NCBI GenBank assembly: GCA_028697015.1
Contig: JAQVFW010000003.1
Coordinates: 1 to 51,376, forward strand
DNA: 51,376 bases
Source of the DNA: Minisyncoccota bacterium
Lineage (GTDB): Bacteria > Patescibacteriota > Minisyncoccia > Minisyncoccales > GWA2-38-27
Reading direction: 5' to 3'
Made by a program: the position numbers and the translations under genes. Positions 1-51,376 of the stretch are shown piece by piece (the stretch's first letter is position 1; each line of letters opens with the position of its first letter). The notes beneath the pieces were generated by a model, which was not told the DNA's origin, searched no databases, and saw nothing but the letters and a program-made list of their open reading frames with translations.

Positions 1-124
1 GGATAAAAGCCTGAAAACCTTAGATAATTTGGCTTTTTAAAATATTCAAAGGCGTTTTTTTGTTTCAAGATTTATTAAAAATTTTGAAACTAAATGGCTG
101 TGGATAATTATGTGTTAACATAAA

Positions 125-358
125 GGGATTCCACGCTAAAATTCCCGAAGCGTTGCCTTTTTCAATTTCCGAAAGCATAAAATTAAAAACTTCTCGGCCC
201 GGTTCTTTGGCGGTCTTGCTTTCGTAAAATTCTTTGACAACAAAAAGATTGTTTTGTTTGGCAAACTCTCGCAATTCCGCTAGCTGGGCCTCAATGGACA
301 AAACCTGTCTTTCTTCGTCCTCGCTTGATTTTCGGCAGTAGATAAAATATTTAGTCAT
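125..358 (-). pseudogene. 5' fragment of a large serine recombinase (first ~78 codons of the resolvase catalytic domain); paralog of 34027..35574
   Basis: ORF 65..358 starts MTKYFIYCRKSSEDEERQVLSIEAQLAELREFAKQNNLF...GILAWNP, nearly identical to the N-terminus of the 515-aa recombinase. Nucleotide homology stops abruptly at about nt 125 (after gtggaatccc) and the rest of the ORF is unrelated read-through. Confidence 0.8.
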
Positions 359-373
359 AATTTTTAGAAGTTT

Positions 374-883
374 TTAATTTTGAAAAAGGCAACGCTTTAC
401 ACCGACAATTTGTAAAATTTTGTTTTGCGTTCCGCCAAAGGCGGAAGAAAACCATCGGCTCATTGCGGCAAAGCCGCAATACAAATTTTTAGATTTGTGA
501 ACCGCCGCCTTGCGGCGGGAAAATTGGCGATTGATTTCAAAAACCCTTGGCATTTCCTTGCGGAAATGCCCGCCGAAGCGAGGCGCGAAGCGCCGAGCGA
601 GGCAACTAATCAACTTTGGTGGTGTTTGTTGGAAAAAGTCAGAACTCATTTTGAACAAAATCCCGAATGATCGGCTCGCTTCGCTCGCCGGACGCTCGGG
701 CGGGGCGGGAAGGAAAGGGGGTTGGGGGGAAAGGAATTCCCGCCCCGCCCTCGCTTTTTCGCCGCCGCAATTTTTCGTATTTCGCTTTGCGAAATGCGCC
801 GCCAGAAAAGGAATTGTGTTTGCCCCACCCGCCCGTGCGCACACAATAATTTTTCTCCCCTGATTTTGCTTGCTAAGCATCAT
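374..883. repeat. GC-rich hairpin-dense non-coding region (leader 374..498, X' arm 499..622, Y' arm 623..~850); homolog of 33365..34014
   Basis: Strong compositional contrast with its flanks and many perfect short palindromes. It aligns in the same order with the region upstream of the intact recombinase. Several overlapping ORFs on both strands is typical of stop-poor GC-rich non-coding DNA. Confidence 0.8.
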
Positions 884-888
884 TTTAT

Positions 889-958
889 TTGGTAGTATAA
901 ATATACAGATAATAACCTAATATACTATAATACTACCAAAACTTTATTTATATGACAA
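889..958. promoter_or_regulatory. Divergent control region between XRE gene and GC-rich leader: 10-bp inverted repeat plus candidate promoters on both strands
   Basis: ttggtagtat (889..898) and atactaccaa (930..939) form an inverted repeat. TATAAT at 926..931 on the + strand lies ahead of the XRE ATG at 952. On the - strand, TTGTCA (953..958, overlapping the XRE start) is followed by a 17-nt spacer and TAGTAT (930..935), reading toward the recombinase fragment. Confidence 0.45.
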
Positions 959-1155
959 GTGGAAAAACAATAAGTGAAAATATCAAGAAATTGCGGGCTA
1001 AACTTGGATTAACTCAAGACGATTTGGCCAAGAAGGCGGATATTAAATACACCACGCTTATGAAGGTAGAGAGCGGAACAGTTAATAAGCCGAGCGTTCA
1101 AACTATGGCGAAAATCGCCAAAGCGTTGGGTGTTTCGATAGAAGATTTACTATGA
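952..1155 (+). CDS. XRE-family helix-turn-helix transcriptional regulator (67 aa)
   Basis: ENIKKLRAKLGLTQDDLAKKADIKYTTLMKVESG...IAKALGVSIEDLL is a classic Cro/C1 HTH pattern. It is homologous to the XRE at 33052..33249 and overlaps the next gene by 4 nt. Confidence 0.85.
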   Translation: MTSGKTISENIKKLRAKLGLTQDDLAKKADIKYTTLMKVESGTVNKPSVQTMAKIAKALGVSIEDLL

Positions 1156-1769
1156 AAGAAGATTTACAAAAAATCATCGAGCAATTTACAGATTATTTAT
1201 TGCCTATTTTGACACCATATGAGGCAGGACTTTATATTTTTCTTTTGCGTAATTCGTTTATTAAAAACGGCTCAAGAGAAATAAGAATTGGAAAACGAAC
1301 TATTGCTGACAATCTAGGTGCTTCTAGGGGAGAAAAAACGAATTACGCCCATGTTACAAAATTAGTAAATGGTCTAGAAGAAAAATCATGTATTAAAATT
1401 GGCGACACGACGCGAGAAGGGACATTATATTCAGTTTTTCTTCCAGAGGAAATCCCATCTGTAAAAGAGAAATTGTCTATTGTCGCTGATGCTACCGAAG
1501 AAGATTATTTTACTGACCCAGAAAAACGAAAAGAAATTTTCAAGAGAGATAAATATATTTGTCATTATTGCGGAGAAAAAGTAACGCCAGAAAATGCAAC
1601 TCTCGATCATCTCACACCTCAATGCAAGGGAGAAGGACATACAAAAGAAAATCTAAAAACAAGCTGTTTAGTTTGTAATAGTATTAAATCCGGTAAAACC
1701 TACGAAGAAGCCGCGCCCTATTTACTAAAAAGTATTCAGGAAAGAAAAGTCAGGAACAATAATCATTAA
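1152..1769 (+). CDS. HNH endonuclease-domain protein with N-terminal winged-helix-like region (205 aa)
   Basis: The C-terminal motif CHYCGEKV...LDHLTPQ...NLKTSCLVCNSIK matches the CxxC...DH...N...CxxN HNH signature. The N-terminal domain call is weak. Confidence 0.7.
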   Translation: MKEDLQKIIEQFTDYLLPILTPYEAGLYIFLLRNSFIKNGSREIRIGKRTIADNLGASRGEKTNYAHVTKLVNGLEEKSCIKIGDTTREGTLYSVFLPEEIPSVKEKLSIVADATEEDYFTDPEKRKEIFKRDKYICHYCGEKVTPENATLDHLTPQCKGEGHTKENLKTSCLVCNSIKSGKTYEEAAPYLLKSIQERKVRNNNH

Positions 1770-1773
1770 AATT

Positions 1774-2568
1774 ATGGCAAAGACAAAACAGCCACAACTT
1801 ATAGAAGCAAACCTATCTTATCAACAAATGGAAGCGGCTATCCCTAAAATCGAAAGGAGAATAGCCGATCTTGAAGGTTTTGATGTTGATTCCGTAAACG
1901 ACAGAAGCGATGCAAGAATTGATGCGCTTGAAAAATCTTTGGACGCGTTACTTGTTTCAATTTTTGGCGCTGGAACTGTTGAATATGAACGCTATCATTG
2001 GCAAGTTACACGATTAGACACAGCATCAATAAATATGATGCATCAAACTCCAATTCACGAGGTTCGGGAGGGTCTTCACCGTGGCATTTCCACAGCTAAG
2101 GCACATTTAGAAACAATTAAGAAAGGATTTCTTGAAGAATTGGGAGACGCTGGATTGACTTCTGCGGGAAAAACACTAAAAGCATACGAAGGTCTTGAAT
2201 TACACCCAGAAATTGAGCGCGCTGTTGGCAATTTATACAGAGACGGCCATTATGCAAACGCCGTTGAGGACGCAACCAAGGCACTCAACGCTTTGGTGCG
2301 AATGCGAAGCGGTGTAGAGGATAAGGACGGAAGCGCACTTATGGAGGCGGTATTTAGTCCGAAAAATCCTATTCTAAAATTTAATCAGTTAGCGGACACT
2401 TCAGATATTGATGAGCAAAAAGGATTTATGATGATGTTGTCAGGCGCTGTTGCTGGTTTGAGAAATCCGCGCGCCCATAAAATTATTAAAGACGACCCAG
2501 AAATGGCGTTGGAATTTATCGCTTATGTTAGCTTACTCGCCAAGCTGGTGGACAAAAGCACAAAATAA
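1774..2568 (+). CDS. TIGR02391/Ymh-like protein with HEPN-type Rx4H motif (264 aa)
   Basis: LSGAVAGLRNPRAHK, with RNPRAH encoded at 2461..2478, matches the Rx4-6H HEPN motif. The C-terminal region resembles the TIGR02391 family from memory. The N-terminal half is helical or coiled. Confidence 0.6.
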   Translation: MAKTKQPQLIEANLSYQQMEAAIPKIERRIADLEGFDVDSVNDRSDARIDALEKSLDALLVSIFGAGTVEYERYHWQVTRLDTASINMMHQTPIHEVREGLHRGISTAKAHLETIKKGFLEELGDAGLTSAGKTLKAYEGLELHPEIERAVGNLYRDGHYANAVEDATKALNALVRMRSGVEDKDGSALMEAVFSPKNPILKFNQLADTSDIDEQKGFMMMLSGAVAGLRNPRAHKIIKDDPEMALEFIAYVSLLAKLVDKSTK

Positions 2569-2570
2569 TT

Positions 2571-3116
2571 ATGTCTATAACAATTACCTATTTTGTCCAC
2601 GGAACGACAACAGATAATGAAAAAGAAATTTCATCCGGTTGGTTTGATGTTGAACTTTCCGATTTGGGCGTTAAACAATCAATCGAATTAAAAGATAAAA
2701 TCAAAGACAAAAAGTTTGATGTTGTGTTTTGTTCTGATTTAAAACGAGCTGTTAATTCAGCAAAACTGACTTTTGAGGGAGTTGTGCAAATTATCCCTGA
2801 CAAAAGATTGCGAGAGTGCAACTACGGAAAATACAACGCCCAGTCTTCGGCAATCGTGGAGCCAATGCAAGAAAACCACATTATTGAAAAATTTCCTGAA
2901 GGTGAAAGTTATGAAGATGTAAAAATGAGAATAGCTGATTTTCTTGAATTTTTAAAGAAAAATTATGACGGAAAATCAGTCGCGATAGTCGCACACAAAG
3001 CGCCACAACTTGCTTTAGATGTTTTATTGAAAAACAAAACTTGGGAACAAGCTTTTGCCGAAGATTGGCGAAAAACAAAATCGTGGAAACCGGGCTGGGA
3101 TTATGATATAAAATAA
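2571..3116 (+). CDS. Histidine phosphatase superfamily (phosphoglycerate-mutase-like) protein (181 aa)
   Basis: The N-terminus ITYFVHGTTTDNE matches the xRHGxTxxN signature but with V in place of R. Downstream SDLKRA and a later AHKAP are typical of branch-1 histidine phosphatases. Confidence 0.7.
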   Translation: MSITITYFVHGTTTDNEKEISSGWFDVELSDLGVKQSIELKDKIKDKKFDVVFCSDLKRAVNSAKLTFEGVVQIIPDKRLRECNYGKYNAQSSAIVEPMQENHIIEKFPEGESYEDVKMRIADFLEFLKKNYDGKSVAIVAHKAPQLALDVLLKNKTWEQAFAEDWRKTKSWKPGWDYDIK

Positions 3117-3117
3117 A

Positions 3118-3321
3118 GGCGGTGCGCCAACTTCGTTGGCACGAAAAATTGCGGCGGCGAAAAAAGAAGAGGCGAAAGCGAGGGCGGGCAAAAATTCCTT
3201 CCCCCCAACCCCCTTCCTTTTTGCGCGCCCGAGCGTTCAGTTTTTGTTCTGCCGCGCGAAGCGCGGCAATCAGTCAGGATTTTGTTCAAAATGGGTTCTG
3301 ACTTTTTCCAACAAACACCAC
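3118..3321. repeat. Distal inverted copy of the Y' arm (imperfect inverted repeat of 623..~803)
   Basis: The reverse complement begins tgtttgttggaaaaagtcagaac(c/t)cattttgaacaaaatcc, like 623 onward. It is GC-rich, starts 2 nt after the phosphatase stop, and its stems carry compensatory differences. Confidence 0.8.
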
Positions 3322-3476
3322 CAAAGTTAACTTATTGCCTTGTTTTAAATATTTATTCTTCTCTTTTTATAGCGGGAATTTTTAAAATTGAATTAAAAAT
3401 CAATTTCACTAATTTTTCCGTAATTTATTTTTTTTCAAAAATATGGTACGCTTATCTGAAAGAAAATAAATCTAAA

Positions 3477-3758
3477 ATGGATAAAGAACTTATAAACTTA
3501 AGAAAAGAAATTGATAAATGCGACAGGGAATTAATTAATATTTTATCTCTGCGGTTTAAAATTGGGAAAAGAATAGGGGAGTATAAGAGAAAAAATGAAA
3601 TGAATCGGGAAGATAAAAAAAGAGAGAAAGAAATGCTCTTAATAAGAAAAAAATGGGGAAATAAAAAAGGCCTTGATTCTTTTTTTATAGAAAGATTTTT
3701 TAATAATATTTTTAAAGAAATTAAAAAAAATCATAAAAAAATATTTGGAAAATTATAA
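3477..3758 (+). CDS. Chorismate mutase, AroQ-type (93 aa)
   Basis: MDKELINLRKEIDKCDRELINILSLRFKIGKRIGEYKRKN fits the AroQ helical pattern. The tracked ORF 3282..3758 begins inside the repeat, so I place the start at the internal ATG at 3477. Confidence 0.7.
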   Translation: MDKELINLRKEIDKCDRELINILSLRFKIGKRIGEYKRKNEMNREDKKREKEMLLIRKKWGNKKGLDSFFIERFFNNIFKEIKKNHKKIFGKL

Positions 3759-5509
3759 TGGAATTTTTAAAGGATTTAGAAATAATTTGGGATTATCTTA
3801 AAAATTATAAAAAGAGAGTTTTTTTCTTAGCTCTCCTTGCTGTTTTTTTTGCTGTTTTTGAGGGGCTTGTTCCATATATTTACGGAAAAATGGTAGATAT
3901 GGTTTTGCTCGATTCTCCTTTTTTCTTAATCCTTTTTCTGGTAGGAATATGGGCTTTAACGAGCATACTGTCAGAATTATCAAAAAGAATAGTATCCCTA
4001 AGAGGATCTTATCTATCCGTAGAAGCAATGGGAGATTTTGTTTTTAAAATATTTTCCTCTCTTATTTATCTGCCACTTTCGTTCCATAAAGAAAAAAACA
4101 CAGGAGATATTGTTTCCAGAATTACCAGAGCAGGAGACGCTCTTCAATTTATAATGGGAGATACTATTTTTTGGATAATTCCCCGTTTTTTAACGGTCAT
4201 AATAGGGCTTGCTATTCTTTTTTTCATTAACTGGCAGCTTTCTTTGGGCGCTCTTTTAATTTTTATTCTTTCCGGAACGATTTCCATTTTAAGAACTCCT
4301 CTTCTTATAGAAAATCAAAAATCTTTTAATAAGAAGATTGATGTTGCAGCCGGCATATTAAATGATTCTTTTATTAATATCCAAACGATTAAGTCGTCAG
4401 GAGCGGAATATTTTCAAAAAGAAAAAATAAAAAAAATATATGAAGAAGAAATAAATCCTTCATATAAAAAAGTGGTTTTGAGCTGGGAAAATACTGAATT
4501 TTTACAAGAACTTTTTTTCTCCCTCGGCTTTATGGGAATTTTTGCCTATGCCGTTTTTTTAACCGGAAAAGGGGATATATCACAAGGTACTTTAGTGATG
4601 TTTTTGGGTTATTTAAATTTAATAAGAATGCCTCTTAAGTTTCTACTTTGGCAATGGCTGTCTTTACAAAAATCCCTCGCAAGAATAAAAAGAGCAAGAG
4701 AGTTCTTTAAAATAACGCCTGAAAAATACAACAAAAAAGGAAAATTAATTAAAGAACTGAAAGGAAAGGTGGAATATAAAAATGTTTTCTTTTCTTATAG
4801 CGAAAGAAAAAATGTTCTCAAGAATATAAGTTTTTCAACTTTGCCAGGACAGAAAGTCGCTCTTGTTGGAGGAAGCGGGGAAGGAAAGACAACAATGGTT
4901 GATCTTCTCTCTTTATATTTTGTTCCCAAAAAAGGAAAAATTCTAATAGACGGCATTGATACAAAGCATCTTAACCTTAATTTTCTTAGAAAAATAATAG
5001 CATATGTTCCTCAAGATATTGTACTGTTTAACGACAGCATAAAAAACAATATTCTTTACGGAAATCCGGAAGCAACAAAAGAAGAGCTTTTAAGAGCGGC
5101 AAGAGCGGCTAATATATCACACTTTATTGAGACCCTCCCTAGAAAATATAATACAATTGTGGGGGAAAGAGGAATAAAGCTTTCTACAGGACAAAAGCAG
5201 CGCCTCGCAATTGCAAGGGCTATAATTCGAAACCCAAAAATTCTTATTTTAGACGAAGCAACCTCTTCTTTGGATGTAAAGTCCGAAAAACTAATTCAGG
5301 AAGCATTGGAAAACCTAATAAAGAACAAAACAACTTTTATAATTGCCCATCGCCTTAGCACGGTAAGAAAAGCGGATAAAATTCTGGTTATAGAGAAAGG
5401 AGAAATAGTTGAAGAAGGAACTCACGATGAACTTATAAAAAGAAAGGGAATGTACTATAATCTTTATCAGCTTCAGTTTACAAAGAAAAGGATTAAATTA
5501 AGATTATAA
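3758..5509 (+). CDS. ABC transporter, fused permease/ATP-binding protein (MsbA/exporter type, 583 aa)
   Basis: An N-terminal six-helix-type TMD is followed by Walker A GGSGEGKTT, the signature LSTGQKQR and Walker B ILILDEATS. Its start overlaps the upstream stop (ATAATG). Confidence 0.9.
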   Translation: MEFLKDLEIIWDYLKNYKKRVFFLALLAVFFAVFEGLVPYIYGKMVDMVLLDSPFFLILFLVGIWALTSILSELSKRIVSLRGSYLSVEAMGDFVFKIFSSLIYLPLSFHKEKNTGDIVSRITRAGDALQFIMGDTIFWIIPRFLTVIIGLAILFFINWQLSLGALLIFILSGTISILRTPLLIENQKSFNKKIDVAAGILNDSFINIQTIKSSGAEYFQKEKIKKIYEEEINPSYKKVVLSWENTEFLQELFFSLGFMGIFAYAVFLTGKGDISQGTLVMFLGYLNLIRMPLKFLLWQWLSLQKSLARIKRAREFFKITPEKYNKKGKLIKELKGKVEYKNVFFSYSERKNVLKNISFSTLPGQKVALVGGSGEGKTTMVDLLSLYFVPKKGKILIDGIDTKHLNLNFLRKIIAYVPQDIVLFNDSIKNNILYGNPEATKEELLRAARAANISHFIETLPRKYNTIVGERGIKLSTGQKQRLAIARAIIRNPKILILDEATSSLDVKSEKLIQEALENLIKNKTTFIIAHRLSTVRKADKILVIEKGEIVEEGTHDELIKRKGMYYNLYQLQFTKKRIKLRL

Positions 5510-5609
5510 AAGTTTTCCACAGTTTCTCTTTTATTTATTTTTTTTAATGTTATAATAAAATTGGCTTTTAAAAAGGTCGAAATTCTCAAAAAAAATAAAC
5601 AAAAAAAAT

Positions 5610-6290
5610 ATGCTTATAGATTGGTACGAACCTACAGCTGCAGCTATCTTGGGATTATGGCAAGGATTTCTTGTCTTTATTCCAAAACTTACCGGCAGCT
5701 TATTAGTTTTTCTCATTGGTTGGATTATAGCCGCAGGGCTTGGAAAGCTTGTAGCTGAAATTTTAAGAAAATTAGGCCTTAATTCTGTTTTTGAAAAGGA
5801 ATCATGGAAAGAGGCAATAGAGAAGGCCGAGCTTAAAATAGACGTTGCAGGATTTATCGGATCAATATTCAAATGGGTTCTTGTAATCGTTTTCCTTCTT
5901 GCTGCAATTGAAATATTAGGTCTCAGGCAATTCGCTGACTTTATTGTCAGTGTTTTAAATTACCTGCCCAACGTTTTAGTTGCTGCAATAATGTTCGTTG
6001 TTGCGATAATTATTGCCGATTTTTTGGAAAAAATTACAAAGGCCTCAGTTGAAAGAGTATGGTCCGGATATGGCAATCTTTTGGGCACTTTGGTAAGGTG
6101 GTCAATTTGGATTTTCGCCGTTTTGACTATTCTTTATCAATTAAAAATTGCTCCTGAATTAATCCTCATATTATTCACAGGAGTTGTTGCCCTTATTACC
6201 GTTGCCGGAGGTATTGCTTTCGGAATCGGCGGAAAAGATATTGCAGCAGAATTTCTTTCAGACATTAAGAAAAAACTGGAAAAGAAATAA
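5610..6290 (+). CDS. Integral membrane protein (conserved TM-helix repeat, mechanosensitive-channel-like; 226 aa)
   Basis: Multiple hydrophobic helices with repeated G-rich TM segments. The family assignment is tentative. Confidence 0.6.
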   Translation: MLIDWYEPTAAAILGLWQGFLVFIPKLTGSLLVFLIGWIIAAGLGKLVAEILRKLGLNSVFEKESWKEAIEKAELKIDVAGFIGSIFKWVLVIVFLLAAIEILGLRQFADFIVSVLNYLPNVLVAAIMFVVAIIIADFLEKITKASVERVWSGYGNLLGTLVRWSIWIFAVLTILYQLKIAPELILILFTGVVALITVAGGIAFGIGGKDIAAEFLSDIKKKLEKK

Positions 6291-6315
6291 AGGAAACGCA
6301 TCTGAATTTTAAAAA

Positions 6316-6342
6316 CTGGCCCTACAAAGGGCCGGTTTTTTT
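6316..6342 (+). terminator. Rho-independent terminator
   Basis: ctggccc-tacaaa-gggccgg stem-loop followed by a T-run. Confidence 0.7.
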
Positions 6343-6426
6343 ATTATTAAAAGATTGAAATTAAAAATATACGTGCTATAAAAAAGAAAAGCTCTTTTTT
6401 GTCTTATTTAACGAAAGGGGAATGTC

Positions 6427-6780
6427 ATGTCCGAAAAAAAGAATAACGCTGTTGCCGTTGCCGTTAGTATTGCTTTTTTTTGGTTTTTGATTATTCAGCT
6501 TCAAGATTTTGGCAAAGAAAAAAGAATAGAAATCTTGAAAAAAGAAGTAATTGAATATTGCAACGATATTGCCAATAATCCAGCTCTTTTAAATCTCCCT
6601 GACTATTCTGAAAATTTGCCAGAAAAGTCCGCAAAAGTTTATGAAGCCATGAAAAAAATAGACGATCTTCTTTCAAAGATACGCGAAAGAAAATTAGAAA
6701 TTGAAGAAGTAGAAGTTCTTTTTGAAAACAGAAAAAAAGACATGAATATTGCAATTGAAAATTTTTCTAAAGAAAAATAA
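6427..6780 (+). CDS. Hypothetical membrane-anchored protein (117 aa)
   Basis: An N-terminal TM helix is followed by a charged helical region, with GGGGAA upstream of the ATG. No recognisable family. Confidence 0.5.
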   Translation: MSEKKNNAVAVAVSIAFFWFLIIQLQDFGKEKRIEILKKEVIEYCNDIANNPALLNLPDYSENLPEKSAKVYEAMKKIDDLLSKIRERKLEIEEVEVLFENRKKDMNIAIENFSKEK

Positions 6781-6802
6781 ATCTTTTTTTCTCTTTGTTT
6801 TT

Positions 6803-6835
6803 GCCCCAGAAATTGCATTTTCGGGGCTTTTATTT
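6803..6835 (+). terminator. Rho-independent terminator
   Basis: gcccc...ggggc stem with an inner gaaat/atttc pairing, followed by ttttatttt. Confidence 0.6.
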
Positions 6836-6863
6836 TCTCTATTTTAAAAACAATATTTGAACC

Positions 6864-6892
6864 TTGACACTCTTTTTTTAATTTGTTAAGAT
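6864..6892 (+). promoter_or_regulatory. Sigma70-like promoter upstream of the 23S-5S operon
   Basis: TTGACA (6864..6869), a 17-nt spacer, then TAAGAT (6887..6892). Confidence 0.5.
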
Positions 6893-7065
6893 TGAGGCGG
6901 AATGATAAGAAAAAGGAAAAACTATAAAAACCAATATAGGAGCGGCTAGCCCACAGCTTTATTTTTTGGAAATTAAAGCCGCCTCTAGAGCGGTTTTTTT
7001 AGTAATTAAGGATTGGACTTTGACAATTGAATAAATAATTACAACCGTTAATTATTAGCCAACCT

Positions 7066-10046
<2,981 letters not shown>

Positions 10047-10100
10047 TGGTTGGCTAATAATTTGTGGTTGTAATTTAAAAATTGTTTATTGTTATCATAA

Positions 10101-10204
10101 GGGGACTATACTGGTGTTGCTCCACCCGTTCCCATTCCGAACACGGAAGTGAAATACACCAAGGCCGATGGTAGTCCTTATGGGCAAGAGTAGGTAGTCC
10201 CCCT
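10101..10204 (+). rRNA. rrf: 5S ribosomal RNA
   Basis: Terminal helix ggggacta/tagtcccc plus the conserved ccgaacacggaagt and ggtagt blocks. At about 104 nt it is short. Confidence 0.85.
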
Positions 10205-10295
10205 ATAATGACCGTAAACTATTTTAAAAAACGGAATTAAAAACCCGTATTTTTTTTACCCTTTATTTTTCCCTTTATTTAAGTTATTATGCTAT

Positions 10296-11075
10296 ATGGT
10301 CAAGAGAAGAAAAAATAGAAAAACTATTATTGTAATATCGGCAATAGTTTTGGTTTTTCTTCTTTTTTTCTTTTTTGAAGCGAAAACAAAAGAATATTTT
10401 TATCTTCTTTCTTCTAATTTTCAAAAATCCATTTGGGCAATAAGTAAAGATTTTTACGGTTTTGTTGAAAAAAAGAAAGAATTGGAAAATCTTAGAAGTG
10501 AAAATGCTTTTCTTTTGCAAAAAATAGAAAGCGCCAAACTTTATGAAGCGGAAAATAGGCAATTAAGAACTGCTCTTTCTCTTGAAATGGAAAAAGAGTA
10601 TAACTTGCTTTTATCAAGTATTGTTGCCAAAAAAATATCAGACGACATACTTATTATCGATAAAGGAAAACTTGACGGAGTTTCAACTGGGATGCCGGTT
10701 GTTACGGCAGAAAAAGCGCTGGTTGGAAAAATAGGAGAGACATATGATTATTTTTCAGAAGTTTATCTTGCTTCAAAAAAAGATTTTTCCTTTGATATAA
10801 TTGTAAATGAAGATATTTTTGCAATTTCAAAAGGACTGGGAAATTTAAAACTTGGAATTGACCTGATTCCTCCTTCCAAAAAACCTGAAACAGGAGAAAT
10901 CGTTCTAACTAGCGGAACAGGAGGAATTTTTCCAAAAGGACTTTTAGTGGGAAAGATTGAAACAATAGAAAAAAGCGACACTGATTTCTATTTTTTCGGA
11001 AACATATCTCCCTTCTTTAAACTGGAAAGAAACGAGAATTTATTTATTATCGACAAGCCCATATATGATTTTTAA
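10296..11075 (+). CDS. mreC: Rod shape-determining protein MreC
   Basis: N-terminal TM helix, a coiled-coil segment (LENLRSENAFLLQKIESAKLYEAENRQLR) and a beta-rich C-terminus. It is followed by mreD and PBP2. Confidence 0.85.
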   Translation: MVKRRKNRKTIIVISAIVLVFLLFFFFEAKTKEYFYLLSSNFQKSIWAISKDFYGFVEKKKELENLRSENAFLLQKIESAKLYEAENRQLRTALSLEMEKEYNLLLSSIVAKKISDDILIIDKGKLDGVSTGMPVVTAEKALVGKIGETYDYFSEVYLASKKDFSFDIIVNEDIFAISKGLGNLKLGIDLIPPSKKPETGEIVLTSGTGGIFPKGLLVGKIETIEKSDTDFYFFGNISPFFKLERNENLFIIDKPIYDF

Positions 11076-11364
11076 AAAAGTCCTCTTTATTTTCCTTTTG
11101 TATTTCTTGAGTTTAATCCAAACAAGTTTTCTCCCTATTTTTTACTACTTTAATATAATTGGAATTATCGTACTAATTATTAATATTTATGAAAGCCCAA
11201 AAAAATATTTTGGAATATGGACATCATTTTTCGGAGGATTCTTTTTAGATATTTTTTCATCTCATTTCTTCGGATATTACACCCTTGTTTTAATATTAAT
11301 GTCTTTGCTAATAAAATTTGTTATTAAAAAAAATGTTTCTATTCCTTACACCCAAAAAATTTAG
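11065..11364 (+). CDS. mreD: MreD-like small membrane protein
   Basis: A 99-aa polytopic hydrophobic protein located between mreC and PBP2. Confidence 0.6.
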   Translation: MIFKKVLFIFLLYFLSLIQTSFLPIFYYFNIIGIIVLIINIYESPKKYFGIWTSFFGGFFLDIFSSHFFGYYTLVLILMSLLIKFVIKKNVSIPYTQKI

Positions 11365-13312
11365 AATAAAAAAATTCCTTATTAAAGAAGATATAGAACC
11401 TCAAGAGATTTTTTTAGACAAACTTGCTCAAAAAAAAGAAGAAGAGATAGGAATATCGGAAAAGAAGTTTGAAACTCCTTTGTCTTTTAGAATTTCCAGT
11501 TTTTTGCGTTTTTCAATGTTTTTTTCCATATTATTCTTATTAGCGCTAACTTTTTATTATCAAATTTTAAACAATGAAAAATTCTCCGCTTTTGCCTATG
11601 AGAATAAGTTTGCCGTTTTTTCAGTAAAAGCAGCAAGAGGCATAATATACGACCAATTTTATAACCAGCTTGTATTCAATAATCCAAGTTTTAATTTAAT
11701 AATTAAAAGAAGTTTTCTTGATCAAAAAGAAGAAAACCAAGAAAAAACATTAAGTGAAATATCAAAGATAACCGGCCAACAGTATGATTTTCTGAGAGAA
11801 AAAATAAGAGAGGATTTTTTGAACAACAAAGGAAATCAAATTATTTTAATAAGAAATTTAGAGCATAATCCTCTTATTATCCTAAAATCAAAAATAGACG
11901 AGTTTATTGGATTTGAAATAGAAGAAACTTTCATTCGCAAATATGAATATGGAGAAACTCTTTCCCACATCATCGGATACACGGGGAAAATAAGCAAAGA
12001 TGAGCTTGAATCTTTTCCTAATTACAGCTTTCTTGATTATATCGGAAAAGCAGGGATTGAAAAAGAATATGAAGATATTTTAAGAAGAAATTCCGGCATT
12101 GTTAAAATAGAAAGAGATGCCCTGGGAAATCAAATCTCAAAAGAAATTGTTTCTTTACCAGAGCCGGGGAATAGCTTAATGCTTTGGCTAGATTTGGAAC
12201 TCCAACAAGTTTTAGAAAATTCTCTCTCTGAAAATCTTCAAAGATTGGGAAGCAAAAAAGCCGTAGGAATAGCCATAAACCCAAAAACAGGAGGAATACT
12301 TGCCATGGTTAATATTCCTTCTTATGATAATAATATTTTTAATTCTCCAGAAGAGAAAAAGGAAGAAATAAACGAACTTCTTAAAAATCCTCTTAATCCT
12401 CTTTTTAACAGAGCCGTTGCAGGGCAATACCCAACAGGGTCGGTAATAAAGCCCTTTATCGCCGCTGGAGCTCTTGAAGAAGGAATAATAACCCCTGAAA
12501 AAGAAATATATGCCGGAGGGAAGATAGAAATTCCCCACAGATATGATCCCTCTATTGTCTATACTTTCAAGGATATTTACGTTCACGGATTAACCAATAT
12601 GCGAAAAGCCATTGCCGCTTCGGTAAACGTCTATTTTTACGCCATAGGAGGAGGATATCAAGACCAAAAAGGGCTTGGACCGACTAATATCAAAAAATAT
12701 CTTCAATTATTCGGATGGGGAAATAAAACGGGCATTGATATTCCAGGCGAACAAAGCGGGCTTATCCCTTCTCCTGAATGGAAAAGTGAAATAAAAAAGG
12801 AGTCATGGTTTGACGGAGACACTTACAACCTTTCAATCGGCCAGGGAAATATTTTTATTACTCCTCTTCAAGTTGCCATGTCTTACGCAGCAATAGCAAA
12901 TGGAGGAACTCTTCATTCTCCAAGGATTGTAAAAAAAATAATCAACAGTAGCGGACAAGAACAAGAAATTAATCCTGTAATAATAAGAGAAAATTTTATA
13001 GATCCAAAAAACATTAAAGTAATAAAAGAAGGGATGAGGGCAACGGTAACCGGAGAGAACAGTCCCTATGCCACGGCAAGATCTTTAAATCTTCTCCCGG
13101 AGAAAACAGCCGCTAAAACAGGGACGGCCCAAACCTCAAGAGAAGGATATTTCCATAATTGGATTTCCGTTTTCGGTCCCTATGAAGATCCCCAAATATC
13201 CCTTCTCATACTAGTTGAAGATGTCGAAGGAATTCAATTATCAACGATACCTGTTGCAAGAGATGTTTTAGAATGGTATTTTAACAATAGGATACAAAAA
13301 AATAACGATTAA
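11318..13312 (+). CDS. mrdA: Penicillin-binding protein 2 (peptidoglycan D,D-transpeptidase)
   Basis: SxxK motif in TGSVIKPF, an SxN-like motif, and KTGTAQ for KTG. N-terminal TM anchor. The true start may be a few codons downstream. Confidence 0.9.
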   Translation: MLLKKMFLFLTPKKFRIKKFLIKEDIEPQEIFLDKLAQKKEEEIGISEKKFETPLSFRISSFLRFSMFFSILFLLALTFYYQILNNEKFSAFAYENKFAVFSVKAARGIIYDQFYNQLVFNNPSFNLIIKRSFLDQKEENQEKTLSEISKITGQQYDFLREKIREDFLNNKGNQIILIRNLEHNPLIILKSKIDEFIGFEIEETFIRKYEYGETLSHIIGYTGKISKDELESFPNYSFLDYIGKAGIEKEYEDILRRNSGIVKIERDALGNQISKEIVSLPEPGNSLMLWLDLELQQVLENSLSENLQRLGSKKAVGIAINPKTGGILAMVNIPSYDNNIFNSPEEKKEEINELLKNPLNPLFNRAVAGQYPTGSVIKPFIAAGALEEGIITPEKEIYAGGKIEIPHRYDPSIVYTFKDIYVHGLTNMRKAIAASVNVYFYAIGGGYQDQKGLGPTNIKKYLQLFGWGNKTGIDIPGEQSGLIPSPEWKSEIKKESWFDGDTYNLSIGQGNIFITPLQVAMSYAAIANGGTLHSPRIVKKIINSSGQEQEINPVIIRENFIDPKNIKVIKEGMRATVTGENSPYATARSLNLLPEKTAAKTGTAQTSREGYFHNWISVFGPYEDPQISLLILVEDVEGIQLSTIPVARDVLEWYFNNRIQKNND

Positions 13313-13328
13313 AAGAATAATAAAAAAC

Positions 13329-13784
13329 ATGGCAGAAAAATACTTTACTAAAGAAGGATTGGAAAAAATCAACAAAGAATTGGAATATTTAAAAACAGAA
13401 AAAAGAAAAGATATTTCAAAAAGAATAAAAGAAGCAGCTTCTTTCGGAGATTTATCGGAAAATGCAGCCTATACGGAAGCAAAGGAAGAGCAAGCTTTTT
13501 TAGAGGGCAGGATTAGGGAATTGGAAAACAAGGTTAGAGAGGCAAAAGTGGTGGAAAAAGGGAATTATGAAAAAGTAGAAATCGGCTCTACAATAGTTCT
13601 TTCATACGGTAAAGAAGAAATATCCTATACTTTGGTTGATACATCAGAAGCAGATCCTTTTAAAAATAAAATTTCATTTTCATCTCCATTAGGAGAGAAG
13701 CTTTTTGGAAAGAGAGTAGGGGACTCAGTTGAACTTTCTCTTGAAGAAGGTAAAATAAAATACACAATAAAAGAAATAAAATGA
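13329..13784 (+). CDS. greA: Transcription elongation factor GreA
   Basis: GDLSENAAYTEAKEEQAFLEGRIRELE is the GreA coiled-coil signature, and the 151-aa length fits. Confidence 0.92.
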   Translation: MAEKYFTKEGLEKINKELEYLKTEKRKDISKRIKEAASFGDLSENAAYTEAKEEQAFLEGRIRELENKVREAKVVEKGNYEKVEIGSTIVLSYGKEEISYTLVDTSEADPFKNKISFSSPLGEKLFGKRVGDSVELSLEEGKIKYTIKEIK

Positions 13785-15289
13785 AAACAAGATTTGCTCC
13801 GTCTCCAACAGGTTTTCTTCATATAGGAACAGTAAGAACGGCTCTTTTTAATTATCTTTTTGCCAAAAAAAATAAAGGTTCTTTTCTCCTGAGAATAGAA
13901 GATACCGACAAAGAAAGGTCAAAAACCGAATTTGAAAATAATATTTTAGAAGCCCTGAAATGGCTTAATATTGATTTTGACGAAGGTCCATACAGACAGA
14001 GCGAAAGAGGGGAGATATATGAAAAATACCTCAAAAAGCTTCTTGATGAAAAAAAGGCCTACTATTGTTTTTGCAGTAAAGAAGAACTTGAAGCGAAAAA
14101 AGAAAATTATGCAGTAAATGGATTACCCGTAAAATACGACGGAAAATGCTCTTCTTTATCAAGAGAAGAAGCAGAAAAAAAAATAAAGAGGGGAGAGATG
14201 TCAGTTATCCGAATGAAAATGCCCGAAGAAAAAATTGAGGTAAAAGATTTAATTCGAGGAAAAATAATTTTTGATACAAAACTAATAGGAGACATCGTAA
14301 TTGCTAAAAATTTAAAAAGTCCGTTATATAATTTTTCCGTGGTAATTGACGATTATGAAATGAAAATAACCCACGTTTTAAGAGGAGAGGATATTTTATC
14401 AAATACTCCAAAACAAATAGTTTTATGCAATCATTTGGGAATTAATCCTCCAAAATACGGTCATATGCCAATGATACTTGGAACAGACAAAAGCAAACTA
14501 AGTAAAAGGCACGGGGCTACGGCAGTTCTTGATTATAAAAAAGAAGGATATCTAAAAGAAGCATTAATTAATTTTTTGGCTTTTTTAGGATGGAGCCCTA
14601 AAGATAAAAGAGAGTTTTTTGAAATAGAAGAACTTATTGAAGAATTCTCACTGGAAAGAATGAACAAAAGCGGGGCCGTCTTTAATTTAAAAAAACTGGA
14701 TTATATAAACGGACACTACATCCGAAAAAAAAGCATTGATGAAATAACAGAGTTTTGTATTCCATATCTTGTTGAAAAAGAATATATTACTCCAATTTTT
14801 AAAGATAGAGAAATAATTCCCAATCTTACCGGAATTGCAGGAAAAGAGATATCAATGTCTTTTATTATAAAAAAGACAAAAGAAGAGATAAGCTTTGAAT
14901 ATTTAAAAAATGTTGTTTCTCTTTATAAAGAAAGAATGAAAAAACTTTCCGAAATAGCAGATTTTACAGATTATGTCTTTAAAAAAGATTTATCTTTCGA
15001 TAAAGAACTACTGCAATGGAAAGGAAGTAAAAAAGAAGAAATGTCTTTTGTTTTAACGGAGCTTTTCAAAATCTTGAATTCTCTTAAAAACTGGGATTCC
15101 AAAACGATAGAAGAAGAAATAATGCCTTTTGCAGAAAGATATAAAACGGGGGATAGAGGATATGTTCTTTGGCCCCTAAGAGTAGCTTTAACCGGAAAAA
15201 AGTCATCTGCCGGACCATTTGACGTTGCAAACGTTCTGGGGAAGGAAAAAACCCTAAGAAGAATAAATGCGGCAATAAAAATGACATGA
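13781..15289 (+). CDS. gltX: Glutamyl-tRNA synthetase
   Basis: RFAPSPTGFLHIGTVRTAL (HIGH motif) and KLSKRHG (KMSKS motif). Confidence 0.93.
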   Translation: MKTRFAPSPTGFLHIGTVRTALFNYLFAKKNKGSFLLRIEDTDKERSKTEFENNILEALKWLNIDFDEGPYRQSERGEIYEKYLKKLLDEKKAYYCFCSKEELEAKKENYAVNGLPVKYDGKCSSLSREEAEKKIKRGEMSVIRMKMPEEKIEVKDLIRGKIIFDTKLIGDIVIAKNLKSPLYNFSVVIDDYEMKITHVLRGEDILSNTPKQIVLCNHLGINPPKYGHMPMILGTDKSKLSKRHGATAVLDYKKEGYLKEALINFLAFLGWSPKDKREFFEIEELIEEFSLERMNKSGAVFNLKKLDYINGHYIRKKSIDEITEFCIPYLVEKEYITPIFKDREIIPNLTGIAGKEISMSFIIKKTKEEISFEYLKNVVSLYKERMKKLSEIADFTDYVFKKDLSFDKELLQWKGSKKEEMSFVLTELFKILNSLKNWDSKTIEEEIMPFAERYKTGDRGYVLWPLRVALTGKKSSAGPFDVANVLGKEKTLRRINAAIKMT

Positions 15290-15594
15290 GATTAATTATT
15301 TTTATTACAATTGCAATAGTAATAATTATGATAATAGTCCCGGAAGAAACTATAAAAGGAGTTTTTGAAAAAATTGAAAAGTTTTTTATAGAAATTCTAC
15401 AAAAAACATTCTCTTATATTTTTGATCTTTTAAAAAGATTTTTTTCATATGTAATAGATGTTTTAAAAAACATTTTTAAAGATATAAAGAGCTTTATAAT
15501 AGAAGAGATTGAGGAGGAAAAAATAAATATAATGGAGAGAATGTTAGAATGGGGAAAAAGAATACTCCTGACACCAGAGAGAGAAAGGTCTTAA
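15286..15594 (+). CDS. Hypothetical small membrane protein (102 aa)
   Basis: N-terminal TM helix and a 4-nt overlap with gltX. No recognisable family. Confidence 0.45.
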   Translation: MRLIIFITIAIVIIMIIVPEETIKGVFEKIEKFFIEILQKTFSYIFDLLKRFFSYVIDVLKNIFKDIKSFIIEEIEEEKINIMERMLEWGKRILLTPERERS

Positions 15595-15601
15595 AAAGGC
15601 C

Positions 15602-15629
15602 TTGACAGTGTGAAAAGAGAGGATATAAT
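15602..15629 (+). promoter_or_regulatory. Sigma70 consensus promoter for the xerC/D-like gene
   Basis: TTGACA (15602..15607), a 16-nt spacer, then TATAAT (15624..15629). Confidence 0.65.
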
Positions 15630-15703
15630 TAGATATATAATATGTCGCATAATGTATGTTAAGCGTCTTTCTAAGAGACCTTTTAATATAACCACTCTTT
15701 TAA

Positions 15704-16633
15704 ATGAAAAAAACAAGCATTTCAATAAAAGGCCTTTTCCCTGAATTTTTGGATTGGCTTGAGCTTGAGAAAGGATTATCTGCAAAAAGCCAGGAAAATT
15801 ATTCAAGATTTTTAAAAAAGTTTTTTGATTTTTTAAAATTTTCTAATCTGGAAGAAATAAAACCTCACGAAATAACAAACGATCATATATGGAAATATCG
15901 CCTCTTTCTTTCAAGGCAGTCAAAAACACCGCTAAGAAGATCAACCCAAAACTACTATCTAATAGCCCTAAGGTCTCTTTTATCCTATTTTGCTGAAAAA
16001 GACATCCTTTCGTTGCCTCCTGAGAAAGTAAAACTTCCGAAAAGCAAATCGGAAAAAACAGTTAACTTCTTAAATCCAGAACAGGTTAAAAAGCTTCTGG
16101 AAGCCCCAAATATAGATGATATTGCCGGATTAAGAGATAGAGCCATGCTTGAAACCCTCTTTTCTACCGGATTGCGGGTAGCAGAACTCGTTTCTCTTGA
16201 TAAAGAGCAAATAAAGCTAAAAGACGGCATAAAATACCTTGAAATAGGGATCATAGGCAAAGGAAGCCATCCCAGGACCATATACCTCTCAGAAAGGGCC
16301 ATAAACTGCCTCAGAAGCTATCTTTTGACAAGGAAAGACAAGGAAAAAGCCCTTTTTATTAACTACAGAGGAAAAAAAACCGGAGGACGGCTTAATATAA
16401 GAAGCGTTGAAAGAATTGTTAAAAAATATGTGGCTCTTTCCGGCCTTCCTATGACAACTTCCTGTCATACATTAAGGCATAGTTTTGCCACCGATTTACT
16501 TATTAAGGGCGTTGACCTTCGCGTTGTTCAGGAATTTTTAGGGCATAAAAATATCGCCACAACTCAAATATATACCCATATTACAAAACCCCACCTCAAA
16601 GAGATACACAGTAAATATCATAAGCTTCAATAA
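15704..16633 (+). CDS. xerC: Tyrosine recombinase XerC/XerD family
   Basis: HTLRHSFATDLL and LGHKNIATTQIYTH catalytic motifs, with an N-terminal SAM-like core-binding domain. Confidence 0.88.
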   Translation: MKKTSISIKGLFPEFLDWLELEKGLSAKSQENYSRFLKKFFDFLKFSNLEEIKPHEITNDHIWKYRLFLSRQSKTPLRRSTQNYYLIALRSLLSYFAEKDILSLPPEKVKLPKSKSEKTVNFLNPEQVKKLLEAPNIDDIAGLRDRAMLETLFSTGLRVAELVSLDKEQIKLKDGIKYLEIGIIGKGSHPRTIYLSERAINCLRSYLLTRKDKEKALFINYRGKKTGGRLNIRSVERIVKKYVALSGLPMTTSCHTLRHSFATDLLIKGVDLRVVQEFLGHKNIATTQIYTHITKPHLKEIHSKYHKLQ

Positions 16634-16668
16634 ATAATGTCGCTTAATATAATAAGGACCAACTAAAA

Positions 16669-16697
16669 ACACCTCCTAAAAAAGAGGTGTTTTTTTG
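16669..16697. terminator. Bidirectional terminator between convergent genes
   Basis: acacctc-ctaaaaaa-gaggtgt stem-loop flanked by an A-run and a T-run. Confidence 0.75.
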
Positions 16698-16712
16698 GCT
16701 TTTCCTTAACTG

Positions 16713-17009
16713 TTAAAATTCTTCAATTTCTCTTTCTAACCTCTCAATCTCTGTTTCCATATCTCCAAAATCATAGGATTCAAACATATCAATATCCGCT
16801 TCTATATCCTCAATGCTATCCCCTGAAGTAACTTCCGGAATTTCCGGTCCTTCATAAATTAAATCCTCTTCTTGTTCTGTTTCTGTGGTTTCGGGAGTTA
16901 ATTTCGGAGCAAGTCCTCCCCTGTCAAGAAAAATTGAAAAAATCATTACGAAAAGAGCAATGACTATAACAATTAAGAGAGCAAGTAAATATTTTTCTTT
17001 TCTTGTCAT
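16713..17009 (-). CDS. Hypothetical membrane-anchored acidic protein (98 aa)
   Basis: N-terminal TM helix followed by a tail rich in E and D. Confidence 0.5.
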   Translation of the reverse strand: MTRKEKYLLALLIVIVIALFVMIFSIFLDRGGLAPKLTPETTETEQEEDLIYEGPEIPEVTSGDSIEDIEADIDMFESYDFGDMETEIERLEREIEEF

Positions 17010-17013
17010 ATTT

Positions 17014-17763
17014 TTAGTTTATTATTGCGCTTCTTAATTCGGCCATTATTTCCCTAATCAAAAACTTTACGGCATCTATAGTTCTAATTCTAAGTGTATT
17101 ATGATCTGTTCTTATCTCTTGAAGAACATTTTGAAACTGAAGGCCAACATCTTCTCCAGAAGAAATGTCAGGAACATAAGTTTTTGCTTTTTGCTCTGCT
17201 ATTTCTTCTTTAGCAACTTCAATGGAATTTCTGGCTTCATCCACTTTCAAATAAACAGAAGATAAATCCTTTTGAAGAGCTATCTCTATTTTTGCAGTAC
17301 GGCTTTCAATCTTATTCAAAACAATTTCCATTGCAAAAAGAAGTCCCGTATATCTGTTTGAAAGATTATAATTTACTCTGTTCATATTCTCAGAAAGAAT
17401 CTCAAAGCGATTTCTAAGCTGTTCTCCGCCGATCTCCTCTGCTTTTTCCCTGAGAAGTTTCTGTCTTGCTTCTGTTTGTTGAAGATTTTCCATTCTTATT
17501 TCCTTTGCTCTTTCACCTACCTCTATTGCTCCTTTTTGAGCTTCAACCATTATTCTTTCTCTCTCTTTCCCGAAATCAACAATTTTTCCCCTTGGAACAA
17601 TTCTAGTTGATACTGAAGGAGTAAACCCCTGAACTTCCCCACTTGAAACTTCTTCTAAAATCGGGTCAAGATTGTTAATTTGCATATTGCCTTCTCCTTG
17701 CTGGGCAAAAGCAAAAGAAAAAGAAAAAAATAGAAGAAAAGCAATTGTGATAAAATTTTTCAT
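17014..17763 (-). CDS. Hypothetical secreted coiled-coil protein (249 aa)
   Basis: Signal-peptide-like N-terminus MKNFITIAFLLFFSFSFAFAQQ followed by a helical charged body. Confidence 0.55.
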   Translation of the reverse strand: MKNFITIAFLLFFSFSFAFAQQGEGNMQINNLDPILEEVSSGEVQGFTPSVSTRIVPRGKIVDFGKERERIMVEAQKGAIEVGERAKEIRMENLQQTEARQKLLREKAEEIGGEQLRNRFEILSENMNRVNYNLSNRYTGLLFAMEIVLNKIESRTAKIEIALQKDLSSVYLKVDEARNSIEVAKEEIAEQKAKTYVPDISSGEDVGLQFQNVLQEIRTDHNTLRIRTIDAVKFLIREIMAELRSAIIN

Positions 17764-17787
17764 TTTAATTTAAATTTATAATTTGTA

Positions 17788-17934
17788 TTATTGACCTACC
17801 CGTCTGTTTTCAAGACGAGAAGCCAAATCGTGCGACCTTTTTGGTTTTTTATTATTAATACTTCCTTTCGGTTTTATTTCTTTTTTTAACTCTCTTGGAA
17901 TCCTCTTTTCCCATTTTTTTGATTTATTTTCCAT
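17788..17934 (-). CDS. Candidate small basic protein (48 aa), not in the ORF track
   Basis: Hand translation gives MENKSKKWEKRIPRELKKEIKPKGSINNKKPKRSHDLASRLENRRVGQ. It fills the gap between two same-strand genes. No homology evidence. Confidence 0.3.
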   Translation of the reverse strand: MENKSKKWEKRIPRELKKEIKPKGSINNKKPKRSHDLASRLENRRVGQ

Positions 17935-17958
17935 ATTTTTATTATACTATTTAAGATA

Positions 17959-18294
17959 TTAAAATTCAACTTGCCAGTTTTTTTTAAGGGAAAAACTCTT
18001 CCCTGTTTTTCTTGCTTTTTTTATTTTTCCTATTATAAAATAATGGCAAAATTCGTCTTTATCCCCTACTGTGCGGGCATTTAATATGTGTCCGGGAGAA
18101 AGACGGTCTTGCTCGTATATCAAATGCTCGGCATCTTCGGTTGTATCATTGGAAAGAAAATAGGGCTCTATTTCCCTCCAGCCCTCTTTGGTTGTGTCTG
18201 TTTTAGGATAATAAATTTCAACAGTTTCTTTTTTAACAGCCGCTTCTGCAATAATCTGAAGTATTTTTCTATAATCCATCGGTTTTATTTTCAT
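17959..18294 (-). CDS. Hypothetical protein (111 aa), possibly WYL-like
   Basis: Overlaps the upstream gene by 4 nt. The REIEPY...FIIGKIKKA pattern only faintly resembles a WYL domain. Confidence 0.45.
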   Translation of the reverse strand: MKIKPMDYRKILQIIAEAAVKKETVEIYYPKTDTTKEGWREIEPYFLSNDTTEDAEHLIYEQDRLSPGHILNARTVGDKDEFCHYFIIGKIKKARKTGKSFSLKKNWQVEF

Positions 18295-18608
18295 AATCTT
18301 TCAGTTGCTTCTTTTATTCTTCTGGCTTCTTTTTCAATAATTTCTCCTTCATATTCGGCGCTATGAGCGCTATACTTGCCGTATGAAGCTTTTTTCTGGT
18401 CAAGATGGAGATTGAAAACATAATCTCCCTTTTCAAAATCTTCTTCTACATATATATGAAATCTCGGATACTTTTCCTTTCTTCCTGAAAGAGGTTTTAT
18501 AAAATTGAATTCATCTTTTGTAGCAAAAGAGTAAGAAGTAGGAATATAACCTGCTTTCCTTATTAGGACAAGAAGATTTTCTTTTCCTTTTTTAATATGA
18601 AAAGTCAT
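18291..18608 (-). CDS. Hypothetical protein (105 aa)
   Basis: Tightly packed between uppS and the next ORF. No recognisable family. Confidence 0.5.
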   Translation of the reverse strand: MTFHIKKGKENLLVLIRKAGYIPTSYSFATKDEFNFIKPLSGRKEKYPRFHIYVEEDFEKGDYVFNLHLDQKKASYGKYSAHSAEYEGEIIEKEARRIKEATERL

Positions 18609-18611
18609 AAT

Positions 18612-19304
18612 TTATTTCCCAAACCTTCTTTCACGCTTGCTATAATCAATAAGGGCCTTATCAATATCTCTTTCATTAAAAGACGGCCACATTTTATTTG
18701 AAAAATAAAGCTCTGAATATGCGGACTGCCAGATTAGAAAATTAGAAAGACGATGCTCCCCTCCTGTTCTGATTATTAAATCCGGATGAGACATATTTTC
18801 AGTATAAAGAAATTTTTCAAAAAAATCCTCTGTTATTTTTTCAACAGAAATTTTTTCTTCAATTATTTTTTTAACTGCGCTTACTATTTCTCTTCTTCCG
18901 CTATATGAAACAGCAAGATTCAATATCCCCTTCTTGTTGTCTTTGGTAGTTTCTTGAGCAATTTTTATTCTTTTTTTTACTTCAGAGGAAAGTTTTTCCT
19001 TGCTTCCAATAATATTAATCTTAACTCCTTTTTTATGTAATTTCGACACAGCCCTATCGCTAAGGGCACCCAAAAGAAGACGCATTAAAAAGTTAACTTC
19101 TCTTTCAGCTCTTTTCCAATTTTCATAAGAAAAAACATACACCGTTAAAATCTTTACTCCTTTTAAAAGCAAGTAATCCCCTATCCTCTCTAAATTTTCC
19201 AATCCTTTTTTATGACCGCTAAAAACGGGAAGATTTTTTTCCCTGGCCCATCTTCTGTTTCCGTCAATAATCAATCCCAAGTGATATGGTATTTTTTTTT
19301 CCAT
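18612..19304 (-). CDS. uppS: Undecaprenyl (isoprenyl) diphosphate synthase
   Basis: HLGLIIDGNRRWA, YVFSYENWKR and the RTGGEHRLSNFLIWQ...E motifs. Confidence 0.92.
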   Translation of the reverse strand: MEKKIPYHLGLIIDGNRRWAREKNLPVFSGHKKGLENLERIGDYLLLKGVKILTVYVFSYENWKRAEREVNFLMRLLLGALSDRAVSKLHKKGVKINIIGSKEKLSSEVKKRIKIAQETTKDNKKGILNLAVSYSGRREIVSAVKKIIEEKISVEKITEDFFEKFLYTENMSHPDLIIRTGGEHRLSNFLIWQSAYSELYFSNKMWPSFNERDIDKALIDYSKRERRFGK

Positions 19305-19305
19305 T

Positions 19306-20229
19306 TTATAATAAAAAGTCCGGCTCTATTTTAACAGTTTTAGGAATTAAAAAAGGAATATTTTCTCCTGCAAAATATACGGATTTTGTCATTAAATTGT
19401 AAAAGGCAATCTTTCTTTTGAAAAACTTTCTCATTCTTTTGTGGTAAAGTTCAAAGTCCGGAAAGGTTTCAACTAAAATATCAGCGGATTTCAACCCCCA
19501 AATAACCCCTCCTCCTGACCATGGCTTGGTGATTCCGGCAGCATCCCCGCAAAGAGTAACTTTTCCCTTTTTCGGAATTGAAAAACCGCAAGGAATAATT
19601 CTGGCATCAATTTCTTCAAGGTTAATTTTATCTTTTTTTAAAAAAAGAGCAAGTGCTTTTTTCGCTATTTCCGGTTTTTCCATAATTCCGTATTCAATCA
19701 CTTCTTTTCTTGGTATTTTCCACACAAATCCTTCCCTAAGAGGCCATGTTTCAACAAAGTCGGAACTATCCTTTTCTTTTAAAAATCCTCTTATTCCAAC
19801 CTTCAATTTCGGCTTCTTAAGGCCGAGAGATTTTCTAATAAAAGAATTTGCCCCATCGCATCCTATTACCCTGTCAAACCCTTGGGGAATGCTTTTTATT
19901 TCTTTCCCCAAAATAACGCTTTCTTTCACTTTGGAGTATAAAATTTTATCAAGAGAAGAGTGGGAAAATAAAAAAAACCTTTCTTTAAAAAGAAGGTGAA
20001 TTGTTTTTTTAGGAAAGCGAAGAAGAGCCGATTTTATCTCCTTTTCGACTATATTTTTACTTTCCGGAATAAACTTAAAAATCTTTTCGGAAAATATTCC
20101 CGAACAAACATCGGTTCCAATTTCTTTCCTTTTTTCAAAAAGAACGACTTTATTGCCTTTTTCTATCAATTTTAGGGCAAGATAAAGGCCAATTGTTCCT
20201 CCTCCTATAATTGCTATTTTTTTATTCAT
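19306..20229 (-). CDS. FAD-dependent oxidoreductase, geranylgeranyl-reductase-like
   Basis: The dinucleotide-binding N-terminus IAIIGGGTIGLYLALKL...VVLFEK, the 307-aa size and the position next to uppS are consistent with this family. Confidence 0.6.
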   Translation of the reverse strand: MNKKIAIIGGGTIGLYLALKLIEKGNKVVLFEKRKEIGTDVCSGIFSEKIFKFIPESKNIVEKEIKSALLRFPKKTIHLLFKERFFLFSHSSLDKILYSKVKESVILGKEIKSIPQGFDRVIGCDGANSFIRKSLGLKKPKLKVGIRGFLKEKDSSDFVETWPLREGFVWKIPRKEVIEYGIMEKPEIAKKALALFLKKDKINLEEIDARIIPCGFSIPKKGKVTLCGDAAGITKPWSGGGVIWGLKSADILVETFPDFELYHKRMRKFFKRKIAFYNLMTKSVYFAGENIPFLIPKTVKIEPDFLL

Positions 20230-20401
20230 TTTCCAAAATGTTCTCTATTATAAAGGGCTCCTCTTTTTGCTGTTTTGCCGTAATATATCCGGCAGCAAAG
20301 GAAAATAAAGAAATTAAAATAACACCAACTATAAGCATAATATCTTTTTGGTGTCTTTTGACAAAAGAAATTGTTTCTGCTATCATAATACCGTTTTTCA
20401 T
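20222..20401 (-). CDS. Candidate small membrane protein (59 aa), not in the ORF track
   Basis: Hand translation gives MKNGIMIAETISFVKRHQKDIMLIVGVILISLFSFAAGYITAKQQKEEPFIIENILENE. It has one TM helix and its stop overlaps the start of the downstream gene. Confidence 0.4.
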   Translation of the reverse strand: MKNGIMIAETISFVKRHQKDIMLIVGVILISLFSFAAGYITAKQQKEEPFIIENILENE

Positions 20402-20431
20402 TTAAAATACTTAAATTATTTTTAAATTACT

Positions 20432-20704
20432 ATGGCTACAACTAAATCCGCGGGAGCGACAAAACTAGGAAGAGATTCCCAGCCAAAATATTTGGGAGTT
20501 AAGCTTTTTGACGGCCAAAAAGTGAAAACGGGAAATATCATTATAAGACAAAGAGGAACCAGATTTTTAGCGGGAAAAAACGTAAAGCGCGGAGCAGATG
20601 ACACTCTTTTTGCTCTCAAAGACGGCATTGTTAAATTCACCACAAAAAGAAAAAAGCGCTTTGACGGTTCTCAAAGAATTGCCAAGGTTGTTAATGTTCT
20701 CTAA
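20432..20704 (+). CDS. rpmA: 50S ribosomal protein L27
   Basis: [20 protein letters not shown]...[15 protein letters not shown] is canonical L27. Confidence 0.95.
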
Positions 20705-22313
20705 GACAGGCCTTAATAAATCCTGAAAACAAAGGATGAGGAGACAAAGGGCTTGATTTAAACTCCGGATGAAACTGAGTACCCAGAAAAAATGGGTGCT
20801 TTTTTATTTCAATAATTTCAACAAGGTCTCTTTCGGGATTTCTTCCCGATAAAACCAGTCCTTTTTTTTCCAATAAATCCCTATAGCTATTATTTAACTC
20901 ATAACGATGGCGATGGCGCTCGGAAATAAGATTCTTTTTATAACAGCTTTTTGCCAAAGTTCCTTTTTTAAGCTCGCAAGAATAAGCTCCCAGGCGCATT
21001 GTTCCGCCGTAATTTTTTTCTTTCAGCAGATTTTTTTGTTCATCCATGATATCAATAACGGGATATTTGCAATTATCGTCAAATTCCCTTGATCCGGCTT
21101 TTTTGATACCGCAGACATTCCTTGCAAATTCTATAACTGCAAGCTGCATTCCCAAACAAAGCCCGAAAAAAGGAATTTTGTTTTTTCTGCAATATTCTAT
21201 CGCCTTTATTTTCCCCTCAACTCCTCTTACCCCAAATCCTCCGGGAATAATAATGCCGTCGCACTCTTTCAGTTCCTTTAATTTTTTAGAGTTTTTTTCA
21301 TACTTTTCAGAAGAAATCCAAACTATCTCCGGTCTTGATTTAAGATTATAGGCAGCATGTTTTATTGATTCTATAATAGAGATATATGAATCAAGAAGGG
21401 TGAAATTTCCTATTTCAAAATATTTGCCGACTATTCCTATTTTAACCTCCTTCTTGTTATTTTTAACAAAATTTACAAATCGGGACAAATCTTTCAAATC
21501 ATTCTTTTTGGGCTTCATTTTTAATTTTTGAAGTATCCTGTTTCCTAAATTGTCTTTTTCAAACAATAGAGGAACCTCATATATTGTTTCTGCATCAGGA
21601 GCAGAAATTACGTCCTCCGGCAATACATTGCAAAAAACAGATATTTTTTTCTTTCTAACATTATCAAGAGAAACAGCACTGCGGGCTATTATGATATCAG
21701 GCTGGATTCCGGCTGAATTTAAAGTCCTAACGGCATATTGGGTCGGTTTAGTTTTCATCTCGCCAAGAAGCTTTGGAACAGGGAGATAACTTACCAAAAC
21801 AAAAAGCGTGTCTTTTGGGTTAGACAGCTTTAACATTCTTCCCGCTTCAAGAAAAAGCATATTTTGATATTCCCCGACAGTCCCTCCAATTTCTATAAGA
21901 ATAAAATCTGCTTTCGCTTTTTCTCCCGCTTTCTTTATCCTTGAAATTACTTCGTTTGGAATATCAGGAACAACCTCCACGCAACGTCCCTTATACTCAA
22001 GGTTTCTTTCTCTGTTTATTACCGACTGATAAACCCTGCCTGTGGTAATATAGTTGTCGCTAAATATATTTTCCTCTAAAAATCTTTCGTAGTTTCCAAT
22101 GTCTTGATCGCATTCTATTCCGTCTTCGGTGACAAAAACCTCTCCGTGTTCAAGAGGATTCATGGTCCCGGCATCAACATTGACATAGGGGTCTATTTTA
22201 ATCGCCGTTACTTTAAATCCTTTGCTCTTTAGAACTTTTCCTATTGAAGAGGTTACAATTCCTTTTCCAATTCCTGACATAACTCCTCCTGAGATAAAAA
22301 TATATTTAGGCAT
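20691..22313 (-). CDS. pyrG: CTP synthase
   Basis: [17 protein letters not shown]-terminus and a glutamine amidotransferase domain with GLCLGMQ and HRHRYE. Confidence 0.95.
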
Positions 22314-22394
22314 TCATCCGTTAACTTTAAGCGTAATAATTTATCCTATTAAAACACCGGAGATATTACGTATAAAGCTCAATAAAAATTTTAT

Positions 22395-22841
22395 TTATAA
22401 CTCTTCCGAAACGACAACTTTAACTTCCGGTTCAAGATTATGTTCAAGCTTGATTTTGACAGAATATTCTCCCAGTTCTTCTATCGGATTTTCCAATTTA
22501 ATCTGCTTTTTTTCAATTTCAATCCCCTCTTCCTTTAACTTCTCTGCAATTTTAACGGCAGTAATTTTTTCAAAAAGCTGGCCTTTTTCTCCAAGTTTGA
22601 CCGGAATTGCTATTTCCATTCCGTCAATTTTCGAGGCAACTTTTTGGGCTTTTGCCAAATCATCTTCCGTTTTCTTTTCCATTATCTCTTTCTGGGCTTC
22701 AAGCCAAAGCAAAGCATTTTCAGTTGCTATCTTTGCCAAATTATTAGGAATTAAAAAATTCCTAGCGTATCCATCGGCAACGTTTTTTACCTCATACTTT
22801 TTTCCCAGTCCGTTTACGTCTTCTATAAGAATTACTTTCAT
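22395..22841 (-). CDS. rplI: 50S ribosomal protein L9
   Basis: [32 protein letters not shown] is the canonical L9 N-terminus. Confidence 0.93.
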
Positions 22842-22903
22842 ATTGGTTTTTCCCTGTCGGGTTTTAATTTTAAATTATTTTATATTTCTTCTATTTTCCT
22901 ATT

Positions 22904-24094
22904 TTATCTCATATCTTTTAATATTTCAATAGCAGTATCAAGATAAACATCTTTGTCTTCTTCGTAATCCTCTTCAGACATATCAATAACAACATCAGGA
23001 ACAATGCCAACTTTATCTATTAAATTTCCTTTAGGAGTGAGCCATTTTGATATAGTCACTTTTATTTTTGAACCGTCACTTAAAGTTACAAGCTCCTGGA
23101 CAGAACCTTTTCCAAAAGATTGTTCCCCTACTATAACAGCGTCCATATTGTCTCTTATTGCTGAAGCTAAAATTTCCGAAGCTGAAGCCGAGCCGTAATT
23201 GATTAAAATTACTATCGGATAACCGGAAAGATTGCCGTTTCCGGTAGCCCTATACTCTATATTCTCTCTTTTTCCCTCTTGAATGGTAATTATCTGATCT
23301 TTTATTAAAAACCAATCGGCAATTTCTTTTGCCTCATCAAAATACCCCCCAGGATTATTTCTTAAATCAAGAATTATTCCGTTTGCCGAACTGTCCAATA
23401 TTTCCTTTGCAATTTTGGAAAAATCAAAACTGGACTTTAAGGAAAAATGTATTAACTTTATATGAGCAATTTTAAGATTGTCTTTTTCTATAATTTCAAA
23501 GCGCATTGAGGGAATTTCAATCAATCCTCTTGTAATTACAAAATCCTTCGGCAAATCCCAATTATCTCTATAAATAGTAAAAACAATCTCTGTTCCCTTT
23601 TCCCCCCTGATTAAAGAAACCGCTTCTTCTACTGTAATATCGGAAGCGAAAACCTCTCCTATTTTAATTATGATATCGCCAGCTCTAAGGCCTGCTTTTT
23701 CGGCTGGAGTGCCTTCAAGAGGAGTCACTATTTTAAGCTGTCCGTTTTTCATGCTTATTTCCATCCCCACTCCTTCAAAATTACCCCTTGTGTCTTCTAA
23801 AAAACGCTTAGCGTCCTGAGGGTCAAAAAAGACGGTAGGAGGATCCTCAAGCGCTTCAATCATTCCGGATATTGCCCCATAAACCATTTTCTTGTAATCT
23901 AGCGACTGAGAATCAATATATCTTCTTTCAAGAAGATCCCAGGCCTCCCAAAAAAGGCCGATGTCGGCTTTATCTGATAAATAAGGTCTTGCATTGATAG
24001 AATATTTTCCAACAAGAAAACCTGTTCCGAAGATAAATACGAAAAAGAGAATTACAAAAGGGCTTTTAAATTTGTACGACGGAAATTTAAACAT
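22904..24094 (-). CDS. Carboxy-terminal processing protease (S41 family) with PDZ domain
   Basis: N-terminal TM helix, PDZ region (GTPAEKAGLRAGDIIIKI) and catalytic region (GSASASEI...GKGSVQ). Confidence 0.88.
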   Translation of the reverse strand: MFKFPSYKFKSPFVILFFVFIFGTGFLVGKYSINARPYLSDKADIGLFWEAWDLLERRYIDSQSLDYKKMVYGAISGMIEALEDPPTVFFDPQDAKRFLEDTRGNFEGVGMEISMKNGQLKIVTPLEGTPAEKAGLRAGDIIIKIGEVFASDITVEEAVSLIRGEKGTEIVFTIYRDNWDLPKDFVITRGLIEIPSMRFEIIEKDNLKIAHIKLIHFSLKSSFDFSKIAKEILDSSANGIILDLRNNPGGYFDEAKEIADWFLIKDQIITIQEGKRENIEYRATGNGNLSGYPIVILINYGSASASEILASAIRDNMDAVIVGEQSFGKGSVQELVTLSDGSKIKVTISKWLTPKGNLIDKVGIVPDVVIDMSEEDYEEDKDVYLDTAIEILKDMR

Positions 24095-24161
24095 AATATT
24101 TCAAGGATTATAGCGAATAACTTTCAGTTAGTCCATTTTAAGAAAAACTTCTCTGCATTTT

Positions 24162-24510
24162 GTGGTGTTTGTTGGACGAAATCCGAACCCATTTTGAGCA
24201 AAATCCAGAGGATTTTGCGGATTGAATCCCGCCCAGCGTTTCCGCCCGCCTCCGCTTCGCTTCGGCGAGCAAAACAGAAAAATTTTCTCTACATTTTTTA
24301 ATCGCCTGTCCCCCAAATTTTTTTTCAATTAAGGAAAAGAAAATTTTTCTGTTTTGCGTTCCTCTTGCGAGAGGAATTGCGGAAACGCCCCCACCCCATT
24401 GTCCGCCTTCGGCGGACTGGCAAGCGGGCAAAAATTCATTTTCCCCACACCCCTTTTTCTTTTTGCCCGCTTGCTTTCGGGATTCGGCTGATTTTTTTTG
24501 CGGACGGGCT
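24162..24510. repeat. Y arm, distal copy: 349-bp perfect inverted repeat of 33423..33771
   Basis: A hand reverse-complement comparison is identical throughout. The spurious ORFs 24138..24431 and 33256..34014 encode the same roughly 93-aa stretch, which confirms the identity. GC-rich and hairpin-dense. Confidence 0.9.
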
Positions 24511-24570
24511 ACAAATCAAAAGGGTGGAGGGTGGGTATAAATTAAATTGATCCTGTCTTTTATCTACTTT

Positions 24571-25752
24571 CTATTTTACCACTTTGACAACTTTTTCGGA
24601 AGAAGACGAAATTTCTAAACGATCGGGTTGCTTGCAAATTTTCTCAAGGTCATAGATAGTACTAATTTTCCCCGACAGAACACTGATAAAAGTCGGGTTA
24701 CTTGTATGATATTTAATAATTGTCGGCCTAGAATCGTCATTTTCCGAAGACCTTAATATTGCCTTTATTTCAAATTTTGAATCTTTGTATTCAATTTTAA
24801 AATTGTGTTTTAGAAATGACTGACTTAGTGCATACATCTTATTCCAGGCCGATCTTAAATTTTGTGAACAAACAACACATCCACTGACTCCGTGCATTTC
24901 ACAAATAGACTTATTAGCATGATTCTCAAAAATCGGAAACTTGTCGCAAGAAACAGAATGAGGAGTGTGTCCAACGGAAGTTAATACGTGAAGGTTGGAG
25001 TCCCCAAAGGGCATGATAGAAAAGAAATCGCCGTCCATTACAGTAATCCCTAAATTTTTGAATTTTTTAGGTACTTCACAAAGAACCATTTCGCACAATT
25101 CGTATTTTAAGTCAAAAAAATTCTGGCCAAATTTATTAATCACTTCATTAATCCCAGAGTATGATGCGTTAATAACGAGAGGAGCCGACAAGCAGGTGTC
25201 GTTATCTAGAATGACATTATATGATGGATTTACTTTTTCAACCGCTTTGATGCCAGTGTTGTAATAATAAGTCGCTGAATTTCCAATTTTATCTATAAGA
25301 AAATCTCGTATCTTGGCAAAATCAAAACTGCACTCCTGTGTTAAAAAGGCAGCTTCTACAGAACCCTTTTTAAAATATAAATCAGCATCTATTTTTTGAA
25401 GAGGTATGTTTACTTTTCTGCAAAAATTAGTAAATTCTTGTGCGGATGTTTTGGACCCCTTACTTGAAATAGCATATACCTGCTTAAAAGAGTCGTTAAT
25501 GGCAAAATTAAATTCTCGAATAAATCTAGCGTAATACTCCGCTACCTTTTTGGCGGTTTCGTAGCTACGCGGGTAGTGATAACCATTATGCACCCTCGCC
25601 TGATTGATTGCGCTGGCACGAGAAAATGGTCTGACACTTTTGTCTATAATAGCAACACGTTGACCCTGTCTGACTAAAAGCGAAGCCGCATACAATCCAA
25701 AAATGCCGGCTCCAACAATTATGCAATCTGTTTTTTGTTCTTTTTTATTCAT
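24571..25752 (-). CDS. FAD-dependent oxidoreductase (DAO-like, 393 aa)
   Basis: DCIIVGAGIFGLYAASLLVRQGQRVAIIDK is a Rossmann GxGxxG motif. Confidence 0.75.
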   Translation of the reverse strand: MNKKEQKTDCIIVGAGIFGLYAASLLVRQGQRVAIIDKSVRPFSRASAINQARVHNGYHYPRSYETAKKVAEYYARFIREFNFAINDSFKQVYAISSKGSKTSAQEFTNFCRKVNIPLQKIDADLYFKKGSVEAAFLTQECSFDFAKIRDFLIDKIGNSATYYYNTGIKAVEKVNPSYNVILDNDTCLSAPLVINASYSGINEVINKFGQNFFDLKYELCEMVLCEVPKKFKNLGITVMDGDFFSIMPFGDSNLHVLTSVGHTPHSVSCDKFPIFENHANKSICEMHGVSGCVVCSQNLRSAWNKMYALSQSFLKHNFKIEYKDSKFEIKAILRSSENDDSRPTIIKYHTSNPTFISVLSGKISTIYDLEKICKQPDRLEISSSSEKVVKVVK

Positions 25753-25755
25753 AGC

Positions 25756-26568
25756 TTACTGGTAAATATTTTTTACAAAGGAAATTATCTTAGAAATATT
25801 TTTAATATTTTGTCTGTCACTCGGTCGCATCTCAACAGAGACAAACCCATTATAATTTCCATCATTGAGAGTTCTAGCGATGCTTCTATGAAGTGGTCGG
25901 CTAAGGTTAATAGTTTTCAAATACGGCTCGCTTATATGTACATGGCCTACATAGTCAATGTTCTTGTTTATTATTTTCTCAATATCTTCCCCGTTCAAAA
26001 TTGACGAGCCAATATCTAAATTAATTTTGAGAGAACGATGGCTAATCGTTTTAACAAAATCTACAGCTTCTTGTGTATTACAAATGAAATCAGCACCATA
26101 GGCGGTTGGCGTTGGCTCAATACAAAAAATTACATTATAAAGCCTGGCCTGTTCTGCTATTTGTATGAAAAAATCTTTCGCAATACCCATAGCTTTATTG
26201 TGCGGCAGTGTGCCTCTGATTTTATTTTTGGGCGAACCGAATACCGCAACAGTTGCACCAATCTGATTTAAAAACTCCAAAACGCCTCTTAGGTGCTTCA
26301 ATATTTTGTTGCGAGCGGTTGCTCCTTCAAAAATAGAAACTTCAGGATACCTGAACATCAGCGCTTGAAAAGCCGCAACGTGTATCCCGTATTGATTTAA
26401 TAATTTCGAGGTTTCGTTATAGAACTGTTCTTTTGCCTCCGGTAAGGTGCTGGCATCTCGAAATGGACTGATTTCCATATTCAGTACGTTCAAATCACGT
26501 ATAATATTAAAAACTTTCTCGTCTTCCGATTTTCTCCAGGCTAAATTTGAAATCGCAATTTTTGTCAT
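25756..26568 (-). CDS. Sugar phosphate isomerase/epimerase (xylose-isomerase-like TIM barrel, 270 aa)
   Basis: The overall pattern (IEP.P...HVHISE, VSVEM) resembles the AP-endonuclease-2/TIM-barrel family. Assignment is by motif memory only. Confidence 0.6.
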   Translation of the reverse strand: MTKIAISNLAWRKSEDEKVFNIIRDLNVLNMEISPFRDASTLPEAKEQFYNETSKLLNQYGIHVAAFQALMFRYPEVSIFEGATARNKILKHLRGVLEFLNQIGATVAVFGSPKNKIRGTLPHNKAMGIAKDFFIQIAEQARLYNVIFCIEPTPTAYGADFICNTQEAVDFVKTISHRSLKINLDIGSSILNGEDIEKIINKNIDYVGHVHISEPYLKTINLSRPLHRSIARTLNDGNYNGFVSVEMRPSDRQNIKNISKIISFVKNIYQ

Positions 26569-26569
26569 A

Positions 26570-27403
26570 TTATTTATCTAATTTCATTTTTTTTACTTTA
26601 ATACCGCGCACTCGTAAAAATTTTATTCCATCATCGTTACCGTAAGGGTGTAGATAATATATTTGGGTAAGTTGGCTCTTGAGTATTTCTTGAGCACAAA
26701 GTTTGCATGGCGGAATAAGAATATAGAGCTTGGCTTTCTTAAGATCAATCCTTTTTAATTTCGCTTTCTTTAAGACAATCTGCTCGGCGTGCATATTCTG
26801 GCTTTCAATGTTGTCTGATTCGGCCACAATTTTATTATCAAAAGTAACCAGTGCGGATATTTTTCCGATGGCCGCCTTGCTGTTATCAGCAATAAAATAA
26901 AGGCGACGGGCAATAGGGTTTTTTATTTTGGAATAATCTCGACGCATTAAAAGTCTTTTTATAAAGTAGTCGGCGTTATATTGATGTAAATTATTGTCAA
27001 GAAAAAATATCCTGATACTTGGAAATCTTTCAGTGATTAAGCTGGCGGTAAATTTTCTATGTTTCATTATGCCCCTTGGATAAATATAATTTCTGGGCCT
27101 TATGATCTGTAAATATTTCTCATAGTCAGATGGTCTTTCGAGAATCAATACAAAATCAACAAATTCAAGGACGGCAACCATTCCAGCTCTCTGTCTCTCG
27201 TTCATTATCGGCCTGCCGAATCCAGACCGGATTTTTGCTGTCTTATCGGCTTGAACTACAACAACGAGTGGTCTCCCAACCTTACTGCATTCTCGTAAAT
27301 AGCGAACATGCTCAATATTGAACAAATCAAAAACATCACCAACAAGAGTGGCGGTAAATGGCTTAAGCTTTTTTGTAAGTTTTGAGAGAGTAATAATCTT
27401 CAT
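26570..27403 (-). CDS. Fusion: cytidylyltransferase-like (TagD/RfaE-II type) N-domain plus CMP/dCMP-type zinc deaminase C-domain (277 aa)
   Basis: The N-domain has GDVFDLFNIEHVRYL...VVVVQAD...GRPIMNERQR...VDFV. The C-domain has HAEQ...PPCKLCAQ (HAE plus PCxxC). Confidence 0.65.
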   Translation of the reverse strand: MKIITLSKLTKKLKPFTATLVGDVFDLFNIEHVRYLRECSKVGRPLVVVVQADKTAKIRSGFGRPIMNERQRAGMVAVLEFVDFVLILERPSDYEKYLQIIRPRNYIYPRGIMKHRKFTASLITERFPSIRIFFLDNNLHQYNADYFIKRLLMRRDYSKIKNPIARRLYFIADNSKAAIGKISALVTFDNKIVAESDNIESQNMHAEQIVLKKAKLKRIDLKKAKLYILIPPCKLCAQEILKSQLTQIYYLHPYGNDDGIKFLRVRGIKVKKMKLDK

Positions 27404-27472
27404 AAGTTAAAAAGAAAGGGGGAAATCCATGGAAGGAAATCCCCCTGTCGAAGAACGATGCCAAACGCTCAT

Positions 27473-28450
27473 CTAAATGAACAGTTCCGGACAATGCCTG
27501 GCGATCATCGCGTCCGCGATTCTCGTCAAGTTCTCCATTGAATCGGAATTGTCGATGATGATGTCGGCGACATCTGCGATTGCGGGAACTCCCCACTCCC
27601 TCTTGATCTGATCACGGGGCAACATCAGCTTCCGCGCTTCATCCAAAGAGGTGAGGTTTTGACGAATCATCTGCCGTTGGAGACGGATGTCTTCATCCAT
27701 GTCCACGTAGACGATAACGACCTTGTCCGGCCCGAGGCGCTTACGCAGGTGAACGCCGAGACCAGCACTATAGAGACTTTCAAGGCAGCAGAATTCGATG
27801 CCCTGATCGGTGATCCACGGGATGAATTCATCGGCGAACGTCCGGAAGACCCACTCTGGCCTTTCCTTCATGTTTTGGTTATTCCACTCAACGAAATCGC
27901 CATTCACGCCTTCGCGTTCCATCGCGCGCTTCAGGAAGAAGGTGATCTTCAACCTCTTGATGCCACGCTGGTCGAGGTAACGACCCAAGGTGCTCTTGCC
28001 GGACTCGCTCATCCCGCCGATAACGAACACTTTTTTCATACTGTAGTCCTCCATGAGAAGTTGTATTTCTCGCTTGGCCCTCGCTGGAGTGTGAGGACCG
28101 TGAGCGACGTTCCTGATGATGCTTTCCGCCCATCGGGAGCGGATTCCGGAAGCAGGCACGCGTTTTCCGATGATCTGGCGAACCTTGTTGACGGCATCGT
28201 ATCCATCCACAATGAAGATGTGTACGGGCGACGACGACATGAAGGCCACCAACTCAGAGAAGTAATCGCGATGCCGTACATCGCTGATATTCCAGTAGAG
28301 CATCTCTACTGTGGCCGGTTTGAGCGTCTTACGAACCTCTCGCTTGATCACGAGTCCGTTTCGGATAAGGATTTGCCGTATCGGATCCACCAACCCTCTC
28401 TCAACGCCGTCCGGCTTCACCACCAGCATGGAAACTTCGAACTGGCTCAT
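27473..28450 (-). CDS. Fusion: nucleoside diphosphate kinase-like domain plus P-loop (nucleoside/nucleotide) kinase domain (325 aa), GC-rich
   Basis: MLVVKPDGVERGLV...RNVAHGP matches the NDK fold including the catalytic His. Walker A is IGGMSESGKST. GC is about 55% against about 30% in neighbouring genes. Confidence 0.7.
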   Translation of the reverse strand: MSQFEVSMLVVKPDGVERGLVDPIRQILIRNGLVIKREVRKTLKPATVEMLYWNISDVRHRDYFSELVAFMSSSPVHIFIVDGYDAVNKVRQIIGKRVPASGIRSRWAESIIRNVAHGPHTPARAKREIQLLMEDYSMKKVFVIGGMSESGKSTLGRYLDQRGIKRLKITFFLKRAMEREGVNGDFVEWNNQNMKERPEWVFRTFADEFIPWITDQGIEFCCLESLYSAGLGVHLRKRLGPDKVVIVYVDMDEDIRLQRQMIRQNLTSLDEARKLMLPRDQIKREWGVPAIADVADIIIDNSDSMENLTRIADAMIARHCPELFI

Positions 28451-28452
28451 AA

Positions 28453-29226
28453 CTATCTACCTCTTTTCTTTTCGACGTACTGTGCGGGCCAGTCGATGTC
28501 AATTGCCATCAGCCGGCCGGTTTCGGTGAATGCGAACTCCAGTGTTGGAAGCCGCGAAATGAGCCGCAACTCCTCAAAGCTACCCATCGGAGGCATTGCT
28601 CTACAAATGCTCCGAATCACACCGAAAGAGCAAATGTTAAGGTAGCCTATTTCTCGGAGACGGCGGCTATCATCAAGATAGCCACGCCTTGTCACTTCCA
28701 GAAAGCTTAACTCACCAACGTATGTCGGCAGTTGCCGATCGTTAATGAGCTTCGCCGGAACAGTACACTGCTGGATTTCAAGGACCTGATTGTCCATGGA
28801 AGTGTATATTAGTCGTCCAGCGATGGCGCGCTCATTCCAAGGGCGTGGAGTAAACTCCACCCAAGTCGTTTGCGGGTATTGCCCGATAACCGCTAACGCC
28901 TTGTCCGTCGAGATGACTTGCTTGACGCCTTGGTCGTCGCGCCATTGCACACTGTCAGAACTATTCACGACAAAGAGCGGCGGCACAAGCGTATGCATCG
29001 GCTTTTCTGACACGATGATCAAAAAAGGACACCCCTCGGAGCAGTACTCATCGAGGAACTGTTTGACTTTTTTGGCTTCGCTAGATCGGCACCCCTTTAA
29101 CTTGGGATCGCCAGGGAAACCCAGTGCTTTCAATAGAGCCCTTTTTTGCAATCGCAACGGCAGGCTCAGGTCAATGTCGTACTTGCTTCCCGCGTTGGCA
29201 AGGAAGCATTCATTCATTACTATCAT
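28453..29226 (-). CDS. Hypothetical protein (257 aa), GC-rich, no family recognised
   Basis: Long ORF on the operon strand with a strong SD (gaggaggcaaaccATG on the coding strand). It is co-compositional with the NDK fusion, and its stop is 2 nt before that gene's start. Confidence 0.6.
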   Translation of the reverse strand: MIVMNECFLANAGSKYDIDLSLPLRLQKRALLKALGFPGDPKLKGCRSSEAKKVKQFLDEYCSEGCPFLIIVSEKPMHTLVPPLFVVNSSDSVQWRDDQGVKQVISTDKALAVIGQYPQTTWVEFTPRPWNERAIAGRLIYTSMDNQVLEIQQCTVPAKLINDRQLPTYVGELSFLEVTRRGYLDDSRRLREIGYLNICSFGVIRSICRAMPPMGSFEELRLISRLPTLEFAFTETGRLMAIDIDWPAQYVEKKRGR

Positions 29227-29281
29227 GGTTTGCCTCCTCGCAAAGTAGGTTTTGGTTTATGTCAAAGAACGATATACTACC

Positions 29282-30031
29282 TTAACTCTTTATCCCTAAT
29301 TTGTCAACATCGTGTATATTATGAATAGCAATCCAACTCCCGTTGTAAATTGTTGCTTTCACCATATTTTCACCCAATTTAAAAATATCATGAATTACAA
29401 AATCTAAATCTTTTTTATAGGCGAAAGAAGGAACAGATGAAAAAACGCCTCTGTTGAACGCCATTAATCCAAGGCTGTAGTATTGTTGCCCCTCAATATT
29501 AATATTTTCATCTTTGGTGTTCGGCAACCGTGTATTTACTGATTTAACTCTTCCCTTGTGCACAACAATTCGTGAATGAGTTGGCGCAAAATCTTTAGAG
29601 TTTAGAACAATGTTGGCAATGGTCGGCTTCGATAACTCAGTATTCTTTATCTTTTTCAGAATGTTTTTGTTATACAAAATGTTGCCATCTGAATATATAA
29701 AGGGCCTTCTAAGTTTCTGTCTAACTGAATATAACAACCACGGCACGCCCCATTTTCTTCCCGTCTTGCCCCCGTAAATTGGTGTGATCTGATTAGCTGT
29801 TGGATAATTTTCTTTCAAAAAATCTCGCAGCTCCCGTTCATAATAACTAGACAGCAAAAAAATTCTTTGGAAATTTAAGGCAAGTGACATATCAAGCAAA
29901 TGACCCAAAAACGGTTTGCTGTTCAATTCCAAAAAAATCTTGGATGCTTTGATTTCTCTTTTCTTTAAATCGGCTATGATGCGCCTGCCTTGACCGCCAA
30001 CGGCTATCACAATAGTGTCAATACTTTTCAT
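29282..30031 (-). CDS. Nucleotidyltransferase (sugar-phosphate nucleotidylyltransferase-like, 249 aa)
   Basis: The N-terminal IVIAVGGQGRR resembles the GxGxR NTP-transferase loop. Confidence 0.6.
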   Translation of the reverse strand: MKSIDTIVIAVGGQGRRIIADLKKREIKASKIFLELNSKPFLGHLLDMSLALNFQRIFLLSSYYERELRDFLKENYPTANQITPIYGGKTGRKWGVPWLLYSVRQKLRRPFIYSDGNILYNKNILKKIKNTELSKPTIANIVLNSKDFAPTHSRIVVHKGRVKSVNTRLPNTKDENINIEGQQYYSLGLMAFNRGVFSSVPSFAYKKDLDFVIHDIFKLGENMVKATIYNGSWIAIHNIHDVDKLGIKS

Positions 30032-30735
30032 TTCTTTGGGAAGCTAGGTTTCCAACCCAAGAAGTTATCTAATGAATGAACTCGTCCCTTCATGTTGGAA
30101 ACTGCGTAAAAGACGGCAAAATTATCGGGTACTTTCTTGACCTCAATGCACATCCGTATTAGCTGTACAAAATCTTCTTTATACAGCAAAACTTTATCAT
30201 ACAAAGGATCTTCGTTAAATCTGATCTCATTTCTTTCATTGACACCGCCGAAACGGATGCAAATCACTTCTATATCGTGCTTTCTTGAATAATAACGACC
30301 CAAATGTTCAATATAGATTTTAGTTGCTCCGTAAGGAGTGTCTGGCCAACATTCTGATTTAGGGCTAAGATATGTACCAGTCGGAACCCTTGAATAATCG
30401 TTGGCGTGGACCGAACTTGCGATAATAACGCGAGAAGTATTTTTTTCCACCGCAGCTCGATAAACATTCTCCGCCATAACTTTATTTTGCTGAACAATAT
30501 TTTCGCTTGGAAAGTCTTCTAGCGCGTCCCACGCCAAGTGAATAATAACGTCATTACCTTTGAGAATATTTCTAAATTTTTCATAATCGTTAGTAATATC
30601 CAGAGCAATTGTTTCTTCTCTATCAGGTTTCTTATCTATACACACCAAATCAAATATGTCTTGCAATTCCTTTTGCAAAATTTTTCCCAAAGAACCTCGG
30701 CTACCTGTGATGATTATTCGCTTTGATGATTTCAT
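30028..30735 (-). CDS. NAD(P)-dependent epimerase/dehydratase (short SDR, 235 aa)
   Basis: IIITGSRGSLG Rossmann motif and YGATK (YxxxK). Confidence 0.75.
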   Translation of the reverse strand: MKSSKRIIITGSRGSLGKILQKELQDIFDLVCIDKKPDREETIALDITNDYEKFRNILKGNDVIIHLAWDALEDFPSENIVQQNKVMAENVYRAAVEKNTSRVIIASSVHANDYSRVPTGTYLSPKSECWPDTPYGATKIYIEHLGRYYSRKHDIEVICIRFGGVNERNEIRFNEDPLYDKVLLYKEDFVQLIRMCIEVKKVPDNFAVFYAVSNMKGRVHSLDNFLGWKPSFPKK

Positions 30736-32269
30736 ATGCTTTTATTACTGATTTTGCCATGAATTCTATGTCCTCACGATTTAACCCGGAATTTACGTAC
30801 ACATTAAACATTCTTTTAGTAATGTCTTGTGCTATCGGACAATCCTGCTTCACCTTATTTCTAAGCAAAGTGATTTCAGTTAAAGCAAGGGGGTAAAGTT
30901 TCTTGATTGGAACTCCAAAACTTTTTACGAGATCCAGAAACCTATCCTTCTGATTGGAGAGGTATTTTGGCAGTAAACCAGTTAAGTAAAAATAAGAGTG
31001 CTCGGTGGTGGAGCCAGCGTGCTGGAATTGTATATCGGTATCTCGGAGTAAATTTCTGAATATCCCGGCGTTCAATCTCCTTTTTTCATTATTCTTGTCT
31101 AGTTTTTGCAGTTGCCCAACCGCAAGAGTAGCTTGTATGTCAGTTAATTGATAGTTAAAGCCAACGCGATCATAGTCATAAGCATCTAAATCGTGCTTCA
31201 TAATCCCGTTATTTGCTGTGGAAGTAATAATATGCGCGTATTTATCATTGTTTGTCATTACAACCCCACCTTCTCCGCAAATAACATGTTTTGTCTGATA
31301 CAAACTAAAACAACTTATATCGCCAAAAGAGCCTACATATTTGTTGTCATATTTTGCGCCGGCTGCTTGGGCGCAATCTTCAATCAAGACTATCCGATGC
31401 TTATCGGCTATTTTTCGTATTTCCTTTATTTTGGCCGGTTGGCCATACATGTGAACAGCGATTATTGCTTTTGTCCTAGGAGTAATTTCCCCCTCAATTT
31501 TTATTGGGTCAATATTAAAATCTTCGGGGCTAATATCTACAAAAACAGGCCTCCCTCGTTCTTGTAAAACCACCGAGCAATCAGCTATGTTTGCCAAAGC
31601 CGGCACAATAATTTCATCATCTTTTTGTAGTTCAAGGGCAACAATCGCACAATGTAGCGCAGAAGTTCCTGAGTTGACAGCAAATGCATATTTTTTGCCA
31701 TGCAACTCCGCCATAAGTTTTTGAAATTCAGTAACTTTCGGGCCACCATCCGGTTTTGATAGGAAACCACTCTTTAATACTGCAACAACATTCTGAATGT
31801 CCTCATCATCAACAATCGAATGATTTATTTTATCCAGAATCGCCTGTTGAATAATTTTATTCTTTACTTCATCTGGTTTTAAATTGATTTCCGGAAGATT
31901 TTTAAGGTCAATCCATTTAACCCTATATTCGCCTTTATATTGAGTTCCTGCTTGGAATTCGGGTCCTTGTCCCGTTCCAATTTGGCCATCAACGATATTG
32001 CACATATAAAAAAATTCCTGCTGGCCTTCTATTTCTTGTTTATCGCCAAGTCTTTGTAGAAAAAGTTTCTGCACTTCTATCTTAACTCCCAATTCCTCAA
32101 GACATTCGCGTTTAACGGCTTGTTTGTGAGATTCATTAGATTCTACAGCACCACCAGGTATAACCCAATAAGAATCATTACCTTTAATGCGGTTAATGAG
32201 TAGAATTTTATCCTGCTCAATGATGATAGCGCGAGCTCGCTCTGTTATTTTTTTTGAAAAATTAGCCAT
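30701..32269 (-). CDS. Fusion: Nudix hydrolase N-domain plus DegT/DnrJ/EryC1/StrS-type PLP sugar aminotransferase (522 aa)
   Basis: Nudix box GGAVESNESHKQAVKRECLEELGV. Aminotransferase part: NSGTSALH...EDCAQA...SLYQTKHV, which holds the PLP lysine. Confidence 0.8.
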   Translation of the reverse strand: MANFSKKITERARAIIIEQDKILLINRIKGNDSYWVIPGGAVESNESHKQAVKRECLEELGVKIEVQKLFLQRLGDKQEIEGQQEFFYMCNIVDGQIGTGQGPEFQAGTQYKGEYRVKWIDLKNLPEINLKPDEVKNKIIQQAILDKINHSIVDDEDIQNVVAVLKSGFLSKPDGGPKVTEFQKLMAELHGKKYAFAVNSGTSALHCAIVALELQKDDEIIVPALANIADCSVVLQERGRPVFVDISPEDFNIDPIKIEGEITPRTKAIIAVHMYGQPAKIKEIRKIADKHRIVLIEDCAQAAGAKYDNKYVGSFGDISCFSLYQTKHVICGEGGVVMTNNDKYAHIITSTANNGIMKHDLDAYDYDRVGFNYQLTDIQATLAVGQLQKLDKNNEKRRLNAGIFRNLLRDTDIQFQHAGSTTEHSYFYLTGLLPKYLSNQKDRFLDLVKSFGVPIKKLYPLALTEITLLRNKVKQDCPIAQDITKRMFNVYVNSGLNREDIEFMAKSVIKAYEIIKANNHHR

Positions 32270-33048
32270 ATTCGTAAAGAATTTTTAATATCTTTTGCCT
32301 TACCATTTTGATCAAGAATATCAATTAAATCACAACCGAATTTTCTGCAAATGTTTATTAGTTCGTGTGGATAGTAAAGTCTGATAATATGAACTACATT
32401 TTTTGCTTTACCACCTTTTTTAACTTCCCGAATTTTTGTTACACTTGTAGATGTTCTAAAATCTAAATACCGATCAAAATAAAGTTTCGTCCCATCTTTC
32501 AATAAAACAGAATCTTTTTCTTTGTAGTCTTTTGTTAAAGCAATGGGGTTAATAATCTCAATAATCAACCTCCCGCCCTGTTTTATATGCTGACACAATT
32601 TTTTTATAAATACTTCATTTTTCTTATCATTTTCCAAGTAACCCAACGATGTAAAGATATTCAATACTGCATCAAATTTTCTGGGGATTTTTTTATACAA
32701 AATATTGCCAACAATATAAGAAACAGACAATCCTTGCTGTTTAGCTTGTTCTTTTGCGAGTTTGATAAAATAATCACTTATATCAATGCCGGTTACACTA
32801 TATCCTAAAGTAGCTAAAGTATTTGAAATTCTTCCATAACCACAAGGTGCGTCTAGAATATCCTTACAATTTCTAGGTAAATATTTTGCGATTATGCGAG
32901 CTTCTTTTTTATTGCGCCCCTTCGTCAATATGTTTTCTTTCTCTTTCATATATCGCTCACCCCAAACGCTACTTTGGGCTTTGTACCAATTTTGATGACC
33001 GCTAGCTATTTTACGGATTATTTTATCTTGGTATTTGATGTAGTTCAT
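32245..33048 (-). CDS. Class I SAM-dependent methyltransferase (267 aa)
   Basis: Motif I ILDAPCGYGRIS and a downstream acidic loop. Confidence 0.8.
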   Translation of the reverse strand: MNYIKYQDKIIRKIASGHQNWYKAQSSVWGERYMKEKENILTKGRNKKEARIIAKYLPRNCKDILDAPCGYGRISNTLATLGYSVTGIDISDYFIKLAKEQAKQQGLSVSYIVGNILYKKIPRKFDAVLNIFTSLGYLENDKKNEVFIKKLCQHIKQGGRLIIEIINPIALTKDYKEKDSVLLKDGTKLYFDRYLDFRTSTSVTKIREVKKGGKAKNVVHIIRLYYPHELINICRKFGCDLIDILDQNGKAKDIKNSLRIWLIFQKK

Positions 33049-33051
33049 AGA

Positions 33052-33249
33052 TTATTTTATTAAATCATCAAGTGAAATACTAAAAGCTTTGGCGAGTTTT
33101 TTGATCGTTTCAAGAGTAGGGTTTGGGCTTTGGTCAAGTTCAAGTTTAACAACGGTATTAAGCGAAACATCTGCTAATTTTGAGAGCTTATCTTGAGAAA
33201 TGCCCTTTTCATGTCGCAATCGTTTTATATTTTTTCCAATTGTTGACAT
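33052..33249 (-). CDS. XRE-family HTH regulator (65 aa), first gene of the cargo operon
   Basis: GKNIKRLRHEKGISQDKLSKLADVSLNTVVKLE...LAKAFSISLDDLIK. Paralog of 952..1155. Confidence 0.85.
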   Translation of the reverse strand: MSTIGKNIKRLRHEKGISQDKLSKLADVSLNTVVKLELDQSPNPTLETIKKLAKAFSISLDDLIK

Positions 33250-33296
33250 AATTGTTTGCTGGATATATTATTAAAATGTAAGGATTGTGATATAAT
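33243..33296 (+). promoter_or_regulatory. Candidate promoters reading from the XRE start into the GC-rich leader and the recombinase
   Basis: TTGACA (33243..33248, overlapping the XRE ATG), a 17-nt spacer, then TATTAT (33266..33271). A second extended -10, TGaTATAAT, lies at 33288..33296. The geometry matches module 1. Confidence 0.5.
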
Positions 33297-33422
33297 ATGC
33301 GTATCCCTTCCATTATTATGTTATACGAAAAAAATAAAAATGTCAACGAATTTCAAGGGAGCTCCTTCTTGTCGCCCGCGCACGGGTGCGGTGGGGCAAG
33401 GGCGACTATTGAATTTGATAAT

Positions 33423-33771
33423 AGCCCGTCCGCAAAAAAAATCAGCCGAATCCCGAAAGCAAGCGGGCAAAAAGAAAAAGGGGTGTGGGGAAAATGAATT
33501 TTTGCCCGCTTGCCAGTCCGCCGAAGGCGGACAATGGGGTGGGGGCGTTTCCGCAATTCCTCTCGCAAGAGGAACGCAAAACAGAAAAATTTTCTTTTCC
33601 TTAATTGAAAAAAAATTTGGGGGACAGGCGATTAAAAAATGTAGAGAAAATTTTTCTGTTTTGCTCGCCGAAGCGAAGCGGAGGCGGGCGGAAACGCTGG
33701 GCGGGATTCAATCCGCAAAATCCTCTGGATTTTGCTCAAAATGGGTTCGGATTTCGTCCAACAAACACCAC
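33423..33771. repeat. Y arm, recombinase-proximal copy (perfect inverted repeat of 24162..24510)
   Basis: See 24162..24510. In this copy Y-like homology to module 1 continues further, to about 33365. Confidence 0.9.
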
Positions 33772-33891
33772 CATATTGAATTAGTCGCCTCGCTCGGGGC
33801 TTCGCCCCTCGCTTCGGCAGGCAGTTTTGCGAGCAAATCAAAGGGCTTTTTGAAATCAATTTCCAGTCGTCCCGCCGCAAGGCGGCGGTTC
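33768..33891. repeat. X arm, inverted copy of the recombinase 3' end (124 bp, perfect inverted repeat of 35409..35532)
   Basis: The reverse complement reads gaaccgccgccttgcggcgggacgactgg...gcgactaattcaatatggtgg, identical to 35409..35532. Confidence 0.9.
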
Positions 33892-34026
33892 ACGAATAAA
33901 ATTCGTATTGCCCGAAGGGCAATGAGCCGATTTTTTTCTTTCGCCTTTGGCGAAAGGCAAAGCGAGATTTTATTAAATTGTCGGTGTGGCGTTTCCTTTT
34001 TCAATTACAATTAAACAAATAATTTT

Positions 34027-35574
34027 ATGATTAAATATTTCATCTATTGCCGTAAATCAAGCGAGGACGAAGAAAGGCAGGTTTTGAGCATTGAAGCCCA
34101 GCTCGCCGAGTTAAGAGAGTTTGCCAAGCAAAACAATCTTTTTATCGTCCGCGAATATACCGAGAGCAAAACCGCCAAGGAGCCGGGCCGAGAAATATTT
34201 AATCAAATGCTTTCGGAAATTGAAAAAGGAAACGCCGAGGGAATTTTAGCGTGGAATCCCGACAGATTGGCGAGAAACAGCGTTGACGGCGGAAAAATTA
34301 TCTACCTCGTTGATAACGAAAAAATCAGATCGCTAAAATTCCCTACTTTTTGGTTTGAGCCAACACCACAAGGAAAATTCATGTTGAGCGTCGCTTTCGG
34401 ACAAGCCAAATACTACACCGACAATTTAAGAGAAAACATTTTGCGAGGAATTAGGCAAAAAATACGCCGTGGCGAACTTTCGGCAAAAGCCCCGCTCGGA
34501 TATTTCAACGAGCCGCGACTTCGCACCATTGAACCCGATAAAAAGACATTTAACAAAGTGAAAGAAATTTTGCGGGTTTTTGCCACCGGAAATTACACCT
34601 TAACCAAAATTCAAGACAAAATGTTTTCTCTTGGCTTGGTTGGCGCGAGAAGCGGAAAGAAAATGCCCTTGTCGTCCGTTGAGCATATTTTGAAAAATCC
34701 GTTTTACTACGGGCATTTTCTTTACCGCGGCGAACTTCATCAGGGAAGCCATAAGCCAATGATTGCAAAGAAACTTTTTGACCAAATCCAGCAAGCGTTG
34801 AAAGACAACGGCAAGCCCCGCAAAAAGAGAAAAGAGAAAAAGGAATTTTTGTTTTTGAATTTTGCGAGGTGTGGCGAGTGCGGCTATTGCGTAACGGCGG
34901 ACAGAAAAATTAAAAAAAGCGGCAGAGAATATGTCTATTATTTCTGCACCCGAAAAAGCAAAATTCAAAAATGTGAGCAACGCCGCTTTTTGCGGGAAGA
35001 AGTTTTAGCCGAGCAAGTAAAAGAGAATTGTCAAAAAGTTTCTTTGCCCGATGTTTGGCGGGAAAGATATTTGAATAAATTGAAAGTGTGGGGAAACGAG
35101 AACCGCCAAACATCAGACCTTTTCGCTCAAAATCTCAAAAAAGAAATTTCCGCCATTAAAGCGAAGCTGGAACGGCTAACAGACGCATATTTAGCCGAAG
35201 CGTTGGAATTGGCGGAATTTCAGCAAACAAAAAACGCCCTAATGGCGGAAAAGAAAACAAAAGAGGAAAAATTATCTGATTTTGAACGAAAAGGAAATCA
35301 TTGGCTCGAACTCACCCGAAACTGGATTTTGGAAACCAATCAAGCCAAAAATCTCGCTTTGCAAGATAATTTTTCAGAAATGAAAAATTATCTCAAAAAA
35401 ATCGGCTCGAACCGCCGCCTTGCGGCGGGACGACTGGAAATTGATTTCAAAAAGCCCTTTGATTTGCTCGCAAAACTGCCTGCCGAAGCGAGGGGCGAAG
35501 CCCCGAGCGAGGCGACTAATTCAATATGGTGGACCGTGCCGGATTCGAACCGGCGACCTCTTCAATGCCATTGA
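34027..35574 (+). CDS. Large serine recombinase/integrase (515 aa)
   Basis: Catalytic N-terminus YCRKSSEDEERQVLSIEAQ, a recombinase domain, a Cys-rich zinc ribbon (CGECGYC...YYFCTRK...KCEQ) and a coiled-coil tail. The last roughly 55 codons run through the X repeat and into tRNA-Ala, so the true C-terminus is uncertain. Confidence 0.9.
   Translation: MIKYFIYCRKSSEDEERQVLSIEAQLAELREFAKQNNLFIVREYTESKTAKEPGREIFNQMLSEIEKGNAEGILAWNPDRLARNSVDGGKIIYLVDNEKIRSLKFPTFWFEPTPQGKFMLSVAFGQAKYYTDNLRENILRGIRQKIRRGELSAKAPLGYFNEPRLRTIEPDKKTFNKVKEILRVFATGNYTLTKIQDKMFSLGLVGARSGKKMPLSSVEHILKNPFYYGHFLYRGELHQGSHKPMIAKKLFDQIQQALKDNGKPRKKRKEKKEFLFLNFARCGECGYCVTADRKIKKSGREYVYYFCTRKSKIQKCEQRRFLREEVLAEQVKENCQKVSLPDVWRERYLNKLKVWGNENRQTSDLFAQNLKKEISAIKAKLERLTDAYLAEALELAEFQQTKNALMAEKKTKEEKLSDFERKGNHWLELTRNWILETNQAKNLALQDNFSEMKNYLKKIGSNRRLAAGRLEIDFKKPFDLLAKLPAEARGEAPSEATNSIWWTVPDSNRRPLQCH
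35409..35532. repeat. X arm, copy at the recombinase 3' end, abutting tRNA-Ala
   Basis: Perfect inverted repeat of 33768..33891. It ends in the GTGG core (35529..35532), which lies inside the tRNA 3' terminus. Confidence 0.9.
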
Positions 35575-35602
35575 AGCGCTCTACCAACTGAGCCAACGGC
35601 CC
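35527..35602 (-). tRNA. tRNA-Ala (anticodon GGC), CCA encoded
   Basis: Hand fold: acceptor GGGCCGT/ACGGTCC with the G3:U70 Ala identity pair, D arm GCTC/GAGC, anticodon stem CTTCA/TGAAG with loop ATGGCAT, T arm with GGTTCGAATCC, and a 3' ACCA. Length 76 nt. Confidence 0.9.
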
Positions 35603-35614
35603 TTATAATCTTTC

Positions 35615-35642
35615 ATTATACCAAAAATATTTTAATTCTCAA
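35615..35642 (-). promoter_or_regulatory. Promoter for tRNA-Ala
   Basis: On the - strand, TTGAGA (35637..35642), a 16-nt spacer, then TGgTATAAT (-10 at 35615..35620), about 12 nt before the tRNA 5' end. Confidence 0.6.
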
Positions 35643-35656
35643 GTTATTTAAATAAA

Positions 35657-35693
35657 AAGCGGCTTTGCGCTTTGAGCATTGCCGCTTCTTTTT
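35657..35693. terminator. Bidirectional terminator between the pyrD-like gene and tRNA-Ala
   Basis: aagcggc...gccgctt stem flanked by A-runs and T-runs. Confidence 0.6.
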
Positions 35694-35704
35694 AACAGAC
35701 AGAA

Positions 35705-36601
35705 CTATTCCAAATTGGAAGATTTTTTGTCTCTTCTTACAAATAAGGTCGGTCTCAAAGGATGTTTTAAGAATATTGAGCTAAAGCTTATCGCTTTTGC
35801 TCCGATTTTTCTCAAAAAATTCATGTCTTCATAATTCCAAACACTAGGACCGATAACCGGAATATCTGATATTTCAGCAATCTCTTTAACCATTTTCCAT
35901 GTCAGAGGTTGGGCTATTTTACCGGAAACCCCTCCCCCTCCGAAATGAAAAAGAGGACTTTCTTTTTCCGGGAAAATTCTTGCCCAAGGAACACTGTTTA
36001 TTGAAAAAGCTTCAACTATATCTTTTGTTCTATAAACAATATCTTCAAAGTCATGCACTACCGAGAGTTTGAGAATAATCGGGAAACGGGTTTCTTTTTT
36101 AACCTCTTCACAGCTTCTTAAAACTTTATCGGAAACCACGAAAGAATGACTGCCAACATTGGGACAGGAAGCGTTTATTTCAAGGCCTTTTAGGTCAAAA
36201 TCGTTAAGCATTCTTGCCATAACAGATAACTCTTCCGACTCTCCCCAAATAGAAGCGACAAGAGGCCTTTTTTTTGAATCAAGCCCGGGGCCTACTTTTC
36301 GGCACCACCACTCAATCCCGGGATTAGTAAGGCCTACGGCATTTACTGTCCCATCAGAGAGAAAGCGCACAGCCCTGAAAGGGTTGTACCAACGCAGATT
36401 TCCTTTTCTCGGATAAAGAGTTATCGTTTTTATAACAATCGTAAAAAGAGTTTCGTCCAAAAGATTAAGCCATCTTAGCGGTTTCTCCCAGGCCCATCCT
36501 TTCCCATCGTAGCCAAGAGCGCCGCTTGCAGCCATAAAATTAAAAGAATGCCCGTTTGAAAGCTTTATCATTTCTTCCTCCTGTTTCTGTCTTAAAATCA
36601 A
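35705..36601 (-). CDS. pyrD: Dihydroorotate dehydrogenase-like flavoenzyme (class 1 type)
   Basis: AASGALGYDG, NAVGLTNPG, LEINASCPNVG and GGGGVSG motifs. The start may be the internal MIKLSNG. Confidence 0.7.
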   Translation of the reverse strand: MILRQKQEEEMIKLSNGHSFNFMAASGALGYDGKGWAWEKPLRWLNLLDETLFTIVIKTITLYPRKGNLRWYNPFRAVRFLSDGTVNAVGLTNPGIEWWCRKVGPGLDSKKRPLVASIWGESEELSVMARMLNDFDLKGLEINASCPNVGSHSFVVSDKVLRSCEEVKKETRFPIILKLSVVHDFEDIVYRTKDIVEAFSINSVPWARIFPEKESPLFHFGGGGVSGKIAQPLTWKMVKEIAEISDIPVIGPSVWNYEDMNFLRKIGAKAISFSSIFLKHPLRPTLFVRRDKKSSNLE

Positions 36602-36666
36602 AGAACCGACATTAAATTAACATAATCTTAAATAAAGGTAAATAAAAAGGGACTATTGCCATATTT

Positions 36667-37551
36667 CTATTTTCCACTCTCCATATAAATCACTTTTCTA
36701 TTTTTAAGCGCTTCTATGGATTTTTCTATTCTCTTGCCTAAGTTTTTTCCCAATAAAAGAGATGCTTTTTCAATGGGAAGGAATTTATAATCCTCTATTT
36801 CTTCATTTAATATCTTTATTTTTTTAATTTCCTCTTCTTTTAATATTCCTCCGAAAAAGATAAAGTGCAAATTTTCGCTTACTTTTGTTTTAGGAGGAAC
36901 AAAATCAACGCTAAGAAATTCCAGATTTTCGATATAAAGCCCTGTTTCTTCTTCAGTTTCCCTTATACAGGCAAGACGAGGAGATTCGTTCTCTTCTATA
37001 ACTCCGCCCGGTATTGACCAATGGTCCTTATAACTTGGCTTAACGATAAGAAGCTCATCGTTTTGATTGAAAATTAATACGCCAGAGCACATTCTCTTTT
37101 TAGGTAAAGAATTGTAATAATCTTCATGAGAATCATTAGAAATCAAATCTTCCTTTATTTTTAAAAAGTTACCGCCAAGAATTATGGGCGACATTGCCTC
37201 TATTTCATCTTTATACCCAATATCGGGAATTTGCTCAAAAAGATAAATTGACTTATTTAAAACAAAAGCAAACCCCATTTCTAAAAAAGAATTGCCGCCC
37301 ACATATCCCTTTATTTTTTTACGTTCAATGTTAAGAACAAGAATAGCGTCACTTTTCCTTATTTCCTCAAAGTGCTTTTTTATCAAATTCCCTTTCTCTT
37401 CATTTTCCGGCATTTCTCCTTCGCCTGAAAAATTAGCATGGTCATTGACAAATTCGGGCAAAACAACTTCATGCCCTAATTTTTTGAGCGCTTCTTCTGT
37501 TTTTAGCATCTCTTTTGAAAAAGACATGCTGCCGCAAATAACTATTTTCAT
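36667..37551 (-). CDS. Fusion: nucleoside 2-deoxyribosyltransferase-like N-domain plus Nudix hydrolase C-domain (294 aa)
   Basis: N-domain: MKIVICGSMSF...GGNSFLEMGFAF. C-domain Nudix box: GGVIEENESPRLACIRETEEETGL. Confidence 0.65.
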   Translation of the reverse strand: MKIVICGSMSFSKEMLKTEEALKKLGHEVVLPEFVNDHANFSGEGEMPENEEKGNLIKKHFEEIRKSDAILVLNIERKKIKGYVGGNSFLEMGFAFVLNKSIYLFEQIPDIGYKDEIEAMSPIILGGNFLKIKEDLISNDSHEDYYNSLPKKRMCSGVLIFNQNDELLIVKPSYKDHWSIPGGVIEENESPRLACIRETEEETGLYIENLEFLSVDFVPPKTKVSENLHFIFFGGILKEEEIKKIKILNEEIEDYKFLPIEKASLLLGKNLGKRIEKSIEALKNRKVIYMESGK

Positions 37552-37611
37552 AAAATTAAGCTTATTTTAATATCACTGCCATTGTACTCTTGCGTAAATA
37601 ATATTTCAAGA

Positions 37612-37649
37612 AAAAAAATACGCCGTACCCGAAGGTCGTGCGTTTTTTA
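37612..37649. terminator. Imperfect GC-rich hairpin flanked by an A-run and a T-run (bidirectional terminator)
   Basis: acgccgtacc-cgaa-ggtcgtgcgt with two bulges, followed by tttttt. It lies just downstream of the 76-aa gene. Confidence 0.5.
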
Positions 37650-37658
37650 AAATGAAAA

Positions 37659-37889
37659 TTACGACTCGAATTCAGCTACAGGCGTGAGCTCTTGGGGAAA
37701 AGCCCACATCTTGTGCTGATCGGCAAATTTAATGCCGTATGACGGTCCGGACTCGTCAGAAAAATTCTCGTTTTTTGAGATAACAACTCGGGCAAGACAC
37801 CCGGCCCAAGAGCTTTCTCCTGCTTTTGGCTTAAAAATAACAAGGTCGCCCGTATTAAATCTTCTTTCTGTCATCTGAGTCATTTTCAC
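37659..37889 (-). CDS. Hypothetical small protein (76 aa), compositionally GC-rich
   Basis: SD gagaggtg upstream. GC is clearly above that of its neighbours. No family recognised. Confidence 0.5.
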   Translation of the reverse strand: MKMTQMTERRFNTGDLVIFKPKAGESSWAGCLARVVISKNENFSDESGPSYGIKFADQHKMWAFPQELTPVAEFES

Positions 37890-37988
37890 CTCTCAAAGTG
37901 CTTGGCGAATTTTCGCCGGAAAGTTCATCGGGCAACCATTGCCCGATGACAAATAAGATAGCAGAATATTTCAAAAAGTCAAATTGAA

Positions 37989-38017
37989 TTGACAAACCAA
38001 TATCAAAACTGTATATT
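37989..38017 (+). promoter_or_regulatory. Sigma70-like promoter for 38053..38547
   Basis: TTGACA (37989..37994), a 17-nt spacer, then TATATT (38012..38017). It is preceded by the palindrome gtcaaattgaattgac. Confidence 0.6.
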
Positions 38018-38052
38018 TACCCGCAGTTCCTTATTGTTTAAAGGAGAGACAA

Positions 38053-38547
38053 ATGCCAAACAATACAGTTCTTTTTCAAAACTCAAATAAAATAAATTTA
38101 AATCTTATTGATTTAATAAGGGAAATTGCCATGTTTTTTCACAGAAAGAAAGAGGAATTTAACTCCTTGCAAGTTTTGGATATAATTCGAATTAATTTTA
38201 ATGACGAATTTCCCGATATTACCATTTATGATATTGAAAATATTCTTGCCTGTTGCAAAATAGATTGTTCAAAAAACGGGCAAAGAAAAAAAAAGAAAAA
38301 GAAATCTTTTCCAAAAACAAATCAAAACGCTTATTGGCCCTTACATCGCCATAATCTAATAAGTGAACTTGAAAAAGCCGGTCGGCCTCTTTTGCCAAAA
38401 GAACTTAAGGAAAGATTGCTTGCTTTGGGCTTGCCTTTATCCCTTTTTGAAAATTCCCGGTATCATGGATACCTGACATGCCTCAAAAAGGCAAAAAAAA
38501 TTCAATACCTTAAAGATGGAAGATATGCATCCGTTGAAAAACAATAA
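38053..38547 (+). CDS. Hypothetical protein (164 aa) with an internal poly-Lys tract
   Basis: SD aaggagag upstream and a terminator downstream. No family recognised. Confidence 0.5.
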   Translation: MPNNTVLFQNSNKINLNLIDLIREIAMFFHRKKEEFNSLQVLDIIRINFNDEFPDITIYDIENILACCKIDCSKNGQRKKKKKKSFPKTNQNAYWPLHRHNLISELEKAGRPLLPKELKERLLALGLPLSLFENSRYHGYLTCLKKAKKIQYLKDGRYASVEKQ

Positions 38548-38595
38548 GCGCCCCTTTGAGGCGCTTTTATATTTTAAAGCCCGAAGGGGCTTTTT
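38548..38595 (+). terminator. Tandem terminator hairpins
   Basis: gcgcc-cctttga-ggcgc followed by tttt, then agccc-gaag-gggct followed by ttttt. Confidence 0.7.
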
Positions 38596-38614
38596 GAGAA
38601 ACTTTACAATTATT

Positions 38615-38752
38615 CTATAGAAGCAATAAGCTCCAAATCATCTGAATAAAATTATTAAAAAAGCGCTTCCAAAAAGAATATCCGTTCCAACAAATAGCAA
38701 GCGCCGTATCAATTAAAAGCATCACGAAAATAAGAATAAGAGCTTCTTCCAT
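38615..38752 (-). CDS. Candidate small membrane protein (45 aa), not in the ORF track
   Basis: Hand translation gives MEEALILIFVMLLIDTALAICWNGYSFWKRFFNNFIQMIWSLLLL, with SD aaggagaa upstream. Confidence 0.35.
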   Translation of the reverse strand: MEEALILIFVMLLIDTALAICWNGYSFWKRFFNNFIQMIWSLLLL

Positions 38753-38841
38753 TAAGTTTCTCCTTGAAAGATCAATTTGCCCTTTACTTGGAAACGTTCC
38801 AAATAAAGACGGCTTAAAACTACTGCCCTTTTTTGTAGTTG

Positions 38842-38913
38842 TGCCCCGCGCAGGACTCGAACCTGCAACTCTCGGCTTAAAAGGCCGTTACTCTACCATT
38901 GAGTTAGCGGGGC
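38842..38913 (-). tRNA. tRNA-Lys (anticodon UUU), no encoded CCA
   Basis: Hand fold: acceptor GCCCCGC/GCGGGGC, D arm ACTC/GAGT, anticodon loop CTTTTAA, T arm GCAGG-TTCGAGT-CCTGC and discriminator A. Length 72 nt, followed by CAA. Confidence 0.88.
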
Positions 38914-38971
38914 ATTTCTTTTTATTAAAGTATAATAAACTATAAAAAAAAATATGTAAAGAACAAAAAAA

Positions 38972-39003
38972 ACAGGAACATTTAATAAACATTCCTGTTT
39001 TTT
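38972..39003. terminator. Bidirectional terminator downstream of the dnaK operon
   Basis: acaggaa...ttcctgt stem flanked by A-runs and T-runs. Confidence 0.6.
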
Positions 39004-39012
39004 GCGCCTTAG

Positions 39013-39126
39013 TTAAGCGGCGTCTGTTTCCTCTGTGCTTGTTTCTTCTGTGGTTGTTTCTTCAGCACCTGTTTCTTCTGTGTCTGTTTCTTCTACAGGA
39101 GCATTGTTGTTATTATTTTCTTCCAT
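39013..39126 (-). CDS. Candidate acidic micro-ORF (37 aa) with EET repeats
   Basis: Hand translation gives MEENNNNNAPVEETDTEETGAEETTTEETSTEETDAA. The underlying DNA carries a gaagaaaca-type periodic repeat. Coding status is uncertain. Confidence 0.3.
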   Translation of the reverse strand: MEENNNNNAPVEETDTEETGAEETTTEETSTEETDAA

Positions 39127-39218
39127 AGTATTTTTCCTGTTAAGTTTATAACCTCACCTATCAACCTTTAAGCCCGATTTTAGCAAATTAAGAGGAACAA
39201 TGCAAGGAAAATAAGGAG

Positions 39219-40286
39219 TTAGAGGCCGTTTTTTTTCATTTCTTCAAGAATTTTCTTTTGCTCTTTGGTTACTTTTTTAGGAGAATTGATATTTAATTGG
39301 ACGTATAAGTCCCCTCTTCCTCTTCCAGAAAAGCGAGGAATGCCTTTTTCTGTTATCTTTAGAACCTTGCCTGATTCTGTTCCAGGAGAAACCTTCAAAA
39401 AAAGCTTTGTTTTCTCAAGAGTGGCTATTTCCACTTCTCCTCCGAGTATTGCAGTTGAATAAGGTATAGAAATGCCGGCAAAAAGATTGTCTCCTTCTCT
39501 TTCAAAAAAAGAATGTTTTTTTACATAAACCCTGACATAAAGATTTCCCGAAGCAAGTCCCCTTCTTCCGGCTTCTCCCATTTTGACAAACTTAAGAACT
39601 TGATTGGTATCGACTCCCGAAGGGATAGTAACGATAATCCTGTTTTCTTCTTTTATTCTTCCTTCTCCCCTGCAAACATTACAAGGAACCTTCGGATTTT
39701 TTCCAACTCCGTTGCACTGGGGACAGACAGCTTTTTTAGTATATGAACCCAAAAATGTCTGTTTGATTTGTTGAACTTCTCCAGTTCCTCCGCATGAGAA
39801 ACATTCATTCAAAGAAGTTCCTGGTTCTCCTCCGGTTCCGCTGCATCTTTTGCAAACAGAAAGCTTGTAAAGAGAAATCTCTTTTTTGATTTCTTTTAAC
39901 GTTTCTTCAAGAGAAATTTCAATGTCTATAGTAATATCTTTTCCCTTATTGACGTTTTTCTTTCCCTGTCCTTGCCTTCCGAATCCGAATAAATCTCCGA
40001 ATATATCTCCAAGGTCTTCAAAATCAAAATCAACGTTAAAACCTCCTTGATTTCCCTGTCCTTGCCAGTTAAAACCGCCCGGCTGATCAGTTCCAAACCT
40101 GTCATAATTGCTTCTCTTTTGAGAATTGGAAAGAACCTGATAAGCCTCGTTTATCTCTTTAAACTTCTGCTCGTCTCCTCCTTCTTTATCGGGGTGGTGC
40201 TTGTGGGCCATCTTTCGGTAAGCCTTTTTGACTTCCTCTTGAGAAGCTTCTCTTGATATGCCAAGTATTTGATAATAGTCCTTCAT
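39219..40286 (-). CDS. dnaJ: Chaperone DnaJ
   Basis: J domain with HPDK, a G-rich linker and four CxxCxGxG zinc-finger repeats. Confidence 0.95.
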   Translation of the reverse strand: MKDYYQILGISREASQEEVKKAYRKMAHKHHPDKEGGDEQKFKEINEAYQVLSNSQKRSNYDRFGTDQPGGFNWQGQGNQGGFNVDFDFEDLGDIFGDLFGFGRQGQGKKNVNKGKDITIDIEISLEETLKEIKKEISLYKLSVCKRCSGTGGEPGTSLNECFSCGGTGEVQQIKQTFLGSYTKKAVCPQCNGVGKNPKVPCNVCRGEGRIKEENRIIVTIPSGVDTNQVLKFVKMGEAGRRGLASGNLYVRVYVKKHSFFEREGDNLFAGISIPYSTAILGGEVEIATLEKTKLFLKVSPGTESGKVLKITEKGIPRFSGRGRGDLYVQLNINSPKKVTKEQKKILEEMKKNGL

Positions 40287-40292
40287 AAGAGA

Positions 40293-42209
40293 TTAATTAG
40301 ATTCTTTTTCCTCCTTATACTCCCCTTCTTCCGGCTTTTTATTTTCCTTGCTCTGATTTTCCTGCCCCTCAGGCGCTTTTTCCTGACTATAGGCATCTTT
40401 TCCAATCTGCTGCATTATCTGTGAAAGCTGGGAATTCTTTTCTTTAATAGCATTAAGATCGTCCTGATCCTTTACTTTCTTTAATTCTTCTATTTTTTCA
40501 TTGGCTTCTTTTTTCTTTGATTCCTCTACCTTTTCTCCAAGATCTTTAAGCGTCTTTTCAGAAGTATTAATCAAGTTATCGGCCAAATTCCTCTCTTCAA
40601 TCAATTCTTTTTTCTTTTTGTCTTCTTCGGCATGCATTTCTGCGTCTTTTTTCATCTTCTCCACTTCTTCTTTTGAAATGCCGGTAGAGCCCTCTATTCT
40701 TATTGATTGAGATTTTCCGCTTGCTTTGTCTTTTGCCGAAACGCTAAGTATCCCGTTTGCATCTATATCAAACTGAACTTCTATCTGGGGAATTCCCCGC
40801 TTGGCGGGAGGAATCCCGTCAAGAATAAACTGTCCTAAGGATTTGTTGTCTTTTGCCATAGGACGCTCTCCCTGAAGAACATGAACTTGAACCGATGTTT
40901 GATTGTCCGCAGCAGTCGAAAAGACCTGGCTCTTTGAAGTAGGAATTGTCGTGTTTTTGGATATCAAAACCGTACTTACTCCTCCTAAGGTTTCTATGCC
41001 CAAAGAAAGAGGAGTAACATCTAGCAAAAGCATATCTTTTACATCTCCCTCTGTTTTTCTTCCTTCGTCTTTTGCAGAGAGTATTTCTCCTTGAATGGCC
41101 ACTCCCAGCGCAACAACTTCATCGGGATTAATTTCTTTGTTCACTTCTTTGTTAAATAATCTCTTTACTTCTTCCTGGATTTTAGGCATTCTTGTCTGCC
41201 CTCCAACCATAACCACCTCTTCAATATCTTCTATTTTCAAGTCGGCCTCTTTTAACGTTTCTTTCACTAAATTTATTGATTTTGAAATATAGTCGCTAAC
41301 AAGGTTTTCAAGAACAGCTCTGCTCATTTTGTAATAAAGATGCTTTGGACCGTCTTGTCCGGACGTAATAAACGGAAGGTTTATTTCTGTTTCAAGGGAA
41401 GTCGAAAGCTCAATTTTTGCCTTCTCTGCCACTTCTTTTATCCTTTGAAGAGCAAGCTGGTCCTTTGAAAGATCTATTCCCTGGTCTTTCTTAAATTGCT
41501 CAATTAGCCAGTCCATTACCTTTTGGTCGAAATCATCTCCTCCAAGGTGAGTATCTCCCCCGGTAGCTTTTACCTCTATCGTATCTTCTGCTATATCAAG
41601 AACAGAAATATCAAAAGTTCCTCCTCCAAAATCATAAACAACAATCTGTTCATTCTTTTTTTTAGTAAGACCGTATGCAAGAGCTGCCGCTGTCGGTTCG
41701 TTTATTACTCTTCTTACGTTAAATCCGGCTATTTCTCCCGCAATCTTGGTTGCCTTCCTTTGAGAGTCGTCAAAATACGCAGGACAAGTAATAATGGCAT
41801 CTGTTATTTTCTCTCCCAGCTTTTCTTCCGCGTCCTGCTTTAATTTCTTCAAGACCATGGCTGAAATTTCAGCCGGCTTATGCCAATTCTCCCCCATTTT
41901 TATTTCAATTCCTCCATCGCTTGCTTCTTTTATTTCATATGGCAAAAGCTTTTTGTCTTTTTGGACTTCCGGATCATTATACCTTCTCCCTATAAGCCTT
42001 TTTGCCGAAAATATCGTATTCTGAGGGTTTGTAATCTGCTGACGCCTTGCGATTACGCCAACAAGACGTTCCCCGGATTTACTCAAGGCAACAATTGAAG
42101 GAGTCGTCCTTCCCCCTTCCCTGTTTTCAATTATTCTCGGTTCTCCTCCTGTGACATTTGCCATAGCTGAAAATGTTGTTCCTAAATCAATTCCTATTAT
42201 TTTTCCCAT
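40293..42209 (-). CDS. dnaK: Chaperone DnaK (Hsp70)
   Basis: [20 protein letters not shown] and [10 protein letters not shown] signatures. Confidence 0.97.
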
Positions 42210-42245
42210 ATTTTTTTATTATTTTTAATTATTTATATATTTATT

Positions 42246-42698
42246 TTATTTAACGACTTTTACTTTGGACGGCCTTATCACTCTTCCTTTAAGAAGATAT
42301 CCTTTTTGGATTTCTTCATTTATCGTTTGGGATTTTTCCCCCTCAACCACCTCAACTGCTTCATGAAAATTAGGATCAAAATCTTTCCCCAATGAAGCAT
42401 CTATCTCTTCAACTCCTAATGACTTTAAAAATTCTTTTAACTGGTTTTCTATTTTTAAAAATCCTTCCATCCAACCTTCTTTTTTTTCCGGAGCTTCTTT
42501 TCTTGCAAGGGCAAAGCTATCCAGCACAGGAAGAAGCTCGCTTACCGTTTCTTCCAAAAAATAGTTTAAGGTCTTTCCCGCTCTTTCCATTTCATCCTTT
42601 TTATAGTTGATAAAATCGGCCCTTTCTCTTTTAAAACTGTTTAAAATTTCTTCTTTTTCTTTTTTGCACTTCTCAAGCTCTTTTTTTATTTCTTCCAT
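42246..42698 (-). CDS. grpE: Nucleotide exchange factor GrpE
   Basis: RERADFINYKKD...LLPVLDSF...FDPNFHEA pattern. Confidence 0.9.
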   Translation of the reverse strand: MEEIKKELEKCKKEKEEILNSFKRERADFINYKKDEMERAGKTLNYFLEETVSELLPVLDSFALARKEAPEKKEGWMEGFLKIENQLKEFLKSLGVEEIDASLGKDFDPNFHEAVEVVEGEKSQTINEEIQKGYLLKGRVIRPSKVKVVK

Positions 42699-43377
42699 AT
42701 TCGTATTTTAATATTAGATTTATATTTTTATCATACTCCATCCTTGAAGGTCCCAAAATTCCCAAATAAACATTGGGCAAGCTGTTTTTTGAAACTATCA
42801 AGGAAAAATTATCAAAGTTTATAAAGGGCTTTTCTTTCCCTATACAAACGTCAAAATCTTCAAACTCTCCAAACAATTCTTTTATTTCTTTTTCCAGAAT
42901 ATCAAACTGGCAAAGGAAATCCTCAAGAAATTCTTTCTCTTCAAATTCAGGATTTTTTAAAACAGCGCTCCAGCCGCTTGCAAGAAAAATATCCTCCTCA
43001 AGAAGATAAGCAAAAACCAGATTTGAAGAAACAAGCGCCATTTTTTTGATAATCTCCTCTATCATCTTTATATCAATATCAAGAACCTTTTTATTTTCCA
43101 AAATATCGTCTATAATGGAAAAATCGTTTTCTGGATTTTTCAATAGAAAATTATCAACGAAAAAGCGATATCCTTTTGCGGTTGGAACTCTTCCTGAAGA
43201 AGTATAAAGCTGACTAAGATACCCTTCTTTTGAAAGAGAATTCATTTCATTTCTTATTGTTGCCGTAGAAAGACCAAATTTGCATTTCTTTTCAAGGAAA
43301 GCGGAACCGACAGGATGGGCAGTCCTTATATACTCTTTTACAATTTTGCCAAGAATTTTTTCCTGTCTTAACGTCAT
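42673..43377 (-). CDS. hrcA: Heat-inducible transcription repressor HrcA (short form, 234 aa)
   Basis: N-terminal wHTH LTLRQEKILGKIVKEYIRTAHPVGS, first position in the grpE-dnaK-dnaJ operon, and a CIRCE-like operator upstream. Confidence 0.8.
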   Translation of the reverse strand: MTLRQEKILGKIVKEYIRTAHPVGSAFLEKKCKFGLSTATIRNEMNSLSKEGYLSQLYTSSGRVPTAKGYRFFVDNFLLKNPENDFSIIDDILENKKVLDIDIKMIEEIIKKMALVSSNLVFAYLLEEDIFLASGWSAVLKNPEFEEKEFLEDFLCQFDILEKEIKELFGEFEDFDVCIGKEKPFINFDNFSLIVSKNSLPNVYLGILGPSRMEYDKNINLILKYEYGRNKKRA

Positions 43378-43384
43378 AGAAACA

Positions 43385-43413
43385 ATAATAGAAAATTAGC
43401 AATTAAATGTCAA
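43385..43413 (-). promoter_or_regulatory. Promoter of the hrcA-grpE-dnaK-dnaJ operon
   Basis: On the - strand, TTGACA (43408..43413), a 17-nt spacer, then TATTAT (43385..43390). Confidence 0.65.
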
Positions 43414-43422
43414 GAGCGCTAA
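43396..43422. promoter_or_regulatory. Degenerate CIRCE-like operator (9-N9-9 inverted repeat)
   Basis: TTAGCAATT-N9-GAGCGCTAA against the consensus TTAGCACTC-N9-GAGTGCTAA. It overlaps the -35 of the hrcA promoter. Confidence 0.6.
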
Positions 43423-44999
43423 TATATAAAAATATGAATAAAAAAATAATAATACTTCTTTTAATCATTTTTCTGGCGTTTTTTTTCAGATTTTGGCAGC
43501 TTGATCTTATTCCCCCAGGCCTCTGGCCAGATGAGGCGATGAATGGAAACGATGCGGTTGAAACATTAAAAAGCGGCAATTTCAAGCTTTTCTATCCGGA
43601 CAATAACGGAAGGGAGGGCCTTTTTATGTGGATTATATCCCTCTCTTTTCATTTTTTCGGCATTAGCATGTGGTCTTTAAAATTTTCTTCCGCTCTTTTG
43701 GGCTCGCTTACCGTTTTGGGAATGTTTTTTTTAACCAAGGAAGTTTTCCTTATTTTTAAAAAAGAAGATAAAACGGCTCCTCTGGTTGCTTCTTTTCTTC
43801 TTGCCACATCTTTCTGGCATTTGAACTTCAGCCGTATCGCCTTTAGGGCCATCATGAGCCCTTTTTGCCTTCTCTTTTCTTTCTATTTTCTTCTAAGAGG
43901 GTTTAGAACAAAAAAAATATGGAATTTTATACTCTCCGGAATATTTTTCGGAATAGGATTTCATACGTACATTTCTTTCAGAATGGCCCCTCTTCTTTTT
44001 CTTGCGTTTCTTACCCCGTTGTTTTTTCAATATTTAAAAAACAAATCCCTTAATAAATATATTGCTTTTGTTTCTCTCTACCTTATTTCCATTTTCATAG
44101 TCGCTCTTCCAATAGGAATATATTTTTTAAACAATCCAGGCGACTTTATGGGAAGAACTTCCCAGGTTTCAATTTTTGATTCCGAAAATCCTCTTCTTTT
44201 TGGTGCAAAAAGCCTCATCTCTCACCTTGCAATGTTTAATTTTTACGGAGACCCGAATTGGAGGCATAATTTTTCAACAAGCCCAATGCTTCCCTTTTCT
44301 CTTGGTCTTCTTTTTCTTGTCGGGGTTATAGCTTCCCTGAAGGGCTTTCTTGTTTCTTTTAGAAATAAAGATTATTCTCTTCTTGCAGTTTATTCTCTGA
44401 TTTTTTCCTGGTTTTTTGTAATGCTCTTGCCGGGAATACTGACAAGCGAAGGAATCCCCCATGCTCTTCGTGTTCTTAACGTTATTCCGGTTATTTACCT
44501 TCTTGTTACAATCGGATTTTTTTGGGTTTATAAAAAACTTAAAGAAAATTTAAAAGAAGAAAAAAAGATTAAAATTCTTAATATTTTAACAATATTCTTT
44601 CTCTTTACAGTGGGATTTTCTGAAATAAACAAGTATTTTTACAATTGGGCAGAAAGAGAAGAAGTAAGGCATTCTTTTACCGAAAACTATGTTGAAATAG
44701 GGACTTATTTGAATTCGCTGCCAAATGACGTTAAAAAATATGTGATGATAAACGAACCGGGTAAATTTCTTCACGGGATATCCATTTCCGCCCAAACCCC
44801 GATGTTTATTGAAAAAACAAAATATAGAGAAACAAGGGCAGAGTATATAAGATTTGAAGAAATAGAGAAAATAAATCCCAAAGAGCATTCCATAGTTATT
44901 CCTATTTATCCTGAAAAATCCATTGAAGAGCTCGAAAGGATTTTTGAAAACGGCATTGTAAAATTAGAAAATAACGTATTAATTTTTGAAATAAAATGA
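43407..44999 (+). CDS. Membrane glycosyltransferase, GT-C fold (ArnT/PMT family 39-like, 530 aa)
   Basis: LWPDEAMNGNDA loop after TM1 and more than 10 TM helices. The start is more likely the ATG at 43434, because 43407 lies inside the hrcA operator. Confidence 0.75.
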   Translation: MSRALIYKNMNKKIIILLLIIFLAFFFRFWQLDLIPPGLWPDEAMNGNDAVETLKSGNFKLFYPDNNGREGLFMWIISLSFHFFGISMWSLKFSSALLGSLTVLGMFFLTKEVFLIFKKEDKTAPLVASFLLATSFWHLNFSRIAFRAIMSPFCLLFSFYFLLRGFRTKKIWNFILSGIFFGIGFHTYISFRMAPLLFLAFLTPLFFQYLKNKSLNKYIAFVSLYLISIFIVALPIGIYFLNNPGDFMGRTSQVSIFDSENPLLFGAKSLISHLAMFNFYGDPNWRHNFSTSPMLPFSLGLLFLVGVIASLKGFLVSFRNKDYSLLAVYSLIFSWFFVMLLPGILTSEGIPHALRVLNVIPVIYLLVTIGFFWVYKKLKENLKEEKKIKILNILTIFFLFTVGFSEINKYFYNWAEREEVRHSFTENYVEIGTYLNSLPNDVKKYVMINEPGKFLHGISISAQTPMFIEKTKYRETRAEYIRFEEIEKINPKEHSIVIPIYPEKSIEELERIFENGIVKLENNVLIFEIK

Positions 45000-46741
45000 A
45001 GAATAAAACAACATATATAATCGCCACAATTCTTTTAATCTTTCTCTTTTTCATTTCCTTCACAAGCATTCTTGAAGATACTCTCACCTTTGACGAAACG
45101 GCTCATGTTACGGCAGGATATTCGTATTTAATAAAAAAAGATATGAGGGTCAATCCCGAACATCCTCCTCTTGTTAAAAACATTGCCGCTTTTCCTCTTC
45201 TTTTTTTAAACCTTAATTTCCCTTCCGATTCCCCGAACTGGACGCAAGAACAGCCTCCCAGATGGTGGGTTCAATTTGATCTTGCAAATGATTTCATTTA
45301 CAACTCTAAAAACAATCCCGATAAGATAATGCTTTTTTCAAGAACGGTTATGATTCTTTTTCTTCTTCTTTTGGGATTTCTTATCTTTCATTTTGCAAGA
45401 AAAAAATATGGTAACAAAGCAGGCCTCATTTCTTTGTTTCTTTTTTCGTTCTCCCCTACCTTTCTTGCCCATGGACGGCTTATTAACACCGATATCGGAG
45501 CGGCTTTCGGCGCCCTTCTTTCTTTTTACTTTTGGCTCAGGTTTTTTGAAAAGCCAAGCAAAAAAAGCGTACTTTTGGCGGGAATAACTTTCGGAATAGC
45601 CCTTTCTCTCAAATTTTCTTTGGTGTTGCTTATTCCAACCTTTGTCATAATTACCCTTGTTTACGCTCTTTTGCAAGAAAAGCCCTTTTACCAGCTTCTT
45701 AAGTATTCTCTTTTATCTTTCCTTGCGGGAGTTATAGGAATGGTTTTTGTCGTTTTCCCTCTTTACCAATATCATGTTTACAATTATCCCCCCGAACGCC
45801 AGGCAAGAGATGCCGAATATATTCTTGAAACGTTTGGAAACAGGACAATTGTAAACGGCATCATTTATTCTTCAGAAAGACCCTTTTTAAGGCCCTTTGC
45901 TCAGTATTTCCTTGGCCTTTTTACGGCAATGCAAAGAGTTGACGGAGGAAACACCACTTTCTTTTTAGGAGAGGTCTCAAGCGGTTCTTTTAAGAGCTAT
46001 TTCCCCACCGTTTATTTCATAAAAGAAACATTAACATTTCATATTCTTACCATAATATCCCTCGCTCTTCTTTTCCTTTACATTTTGAAATACCGTCTTT
46101 TTCAAAGGCCTATTTACGCCTTAAGAGAATATTTTGCCGAATTCTCAATGTTTGTCTTTATGACAATTTACTGGTACACCAGCATAAATTCAAATCTTAA
46201 TATTGGAGTTAGGCATCTTCTTCCCGTTTTCCCCTTTGCTTTTATTCTTGTAGGAGGAGCAATCTCAAAGGTAAATTTCAGTAAAAGTTTTAAGATTCTT
46301 CTTTTTGCCTTGTTCTCTTTTCAAATTTACTCTGTAATATCTATTTATCCTCATTTTCTTGCTTACTTTAACGAAACGGTAACTCCTCAAAAAGGGCACT
46401 TGTATGTCGTTGATTCAAATCTTGATTGGGGGCAGGATTTAAAGCGATTGAAAAATCTTCTTGATGAAAAAGAAATTGATTTTATTTACATTGACTACTT
46501 TGGAGGAGGAAATCTTGATTATTATCTCGGAGAAGAAAATTACAAAAGATGGGAAGGATTAAACAGCCCCCACGATTTTCCAAAAGGGAACTGGCTTGCC
46601 GTTTCCTTAAATCAGCTTCAGGGAGGAAGAGGCATTCCGGTTAAAGGATACGACCAAAGAACCGATTACTACATGTGGCTTAATAAATATGAGCCAAGTC
46701 ATGTAATAGGATATTCTATTTTTCTTTATTATGTAGATTAA
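44996..46741 (+). CDS. Second membrane glycosyltransferase, GT-C fold (PMT_2/GT83-like, 581 aa)
   Basis: FDETAHVTAGY...PEHPPLVK loop typical of DxD/ExD-loop GT-C enzymes. It is polytopic and overlaps the upstream gene by 4 nt. Confidence 0.7.
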   Translation: MKNKTTYIIATILLIFLFFISFTSILEDTLTFDETAHVTAGYSYLIKKDMRVNPEHPPLVKNIAAFPLLFLNLNFPSDSPNWTQEQPPRWWVQFDLANDFIYNSKNNPDKIMLFSRTVMILFLLLLGFLIFHFARKKYGNKAGLISLFLFSFSPTFLAHGRLINTDIGAAFGALLSFYFWLRFFEKPSKKSVLLAGITFGIALSLKFSLVLLIPTFVIITLVYALLQEKPFYQLLKYSLLSFLAGVIGMVFVVFPLYQYHVYNYPPERQARDAEYILETFGNRTIVNGIIYSSERPFLRPFAQYFLGLFTAMQRVDGGNTTFFLGEVSSGSFKSYFPTVYFIKETLTFHILTIISLALLFLYILKYRLFQRPIYALREYFAEFSMFVFMTIYWYTSINSNLNIGVRHLLPVFPFAFILVGGAISKVNFSKSFKILLFALFSFQIYSVISIYPHFLAYFNETVTPQKGHLYVVDSNLDWGQDLKRLKNLLDEKEIDFIYIDYFGGGNLDYYLGEENYKRWEGLNSPHDFPKGNWLAVSLNQLQGGRGIPVKGYDQRTDYYMWLNKYEPSHVIGYSIFLYYVD

Positions 46742-46801
46742 TCTATTATCTGCTAAACTTTAAGATAACCAGAAAGAACCTTCCGGGCCTGGTTTTAATA
46801 C

Positions 46802-47062
46802 TTAAAACTCTATTACATAAAGGCCCTTTTCCTCAATTTCTTTTCTCTGGTTAAAATCATCAAGCTTGAATTTTAAGATATATTTTATCTCTTTTTCTAT
46901 TTTTCTTCCTGTATATTCTTTTTTCTCCGGATCCCATTCTTCCAGAATAAGAATATCTTCTTCTTTTGCCTTAAAATCAGCAAGACGCAGTTCAAAATTC
47001 TTCTTTTTAGAAGAAACGAGTTCAAAATACTCTGGCCATATTTTCTTTTTAATTATTGCCAT
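46802..47062 (-). CDS. ASCH/DUF3850-like small protein (86 aa)
   Basis: KKKIWPEYFELVSSKKKNFELRLAD...ILILEEWD resembles the DUF3850 pattern from memory. Confidence 0.45.
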   Translation of the reverse strand: MAIIKKKIWPEYFELVSSKKKNFELRLADFKAKEEDILILEEWDPEKKEYTGRKIEKEIKYILKFKLDDFNQRKEIEEKGLYVIEF

Positions 47063-47245
47063 ATTTTTTTATATCATTCTTTAATCTCCAATTTATTTCA
47101 AAAGAAATTGAATGTTTATTCGGAATATTCCATTTTGAAAATCTAAAACAAAATAATTGAAATTTATTTTCTTCAATTCTGCCAATGCCGAATCTATTTA
47201 AAGTAAGTTCTATGTCTATAACCATGATTTTTAATTTTATAATTT

Positions 47246-47920
47246 TTATTTATCTTTAAAAATATCATCTAAATAATTCTTTATTTCGAAGTTTAAAAGA
47301 TGAGATTTTTTTATTTTATAGCAATTATAGAGATCTTTCCATTCAAACAATGAGTGCAAGCGAATGTTTTGATTCTTTAAATTTTCTGTTCCGCCTCTGC
47401 CAACATCAACTATTGCTAAAGCATCTGTTATTTTAAGCCCAGTATTTCTTAATCTTGAAGCAAATTTTATAACCGTATTTGCTGAAAGAACTGCATCTTC
47501 AACAATTAAAACTTTATCATCTTTTTTAAAAACTCCTAGAATTTCTCCTGAAGTAGGCATAGTACCGTCTTTTTTAACGCCATCTTTTCTTAAAGTTAGA
47601 CAAGGGGATTTGAGATTATATGCAAGATAATAGGATAATGGCAATCCCCCATAAGGAGCTCCTGCAATCAAATCATAATCTATCTTTTCCTCTTTTATAA
47701 TATCGGCGGCAAATTGTGTAATTTTCTGCATTAAACTAGGATAGCCAATTATTTTTGAAGTATCAAAGAACAAAGGCCCGCGAATACCATTTTTTAAAAG
47801 AACCCAATTTTCCTTATCCATAGAAGAAGCAACAAAAAGCAAATTATGACTTATAATATCTTCTATTAAATCTTCTTCTTTTTCCATAATCTTAAATTTT
47901 TTATTTATCTTATATTTCAT
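47246..47920 (-). CDS. pyrE: Phosphoribosyltransferase, orotate PRTase-like
   Basis: PRPP-binding motif VLIVEDAVLSANT. Upstream, LKNGIRGPLFFD...IAGAPYGGLPL resembles PyrE. Confidence 0.6.
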   Translation of the reverse strand: MKYKINKKFKIMEKEEDLIEDIISHNLLFVASSMDKENWVLLKNGIRGPLFFDTSKIIGYPSLMQKITQFAADIIKEEKIDYDLIAGAPYGGLPLSYYLAYNLKSPCLTLRKDGVKKDGTMPTSGEILGVFKKDDKVLIVEDAVLSANTVIKFASRLRNTGLKITDALAIVDVGRGGTENLKNQNIRLHSLFEWKDLYNCYKIKKSHLLNFEIKNYLDDIFKDK

Positions 47921-47982
47921 ATCTAAAGATTTTCTCTTTTATTCATACTTGATAAAAAAAAGTCAAAAAAAACAACAAAAAT

Positions 47983-48738
47983 TTACTCTCTGTATTTATA
48001 ATAAACCCTGTCCTGAAACCTCAAATCAATATATTGAAGAAGATGCTCTTTCCCTAAAATATGCTCTTCAAAAACAAGATTAAGGTTCTCAATCTGCTCT
48101 TTTGCATCTTTTTGAGGATTGAAATAAGCAGCCCAGCCCTCTTTTGATTTAACATTAACTCTCTTTGGGCTTAGTATAGCAACTTCTTCAAGTTCAAGAG
48201 AATCTTTAAGCTTAAAGATAAAACGAGCCAGTTTTTCTTCCATTACCTTCTTTCCAAGGAAAACATCTTCTATTTGCGTTTCAAAATAAGTAAATGGAGA
48301 AGATTCTAGGGCATAAGAAAAGGCAATTCCATAACCGTCAACAAGATAACAGTCATTATTGCAGAAAACAAAAAGGGGCTCCCTTTGCTTTACATTAATT
48401 TCAATTGAAAGAGAAAGAAGATCTTTTTTTATTTCAACCTTCTCAATATCAAAAAAATCATTCAAAATTTGATTCTTTAATTTATCTTTGTCAAAAAGAA
48501 AAATGCTTCTTGTTTTAAGAGAAAAAAAATCCTTTTCAACAAAATTATCGGCAATTTCATAAACCCTTTCTCTATTCTCATATCCTTCAATTTCTATTTT
48601 TTTTACAAAAAAGAAAGGGAAAAAAAGAAAGACATAGGAAAGAGACAAAAAAATAAGAAAGAAAAGAACAGACATGAAAACATAAGGGAAAATGCTTTTT
48701 TTCTTTTTTGTCTTGTACTTCTTTTTATACTTATACAT
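47983..48738 (-). CDS. ftsQ: Cell division protein FtsQ/DivIB-like (TM anchor plus POTRA-like domain)
   Basis: Basic N-terminus, one TM helix, a VKKIEIEGYEN POTRA-like start, and position in a cell-wall operon. Confidence 0.55.
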   Translation of the reverse strand: MYKYKKKYKTKKKKSIFPYVFMSVLFFLIFLSLSYVFLFFPFFFVKKIEIEGYENRERVYEIADNFVEKDFFSLKTRSIFLFDKDKLKNQILNDFFDIEKVEIKKDLLSLSIEINVKQREPLFVFCNNDCYLVDGYGIAFSYALESSPFTYFETQIEDVFLGKKVMEEKLARFIFKLKDSLELEEVAILSPKRVNVKSKEGWAAYFNPQKDAKEQIENLNLVFEEHILGKEHLLQYIDLRFQDRVYYKYRE

Positions 48739-49760
48739 TAAATTCTTCTTTTTATTCTTCTTAAAGTTTCAAAGATATAAACAAGAAAATATTTCTTTGA
48801 AAGAGGCAAATCAAAGCTTTTGAGATATAAAAAGGGTTTTCCATTATAGCCAAGCTTAAACAATGTCGGACCTGCCCAAGGATGTTTTGGATTTTCTTTA
48901 GGATCAACATATCCCCAAAAATCATAAAACAGGCATCCTCTTTTTTTGGCTTCCTTAATCGCTTCCCATTGAATTAGATAAGGAATAGAAAGCTTTGAAA
49001 ACTTGTCATCTGAGGCGGCCTGATGATAAAAAGCAAGGTTATTCCAAAAAATGACAATCGCTCCGGCAGCAACTTTATTATTATATTTTCCCAAAAAAAG
49101 AAGCGCCTGATTGTCTTTTAAAAAAACTTGAAACTCCTTTTTGATATAATCAAAAGAAAAAGGAACAAATCCCTGCCTTTTGCCGACATTTTCGTTAAGA
49201 ATGATATATTCTGAAAGAGCGTCTTTATTTTGGCTCTTTTCAATGACAATATCTTTGTTCTTTAATCCCTGGCGAATCAAATAGCGAGTAGTCTTTCTCA
49301 TATTCTTTAAAAGATCTTCCTCAGATAAAGAAAGAGAAAGCTTTAGAGTCGACTCATAAGCATTTTCCAAAATAGGAGAATGAATGAAACCAAGTTTTTT
49401 AAAATAATCTTCGTTTTCCTTATTTCTTAAAAACAAAGGATTAAGTCGAAGAAATACGGCTTTTTCTTTTTTCCCAATTTCCTTTATTTTAAAAATCAGC
49501 TTCTCTAGGGCTAAAATATTGTTAAGTTTGAAAGTAGGCCCATGCTGAATAAGCAAAAAAGTTCCTCTCTTTGCTTTTATTCTAGTAACAAGAGCAATTA
49601 AAACAATCTTTTCATTTTCAAAAACCCCAAAACGCCATATTTTATTTCCCATTTCCTTTTGGAATTCTCCCCAATTCCACGATTGAAGAAATGTCTTTTC
49701 TTCTGCATCAAGAAAAAAATCCTCCCATTTTTTTTTATCGGTAATTTCCTTTATTTCCAT
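48738..49760 (-). CDS. FemAB-family peptidyltransferase (peptidoglycan interpeptide bridge formation)
   Basis: FLQSWNWGEF...YHQAASD...YDFWG is characteristic of FemAB (lipid II aminoacyl transferases). Confidence 0.75.
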   Translation of the reverse strand: MEIKEITDKKKWEDFFLDAEEKTFLQSWNWGEFQKEMGNKIWRFGVFENEKIVLIALVTRIKAKRGTFLLIQHGPTFKLNNILALEKLIFKIKEIGKKEKAVFLRLNPLFLRNKENEDYFKKLGFIHSPILENAYESTLKLSLSLSEEDLLKNMRKTTRYLIRQGLKNKDIVIEKSQNKDALSEYIILNENVGKRQGFVPFSFDYIKKEFQVFLKDNQALLFLGKYNNKVAAGAIVIFWNNLAFYHQAASDDKFSKLSIPYLIQWEAIKEAKKRGCLFYDFWGYVDPKENPKHPWAGPTLFKLGYNGKPFLYLKSFDLPLSKKYFLVYIFETLRRIKRRI

Positions 49761-50998
49761 TTTTTTAAGAATGAAACGATTCTTTTTGCATCTTCAAATG
49801 ATAAATTAATATGAGTTGGCAGATTAAAGGTTTCCTTTGAAAGCGCTTTTGCATTCTTGCAATCTCCCAAATATCCCATTTTTTCACTTATTGTATCATG
49901 CGGAGCAATCGGGCTCGTGTACCAATCCCCTATTAAAATATTTTCCCTGTCCCATGCATTGTAGATAATATCCCAAGCATCCTTATGCCTTATGGTAAAC
50001 CGCAAAAATATATTTTCCCTTTCTTCAAAAACAGAAGGAAGAATAAAAGAAGAATCCTTAAGATTTTGATAATAAAAATCTGCCATTTTCTTCCTGTGAC
50101 TGTTAAAATATTGAAGCTTCTTAAACTGATTCAAAGCAAGAATAGATAATGCATTTGGCATTCTAGCTGGAAAATATGAAGGAATTTTTCCTCTTTTTTC
50201 TTTGTAGTGAACGGCTTTTGATAAAATATGCAAAATTTGGAAGAAAACCAAAAATATCTTTCCTAAATTAAAAAACCTGTAAATCGGCAAAACAAGCCAA
50301 TTTAAAAGAATAGGATGAAGCAATTGCTGAAAAACAAAGTAAGAAGAGGAATCTTTCAATTCTTCCTTTATTTTTTTAAGATTATCGCCTATTCTCTCAT
50401 CATTTGAAACGGCCATTCCTCCATAAACGGAAGAAATAACCTTATCTCTTGAAAAGCTAAAAAAAGAGGCCTTTCCAAAACTTCCAACCAGTTTTCCTTT
50501 GTATTTTGCCCCTAAGCTATGGGCGCAGTCCTCTATTAAAATAAGGTTATTCTCGTTGCAAACTTTCAAGACCCCGTCAATATCGGCCGGCTGGCCAAAA
50601 GTATGCTGGATTATTACAACTTTGCTTTTAGAAGAAACTTTCTTTTGAAGGTCTAAAACGTCAATATTATAGTCGTCTTTATTGCAGTCAACAAAAACGG
50701 GCTTTAATTTTGCCCAAATAACGGGATTTACGGCAGCGTTGCAAGTAAAACCCTGCAGAAGAACCTCCTCTCCTTCTTTAATATCCAAGGATTTCAAAAT
50801 GGCAAAAAGAGAGCTTCTTCCGCTATTAAAAGAAAAGGCATATTTTGCCCCTATGTATTTTTTAAATTCCTCTTCCAGCTTTAAGGTTTCTTTTCCTTTC
50901 TTCCACTTCCAAAACTGAAAAATCAATTTTAAGGCCAAAAAGACATCGTCTCTCTGGGTATTCGGAGAAAGAGATATTGAAATGGGCCTTGCCTTCAT
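49751..50998 (-). CDS. DegT/DnrJ/EryC1/StrS-family PLP aminotransferase-like protein (415 aa)
   Basis: NSGRSSLFAIL...IEDCAHSLGA...SFSRDKVIS, which holds the PLP lysine. Confidence 0.75.
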   Translation of the reverse strand: MKARPISISLSPNTQRDDVFLALKLIFQFWKWKKGKETLKLEEEFKKYIGAKYAFSFNSGRSSLFAILKSLDIKEGEEVLLQGFTCNAAVNPVIWAKLKPVFVDCNKDDYNIDVLDLQKKVSSKSKVVIIQHTFGQPADIDGVLKVCNENNLILIEDCAHSLGAKYKGKLVGSFGKASFFSFSRDKVISSVYGGMAVSNDERIGDNLKKIKEELKDSSSYFVFQQLLHPILLNWLVLPIYRFFNLGKIFLVFFQILHILSKAVHYKEKRGKIPSYFPARMPNALSILALNQFKKLQYFNSHRKKMADFYYQNLKDSSFILPSVFEERENIFLRFTIRHKDAWDIIYNAWDRENILIGDWYTSPIAPHDTISEKMGYLGDCKNAKALSKETFNLPTHINLSFEDAKRIVSFLKKWK

Positions 50999-51156
50999 GA
51001 TTTATTCTTTTTTCTAAAATTAAAAAATCTTTTTAAAAAGCCTTTTCCTTTCTTGTTTTCATAGGCAATATACATTCCGCATTTCGGGCAAATTATGGCT
51101 TCTTTTGCCAACTTATTTTCACAATTTTGGCAAATTATTGTTCCTTCTTCGTTCAT
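50995..51156 (-). CDS. Candidate zinc-ribbon micro-protein (53 aa), not in the ORF track
   Basis: Hand translation gives MNEEGTIICQNCENKLAKEAIICPKCGMYIAYENKKGKGFLKRFFNFRKKNKS (CxxC-N10-CxxC). ATGA overlaps occur at both ends with the flanking genes. Confidence 0.5.
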   Translation of the reverse strand: MNEEGTIICQNCENKLAKEAIICPKCGMYIAYENKKGKGFLKRFFNFRKKNKS

Positions 51157-51376
51157 TTTTTTATATCATTAATTTTTAATGCAAGAGAAGATATTATTTT
51201 TTTATTAACCCTTCCCTTTAAAAGAACCACTCCTTTTTCTTTTTCAATTTTTGAGACAATTTCATCGGGATTTTTCATAAACAAAATCTTATTCTTCTTA
51301 ATCCCCGCTCCCTCCTTTATCTCATCTAAATAATCATCTGAAGTTATTATTGCCAAATCGCAAACCTCGGCTATCT
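51153..51376 (-). CDS. Mur ligase family protein, C-terminal part (5' end outside the window)
   Basis: ...LAIITSDDY...VVLLKG resembles the MurE/MurF C-terminal domain. The frame stays open to the window edge. Confidence 0.55.
   Translation of the reverse strand, partial: IAEVCDLAIITSDDYLDEIKEGAGIKKNKILFMKNPDEIVSKIEKEKGVVLLKGRVNKKIISSLALKINDIKK

Follow-up and report, generated by a model that had tools for sequence, protein, structure and literature searches.

Gene content of the locus

The analysed window, a stretch of 51,376 nucleotides from a Minisyncoccota bacterium (contig JAQVFW010000003.1), carries close to its left end a cassette of four intact ORFs (952-3116), all on the plus strand and nearly gapless, which is bracketed by inverted repeats of about 200 nt. 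The following features were found:

65-358, minus strand: truncated large serine recombinase gene (Pfam Resolvase, 1.9e-9)
499-778, plus strand: left repeat region (repeat alignment; the same block occurs in loci L066, L070, L076 and L141)
888-940, plus strand: candidate operator and promoter (promoter scan 10/12; perfect 11-nt inverted repeat)
952-1155, plus strand: XRE (Cro/CI-type) helix-turn-helix regulator, 67 aa, first gene of the slot (HTH_3, 1.8e-16)
1152-1769, plus strand: winged-helix and HNH nuclease, 205 aa (Pfam HNH, 5e-8, aa 137-180)
1774-2568, plus strand: helical N-domain (aa 1 to about 135) with Ymh HEPN domain (aa 142-258), 264 aa (PF09509, 4.9e-31)
2571-3116, plus strand: branch-1 histidine phosphatase, 181 aa (His_Phos_1, 7.5e-29, 101 bits)
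3117-3340, minus strand: right repeat region and outer edge of the module (GC-rich arm 3141-3248, core 3289-3340)

The XRE and HNH reading frames share a 4-nt ATGA overlap (1152-1155), and the following genes are spaced by 4 nt (HNH to Ymh) and 2 nt (Ymh to phosphatase). Because of this tight spacing, the XRE/HNH overlap suited to translational coupling and the lack of a predicted internal terminator within the cassette, the four genes are probably co-transcribed, which would also fit a functional unit. All four are under purifying selection (dN/dS 0.01-0.07).

The first-pass annotation had described a co-directional, almost gapless quartet inside inverted repeats on a mobile module, and the ORF coordinates and the repeat alignment bear this out, the cassette being bounded by the repeats. 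Its domain calls were recovered by the profile searches as well, namely the XRE regulator, the HNH protein with an intact zinc/His/Asn motif, the HEPN protein of the Ymh family with RNPRAH at 2461-2478, and the histidine phosphatase. It had further called the cassette a candidate defence or abortive-infection system; judged by sequence profiles, a defence or abortive-infection type of the HNH and Ymh genes is supported by the PADLOC matches of the Ymh protein to PD-Lambda-3_B (1.6e-15) and Aga_HEPN (4e-15) and of the HNH protein to REase_II/PtuB.

Conservation and predicted roles of the four products

The XRE protein, which also matched the PADLOC Control_protein profile (5.8e-12), is 94-100% conserved among the sister modules considered below and has a dN/dS of 0.013. 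Upstream of its gene, a promoter-like site TATACA-18-TATAAT (902-931) is enclosed by a perfect 11-nt inverted repeat with the half-sites TTTGGTAGTAT (888-898) and ATACTACCAAA (930-940). This 888-940 block is kept in eight loci with the same XRE and differs in L141 and L089, where the XRE is only 46-48% identical. We infer that the regulator binds the inverted repeat, which overlaps the -10 box, and it may set the transcription of any downstream cargo, by repression, much as a controller (C) protein of restriction-modification (R-M) systems would. The apparent likeness to C-protein-controlled restriction genes lies in the small XRE/Cro-type gene overlapping the nuclease start, in the palindromic candidate operator overlapping the promoter, and in a 66% XRE homologue (L154) that heads an R-M-like operon of a methylase, an unannotated 287-aa ORF and another methylase. 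However, a methyltransferase is absent from the window module and from every sister module, appearing only in the distant L154, and the XRE class found here also precedes non-nuclease genes (L141, L089). The notion of XRE and HNH as a conserved toxin-antitoxin pair was weakened by this same observation and by the finding that most HNH homologues come without an XRE gene.

The HNH protein scored 33.4 bits against a Pfam cut-off of 21.4. Of its catalytic and zinc-site positions, C137, D152-H153, N167, C172, C175 and N176 do not vary among 35 homologues, and C140 is kept in at least 90% of them; the gene has a dN/dS of 0.069. A phmmer search matched the protein to the Gme HNH nickase 4h9d (4.4e-9), and in the AF2 model (pLDDT 74.5) the predicted C-terminal domain resembles the same enzyme (Foldseek probability 1.0), with an N-terminal domain like the winged helices of MarR and ORC proteins. 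With regard to the solitary HNH enzymes (McrA type IV, Gme HNH nickase), the HNH domain here is closest to 4h9d. The protein would act on DNA by itself, with the winged helix directing the nuclease, and could be either a restriction-like enzyme that works alone (type IV or nickase) or a selfish enzyme of the homing type.

The Ymh protein exceeded the cut-offs of both family profiles (PF09509 Hypoth_Ymh, 107.5 bits against 25; NCBIfam TIGR02391, 4.5e-24, 84.9 against 39.45), and its R230-N-P-R-A-H235 motif (nt 2461-2478) is invariant in 36 homologues. The match to PD-Lambda-3_B aligns aa 125-264 with positions 124-265 of the 270-position profile. The AF2 model is predicted to be all-helical (pLDDT 83.7); a Foldseek search of the whole model against the PDB gave no match at E<=0.001, and a PDB sequence search was likewise empty. 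The HEPN assignment, as made here from sequence, is based on the motif together with the profile match. We know of no characterised member of the Ymh subfamily found here. Ymh has been described as one of the HEPN families, whose members share an Rx4-6H motif and are encoded either alone or within R-M operons (Anantharaman et al. 2013, PMC3710099). The present protein resembles that family in its above-threshold Pfam match, its invariant R-x4-H and its all-helical prediction, and Ymh genes sit in restriction and defence neighbourhoods; by layout it also resembles the AbiJ-NTD1-Ymh fusions of the same study, in that the HEPN domain follows a helical N-terminal domain of about 135 aa. This N-domain was also found fused to a CAP12/Pycsar TIR (P0463, P0474). 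Fusion to a Pycsar-type TIR is the usual mark of a one-protein sensor-effector, and the 264-aa protein may therefore be a self-contained effector of the abortive-infection type, in which the modular N-domain would sense or regulate and the HEPN domain would cut RNA through R230/H235. A 1421-aa protein beside Ymh in Aminicenantales was tested for the Ymh N-domain and did not contain it. Homologues are spread over Patescibacteria, Saccharibacteria, Acidobacteriota, Aminicenantales and Alphaproteobacteria at 45-95% aa identity, nucleotide homology ends at the gene limits, and dN/dS is 0.03-0.06. A related solo Ymh gene on IncF plasmids adjoins Hachiman and a toxin-antitoxin pair. The Ymh gene appears to move as a single gene.

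The phosphatase carries V-H-G in place of the canonical R-H-G, and the Val is invariant in its Patescibacteria-wide subfamily. The invariant residues are V9, H10, G11, R59, E82 and H142, and dN/dS is 0.03-0.05. The search returned 7519 homologues, the best 120 of which are 80-92% identical. The closest listed relative (92% aa) shares its sister module with an isochorismatase but with neither a nuclease nor a HEPN or HNH partner, and other homologues sit among housekeeping genes or beside tRNA genes. A role as partner of HNH or Ymh was rejected on the basis of these neighbourhoods. The phosphatase is best read as independent cargo or a housekeeping-type gene, a common Patescibacterial enzyme that would stand by chance as the distal cargo gene.

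The element carrying the cassette

The inverted repeats pair 600-778 with 3141-3340. The individual pairs are 600-692 with 3248-3340 (93 nt, 86%), 710-738 with 3192-3220, and 755-778 with 3141-3164 (24 nt, 100%); blastn joined the repeats into one alignment of 203 nt (77%, E 3e-39), far beyond chance. The left repeat comprises a remnant of a recombinase-gene 3' end (499-622), the core of about 50 nt common to both repeats, TGGTGGTGTTTGTTGGA...CAAAATCC (615-666), and a GC-rich arm (667-778). Its block lies between the recombinase and XRE genes in L066, L070, L076 and L141, and homology to the right arm in sister modules always starts at window 3108-3117, regardless of the cargo.

The recombinase gene beside the left repeat still encodes the resolvase domain up to its 78th residue from the N-terminus, followed by 19 unrelated residues. 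An intact 515-aa recombinase lies in the window at 34027-35574, and the truncated copy matches it up to residue 78 or so; homology to the intact L066 gene begins only at window 125. In L066, L070 and L141 the intact recombinase adjoins the left repeat. The gene runs divergently from the cargo or XRE gene at both loci of the window and in L029, L066/L070, L076, L078 and L141, and its 3' end overlaps tRNA-Ala in the window (35527-35602), tRNA-Lys in L066/L070 and tRNA-Val in L076. With its 3' end overlapping that of a tRNA gene, the recombinase family would target tRNA genes, and the cassette probably occupies the slot for cargo on a small integrative island, whose driver, a large serine recombinase, is truncated in this copy. 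The tRNA side of the cassette's own locus lies past the window edge or has been deleted. A search for the empty site by the flanking ABC-transporter protein yielded one other contig only, JAQURO010000005.1, which encodes the identical protein with the same downstream genes and begins at about the right repeat of the window; such a start would fit an assembly that broke off within repeated DNA.

Islander-type tDNA islands and tycheposons (bioRxiv 10.1101/2020.12.28.424599) similarly place a terminal site-specific recombinase beside a tRNA gene and carry small variable cargo exchanged between related elements. The present element differs in that its recombinase is a large serine recombinase and shares the 3' end of its gene with the tRNA gene, in showing no replication module, and in the long inverted attP-like copies that bracket its cargo, a feature not mentioned in the consulted passages of the tycheposon preprint. 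The invertible segments of Gin, Hin and Cin also consist of a few kb between inverted repeats with a serine recombinase gene just outside one of them. However, the recombinase here, at 515 aa, belongs to the large type, its repeats measure 120-355 nt as opposed to about 26-34 bp, the segment itself contains the promoter, and the orientation of the cargo relative to the recombinase is uniform in all seven loci compared. An inversion switch was judged unlikely, since the promoter is internal and no flipped variant occurred in this small sample. The possibility that the GC-rich arms form an intron or structured RNA around the HNH ORF was dropped because an Rfam scan of 1-3800 gave chance-level miRNA-like matches and no group I or II intron.

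Gene neighbourhoods

The census was a tblastn search of the four proteins against 140 loci, of which 80 were anchored on HNH and 60 on Ymh (L001-L060). The phosphatase stood beside HNH or Ymh in none of the 140. Ymh directly followed HNH at two of the 80 HNH loci (L061, L062), and the HNH family was absent from all 60 Ymh-anchored loci. Neither the four genes together nor the XRE-HNH-Ymh trio was found among the 140 loci outside the element's own lineage: elsewhere the trio occurs only in L061 and L062, which at 90-91% nucleotide identity to window 798-2573 belong to one lineage with the window.

In both of these loci, genes other than the phosphatase come next after XRE, HNH and Ymh. The listed sister modules carry the same two repeats around different cargo; they were gathered through HNH or phosphatase anchors and not through the repeats or the XRE gene, so that this census is biased. 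Their cargo is as follows:

L061, after Ymh: 107-aa ORF (sub-threshold P-II-like), serine hydrolase
L066: 69-aa ORF, ClpP-like SDH protease
L075: ASCH
L076: Ogg-HhH-like protein (sub-threshold)
L089: 155-aa ORF, HNH, cytidine deaminase, protein with sub-threshold HhH-GPD similarity
L141-L144: XRE, 163-aa ORF, isochorismatase, phosphatase

The mosaic breakpoints fall at gene boundaries (about 1746-1776, 2569-2573 and 3108-3117 in the window). In IMG/VR, the recombinase query returned two loci and the XRE query five, none of which contained the repeats.

Members of the HNH family, 66-96% identical, come from organisms labelled Patescibacteria, Chloroflexi/Dehalococcoidales, Omnitrophica and one Pacearchaeota archaeon. 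Outside the modules, nucleotide homology extends over the gene and no more than about 20 nt to either side, and the gene's neighbours include GIY-YIG, a thioesterase-like ORF, IspG-like, an MNT antitoxin, DUF3800, a Y1 transposase and NucS_C. Like Ymh, the HNH gene appears to move singly. Members of the Ymh subfamily often lie 4-100 nt downstream of a nuclease gene. The co-directional genes just upstream include those for GmrSD_N with HNH (L007, L008; PADLOC REase_II 5.7e-80), HNH_repeat with HNH (L010), HSDR_N (L036), a DndB/DpdB-like protein (L001) and a patatin (L037). None of ten such upstream partners matched PD-Lambda-3_A, and four of the ten have no recognisable domain.

Interpretation of the cassette

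We consider it probable that the four genes form a mosaic array of separately mobile cargo and not a single system. The adjacency of HNH and Ymh may nevertheless be functional and not accidental, because the Ymh subfamily so often lies just downstream of nuclease genes.

It is possible, if unlikely, that HNH and Ymh make up a two-gene abortive-infection module like PD-lambda-3 of E. coli under XRE control, in which the DNase would attack invading DNA or be guarded (cf. EcoprrI/PrrC) and the HEPN RNase would act as the second line. The PD-Lambda-3_B match, the length of 264 aa compared with a 270-position profile, the DNase-type gene only 4 nt upstream and the frequent nuclease or other effector in that position elsewhere all point this way. 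PD-lambda-3 has a PD-(D/E)XK nuclease domain in the domain table of a review (PMC10952713) and is abortive (PMC13190303), and PrrC-like roles for Ymh proteins in R-M contexts were proposed by Anantharaman et al. (PMC3710099). However, the upstream neighbour here is a winged-helix HNH protein and not the PD-(D/E)XK-type PD-Lambda-3_A, whose profile no protein of the window matched, and the N-terminal half of the 264-aa protein does not align to the B profile. Nor is the pairing conserved: Ymh is missing downstream at 78 of the 80 HNH loci, the Ymh-anchored loci lack the HNH family throughout, and the only other pairs, in L061 and L062, count as one evolutionary event with that of the window since all share a lineage. 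The upstream partners are too varied for specific contacts with one conserved Ymh protein, and the fusion of the N-domain to TIR argues for an autonomous sensor-effector.

A reading without any defence role, in which the slot was invaded by the HNH gene as a selfish endonuclease of the homing type and Ymh and the phosphatase are passengers unrelated to phage, is quite improbable. The wide spread of the HNH family at high identity, its tight homology limits beside unrelated and even housekeeping genes, a nicking enzyme as the nearest solved relative and the metabolic look of much sister-module cargo would suit it. Against this, the Ymh protein belongs to a genuine HEPN family, keeps its catalytic motif intact and matches defence profiles, both genes are under strong purifying selection, their neighbours are rich in restriction, toxin-antitoxin and abortive-infection genes, and no intron, intein or obvious homing site surrounds the HNH gene.

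Metal-independent HEPN RNases leave 2',3'-cyclic phosphate ends, and the first-pass annotation had offered, as a speculative link, that the phosphatase could process such ends, within one system made of all four genes. There, XRE would repress both the DNase and the HEPN RNase, and the phosphatase would process the ends or serve otherwise. Despite the compact co-directional layout with no predicted internal terminator, there is next to no chance of this, and sequence comparison already contradicts it, as the phosphatase is absent from all 140 HNH- or Ymh-anchored loci, L061 and L062 have other genes where the phosphatase stands, its closest listed homologue (92%) accompanies an isochorismatase with no HEPN or HNH partner, and further homologues lie among housekeeping genes or beside tRNA genes. 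The proposed link between HEPN and phosphatase gains no support.

Implications for Patescibacteria

To our knowledge, little is known about defence and gene exchange in Patescibacteria, for which culture-based screens are not possible. The present analysis removes a tempting false positive, in that four packed, defence-like genes on a mobile module are insufficient to call a system. A joint reading is decidedly unlikely as a whole: an XRE-controlled HNH and Ymh two-gene abortive system, with Ymh as a portable second-line RNase and the recombinase platform as a device for cassette exchange. In it, Ymh would plug in downstream of HNH, GmrSD-HNH, PD-(D/E)XK and DndB-like nucleases and, by analogy with PrrC, would become active once that nuclease is either engaged or inhibited, and the inverted attP-like repeats around the cargo would serve exchange on the serine-recombinase platform. 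If true, the HNH-Ymh pair would be the first PD-lambda-3-like two-gene abortive system in Patescibacteria.

Three leads arise from the analysis. The first is a conserved one-protein HEPN effector that spreads across phyla as a lone gene, with a sensor-like N-domain that HEPN effectors share by exchange with TIR effectors. The second is the repeated placement of Ymh right behind a restriction-type nuclease, which may generalise PD-lambda-3. The third is a family of small serine-recombinase islands that would shuffle single-gene cargo in the ultra-small Patescibacteria.

Gene layout, domains and genomic setting

The cassette consists of four ORFs on the plus strand, in the near-gapless layout that the first-pass annotation had claimed:

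952-1155, plus strand: XRE ORF, 67 aa
1152-1769, plus strand: HNH ORF, 205 aa
1774-2568, plus strand: Ymh ORF, 264 aa
2571-3116, plus strand: phosphatase ORF, 181 aa

The XRE and HNH ORFs overlap by 4 nt (ATGA), HNH and Ymh are separated by 4 nt, and Ymh and the phosphatase by 2 nt; a scan of 952-3116 found no intrinsic terminator on the plus strand. Profile searches upheld every proposed domain call, with matches of the XRE protein to HTH_3 (1.8e-16), of the 205-aa protein to HNH (5e-8, aa 137-180), of the Ymh protein to Hypoth_Ymh PF09509 (4.9e-31, aa 142-258) and TIGR02391 (4.5e-24), and of the phosphatase to His_Phos_1 (7.5e-29). All four genes add new members to families already known. 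Against the nearest homologues, dN/dS was 0.01-0.07 for all four, which are thus under strong purifying selection.

The window resembles a Patescibacteria (CPR) genome. Its GC content is approximately 0.33, the closest relatives of the cassette genes are labelled Patescibacteria, and 23S and 5S rRNA genes lie at 7073-10206. No 16S gene is found in the approximately 7 kb of the window upstream of this pair, and its absence there suggests an unlinked rRNA operon, a layout common in CPR bacteria. The public MAG contig L149 (GCA_028715565.1, JAQURO010000005.1) encodes an identical ABC-transporter protein followed by the same downstream genes as the window, and starts at approximately window position 3136, near the right repeat (an estimate based on where the genes lie, not on aligned DNA). 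Short-read assemblies seem to break at the repeat, and such modules are therefore probably under-represented on long contigs.

Co-conservation and sister modules

All four cassette proteins were searched by tblastn against 140 loci, namely 60 anchored on Ymh (54 from species-representative genomes and six from contig look-ups) and 80 metagenome loci anchored on HNH. Across these loci the genes are not co-conserved, which had been specified in advance as refuting a single four-gene system. The phosphatase adjoined the HNH or Ymh anchor in 0 of the 140 loci. The XRE-HNH-Ymh trio recurred in two only (L061 and L062), and these belong to the same element lineage as the window, since they are 90-91% identical in nucleotide sequence to 798-2573. 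Where the window has the phosphatase, both carry a 107-aa ORF (P-II-like similarity, sub-threshold) and a serine hydrolase. Further loci combine the same repeats with other cargo.

Cargo of the sister modules, which share the left and right repeats of the window's cassette
L066-L070: HNH, 69-aa ORF, ClpP-like SDH protease
L075: HNH, ASCH
L076: HNH, Ogg-HhH-like protein (sub-threshold)
L089: 155-aa ORF, HNH, cytidine deaminase, HhH-GPD-similar protein (sub-threshold)
L141-L144: XRE (48% identity), 163-aa ORF, isochorismatase, phosphatase (92% identity)

The sister modules were found via cargo anchors, which makes HNH look commoner in the slot than it is. The homology breakpoints coincide with gene boundaries (about 1746-1776, 2569-2573 and 3108-3117), and therefore whole genes are swapped inside a constant frame of repeats and XRE. 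The cassette is, in our view, probably a mosaic array and not one system of four genes.

The XRE regulator and the HNH nuclease

Among sister modules with differing cargo, the XRE protein is 94-100% conserved. Upstream of its gene, a perfect 11-nt inverted repeat (888-898 / 930-940) surrounds a promoter-like site with a -10 box at 926-931. This 888-940 block is kept together with XRE and differs where XRE is only 46-48% identical, a co-variation that would be expected of a repressor-operator pair. The best PADLOC matches of XRE include a restriction Control_protein (5.8e-12). On the IMG/VR contig L154 (258-3194), a 66% XRE homologue heads an operon that continues with a DNA methylase, an unannotated 287-aa ORF, possibly a restriction enzyme, and a second methylase; this class of XRE is elsewhere probably the controller protein of an R-M-like system. 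For the slot, we infer a regulator acting like a C protein or Cro.

In the HNH protein, C137, D152-H153, N167, C172, C175 and N176 are invariant across 35 homologues, and C140 is kept in at least 90%. The AF2 model (pLDDT 74.5) shows an N-terminal winged helix like MarR and ORC domains (Foldseek probability 0.99, with weak E-values), and a C-terminal domain that matches 4h9d, the nicking HNH enzyme Gme HNH. Family members 66-96% identical carry the organism labels Patescibacteria, Dehalococcoidales/Chloroflexi, Omnitrophica and, in one case, a Pacearchaeota archaeon. Outside the repeat-bounded modules the neighbours are unrelated genes (GIY-YIG, a thioesterase-like ORF, IspG-like, MNT antitoxin, DUF3800, Y1 transposase and NucS_C) and nucleotide homology is confined to the HNH gene; HNH is therefore an independently mobile nuclease. 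No methyltransferase accompanies it. Its role may be that of a solitary enzyme of restriction-like type or of a selfish nuclease.

The Ymh HEPN protein

The motif RNPRAH at 2461-2478, earlier read as a HEPN RNase motif, corresponds to aa 230-235 of the Ymh protein and is invariant across 36 homologues. A GHKL-Ymh fusion had earlier been noted in the putative restriction enzyme R.NmeAIP (PMC2441816). Many phyla have homologues with 45-95% amino acid identity, located on large contigs; a 93% match labelled Gammaproteobacteria lies on a 20-kb MAG contig and is possibly mis-binned. At the nucleotide level, homology to the window runs from about 1741-1768 to about 2568-2577, thus covering the gene alone. 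In six loci of quite different context (L001, L007, L008 and L010-L012), the gene (window 1741-2577) is 80-90% identical at the nucleotide level, with homology beginning approximately 6-30 nt before the start codon and stopping within 9 nt of the stop codon. No repeats or recombination sites are visible. The Ymh gene behaves as a precise single-gene mobile unit.

In the main rival reading, HNH and Ymh would be partners, a DNase/HEPN pair similar to PD-lambda-3, an abortive-infection system (PMC13190303) for which a review's domain table gives a PD-(D/E)XK nuclease domain (PMC10952713). The Ymh protein matches the PADLOC profile PD-Lambda-3_B (1.6e-15) as well as a pAgo-associated HEPN profile, and the adjacency of a nuclease followed by Ymh does recur: directly upstream, co-directional and 4-100 nt away, there is often a nuclease or another effector, namely GmrSD_N+HNH (PADLOC REase_II 5.7e-80), HNH_repeat+HNH, HSDR_N, DndB/DpdB-like, patatin or DUF4145. 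PD-Lambda-3_A, however, was found in 0 of 10 upstream partners, four of which had no annotatable domain. Moreover, Ymh is missing from 78 of the 80 HNH loci, the window's HNH occurs in no Ymh locus, and the sole recurrences belong to one lineage, which leaves the pair an unlikely reading. Other neighbours of Ymh include recombinases of the serine and tyrosine types, a LexA-methylase fusion, DUF4238, DUF4062 and a weak Abi_alpha match.

The N-terminal 135 aa (window 1774-2178) form a separate helical module that matched 551 representative clusters, mostly proteins of approximately 265 aa. In other proteins (P0463 and P0474) it is fused to a CAP12/Pycsar TIR instead of HEPN, and it is repeated two to four times in proteins of 900-2020 aa without a Pfam match (proteins with this domain include P0372 and P0382). 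It may correspond to AbiJ-NTD1 as described by Anantharaman et al. A sensor-like N-domain swapped between HEPN and TIR effectors is the signature of a one-protein abortive-infection effector. Owing to this swap, we rate autonomy of Ymh likelier than dependence on HNH.

On a Klebsiella michiganensis IncF plasmid (L150; NZ_OP378644.1, 3632-8426), a solo TIGR02391 gene, 33% identical over the HEPN half, lies directly upstream of Hachiman (HamA and helicase), near a DUF1778/GNAT toxin-antitoxin pair. This arrangement is also present on many Klebsiella and Raoultella plasmids.

The histidine phosphatase

The phosphatase has V-H-G at aa 9-11 (2595-2603) versus R-H-G in the superfamily; V-H-G is invariant in its subfamily, and H10, R59, E82 and H142 are kept. 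This 181-aa V-H-G subfamily is very common in Patescibacteria: the best 120 of 7519 homologues are 80-92% identical, and the named organisms among these 120 are Patescibacteria. Homologues are found in the sister module with isochorismatase, directly after tRNA genes (L145 and L147), next to a GIY-YIG gene, and flanked by an unannotated 202-aa ORF and a PhdYeFM-type antitoxin gene, close to LemA, M48 peptidase, DnaG and RpoD. Nothing in these contexts ties the phosphatase to HEPN or HNH, and a four-gene system in which it processes cyclic phosphate ends, the link once proposed, is highly improbable.

Repeats, recombinase and host element

The inverted repeats reported around the cassette are real. 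Their arms (600-778 and 3141-3340) form a single blastn alignment of 203 nt (77%, E 3e-39); one 93-nt sub-block is 86% identical and one 24-nt sub-block 100%. The elements concerned are:

65-358, minus strand: truncated large-serine-recombinase gene, left of the cassette
499-622: remnant of a recombinase gene 3' end, part of the left repeat region
615-666: core of approximately 50 nt, TGGTGGTGTTTGTTGGA...CAAAATCC, part of the left repeat region
GC-rich arm: third part of the left repeat region
24157-24511 / 33422-33776: inverted repeats of a second, intact element copy (355 nt, 99%)
33768-33891 / 35409-35532: perfect 124-nt inverted repeats bracketing the 515-aa recombinase gene of the intact copy

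Further copies of the core lie at 3289-3340 (inverted), 24158-24209 and 33724-33773. Over 78 residues the truncated recombinase matches the intact 515-aa copy (34027-35574) and diverges after that. Two perfect inverted-repeat pairs, 148-165/380-397 (18 nt) and 179-194/366-381 (16 nt), connect its coding region with the sequence directly upstream; they could be a regulatory hairpin or the scar of the truncating rearrangement. Between the 355-nt repeats of the intact copy lie 8.9 kb of genes, including a NUDIX-DegT aminotransferase fusion, an epimerase, a methyltransferase, a MafB19-like deaminase, an NDK fusion, an AP_endonuc_2 protein and an FAD oxidoreductase. The stretch from its recombinase to its cargo has the look of attP copied in inverted orientation (recombinase 3' end and core).

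The intact recombinase gene shares its last approximately 16 codons (35527-35574) with the 3' end of tRNA-Ala(ggc) (35527-35602). Related contigs have tRNA-Lys(ctt) (L066, 667-741; L070, 648-722) or tRNA-Val(tac) (L076, 3137-3212) in this overlap with the recombinase 3' end, and thus different tRNA genes serve as targets; L076 carries two elements in tandem at one tRNA. Based on these overlaps, the family comprises small islands that target tRNA genes and are driven by a serine recombinase of the large type, and the cassette occupies the cargo slot of an island copy with a decayed recombinase. A flip switch was also considered and is argued against by the constant orientation in seven loci.

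Classification and meaning

Of the earlier interpretation, the domain calls, the mobile nature and the defence flavour hold up; neither the system of four genes nor the link between HEPN and phosphatase does. In the likeliest mechanism for a mosaic array, the cargo would be driven by a single XRE-gated promoter, with members independent of each other. The winged-helix HNH protein would cut DNA via its beta-beta-alpha-Me site, and the Ymh protein would be a HEPN RNase kept latent until an infection cue releases it, causing growth arrest in a putative anti-phage role; the phosphatase would be unrelated.

Lacking the A component, the cassette does not belong to PD-lambda-3, and lacking a methylase, it is no C-controlled R-M system. 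A portable Ymh acting as second-line RNase and partnering diverse nucleases, together with a cassette-exchange platform, is a rather doubtful proposition. The array is best classed as defence-type cargo carried by an integrative islet that targets tRNA genes; elements of this kind are known and conceptually related to tycheposons (bioRxiv 10.1101/2020.12.28.424599). The unusual part is the platform, in which cargo is flanked by long inverted copies of attP-like sequence.

What the first reader, a model, noticed from the sequence alone, without database searches (positions are those of the whole stretch)
24571..33249. Cargo 2: XRE-led 10-gene nucleotide / nucleotide-sugar tailoring operon rich in unusual domain fusions, carried on the recombinase island
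All ten genes are on the - strand with minimal gaps. In order they are an XRE regulator, a SAM methyltransferase, a Nudix+DegT aminotransferase fusion, a short SDR epimerase/dehydratase, and a nucleotidyltransferase. These are followed by an unknown 257-aa protein, an NDK+P-loop kinase fusion, a cytidylyltransferase-like+deaminase fusion, a TIM-barrel sugar-phosphate isomerase and an FAD oxidoreductase. Together these could phosphorylate a nucleoside or nucleotide, activate a sugar, and dehydrate, aminate, methylate or oxidise it, with a cytosine-type deaminase and a pyrophosphohydrolase as extras. Plausible roles, all inferred, are a variable surface-glycan modification, a modified (deoxy)cytidine nucleotide or nucleoside-analogue pathway such as anti-phage nucleotide chemistry, or a small nucleoside natural product. 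I do not recognise the ensemble as a described cluster.
Basis: partly seen in the sequence, partly recalled or inferred. Interest (0 to 1): 0.7.

Follow-up and report, generated by a model that had tools for sequence, protein, structure and literature searches.

The report
Mobile amino-sugar-nucleotide operon in CPR bacterium
A ten-gene operon, apparently undescribed and probably making a nucleotide-linked amino-sugar-type small molecule, rides as swappable cargo on an 11.4-kb serine-recombinase element inserted in a tRNA-Ala gene of an ultra-small (Paceibacterota) bacterium; the same operon recurs in about 45 other candidate-phyla-radiation contigs.

Summary
The "unknown 257-aa protein" is a compact ATP-grasp-fold enzyme of a tiny, sequence-isolated family: 40 representatives among 1.84 billion proteins.

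The cytidylyltransferase-like half of the deaminase fusion has lost its HxGH motif, so it is probably only a nucleotide-binding domain. The deaminase motifs are intact.

The operon is conserved in about 45 loci, almost all labelled Patescibacteria. The fixed core is Nudix, DegT, short SDR, sugar/cyclitol-1-phosphate nucleotidyltransferase, ATP-grasp, NDK and NMP-kinase-like. Tailoring genes vary between loci.

No glycosyltransferase, flippase or exporter is present, all ten proteins are soluble, and no known defence system or curated pathway matches.

The block is cargo of an 11.4-kb large-serine-recombinase element in the 3' end of tRNA-Ala. Two sister-strain contigs show the empty site, with a 4-nt crossover. 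The cargo is bracketed by 355-nt inverted repeats.

Best reading (inferred): synthesis of an aminated, N-acylated or methylated sugar or cyclitol on a recyclable nucleotide handle. The product and its role are unknown. I rate it a new variant of a known kind, of moderate to high interest.

The parts
24157..24511 (.). Left inverted-repeat arm (alpha). The attL crossover core GTGG lies at 24162-24165 and the element begins at 24166.
   Evidence: (I1): 355 nt, 99% complementary to 33422-33776; the empty-site contigs L057 and L061 join 24165 to 35529 with a 4-nt overlap.
24571..25752 (-). FAD-dependent oxidoreductase (DAO family, 393 aa), part of the variable tailoring module.
   Evidence: PF01266, 5e-13; no close solved relative; in other variants a radical SAM-SPASM enzyme takes the place of this gene together with the TIM barrel.
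25756..26568 (-). Xylose-isomerase-like TIM barrel, ketose-3-epimerase-like (270 aa).
   Evidence: Best matches are D-tagatose/psicose 3-epimerases at 9e-9 and IolO at 2.7e-15, which is below the curated cut-off.
26570..27403 (-). Fusion of a degenerate HIGH-type nucleotidyltransferase-fold domain (no HxGH) with a zinc deaminase carrying HAE and PCxxC motifs (277 aa).
   Evidence: FNIEH replaces HxGH in 11 homologues; the deaminase motifs are kept in 10 of the 11.
27420..27445 (-). Weak terminator-like hairpin in the 69-nt gap between the conserved core genes and the accessory genes.
   Evidence: This is a consensus scan only and the hit count is no higher than in shuffled sequence.
27473..28450 (-). 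Fusion of nucleoside diphosphate kinase with a P-loop NMP-kinase-like domain (325 aa). GC 54%.
   Evidence: NDK, 2.6e-24; the kinase half is closest to archaeal AdkA-like/UPF0200 proteins at 2e-10; 129 homologues, all labelled as candidate-phyla-radiation bacteria. GC content.
28453..29226 (-). ATP-grasp-fold protein of a new, narrow family (257 aa). GC 51%.
   Evidence: AlphaFold2 pLDDT 92. Foldseek hits to D-Ala-D-Ala ligases, DcsG, PurK and RimK at about 1e-5; no Pfam, NCBIfam, PADLOC or PHROG hit; 40 representatives in 1.84 billion proteins.
29282..30031 (-). Sugar/cyclitol-1-phosphate nucleotidyltransferase with a GGxGxR motif (249 aa).
   Evidence: pLDDT 89, with TM 0.74 to inositol-1-phosphate cytidylyltransferase 4jd0, RmlA, GMPPB and MurU.
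30028..30735 (-). Short NAD-dependent extended SDR (235 aa) with TGxxGxxG and YxxxK motifs, uronate/G6P-dehydrogenase-like.
   Evidence: (Azf, 2e-22, below cut-off; Udh, 8e-17). The motifs were read from the translation.
30701..32269 (-). Fusion of a MutT-like Nudix hydrolase with a complete Nudix box and a DegT/DnrJ/EryC1 PLP aminotransferase (522 aa).
   Evidence: (DegT 6e-96, NUDIX 8e-13), and (perosamine synthetase 9e-54, glutamine:scyllo-inositol transaminase 4e-53).
32245..33048 (-). Class I SAM-dependent methyltransferase (267 aa).
33052..33249 (-). XRE-family HTH regulator (65 aa), first gene of the operon.
33318..33346 (-). Promoter-like site (TTGACA-17-TAACAT) upstream of XRE, inside the cargo segment.
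   Evidence: Consensus scan only.
33422..33891 (.). Internal attP-like site X. It consists of alpha' (33422-33776, the inverted copy of 24157-24511) plus beta (33768-33891, the inverted copy of 35409-35532), with the core CCAC at 33768-33771.
   Evidence: (I1, I4); the rebuilt circle junction is 470/470 identical to the reverse complement of X; fold z-score -6.5.
34027..35574 (+). Large serine recombinase (515 aa). Its last 13 codons lie antisense to the tRNA gene.
   Evidence: (Resolvase, Recombinase and Zn_ribbon_recom domains).
35527..35602 (-). tRNA-Ala(GGC), the integration target. The attR core lies at 35529-35532 and the element ends at 35528.

Best explanation
The block is a self-contained cytosolic biosynthetic operon for a small, nucleotide-linked amino-sugar-type or aminocyclitol-type metabolite. 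It is carried as exchangeable cargo of an 11.4-kb large-serine-recombinase element integrated in the 3' end of tRNA-Ala.

Shown:
- The enzyme families of all ten genes.
- A fixed core order across about 45 loci.
- The element borders, defined by empty sites.

Inferred mechanism:
1. The RmlA/IPCT-like nucleotidyltransferase loads a sugar- or cyclitol-1-phosphate onto an NMP handle taken from an NTP.
2. The NAD-dependent short SDR oxidises a hydroxyl group to a ketone.
3. The DegT enzyme transaminates the ketone.
4. The new ATP-grasp enzyme forms an amide or acyl-phosphate-derived bond on the product.
5. The methyltransferase methylates the product.
6. The FAD oxidase plus ketose-epimerase-like TIM barrel carry out a second-site oxidation with epimerisation or deoxygenation. 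In other variants a radical SAM-SPASM enzyme does this instead.
7. The Nudix domain removes or proofreads the nucleotide handle. This domain is fused to DegT, to the nucleotidyltransferase or to a GT2 in different variants.
8. The NMP-kinase/NDK fusion recharges the released NMP to NTP.
9. The deaminase, guided by a degenerate nucleotide-binding domain, converts a cytosine-type base to uracil on the handle or on the product.

The XRE protein controls the operon from a promoter inside the cargo. The product's identity and use are unknown. The mobile, strain-variable setting next to defence-like cargo suggests a conflict or host-interaction role.
For: The ATP-grasp fold comes, and the nucleotidyltransferase fold (TM 0.74 to IPCT, RmlA and MurU).

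The core order [Nudix][DegT]-SDR-NTase-ATP-grasp-NDK-[kinase] recurs in about 45 loci. DegT and SDR are always adjacent, and both are missing together in L031.

TIM+DAO and radical SAM-SPASM are mutually exclusive. The Nudix domain is fused to DegT, to GT2 or to the nucleotidyltransferase in different variants. Accessory sugar-type genes occur in variants: a TylF O-methyltransferase and a soluble GT2.

All ten proteins are soluble. Genes overlap or are separated by a few bases, and there is a promoter-like site upstream of XRE.

For the element: empty attB contigs L057 and L061; independent MAG contigs covering both junctions; and alpha repeats flanking the cassette in six further loci.
Against: - No enzyme reaches a curated equivalog cut-off, so every substrate is inferred.
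- The SDR is short and lacks the usual NDP-sugar-binding C-terminal domain. Its nearest relatives oxidise C1 of free or phosphorylated sugars, which fits poorly with oxidation of an NDP-sugar.
- No source of the sugar-1-phosphate (mutase or anomeric kinase) is encoded, unless the P-loop domain is that kinase.
- The Nudix domain looks MutT/NudG-like, that is NTP-directed rather than NDP-sugar-directed.
- A related module (L070, L071) keeps the methyltransferase, NDK-kinase and Nudix-NTase but has no sugar enzymes. This points to nucleotide rather than sugar chemistry.
- Co-transcription was not tested, and there is a weak terminator-like hairpin after the NDK-kinase gene.
Confidence: 0.45

Rival explanations
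1. The operon makes a modified nucleotide: an amino-deoxy, N-acylated or methylated NTP analogue. The chemistry would follow puromycin, A201A and 3'-amino-3'-deoxyguanosine biosynthesis, in which the ribose of an NTP is oxidised, then transaminated, and a Nudix enzyme detoxifies the product to the NMP. The NMP-kinase/NDK fusion would then rebuild the triphosphate. The product would act as a chain terminator or antimetabolite against phage or against neighbouring cells.
For: The Pur10/Pur4/Pur7 logic (NAD dehydrogenase, DegT-type aminotransferase, Nudix) is documented in PMC11641026 and PMC9239236. Here a Nudix domain is fused to DegT next to an NAD-dependent SDR.

The Nudix domain is MutT/NudG-like. 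NDK and the NMP kinase are invariant. A cytidine/dCMP-type deaminase is present, with local similarity to anti-phage dCTP deaminases. An adenosine deaminase lies next to some variants.

The SDR lacks an NDP-sugar domain, and there is no transferase or exporter. Neighbouring genes are defence-like: SIR2, an MBL-fold protein, a restriction-modification system and PD-Lambda-3_B-like genes.
Against: The invariant RmlA/IPCT-fold nucleotidyltransferase has no role in known aminonucleoside pathways. The dehydrogenase is an SDR, not a Pur10/RifL-type enzyme, and no Pur3 or Pur6 homologue is present. The accessory GT2, TylF and ketose-epimerase-like genes look sugar-directed. There is no match to a PADLOC system and no copy in viral contigs.
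Confidence: 0.3
2. The operon supplies an unusual NDP-amino-sugar that chromosomal glycosyltransferases add to a surface glycan, teichoic-acid-like polymer or S-layer. This would give strain-variable surface chemistry, in the manner of serotype conversion by a mobile element.
For: The combination of nucleotidyltransferase, SDR, DegT and methyltransferase is the usual toolkit of deoxy-amino-sugar pathways. Some variants carry a GT2 or a TylF-type O-methyltransferase. The element is strain-variable and sits at a hotspot.
Against: This copy has no glycosyltransferase, flippase, polymerase or membrane protein, and the GT2 of the variants has no predicted membrane segment. The cluster never sits inside a polysaccharide locus in the long contigs examined. 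A dedicated NDK, NMP kinase, Nudix, deaminase and ATP-grasp are not features of known glycan-precursor loci (author's knowledge).
Confidence: 0.15
3. The genes are a nucleotide salvage or sanitising set for an auxotrophic epibiont. They would interconvert scavenged NMPs, including modified ones, and the sugar enzymes would be unrelated passengers.
For: NDK, an NMP kinase, a Nudix domain and a deaminase are salvage-type activities. The host is a Paceibacterota bacterium. Related NDK-kinase modules sit with an adenosine deaminase.
Against: The strict co-conservation and gene overlaps of DegT, SDR, nucleotidyltransferase and ATP-grasp with the kinases argue for a single pathway. The block is absent from sister strains with an identical flanking S41 peptidase protein and 99% identical flanking DNA, so it is accessory rather than housekeeping.
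Confidence: 0.07

Closest known systems
3'-aminonucleoside module of puromycin, A201A, cystocin and 3'-amino-3'-deoxyguanosine clusters (Pur10, Pur4, Pur7, Pur3; PMC11641026, PMC9239236)
   Same: Both have an NAD-dependent oxidation followed by a DegT-type transamination, coupled to a Nudix hydrolase. Both have a methyltransferase and an amide-forming step on the new amine. Both are small horizontally moved clusters.
   Different: The dehydrogenase here is a short SDR, not a Pur10/RifL-type enzyme. There is no Pur3 phosphatase, Pur6 synthetase, acetyltransferase or exporter. This cluster adds an RmlA/IPCT-fold nucleotidyltransferase, an NDK-kinase fusion and an ATP-grasp enzyme.
NDP-amino-sugar pathways (GDP-perosamine; UDP-L-Ara4N via ArnA/ArnB/ArnC; pseudaminic and legionaminic acid PseB/C/G and LegB/C/G)
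   Same: Both use nucleotidyltransferase activation, SDR oxidation and DegT amination. In the Pse/Leg pathways the nucleotide is later removed by hydrolysis, which is analogous to the Nudix domain here. Perosamine synthetase is the best solved match of the DegT domain.
   Different: All curated models score below their cut-offs (PseC 234 bits against 423; LegB 25 against 475). The SDR is too short to be a 4,6-dehydratase. There is no NeuB-type synthase, CMP-synthetase, acyltransferase or glycosyltransferase.
Cyclitol chemistry: inositol-1-phosphate cytidylyltransferase (IPCT) and aminocyclitol steps of aminoglycoside pathways (StsC/BtrS aminotransferases, BtrN radical SAM dehydrogenase)
   Same: IPCT is the best structural match of the nucleotidyltransferase. 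A glutamine:scyllo-inositol transaminase is among the top DegT hits. The TIM barrel resembles inosose- and ketose-acting enzymes. A flavin oxidase is swapped for a radical SAM-SPASM enzyme, which recalls the use of either an NAD-dependent or a radical SAM dehydrogenase for one step in aminoglycoside pathways (author's knowledge).
   Different: There is no inositol-phosphate synthase or cyclase. The Foldseek margin over RmlA and GMPPB is small. The NDK-kinase, Nudix, deaminase and ATP-grasp components have no counterpart in these pathways.
O-methyl phosphoramidate pathway of Campylobacter jejuni (Cj1415-Cj1420; recalled from the literature, not tested here)
   Same: Both combine an ATP-grasp-type enzyme, a nucleotidyltransferase, a P-loop kinase and SAM methyltransferases to build a cytidine-diphosphate-activated group donor.
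   Different: No sequence relationship was tested. That pathway has no DegT, SDR, NDK, Nudix or deaminase.
Large-serine-recombinase integrative elements (phage integrases such as Bxb1, PMC1470463; SCC-type cassette chromosomes, PMC6222049) and tRNA-targeting cargo carriers of streamlined genomes (tycheposons, bioRxiv 10.1101/2020.12.28.424599)
   Same: The recombinase has the Resolvase, Recombinase and Zn-ribbon domains. The crossover core is short (4 nt or less). attL and attR are clean, and an empty attB is observed. The element sits at a strain-variable hotspot that carries different cargo in sister strains.
   Different: The target is the 3' end of a tRNA gene. The element keeps an internal, perfectly identical inverted copy (470 nt) of its att region, so the cargo is bracketed by 355-nt inverted repeats. 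Excision and inversion have not been observed.

Membership tests
Surface-polysaccharide (O-antigen, capsule or S-layer glycan) locus | Glycosyltransferases plus an initiating transferase | tested here: not met
   None of the ten proteins carries a GT domain. A soluble Nudix-GT2 occurs only in variants L011, L036 and L038.
Surface-polysaccharide (O-antigen, capsule or S-layer glycan) locus | Flippase/polymerase or ABC exporter, that is membrane proteins | tested here: not met
   A hydropathy scan finds no membrane segment in any of the ten proteins, and Pfam shows no transporter.
Known anti-phage defence systems (PADLOC-DB v2) | Match of the component proteins to the models of one system | tested here: not met
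   Only generic domain hits were found: HTH, the methyltransferase core of mad2, the Nudix model PDC-S07, and the deaminase part of dCTPase at 1.6e-7. No system was matched.
Anti-phage dCTP deaminase | N-terminal kinase-like domain plus C-terminal dCTP deaminase, scoring above the NCBIfam cut-off | tested here: not met
   NF041025 scores 31 bits against a cut-off of 400, over residues 174-255 only. The N-terminal domain here has a degenerate HIGH-type nucleotidyltransferase fold.
Puromycin-type aminonucleoside module | DegT-type aminotransferase and a Nudix hydrolase | tested here: inconclusive
   Both families are present and fused.
Puromycin-type aminonucleoside module | Pur10/RifL-type dehydrogenase, Pur3 phosphatase and Pur6 synthetase | tested here: not met
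   The dehydrogenase is an Epimerase-family SDR. No phosphatase and no large Pur6-like protein are present.
Pseudaminic / legionaminic acid pathway | PseB/LegB dehydratase, PseC/LegC aminotransferase, NeuB-type synthase and CMP-synthetase | tested here: not met
   PseC scores 234 against 423, LegC 219 against 420, LegB 25 against 475 and PseB 21 against 408. No NeuB or CTP_transf_3 domain is present.
ATP-grasp superfamily (257-aa protein) | ATP-grasp fold | tested here: met
   The AlphaFold2 model has pLDDT 92.4. Ninety Foldseek PDB hits have E<=1e-3, and the listed top 50 are almost all ATP-grasp enzymes. TM is only 0.35-0.43.
ATP-grasp superfamily (257-aa protein) | Sequence match to an ATP-grasp family model; ATP-dependent ligase activity | tested here: not met
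   There is no Pfam, NCBIfam, PADLOC or PHROG hit. A profile search finds only its own 40-member family. Activity cannot be tested with these tools.
Sugar-1-phosphate nucleotidyltransferase (RmlA/GlmU/IPCT fold; 249-aa protein) | GT-A-like fold with the N-terminal GGxGxR(L/I) NTP-binding motif | tested here: met
   The motif IAVGGQGRRI is conserved. A profile search hits eIF2B-epsilon, GlmU and HddC. TM is 0.71-0.75 to IPCT, RmlA, GMPPB and MurU.
HIGH-motif cytidylyl/adenylyltransferase (N-terminal half of the 277-aa protein) | Catalytic (H/T)xGH motif | tested here: not met
   FNIEH stands in place of HxGH in the window and in ten homologues, and the last His is not even conserved.
Large-serine-recombinase integrative element | Resolvase catalytic domain plus Recombinase and zinc-ribbon domains | tested here: met
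   (4.8e-21, 3e-9 and 1.7e-7).
Large-serine-recombinase integrative element | attL and attR sharing a short core with an unoccupied attB | tested here: met
   L057 and L061 join window 35529 to 24165 with a 4-nt overlap at 99% flank identity.
Large-serine-recombinase integrative element | Excised circular form, recombinase activity | not testable with these tools
   The circle junction would be identical to the internal site X, so contigs cannot reveal it.
Invertible DNA segment (recombinase-controlled) | Inverted repeats bracketing the segment, next to a recombinase gene | tested here: met
   (I1: 355 nt, 99%). The same holds for cassettes L007, L015 and L026.
Invertible DNA segment (recombinase-controlled) | Both orientations present in a population | tested here: inconclusive
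   The two MAG contigs that cross the repeats (L008, L065) show one orientation. Short-read contigs stop at the repeats.

The most novel reading that the evidence does not exclude
The cassette is a portable chemical-warfare or immunity module of ultra-small epibiotic bacteria. It would make an antimetabolite, either a chain-terminating amino-nucleotide or an aminocyclitol-type nucleotide conjugate, using a previously unseen ATP-grasp family and a dedicated NMP-to-NTP fusion enzyme. A large serine recombinase would swap it between tRNA-borne docking platforms, using twin inverted att copies for cassette exchange or flip-flop.
Probability: 0.2. Interest if true: 0.85.

Novelty: new variant of a known kind. 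Interest (0 to 1): 0.6.

Why it matters
Candidate-phyla-radiation bacteria are thought to have almost no biosynthetic capacity. A conserved, horizontally moving ten-gene pathway with its own nucleotide-recharging enzyme and a new ATP-grasp family would therefore be one of the few dedicated small-molecule pathways known in the group. It could bear on how these epibionts deal with hosts or phages.

The precisely bounded element also offers a natural serine integrase with defined attB and attP sequences. Its unusual twin-att architecture may explain how cargo is exchanged in streamlined genomes.

Tried and rejected
Searches that gave nothing useful:
- PADLOC, PHROGs and NCBIfam scans gave no system-level or equivalog match.
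- Rfam found no family in the repeat region.
- There is no relative of the ATP-grasp gene in IMG/VR viral contigs or PLSDB plasmids. Phage records hold only plain NDK genes.
- Literature searches for the gene combination, and for CPR serine-recombinase islands, found no description.
- The exact recombinase protein is not on record.

Ideas rejected:
- Assembly artefact as the source of the inverted repeats. Two independent MAG contigs each cross one arm with unique flanks, and diverged copies of the same architecture exist.
- An active cytidylyltransferase in the deaminase fusion, because HxGH is absent.
- A nonulosonic-acid pathway and an O-antigen locus (see the membership tests).

Considered but left unsupported:
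- A CoA-like cofactor pathway. This rests only on weak CoaE and PPAT-fold similarities.

Full report
**Observation.** They are packed with gaps of 3, -25, -35, -4, 55, 2, 69, 1 and 3 nt. Pfam confirms the following:
- XRE HTH regulator
- class I SAM methyltransferase
- NUDIX+DegT fusion
- Epimerase-family SDR
- NDK plus a P-loop domain
- dCMP/cytidine-type deaminase behind a weak CTP_transf_like domain
- AP_endonuc_2 TIM barrel
- DAO-type flavoprotein

No NCBIfam equivalog reaches its cut-off, no PADLOC system is matched, and PHROGs gives only generic hits. A promoter-like site lies 69 nt upstream of XRE, inside the cargo. The only internal terminator-like hairpin is weak and sits after the NDK-kinase gene. 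All ten proteins are predicted soluble.

**The unknown gene.** The 257-aa protein has 65 close homologues, all about 255 aa long. The few that are named come from Patescibacteria. A profile search of 1.84 billion representatives finds only 40, with no bridge to any other family. An AlphaFold2 model (pLDDT 92.4) matches ATP-grasp enzymes: D-Ala-D-Ala ligases, DcsG, RiPP macrocyclases, PurK, RimK and succinyl-CoA ligase beta. Foldseek E-values are about 1e-5 at probability 1.0, but TM is only about 0.4. It is therefore a compact, sequence-isolated ATP-grasp-fold protein, most likely a carboxylate-amine ligase. Its activity is inferred.

**Other refinements.**
- The 249-aa protein carries the GGxGxR motif. 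Its model (pLDDT 89) superposes at TM 0.71-0.75 on inositol-1-phosphate cytidylyltransferase, RmlA, GMPPB, MurU and HddC. It is a real sugar/cyclitol-1-phosphate nucleotidyltransferase.
- The 235-aa SDR has TGxxGxxG and YxxxK motifs. It is closest to uronate dehydrogenase (8e-17) and to the haloarchaeal glucose-6-phosphate dehydrogenase Azf (2e-22, below cut-off). It is too short to hold the usual NDP-sugar-binding domain.
- The DegT domain is closest to perosamine synthetase and to a glutamine:scyllo-inositol transaminase.
- The Nudix box is complete, and the domain's best named relatives are MutT/NudG-type NTP pyrophosphohydrolases.
- The P-loop half of the NDK fusion resembles archaeal AdkA-like/UPF0200 proteins. 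The NDK half keeps the NxxHG histidine.
- In the deaminase fusion the HIGH-type motif HxGH is replaced by FNIEH in all eleven sequences compared. HAE and PCxxC are kept in ten of the eleven; L019 has HVE and a gap in the second motif. The N-terminal domain is probably a nucleotide-binding module, not a transferase.
- The TIM barrel is ketose-3-epimerase-like. The flavoprotein has no close solved relative.

**Conservation.** Exact-protein look-ups, a scan of species-representative genomes and a metagenome scan gave about 45 loci. A tblastn map shows a fixed core order: [Nudix][DegT]-SDR-nucleotidyltransferase-ATP-grasp-NDK-[kinase]. The fusions are split in some lineages. The variable parts are:
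- the methyltransferase, which is present in most loci;
- a TylF-type O-methyltransferase (L009, L013);
- the slot after the kinase, filled by the deaminase fusion, by a soluble Nudix-GT2 fusion (L011, L036, L038), by a second methyltransferase (L033), or by nothing;
- TIM+DAO or, mutually exclusively, a radical SAM-SPASM enzyme.

DegT and SDR are always adjacent and are missing together in L031. In the most distant variants, Nudix is fused to the nucleotidyltransferase (L050, L051). Labelled records are Saccharibacteria, Portnoybacteria, Falkowbacteria, Komeilibacteria and the Parcubacteria group. Protein identities of 85-90% between lineages argue for horizontal transfer. No copy was found in viral contigs or plasmids. 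The host of the window is a Paceibacterota bacterium.

**The carrier.** The block is bracketed by 355-nt inverted repeats, 24157-24511 and 33422-33776, 99% complementary. A 515-aa large serine recombinase follows at 34027-35574. Its 3' end overlaps tRNA-Ala(GGC) at 35527-35602 on the other strand.

Contigs from two other samples carry the same S41 peptidase next to the DHODH-like gene and the tRNA, with nothing in between. L057 and L061 join window 35529 to 24165 with a 4-nt overlap at 99% flank identity. The sites read as follows:

| site | sequence |
|---|---|
| attB | ..GGTCCAC\|AAAATGCAGAG |
| attR | ..GGTCCAC\|CATATTGAATT |
| attL | ..AACACCAC\|AAAATGCAG |

The element is therefore 24166-35528 (11.4 kb), with the crossover inside CCAC.

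The internal site X (33422-33891) reads ..AACACCAC|CATATTGAATT, which is an intact attP-like site. The junction rebuilt by joining the element ends is 470/470 identical to the reverse complement of X. The excised circle would therefore hold two perfect inverted copies of its att region, one of which was used for integration.

Both repeat arms are real. Independent MAG contigs cross each arm with unique flanks: L008 covers DAO-alpha-S41, and L065 covers tRNA-recombinase-X-XRE.

Alpha-like repeats also flank the cassette in L007, L015 and L026 at both ends, and in L006, L017 and L020 at the one end that was seen.

- A decayed copy of the same architecture, with defence-like cargo (an HNH protein and a Ymh / PD-Lambda-3_B-like protein), lies at window 1-3340.
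- Sister strains carry other genes at the S41 side: ThyA-like, QueC and CYTH.
- In a Komeilibacteria contig a related recombinase sits between a restriction-modification pair and the cluster, just after tRNA-Asp.

Inversion or excision was not observed.

**Mechanism (inferred).** The parts that never vary are a sugar/cyclitol-1-phosphate nucleotidyltransferase, a Nudix hydrolase, an NMP-kinase/NDK pair and the ATP-grasp enzyme, nearly always with the SDR/DegT pair.

The simplest scheme that uses all of them is chemistry on a recyclable nucleotide handle. The handle is put on by the nucleotidyltransferase. The substrate is then oxidised and transaminated, and the amine or a carboxylate is ligated by the ATP-grasp enzyme. 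Optional methylation and a second-site redox or epimerisation step follow. The Nudix domain takes the handle off or proofreads it, and the released NMP is recharged to NTP by the fusion kinase.

This scheme explains why Nudix is fused, in turn, to three different handle-using enzymes. It does not explain three things: the deaminase; the lack of a source for the sugar-1-phosphate; and the short, free-sugar-type SDR.

**Rivals.** The main rival is a puromycin-like aminonucleotide pathway acting on the ribose of an NTP (PMC11641026, PMC9239236).
- It fits the MutT-like Nudix, the invariant kinases, the deaminases and the defence-like neighbourhoods.
- It also fits a second-tier module (L070, L071) that keeps the methyltransferase, NDK-kinase and Nudix-NTase without any sugar enzyme.
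- It leaves the RmlA/IPCT-fold enzyme without a role.

A surface-glycan precursor role lacks any transferase or membrane component here. A pure salvage role is contradicted by the accessory, strain-variable status of the block.

**Comparison and verdict.** The cluster works like known amino-sugar or aminonucleoside tailoring pathways, but it fails the membership tests for each named pathway and for every PADLOC system. I rate it a new variant of a known kind. Its distinguishing features are a new ATP-grasp family, an NMP-to-NTP fusion enzyme and promiscuous Nudix fusions, all carried on a precisely defined serine-recombinase element with twin inverted att copies. The product and its biological role remain unknown. 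Interest 0.6.

Noticed in passing
window 27473-29226; also L003, L004, L006, L012, L015, L040: The ATP-grasp and NDK-kinase genes are 51-54% GC (GC3 0.59-0.69) inside a 31-38% GC operon. The same two genes are 8-17 GC points richer than their neighbours in every variant checked, even at 41% protein identity. As a side effect a 328-aa antisense ORF (27659-28645) appears.
   Followed up: partly
window 1-3340: A decayed second copy of the same element type. It has a recombinase N-terminal remnant (65-358, minus strand) and X-like sites at 493-692 and 3184-3340. Its cargo is an HNH protein, a Hypoth_Ymh / PD-Lambda-3_B-like protein and a histidine phosphatase.
   Followed up: partly
L055, L058, L056 (the site corresponding to window 24144): Sister strains with an identical S41 peptidase carry other genes at this spot. 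These are a ThyA-like gene, QueC, CYTH and a 186-aa ORF, preceded by an X-like site. L057 and L061 are empty. The tRNA-Ala / S41 interval is therefore a hotspot.
   Followed up: partly
window 33422-33891 and 24157-24511: The repeat region is a string of GC-rich hairpins (RNA fold z = -6.5) with no Rfam family. Its cargo-proximal ~285 nt recur next to the cassette in other loci, even where the att core is absent (L020).
   Followed up: partly
window 35527-35574; L057 1518-1591: The native tRNA-Ala gene has no encoded CCA (..GGTCCAC|AAAA), and the integrated element supplies one. The last 13 codons of the recombinase are read antisense through the tRNA gene. The circular form would encode a 521-aa protein with a different tail.
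   Followed up: yes
L069 2198-13600: In a Komeilibacteria MAG the order is tRNA-Asp, a BglI/SfiI-type restriction-modification pair, a 463-aa large serine recombinase, then the cluster. Here the cluster is flanked by direct repeats of about 60 nt that contain a promoter-like TTGATT..TATTAT, not by inverted repeats.
   Followed up: partly
L070 6096-11449; L071 6099-11449: A distant relative of the NDK-kinase fusion (37-39% identity) sits in a different conserved module. That module holds a methyltransferase, the NDK-kinase and a Nudix + NTP_transf_2 (Pol-beta type) fusion, next to an APH-like kinase and an adenosine deaminase.
   Followed up: no
window 7073-10206: 23S and 5S rRNA genes are present with no 16S rRNA gene in the 7 kb upstream.
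   Followed up: no
window 39025-39099: Four tandem copies of a 15-nt unit (TGTTTCTTCTGTG..) (D3). Not examined further.
   Followed up: no
cluster of window 26570-27403: One member of the 90%-identity cluster of the deaminase fusion is labelled as coming from a Nanoarchaeota MAG (1-kb contig). One cluster contig (L013) is labelled Gammaproteobacteria. These are probably binning errors on short contigs, but transfer to DPANN archaea is not excluded.
   Followed up: no
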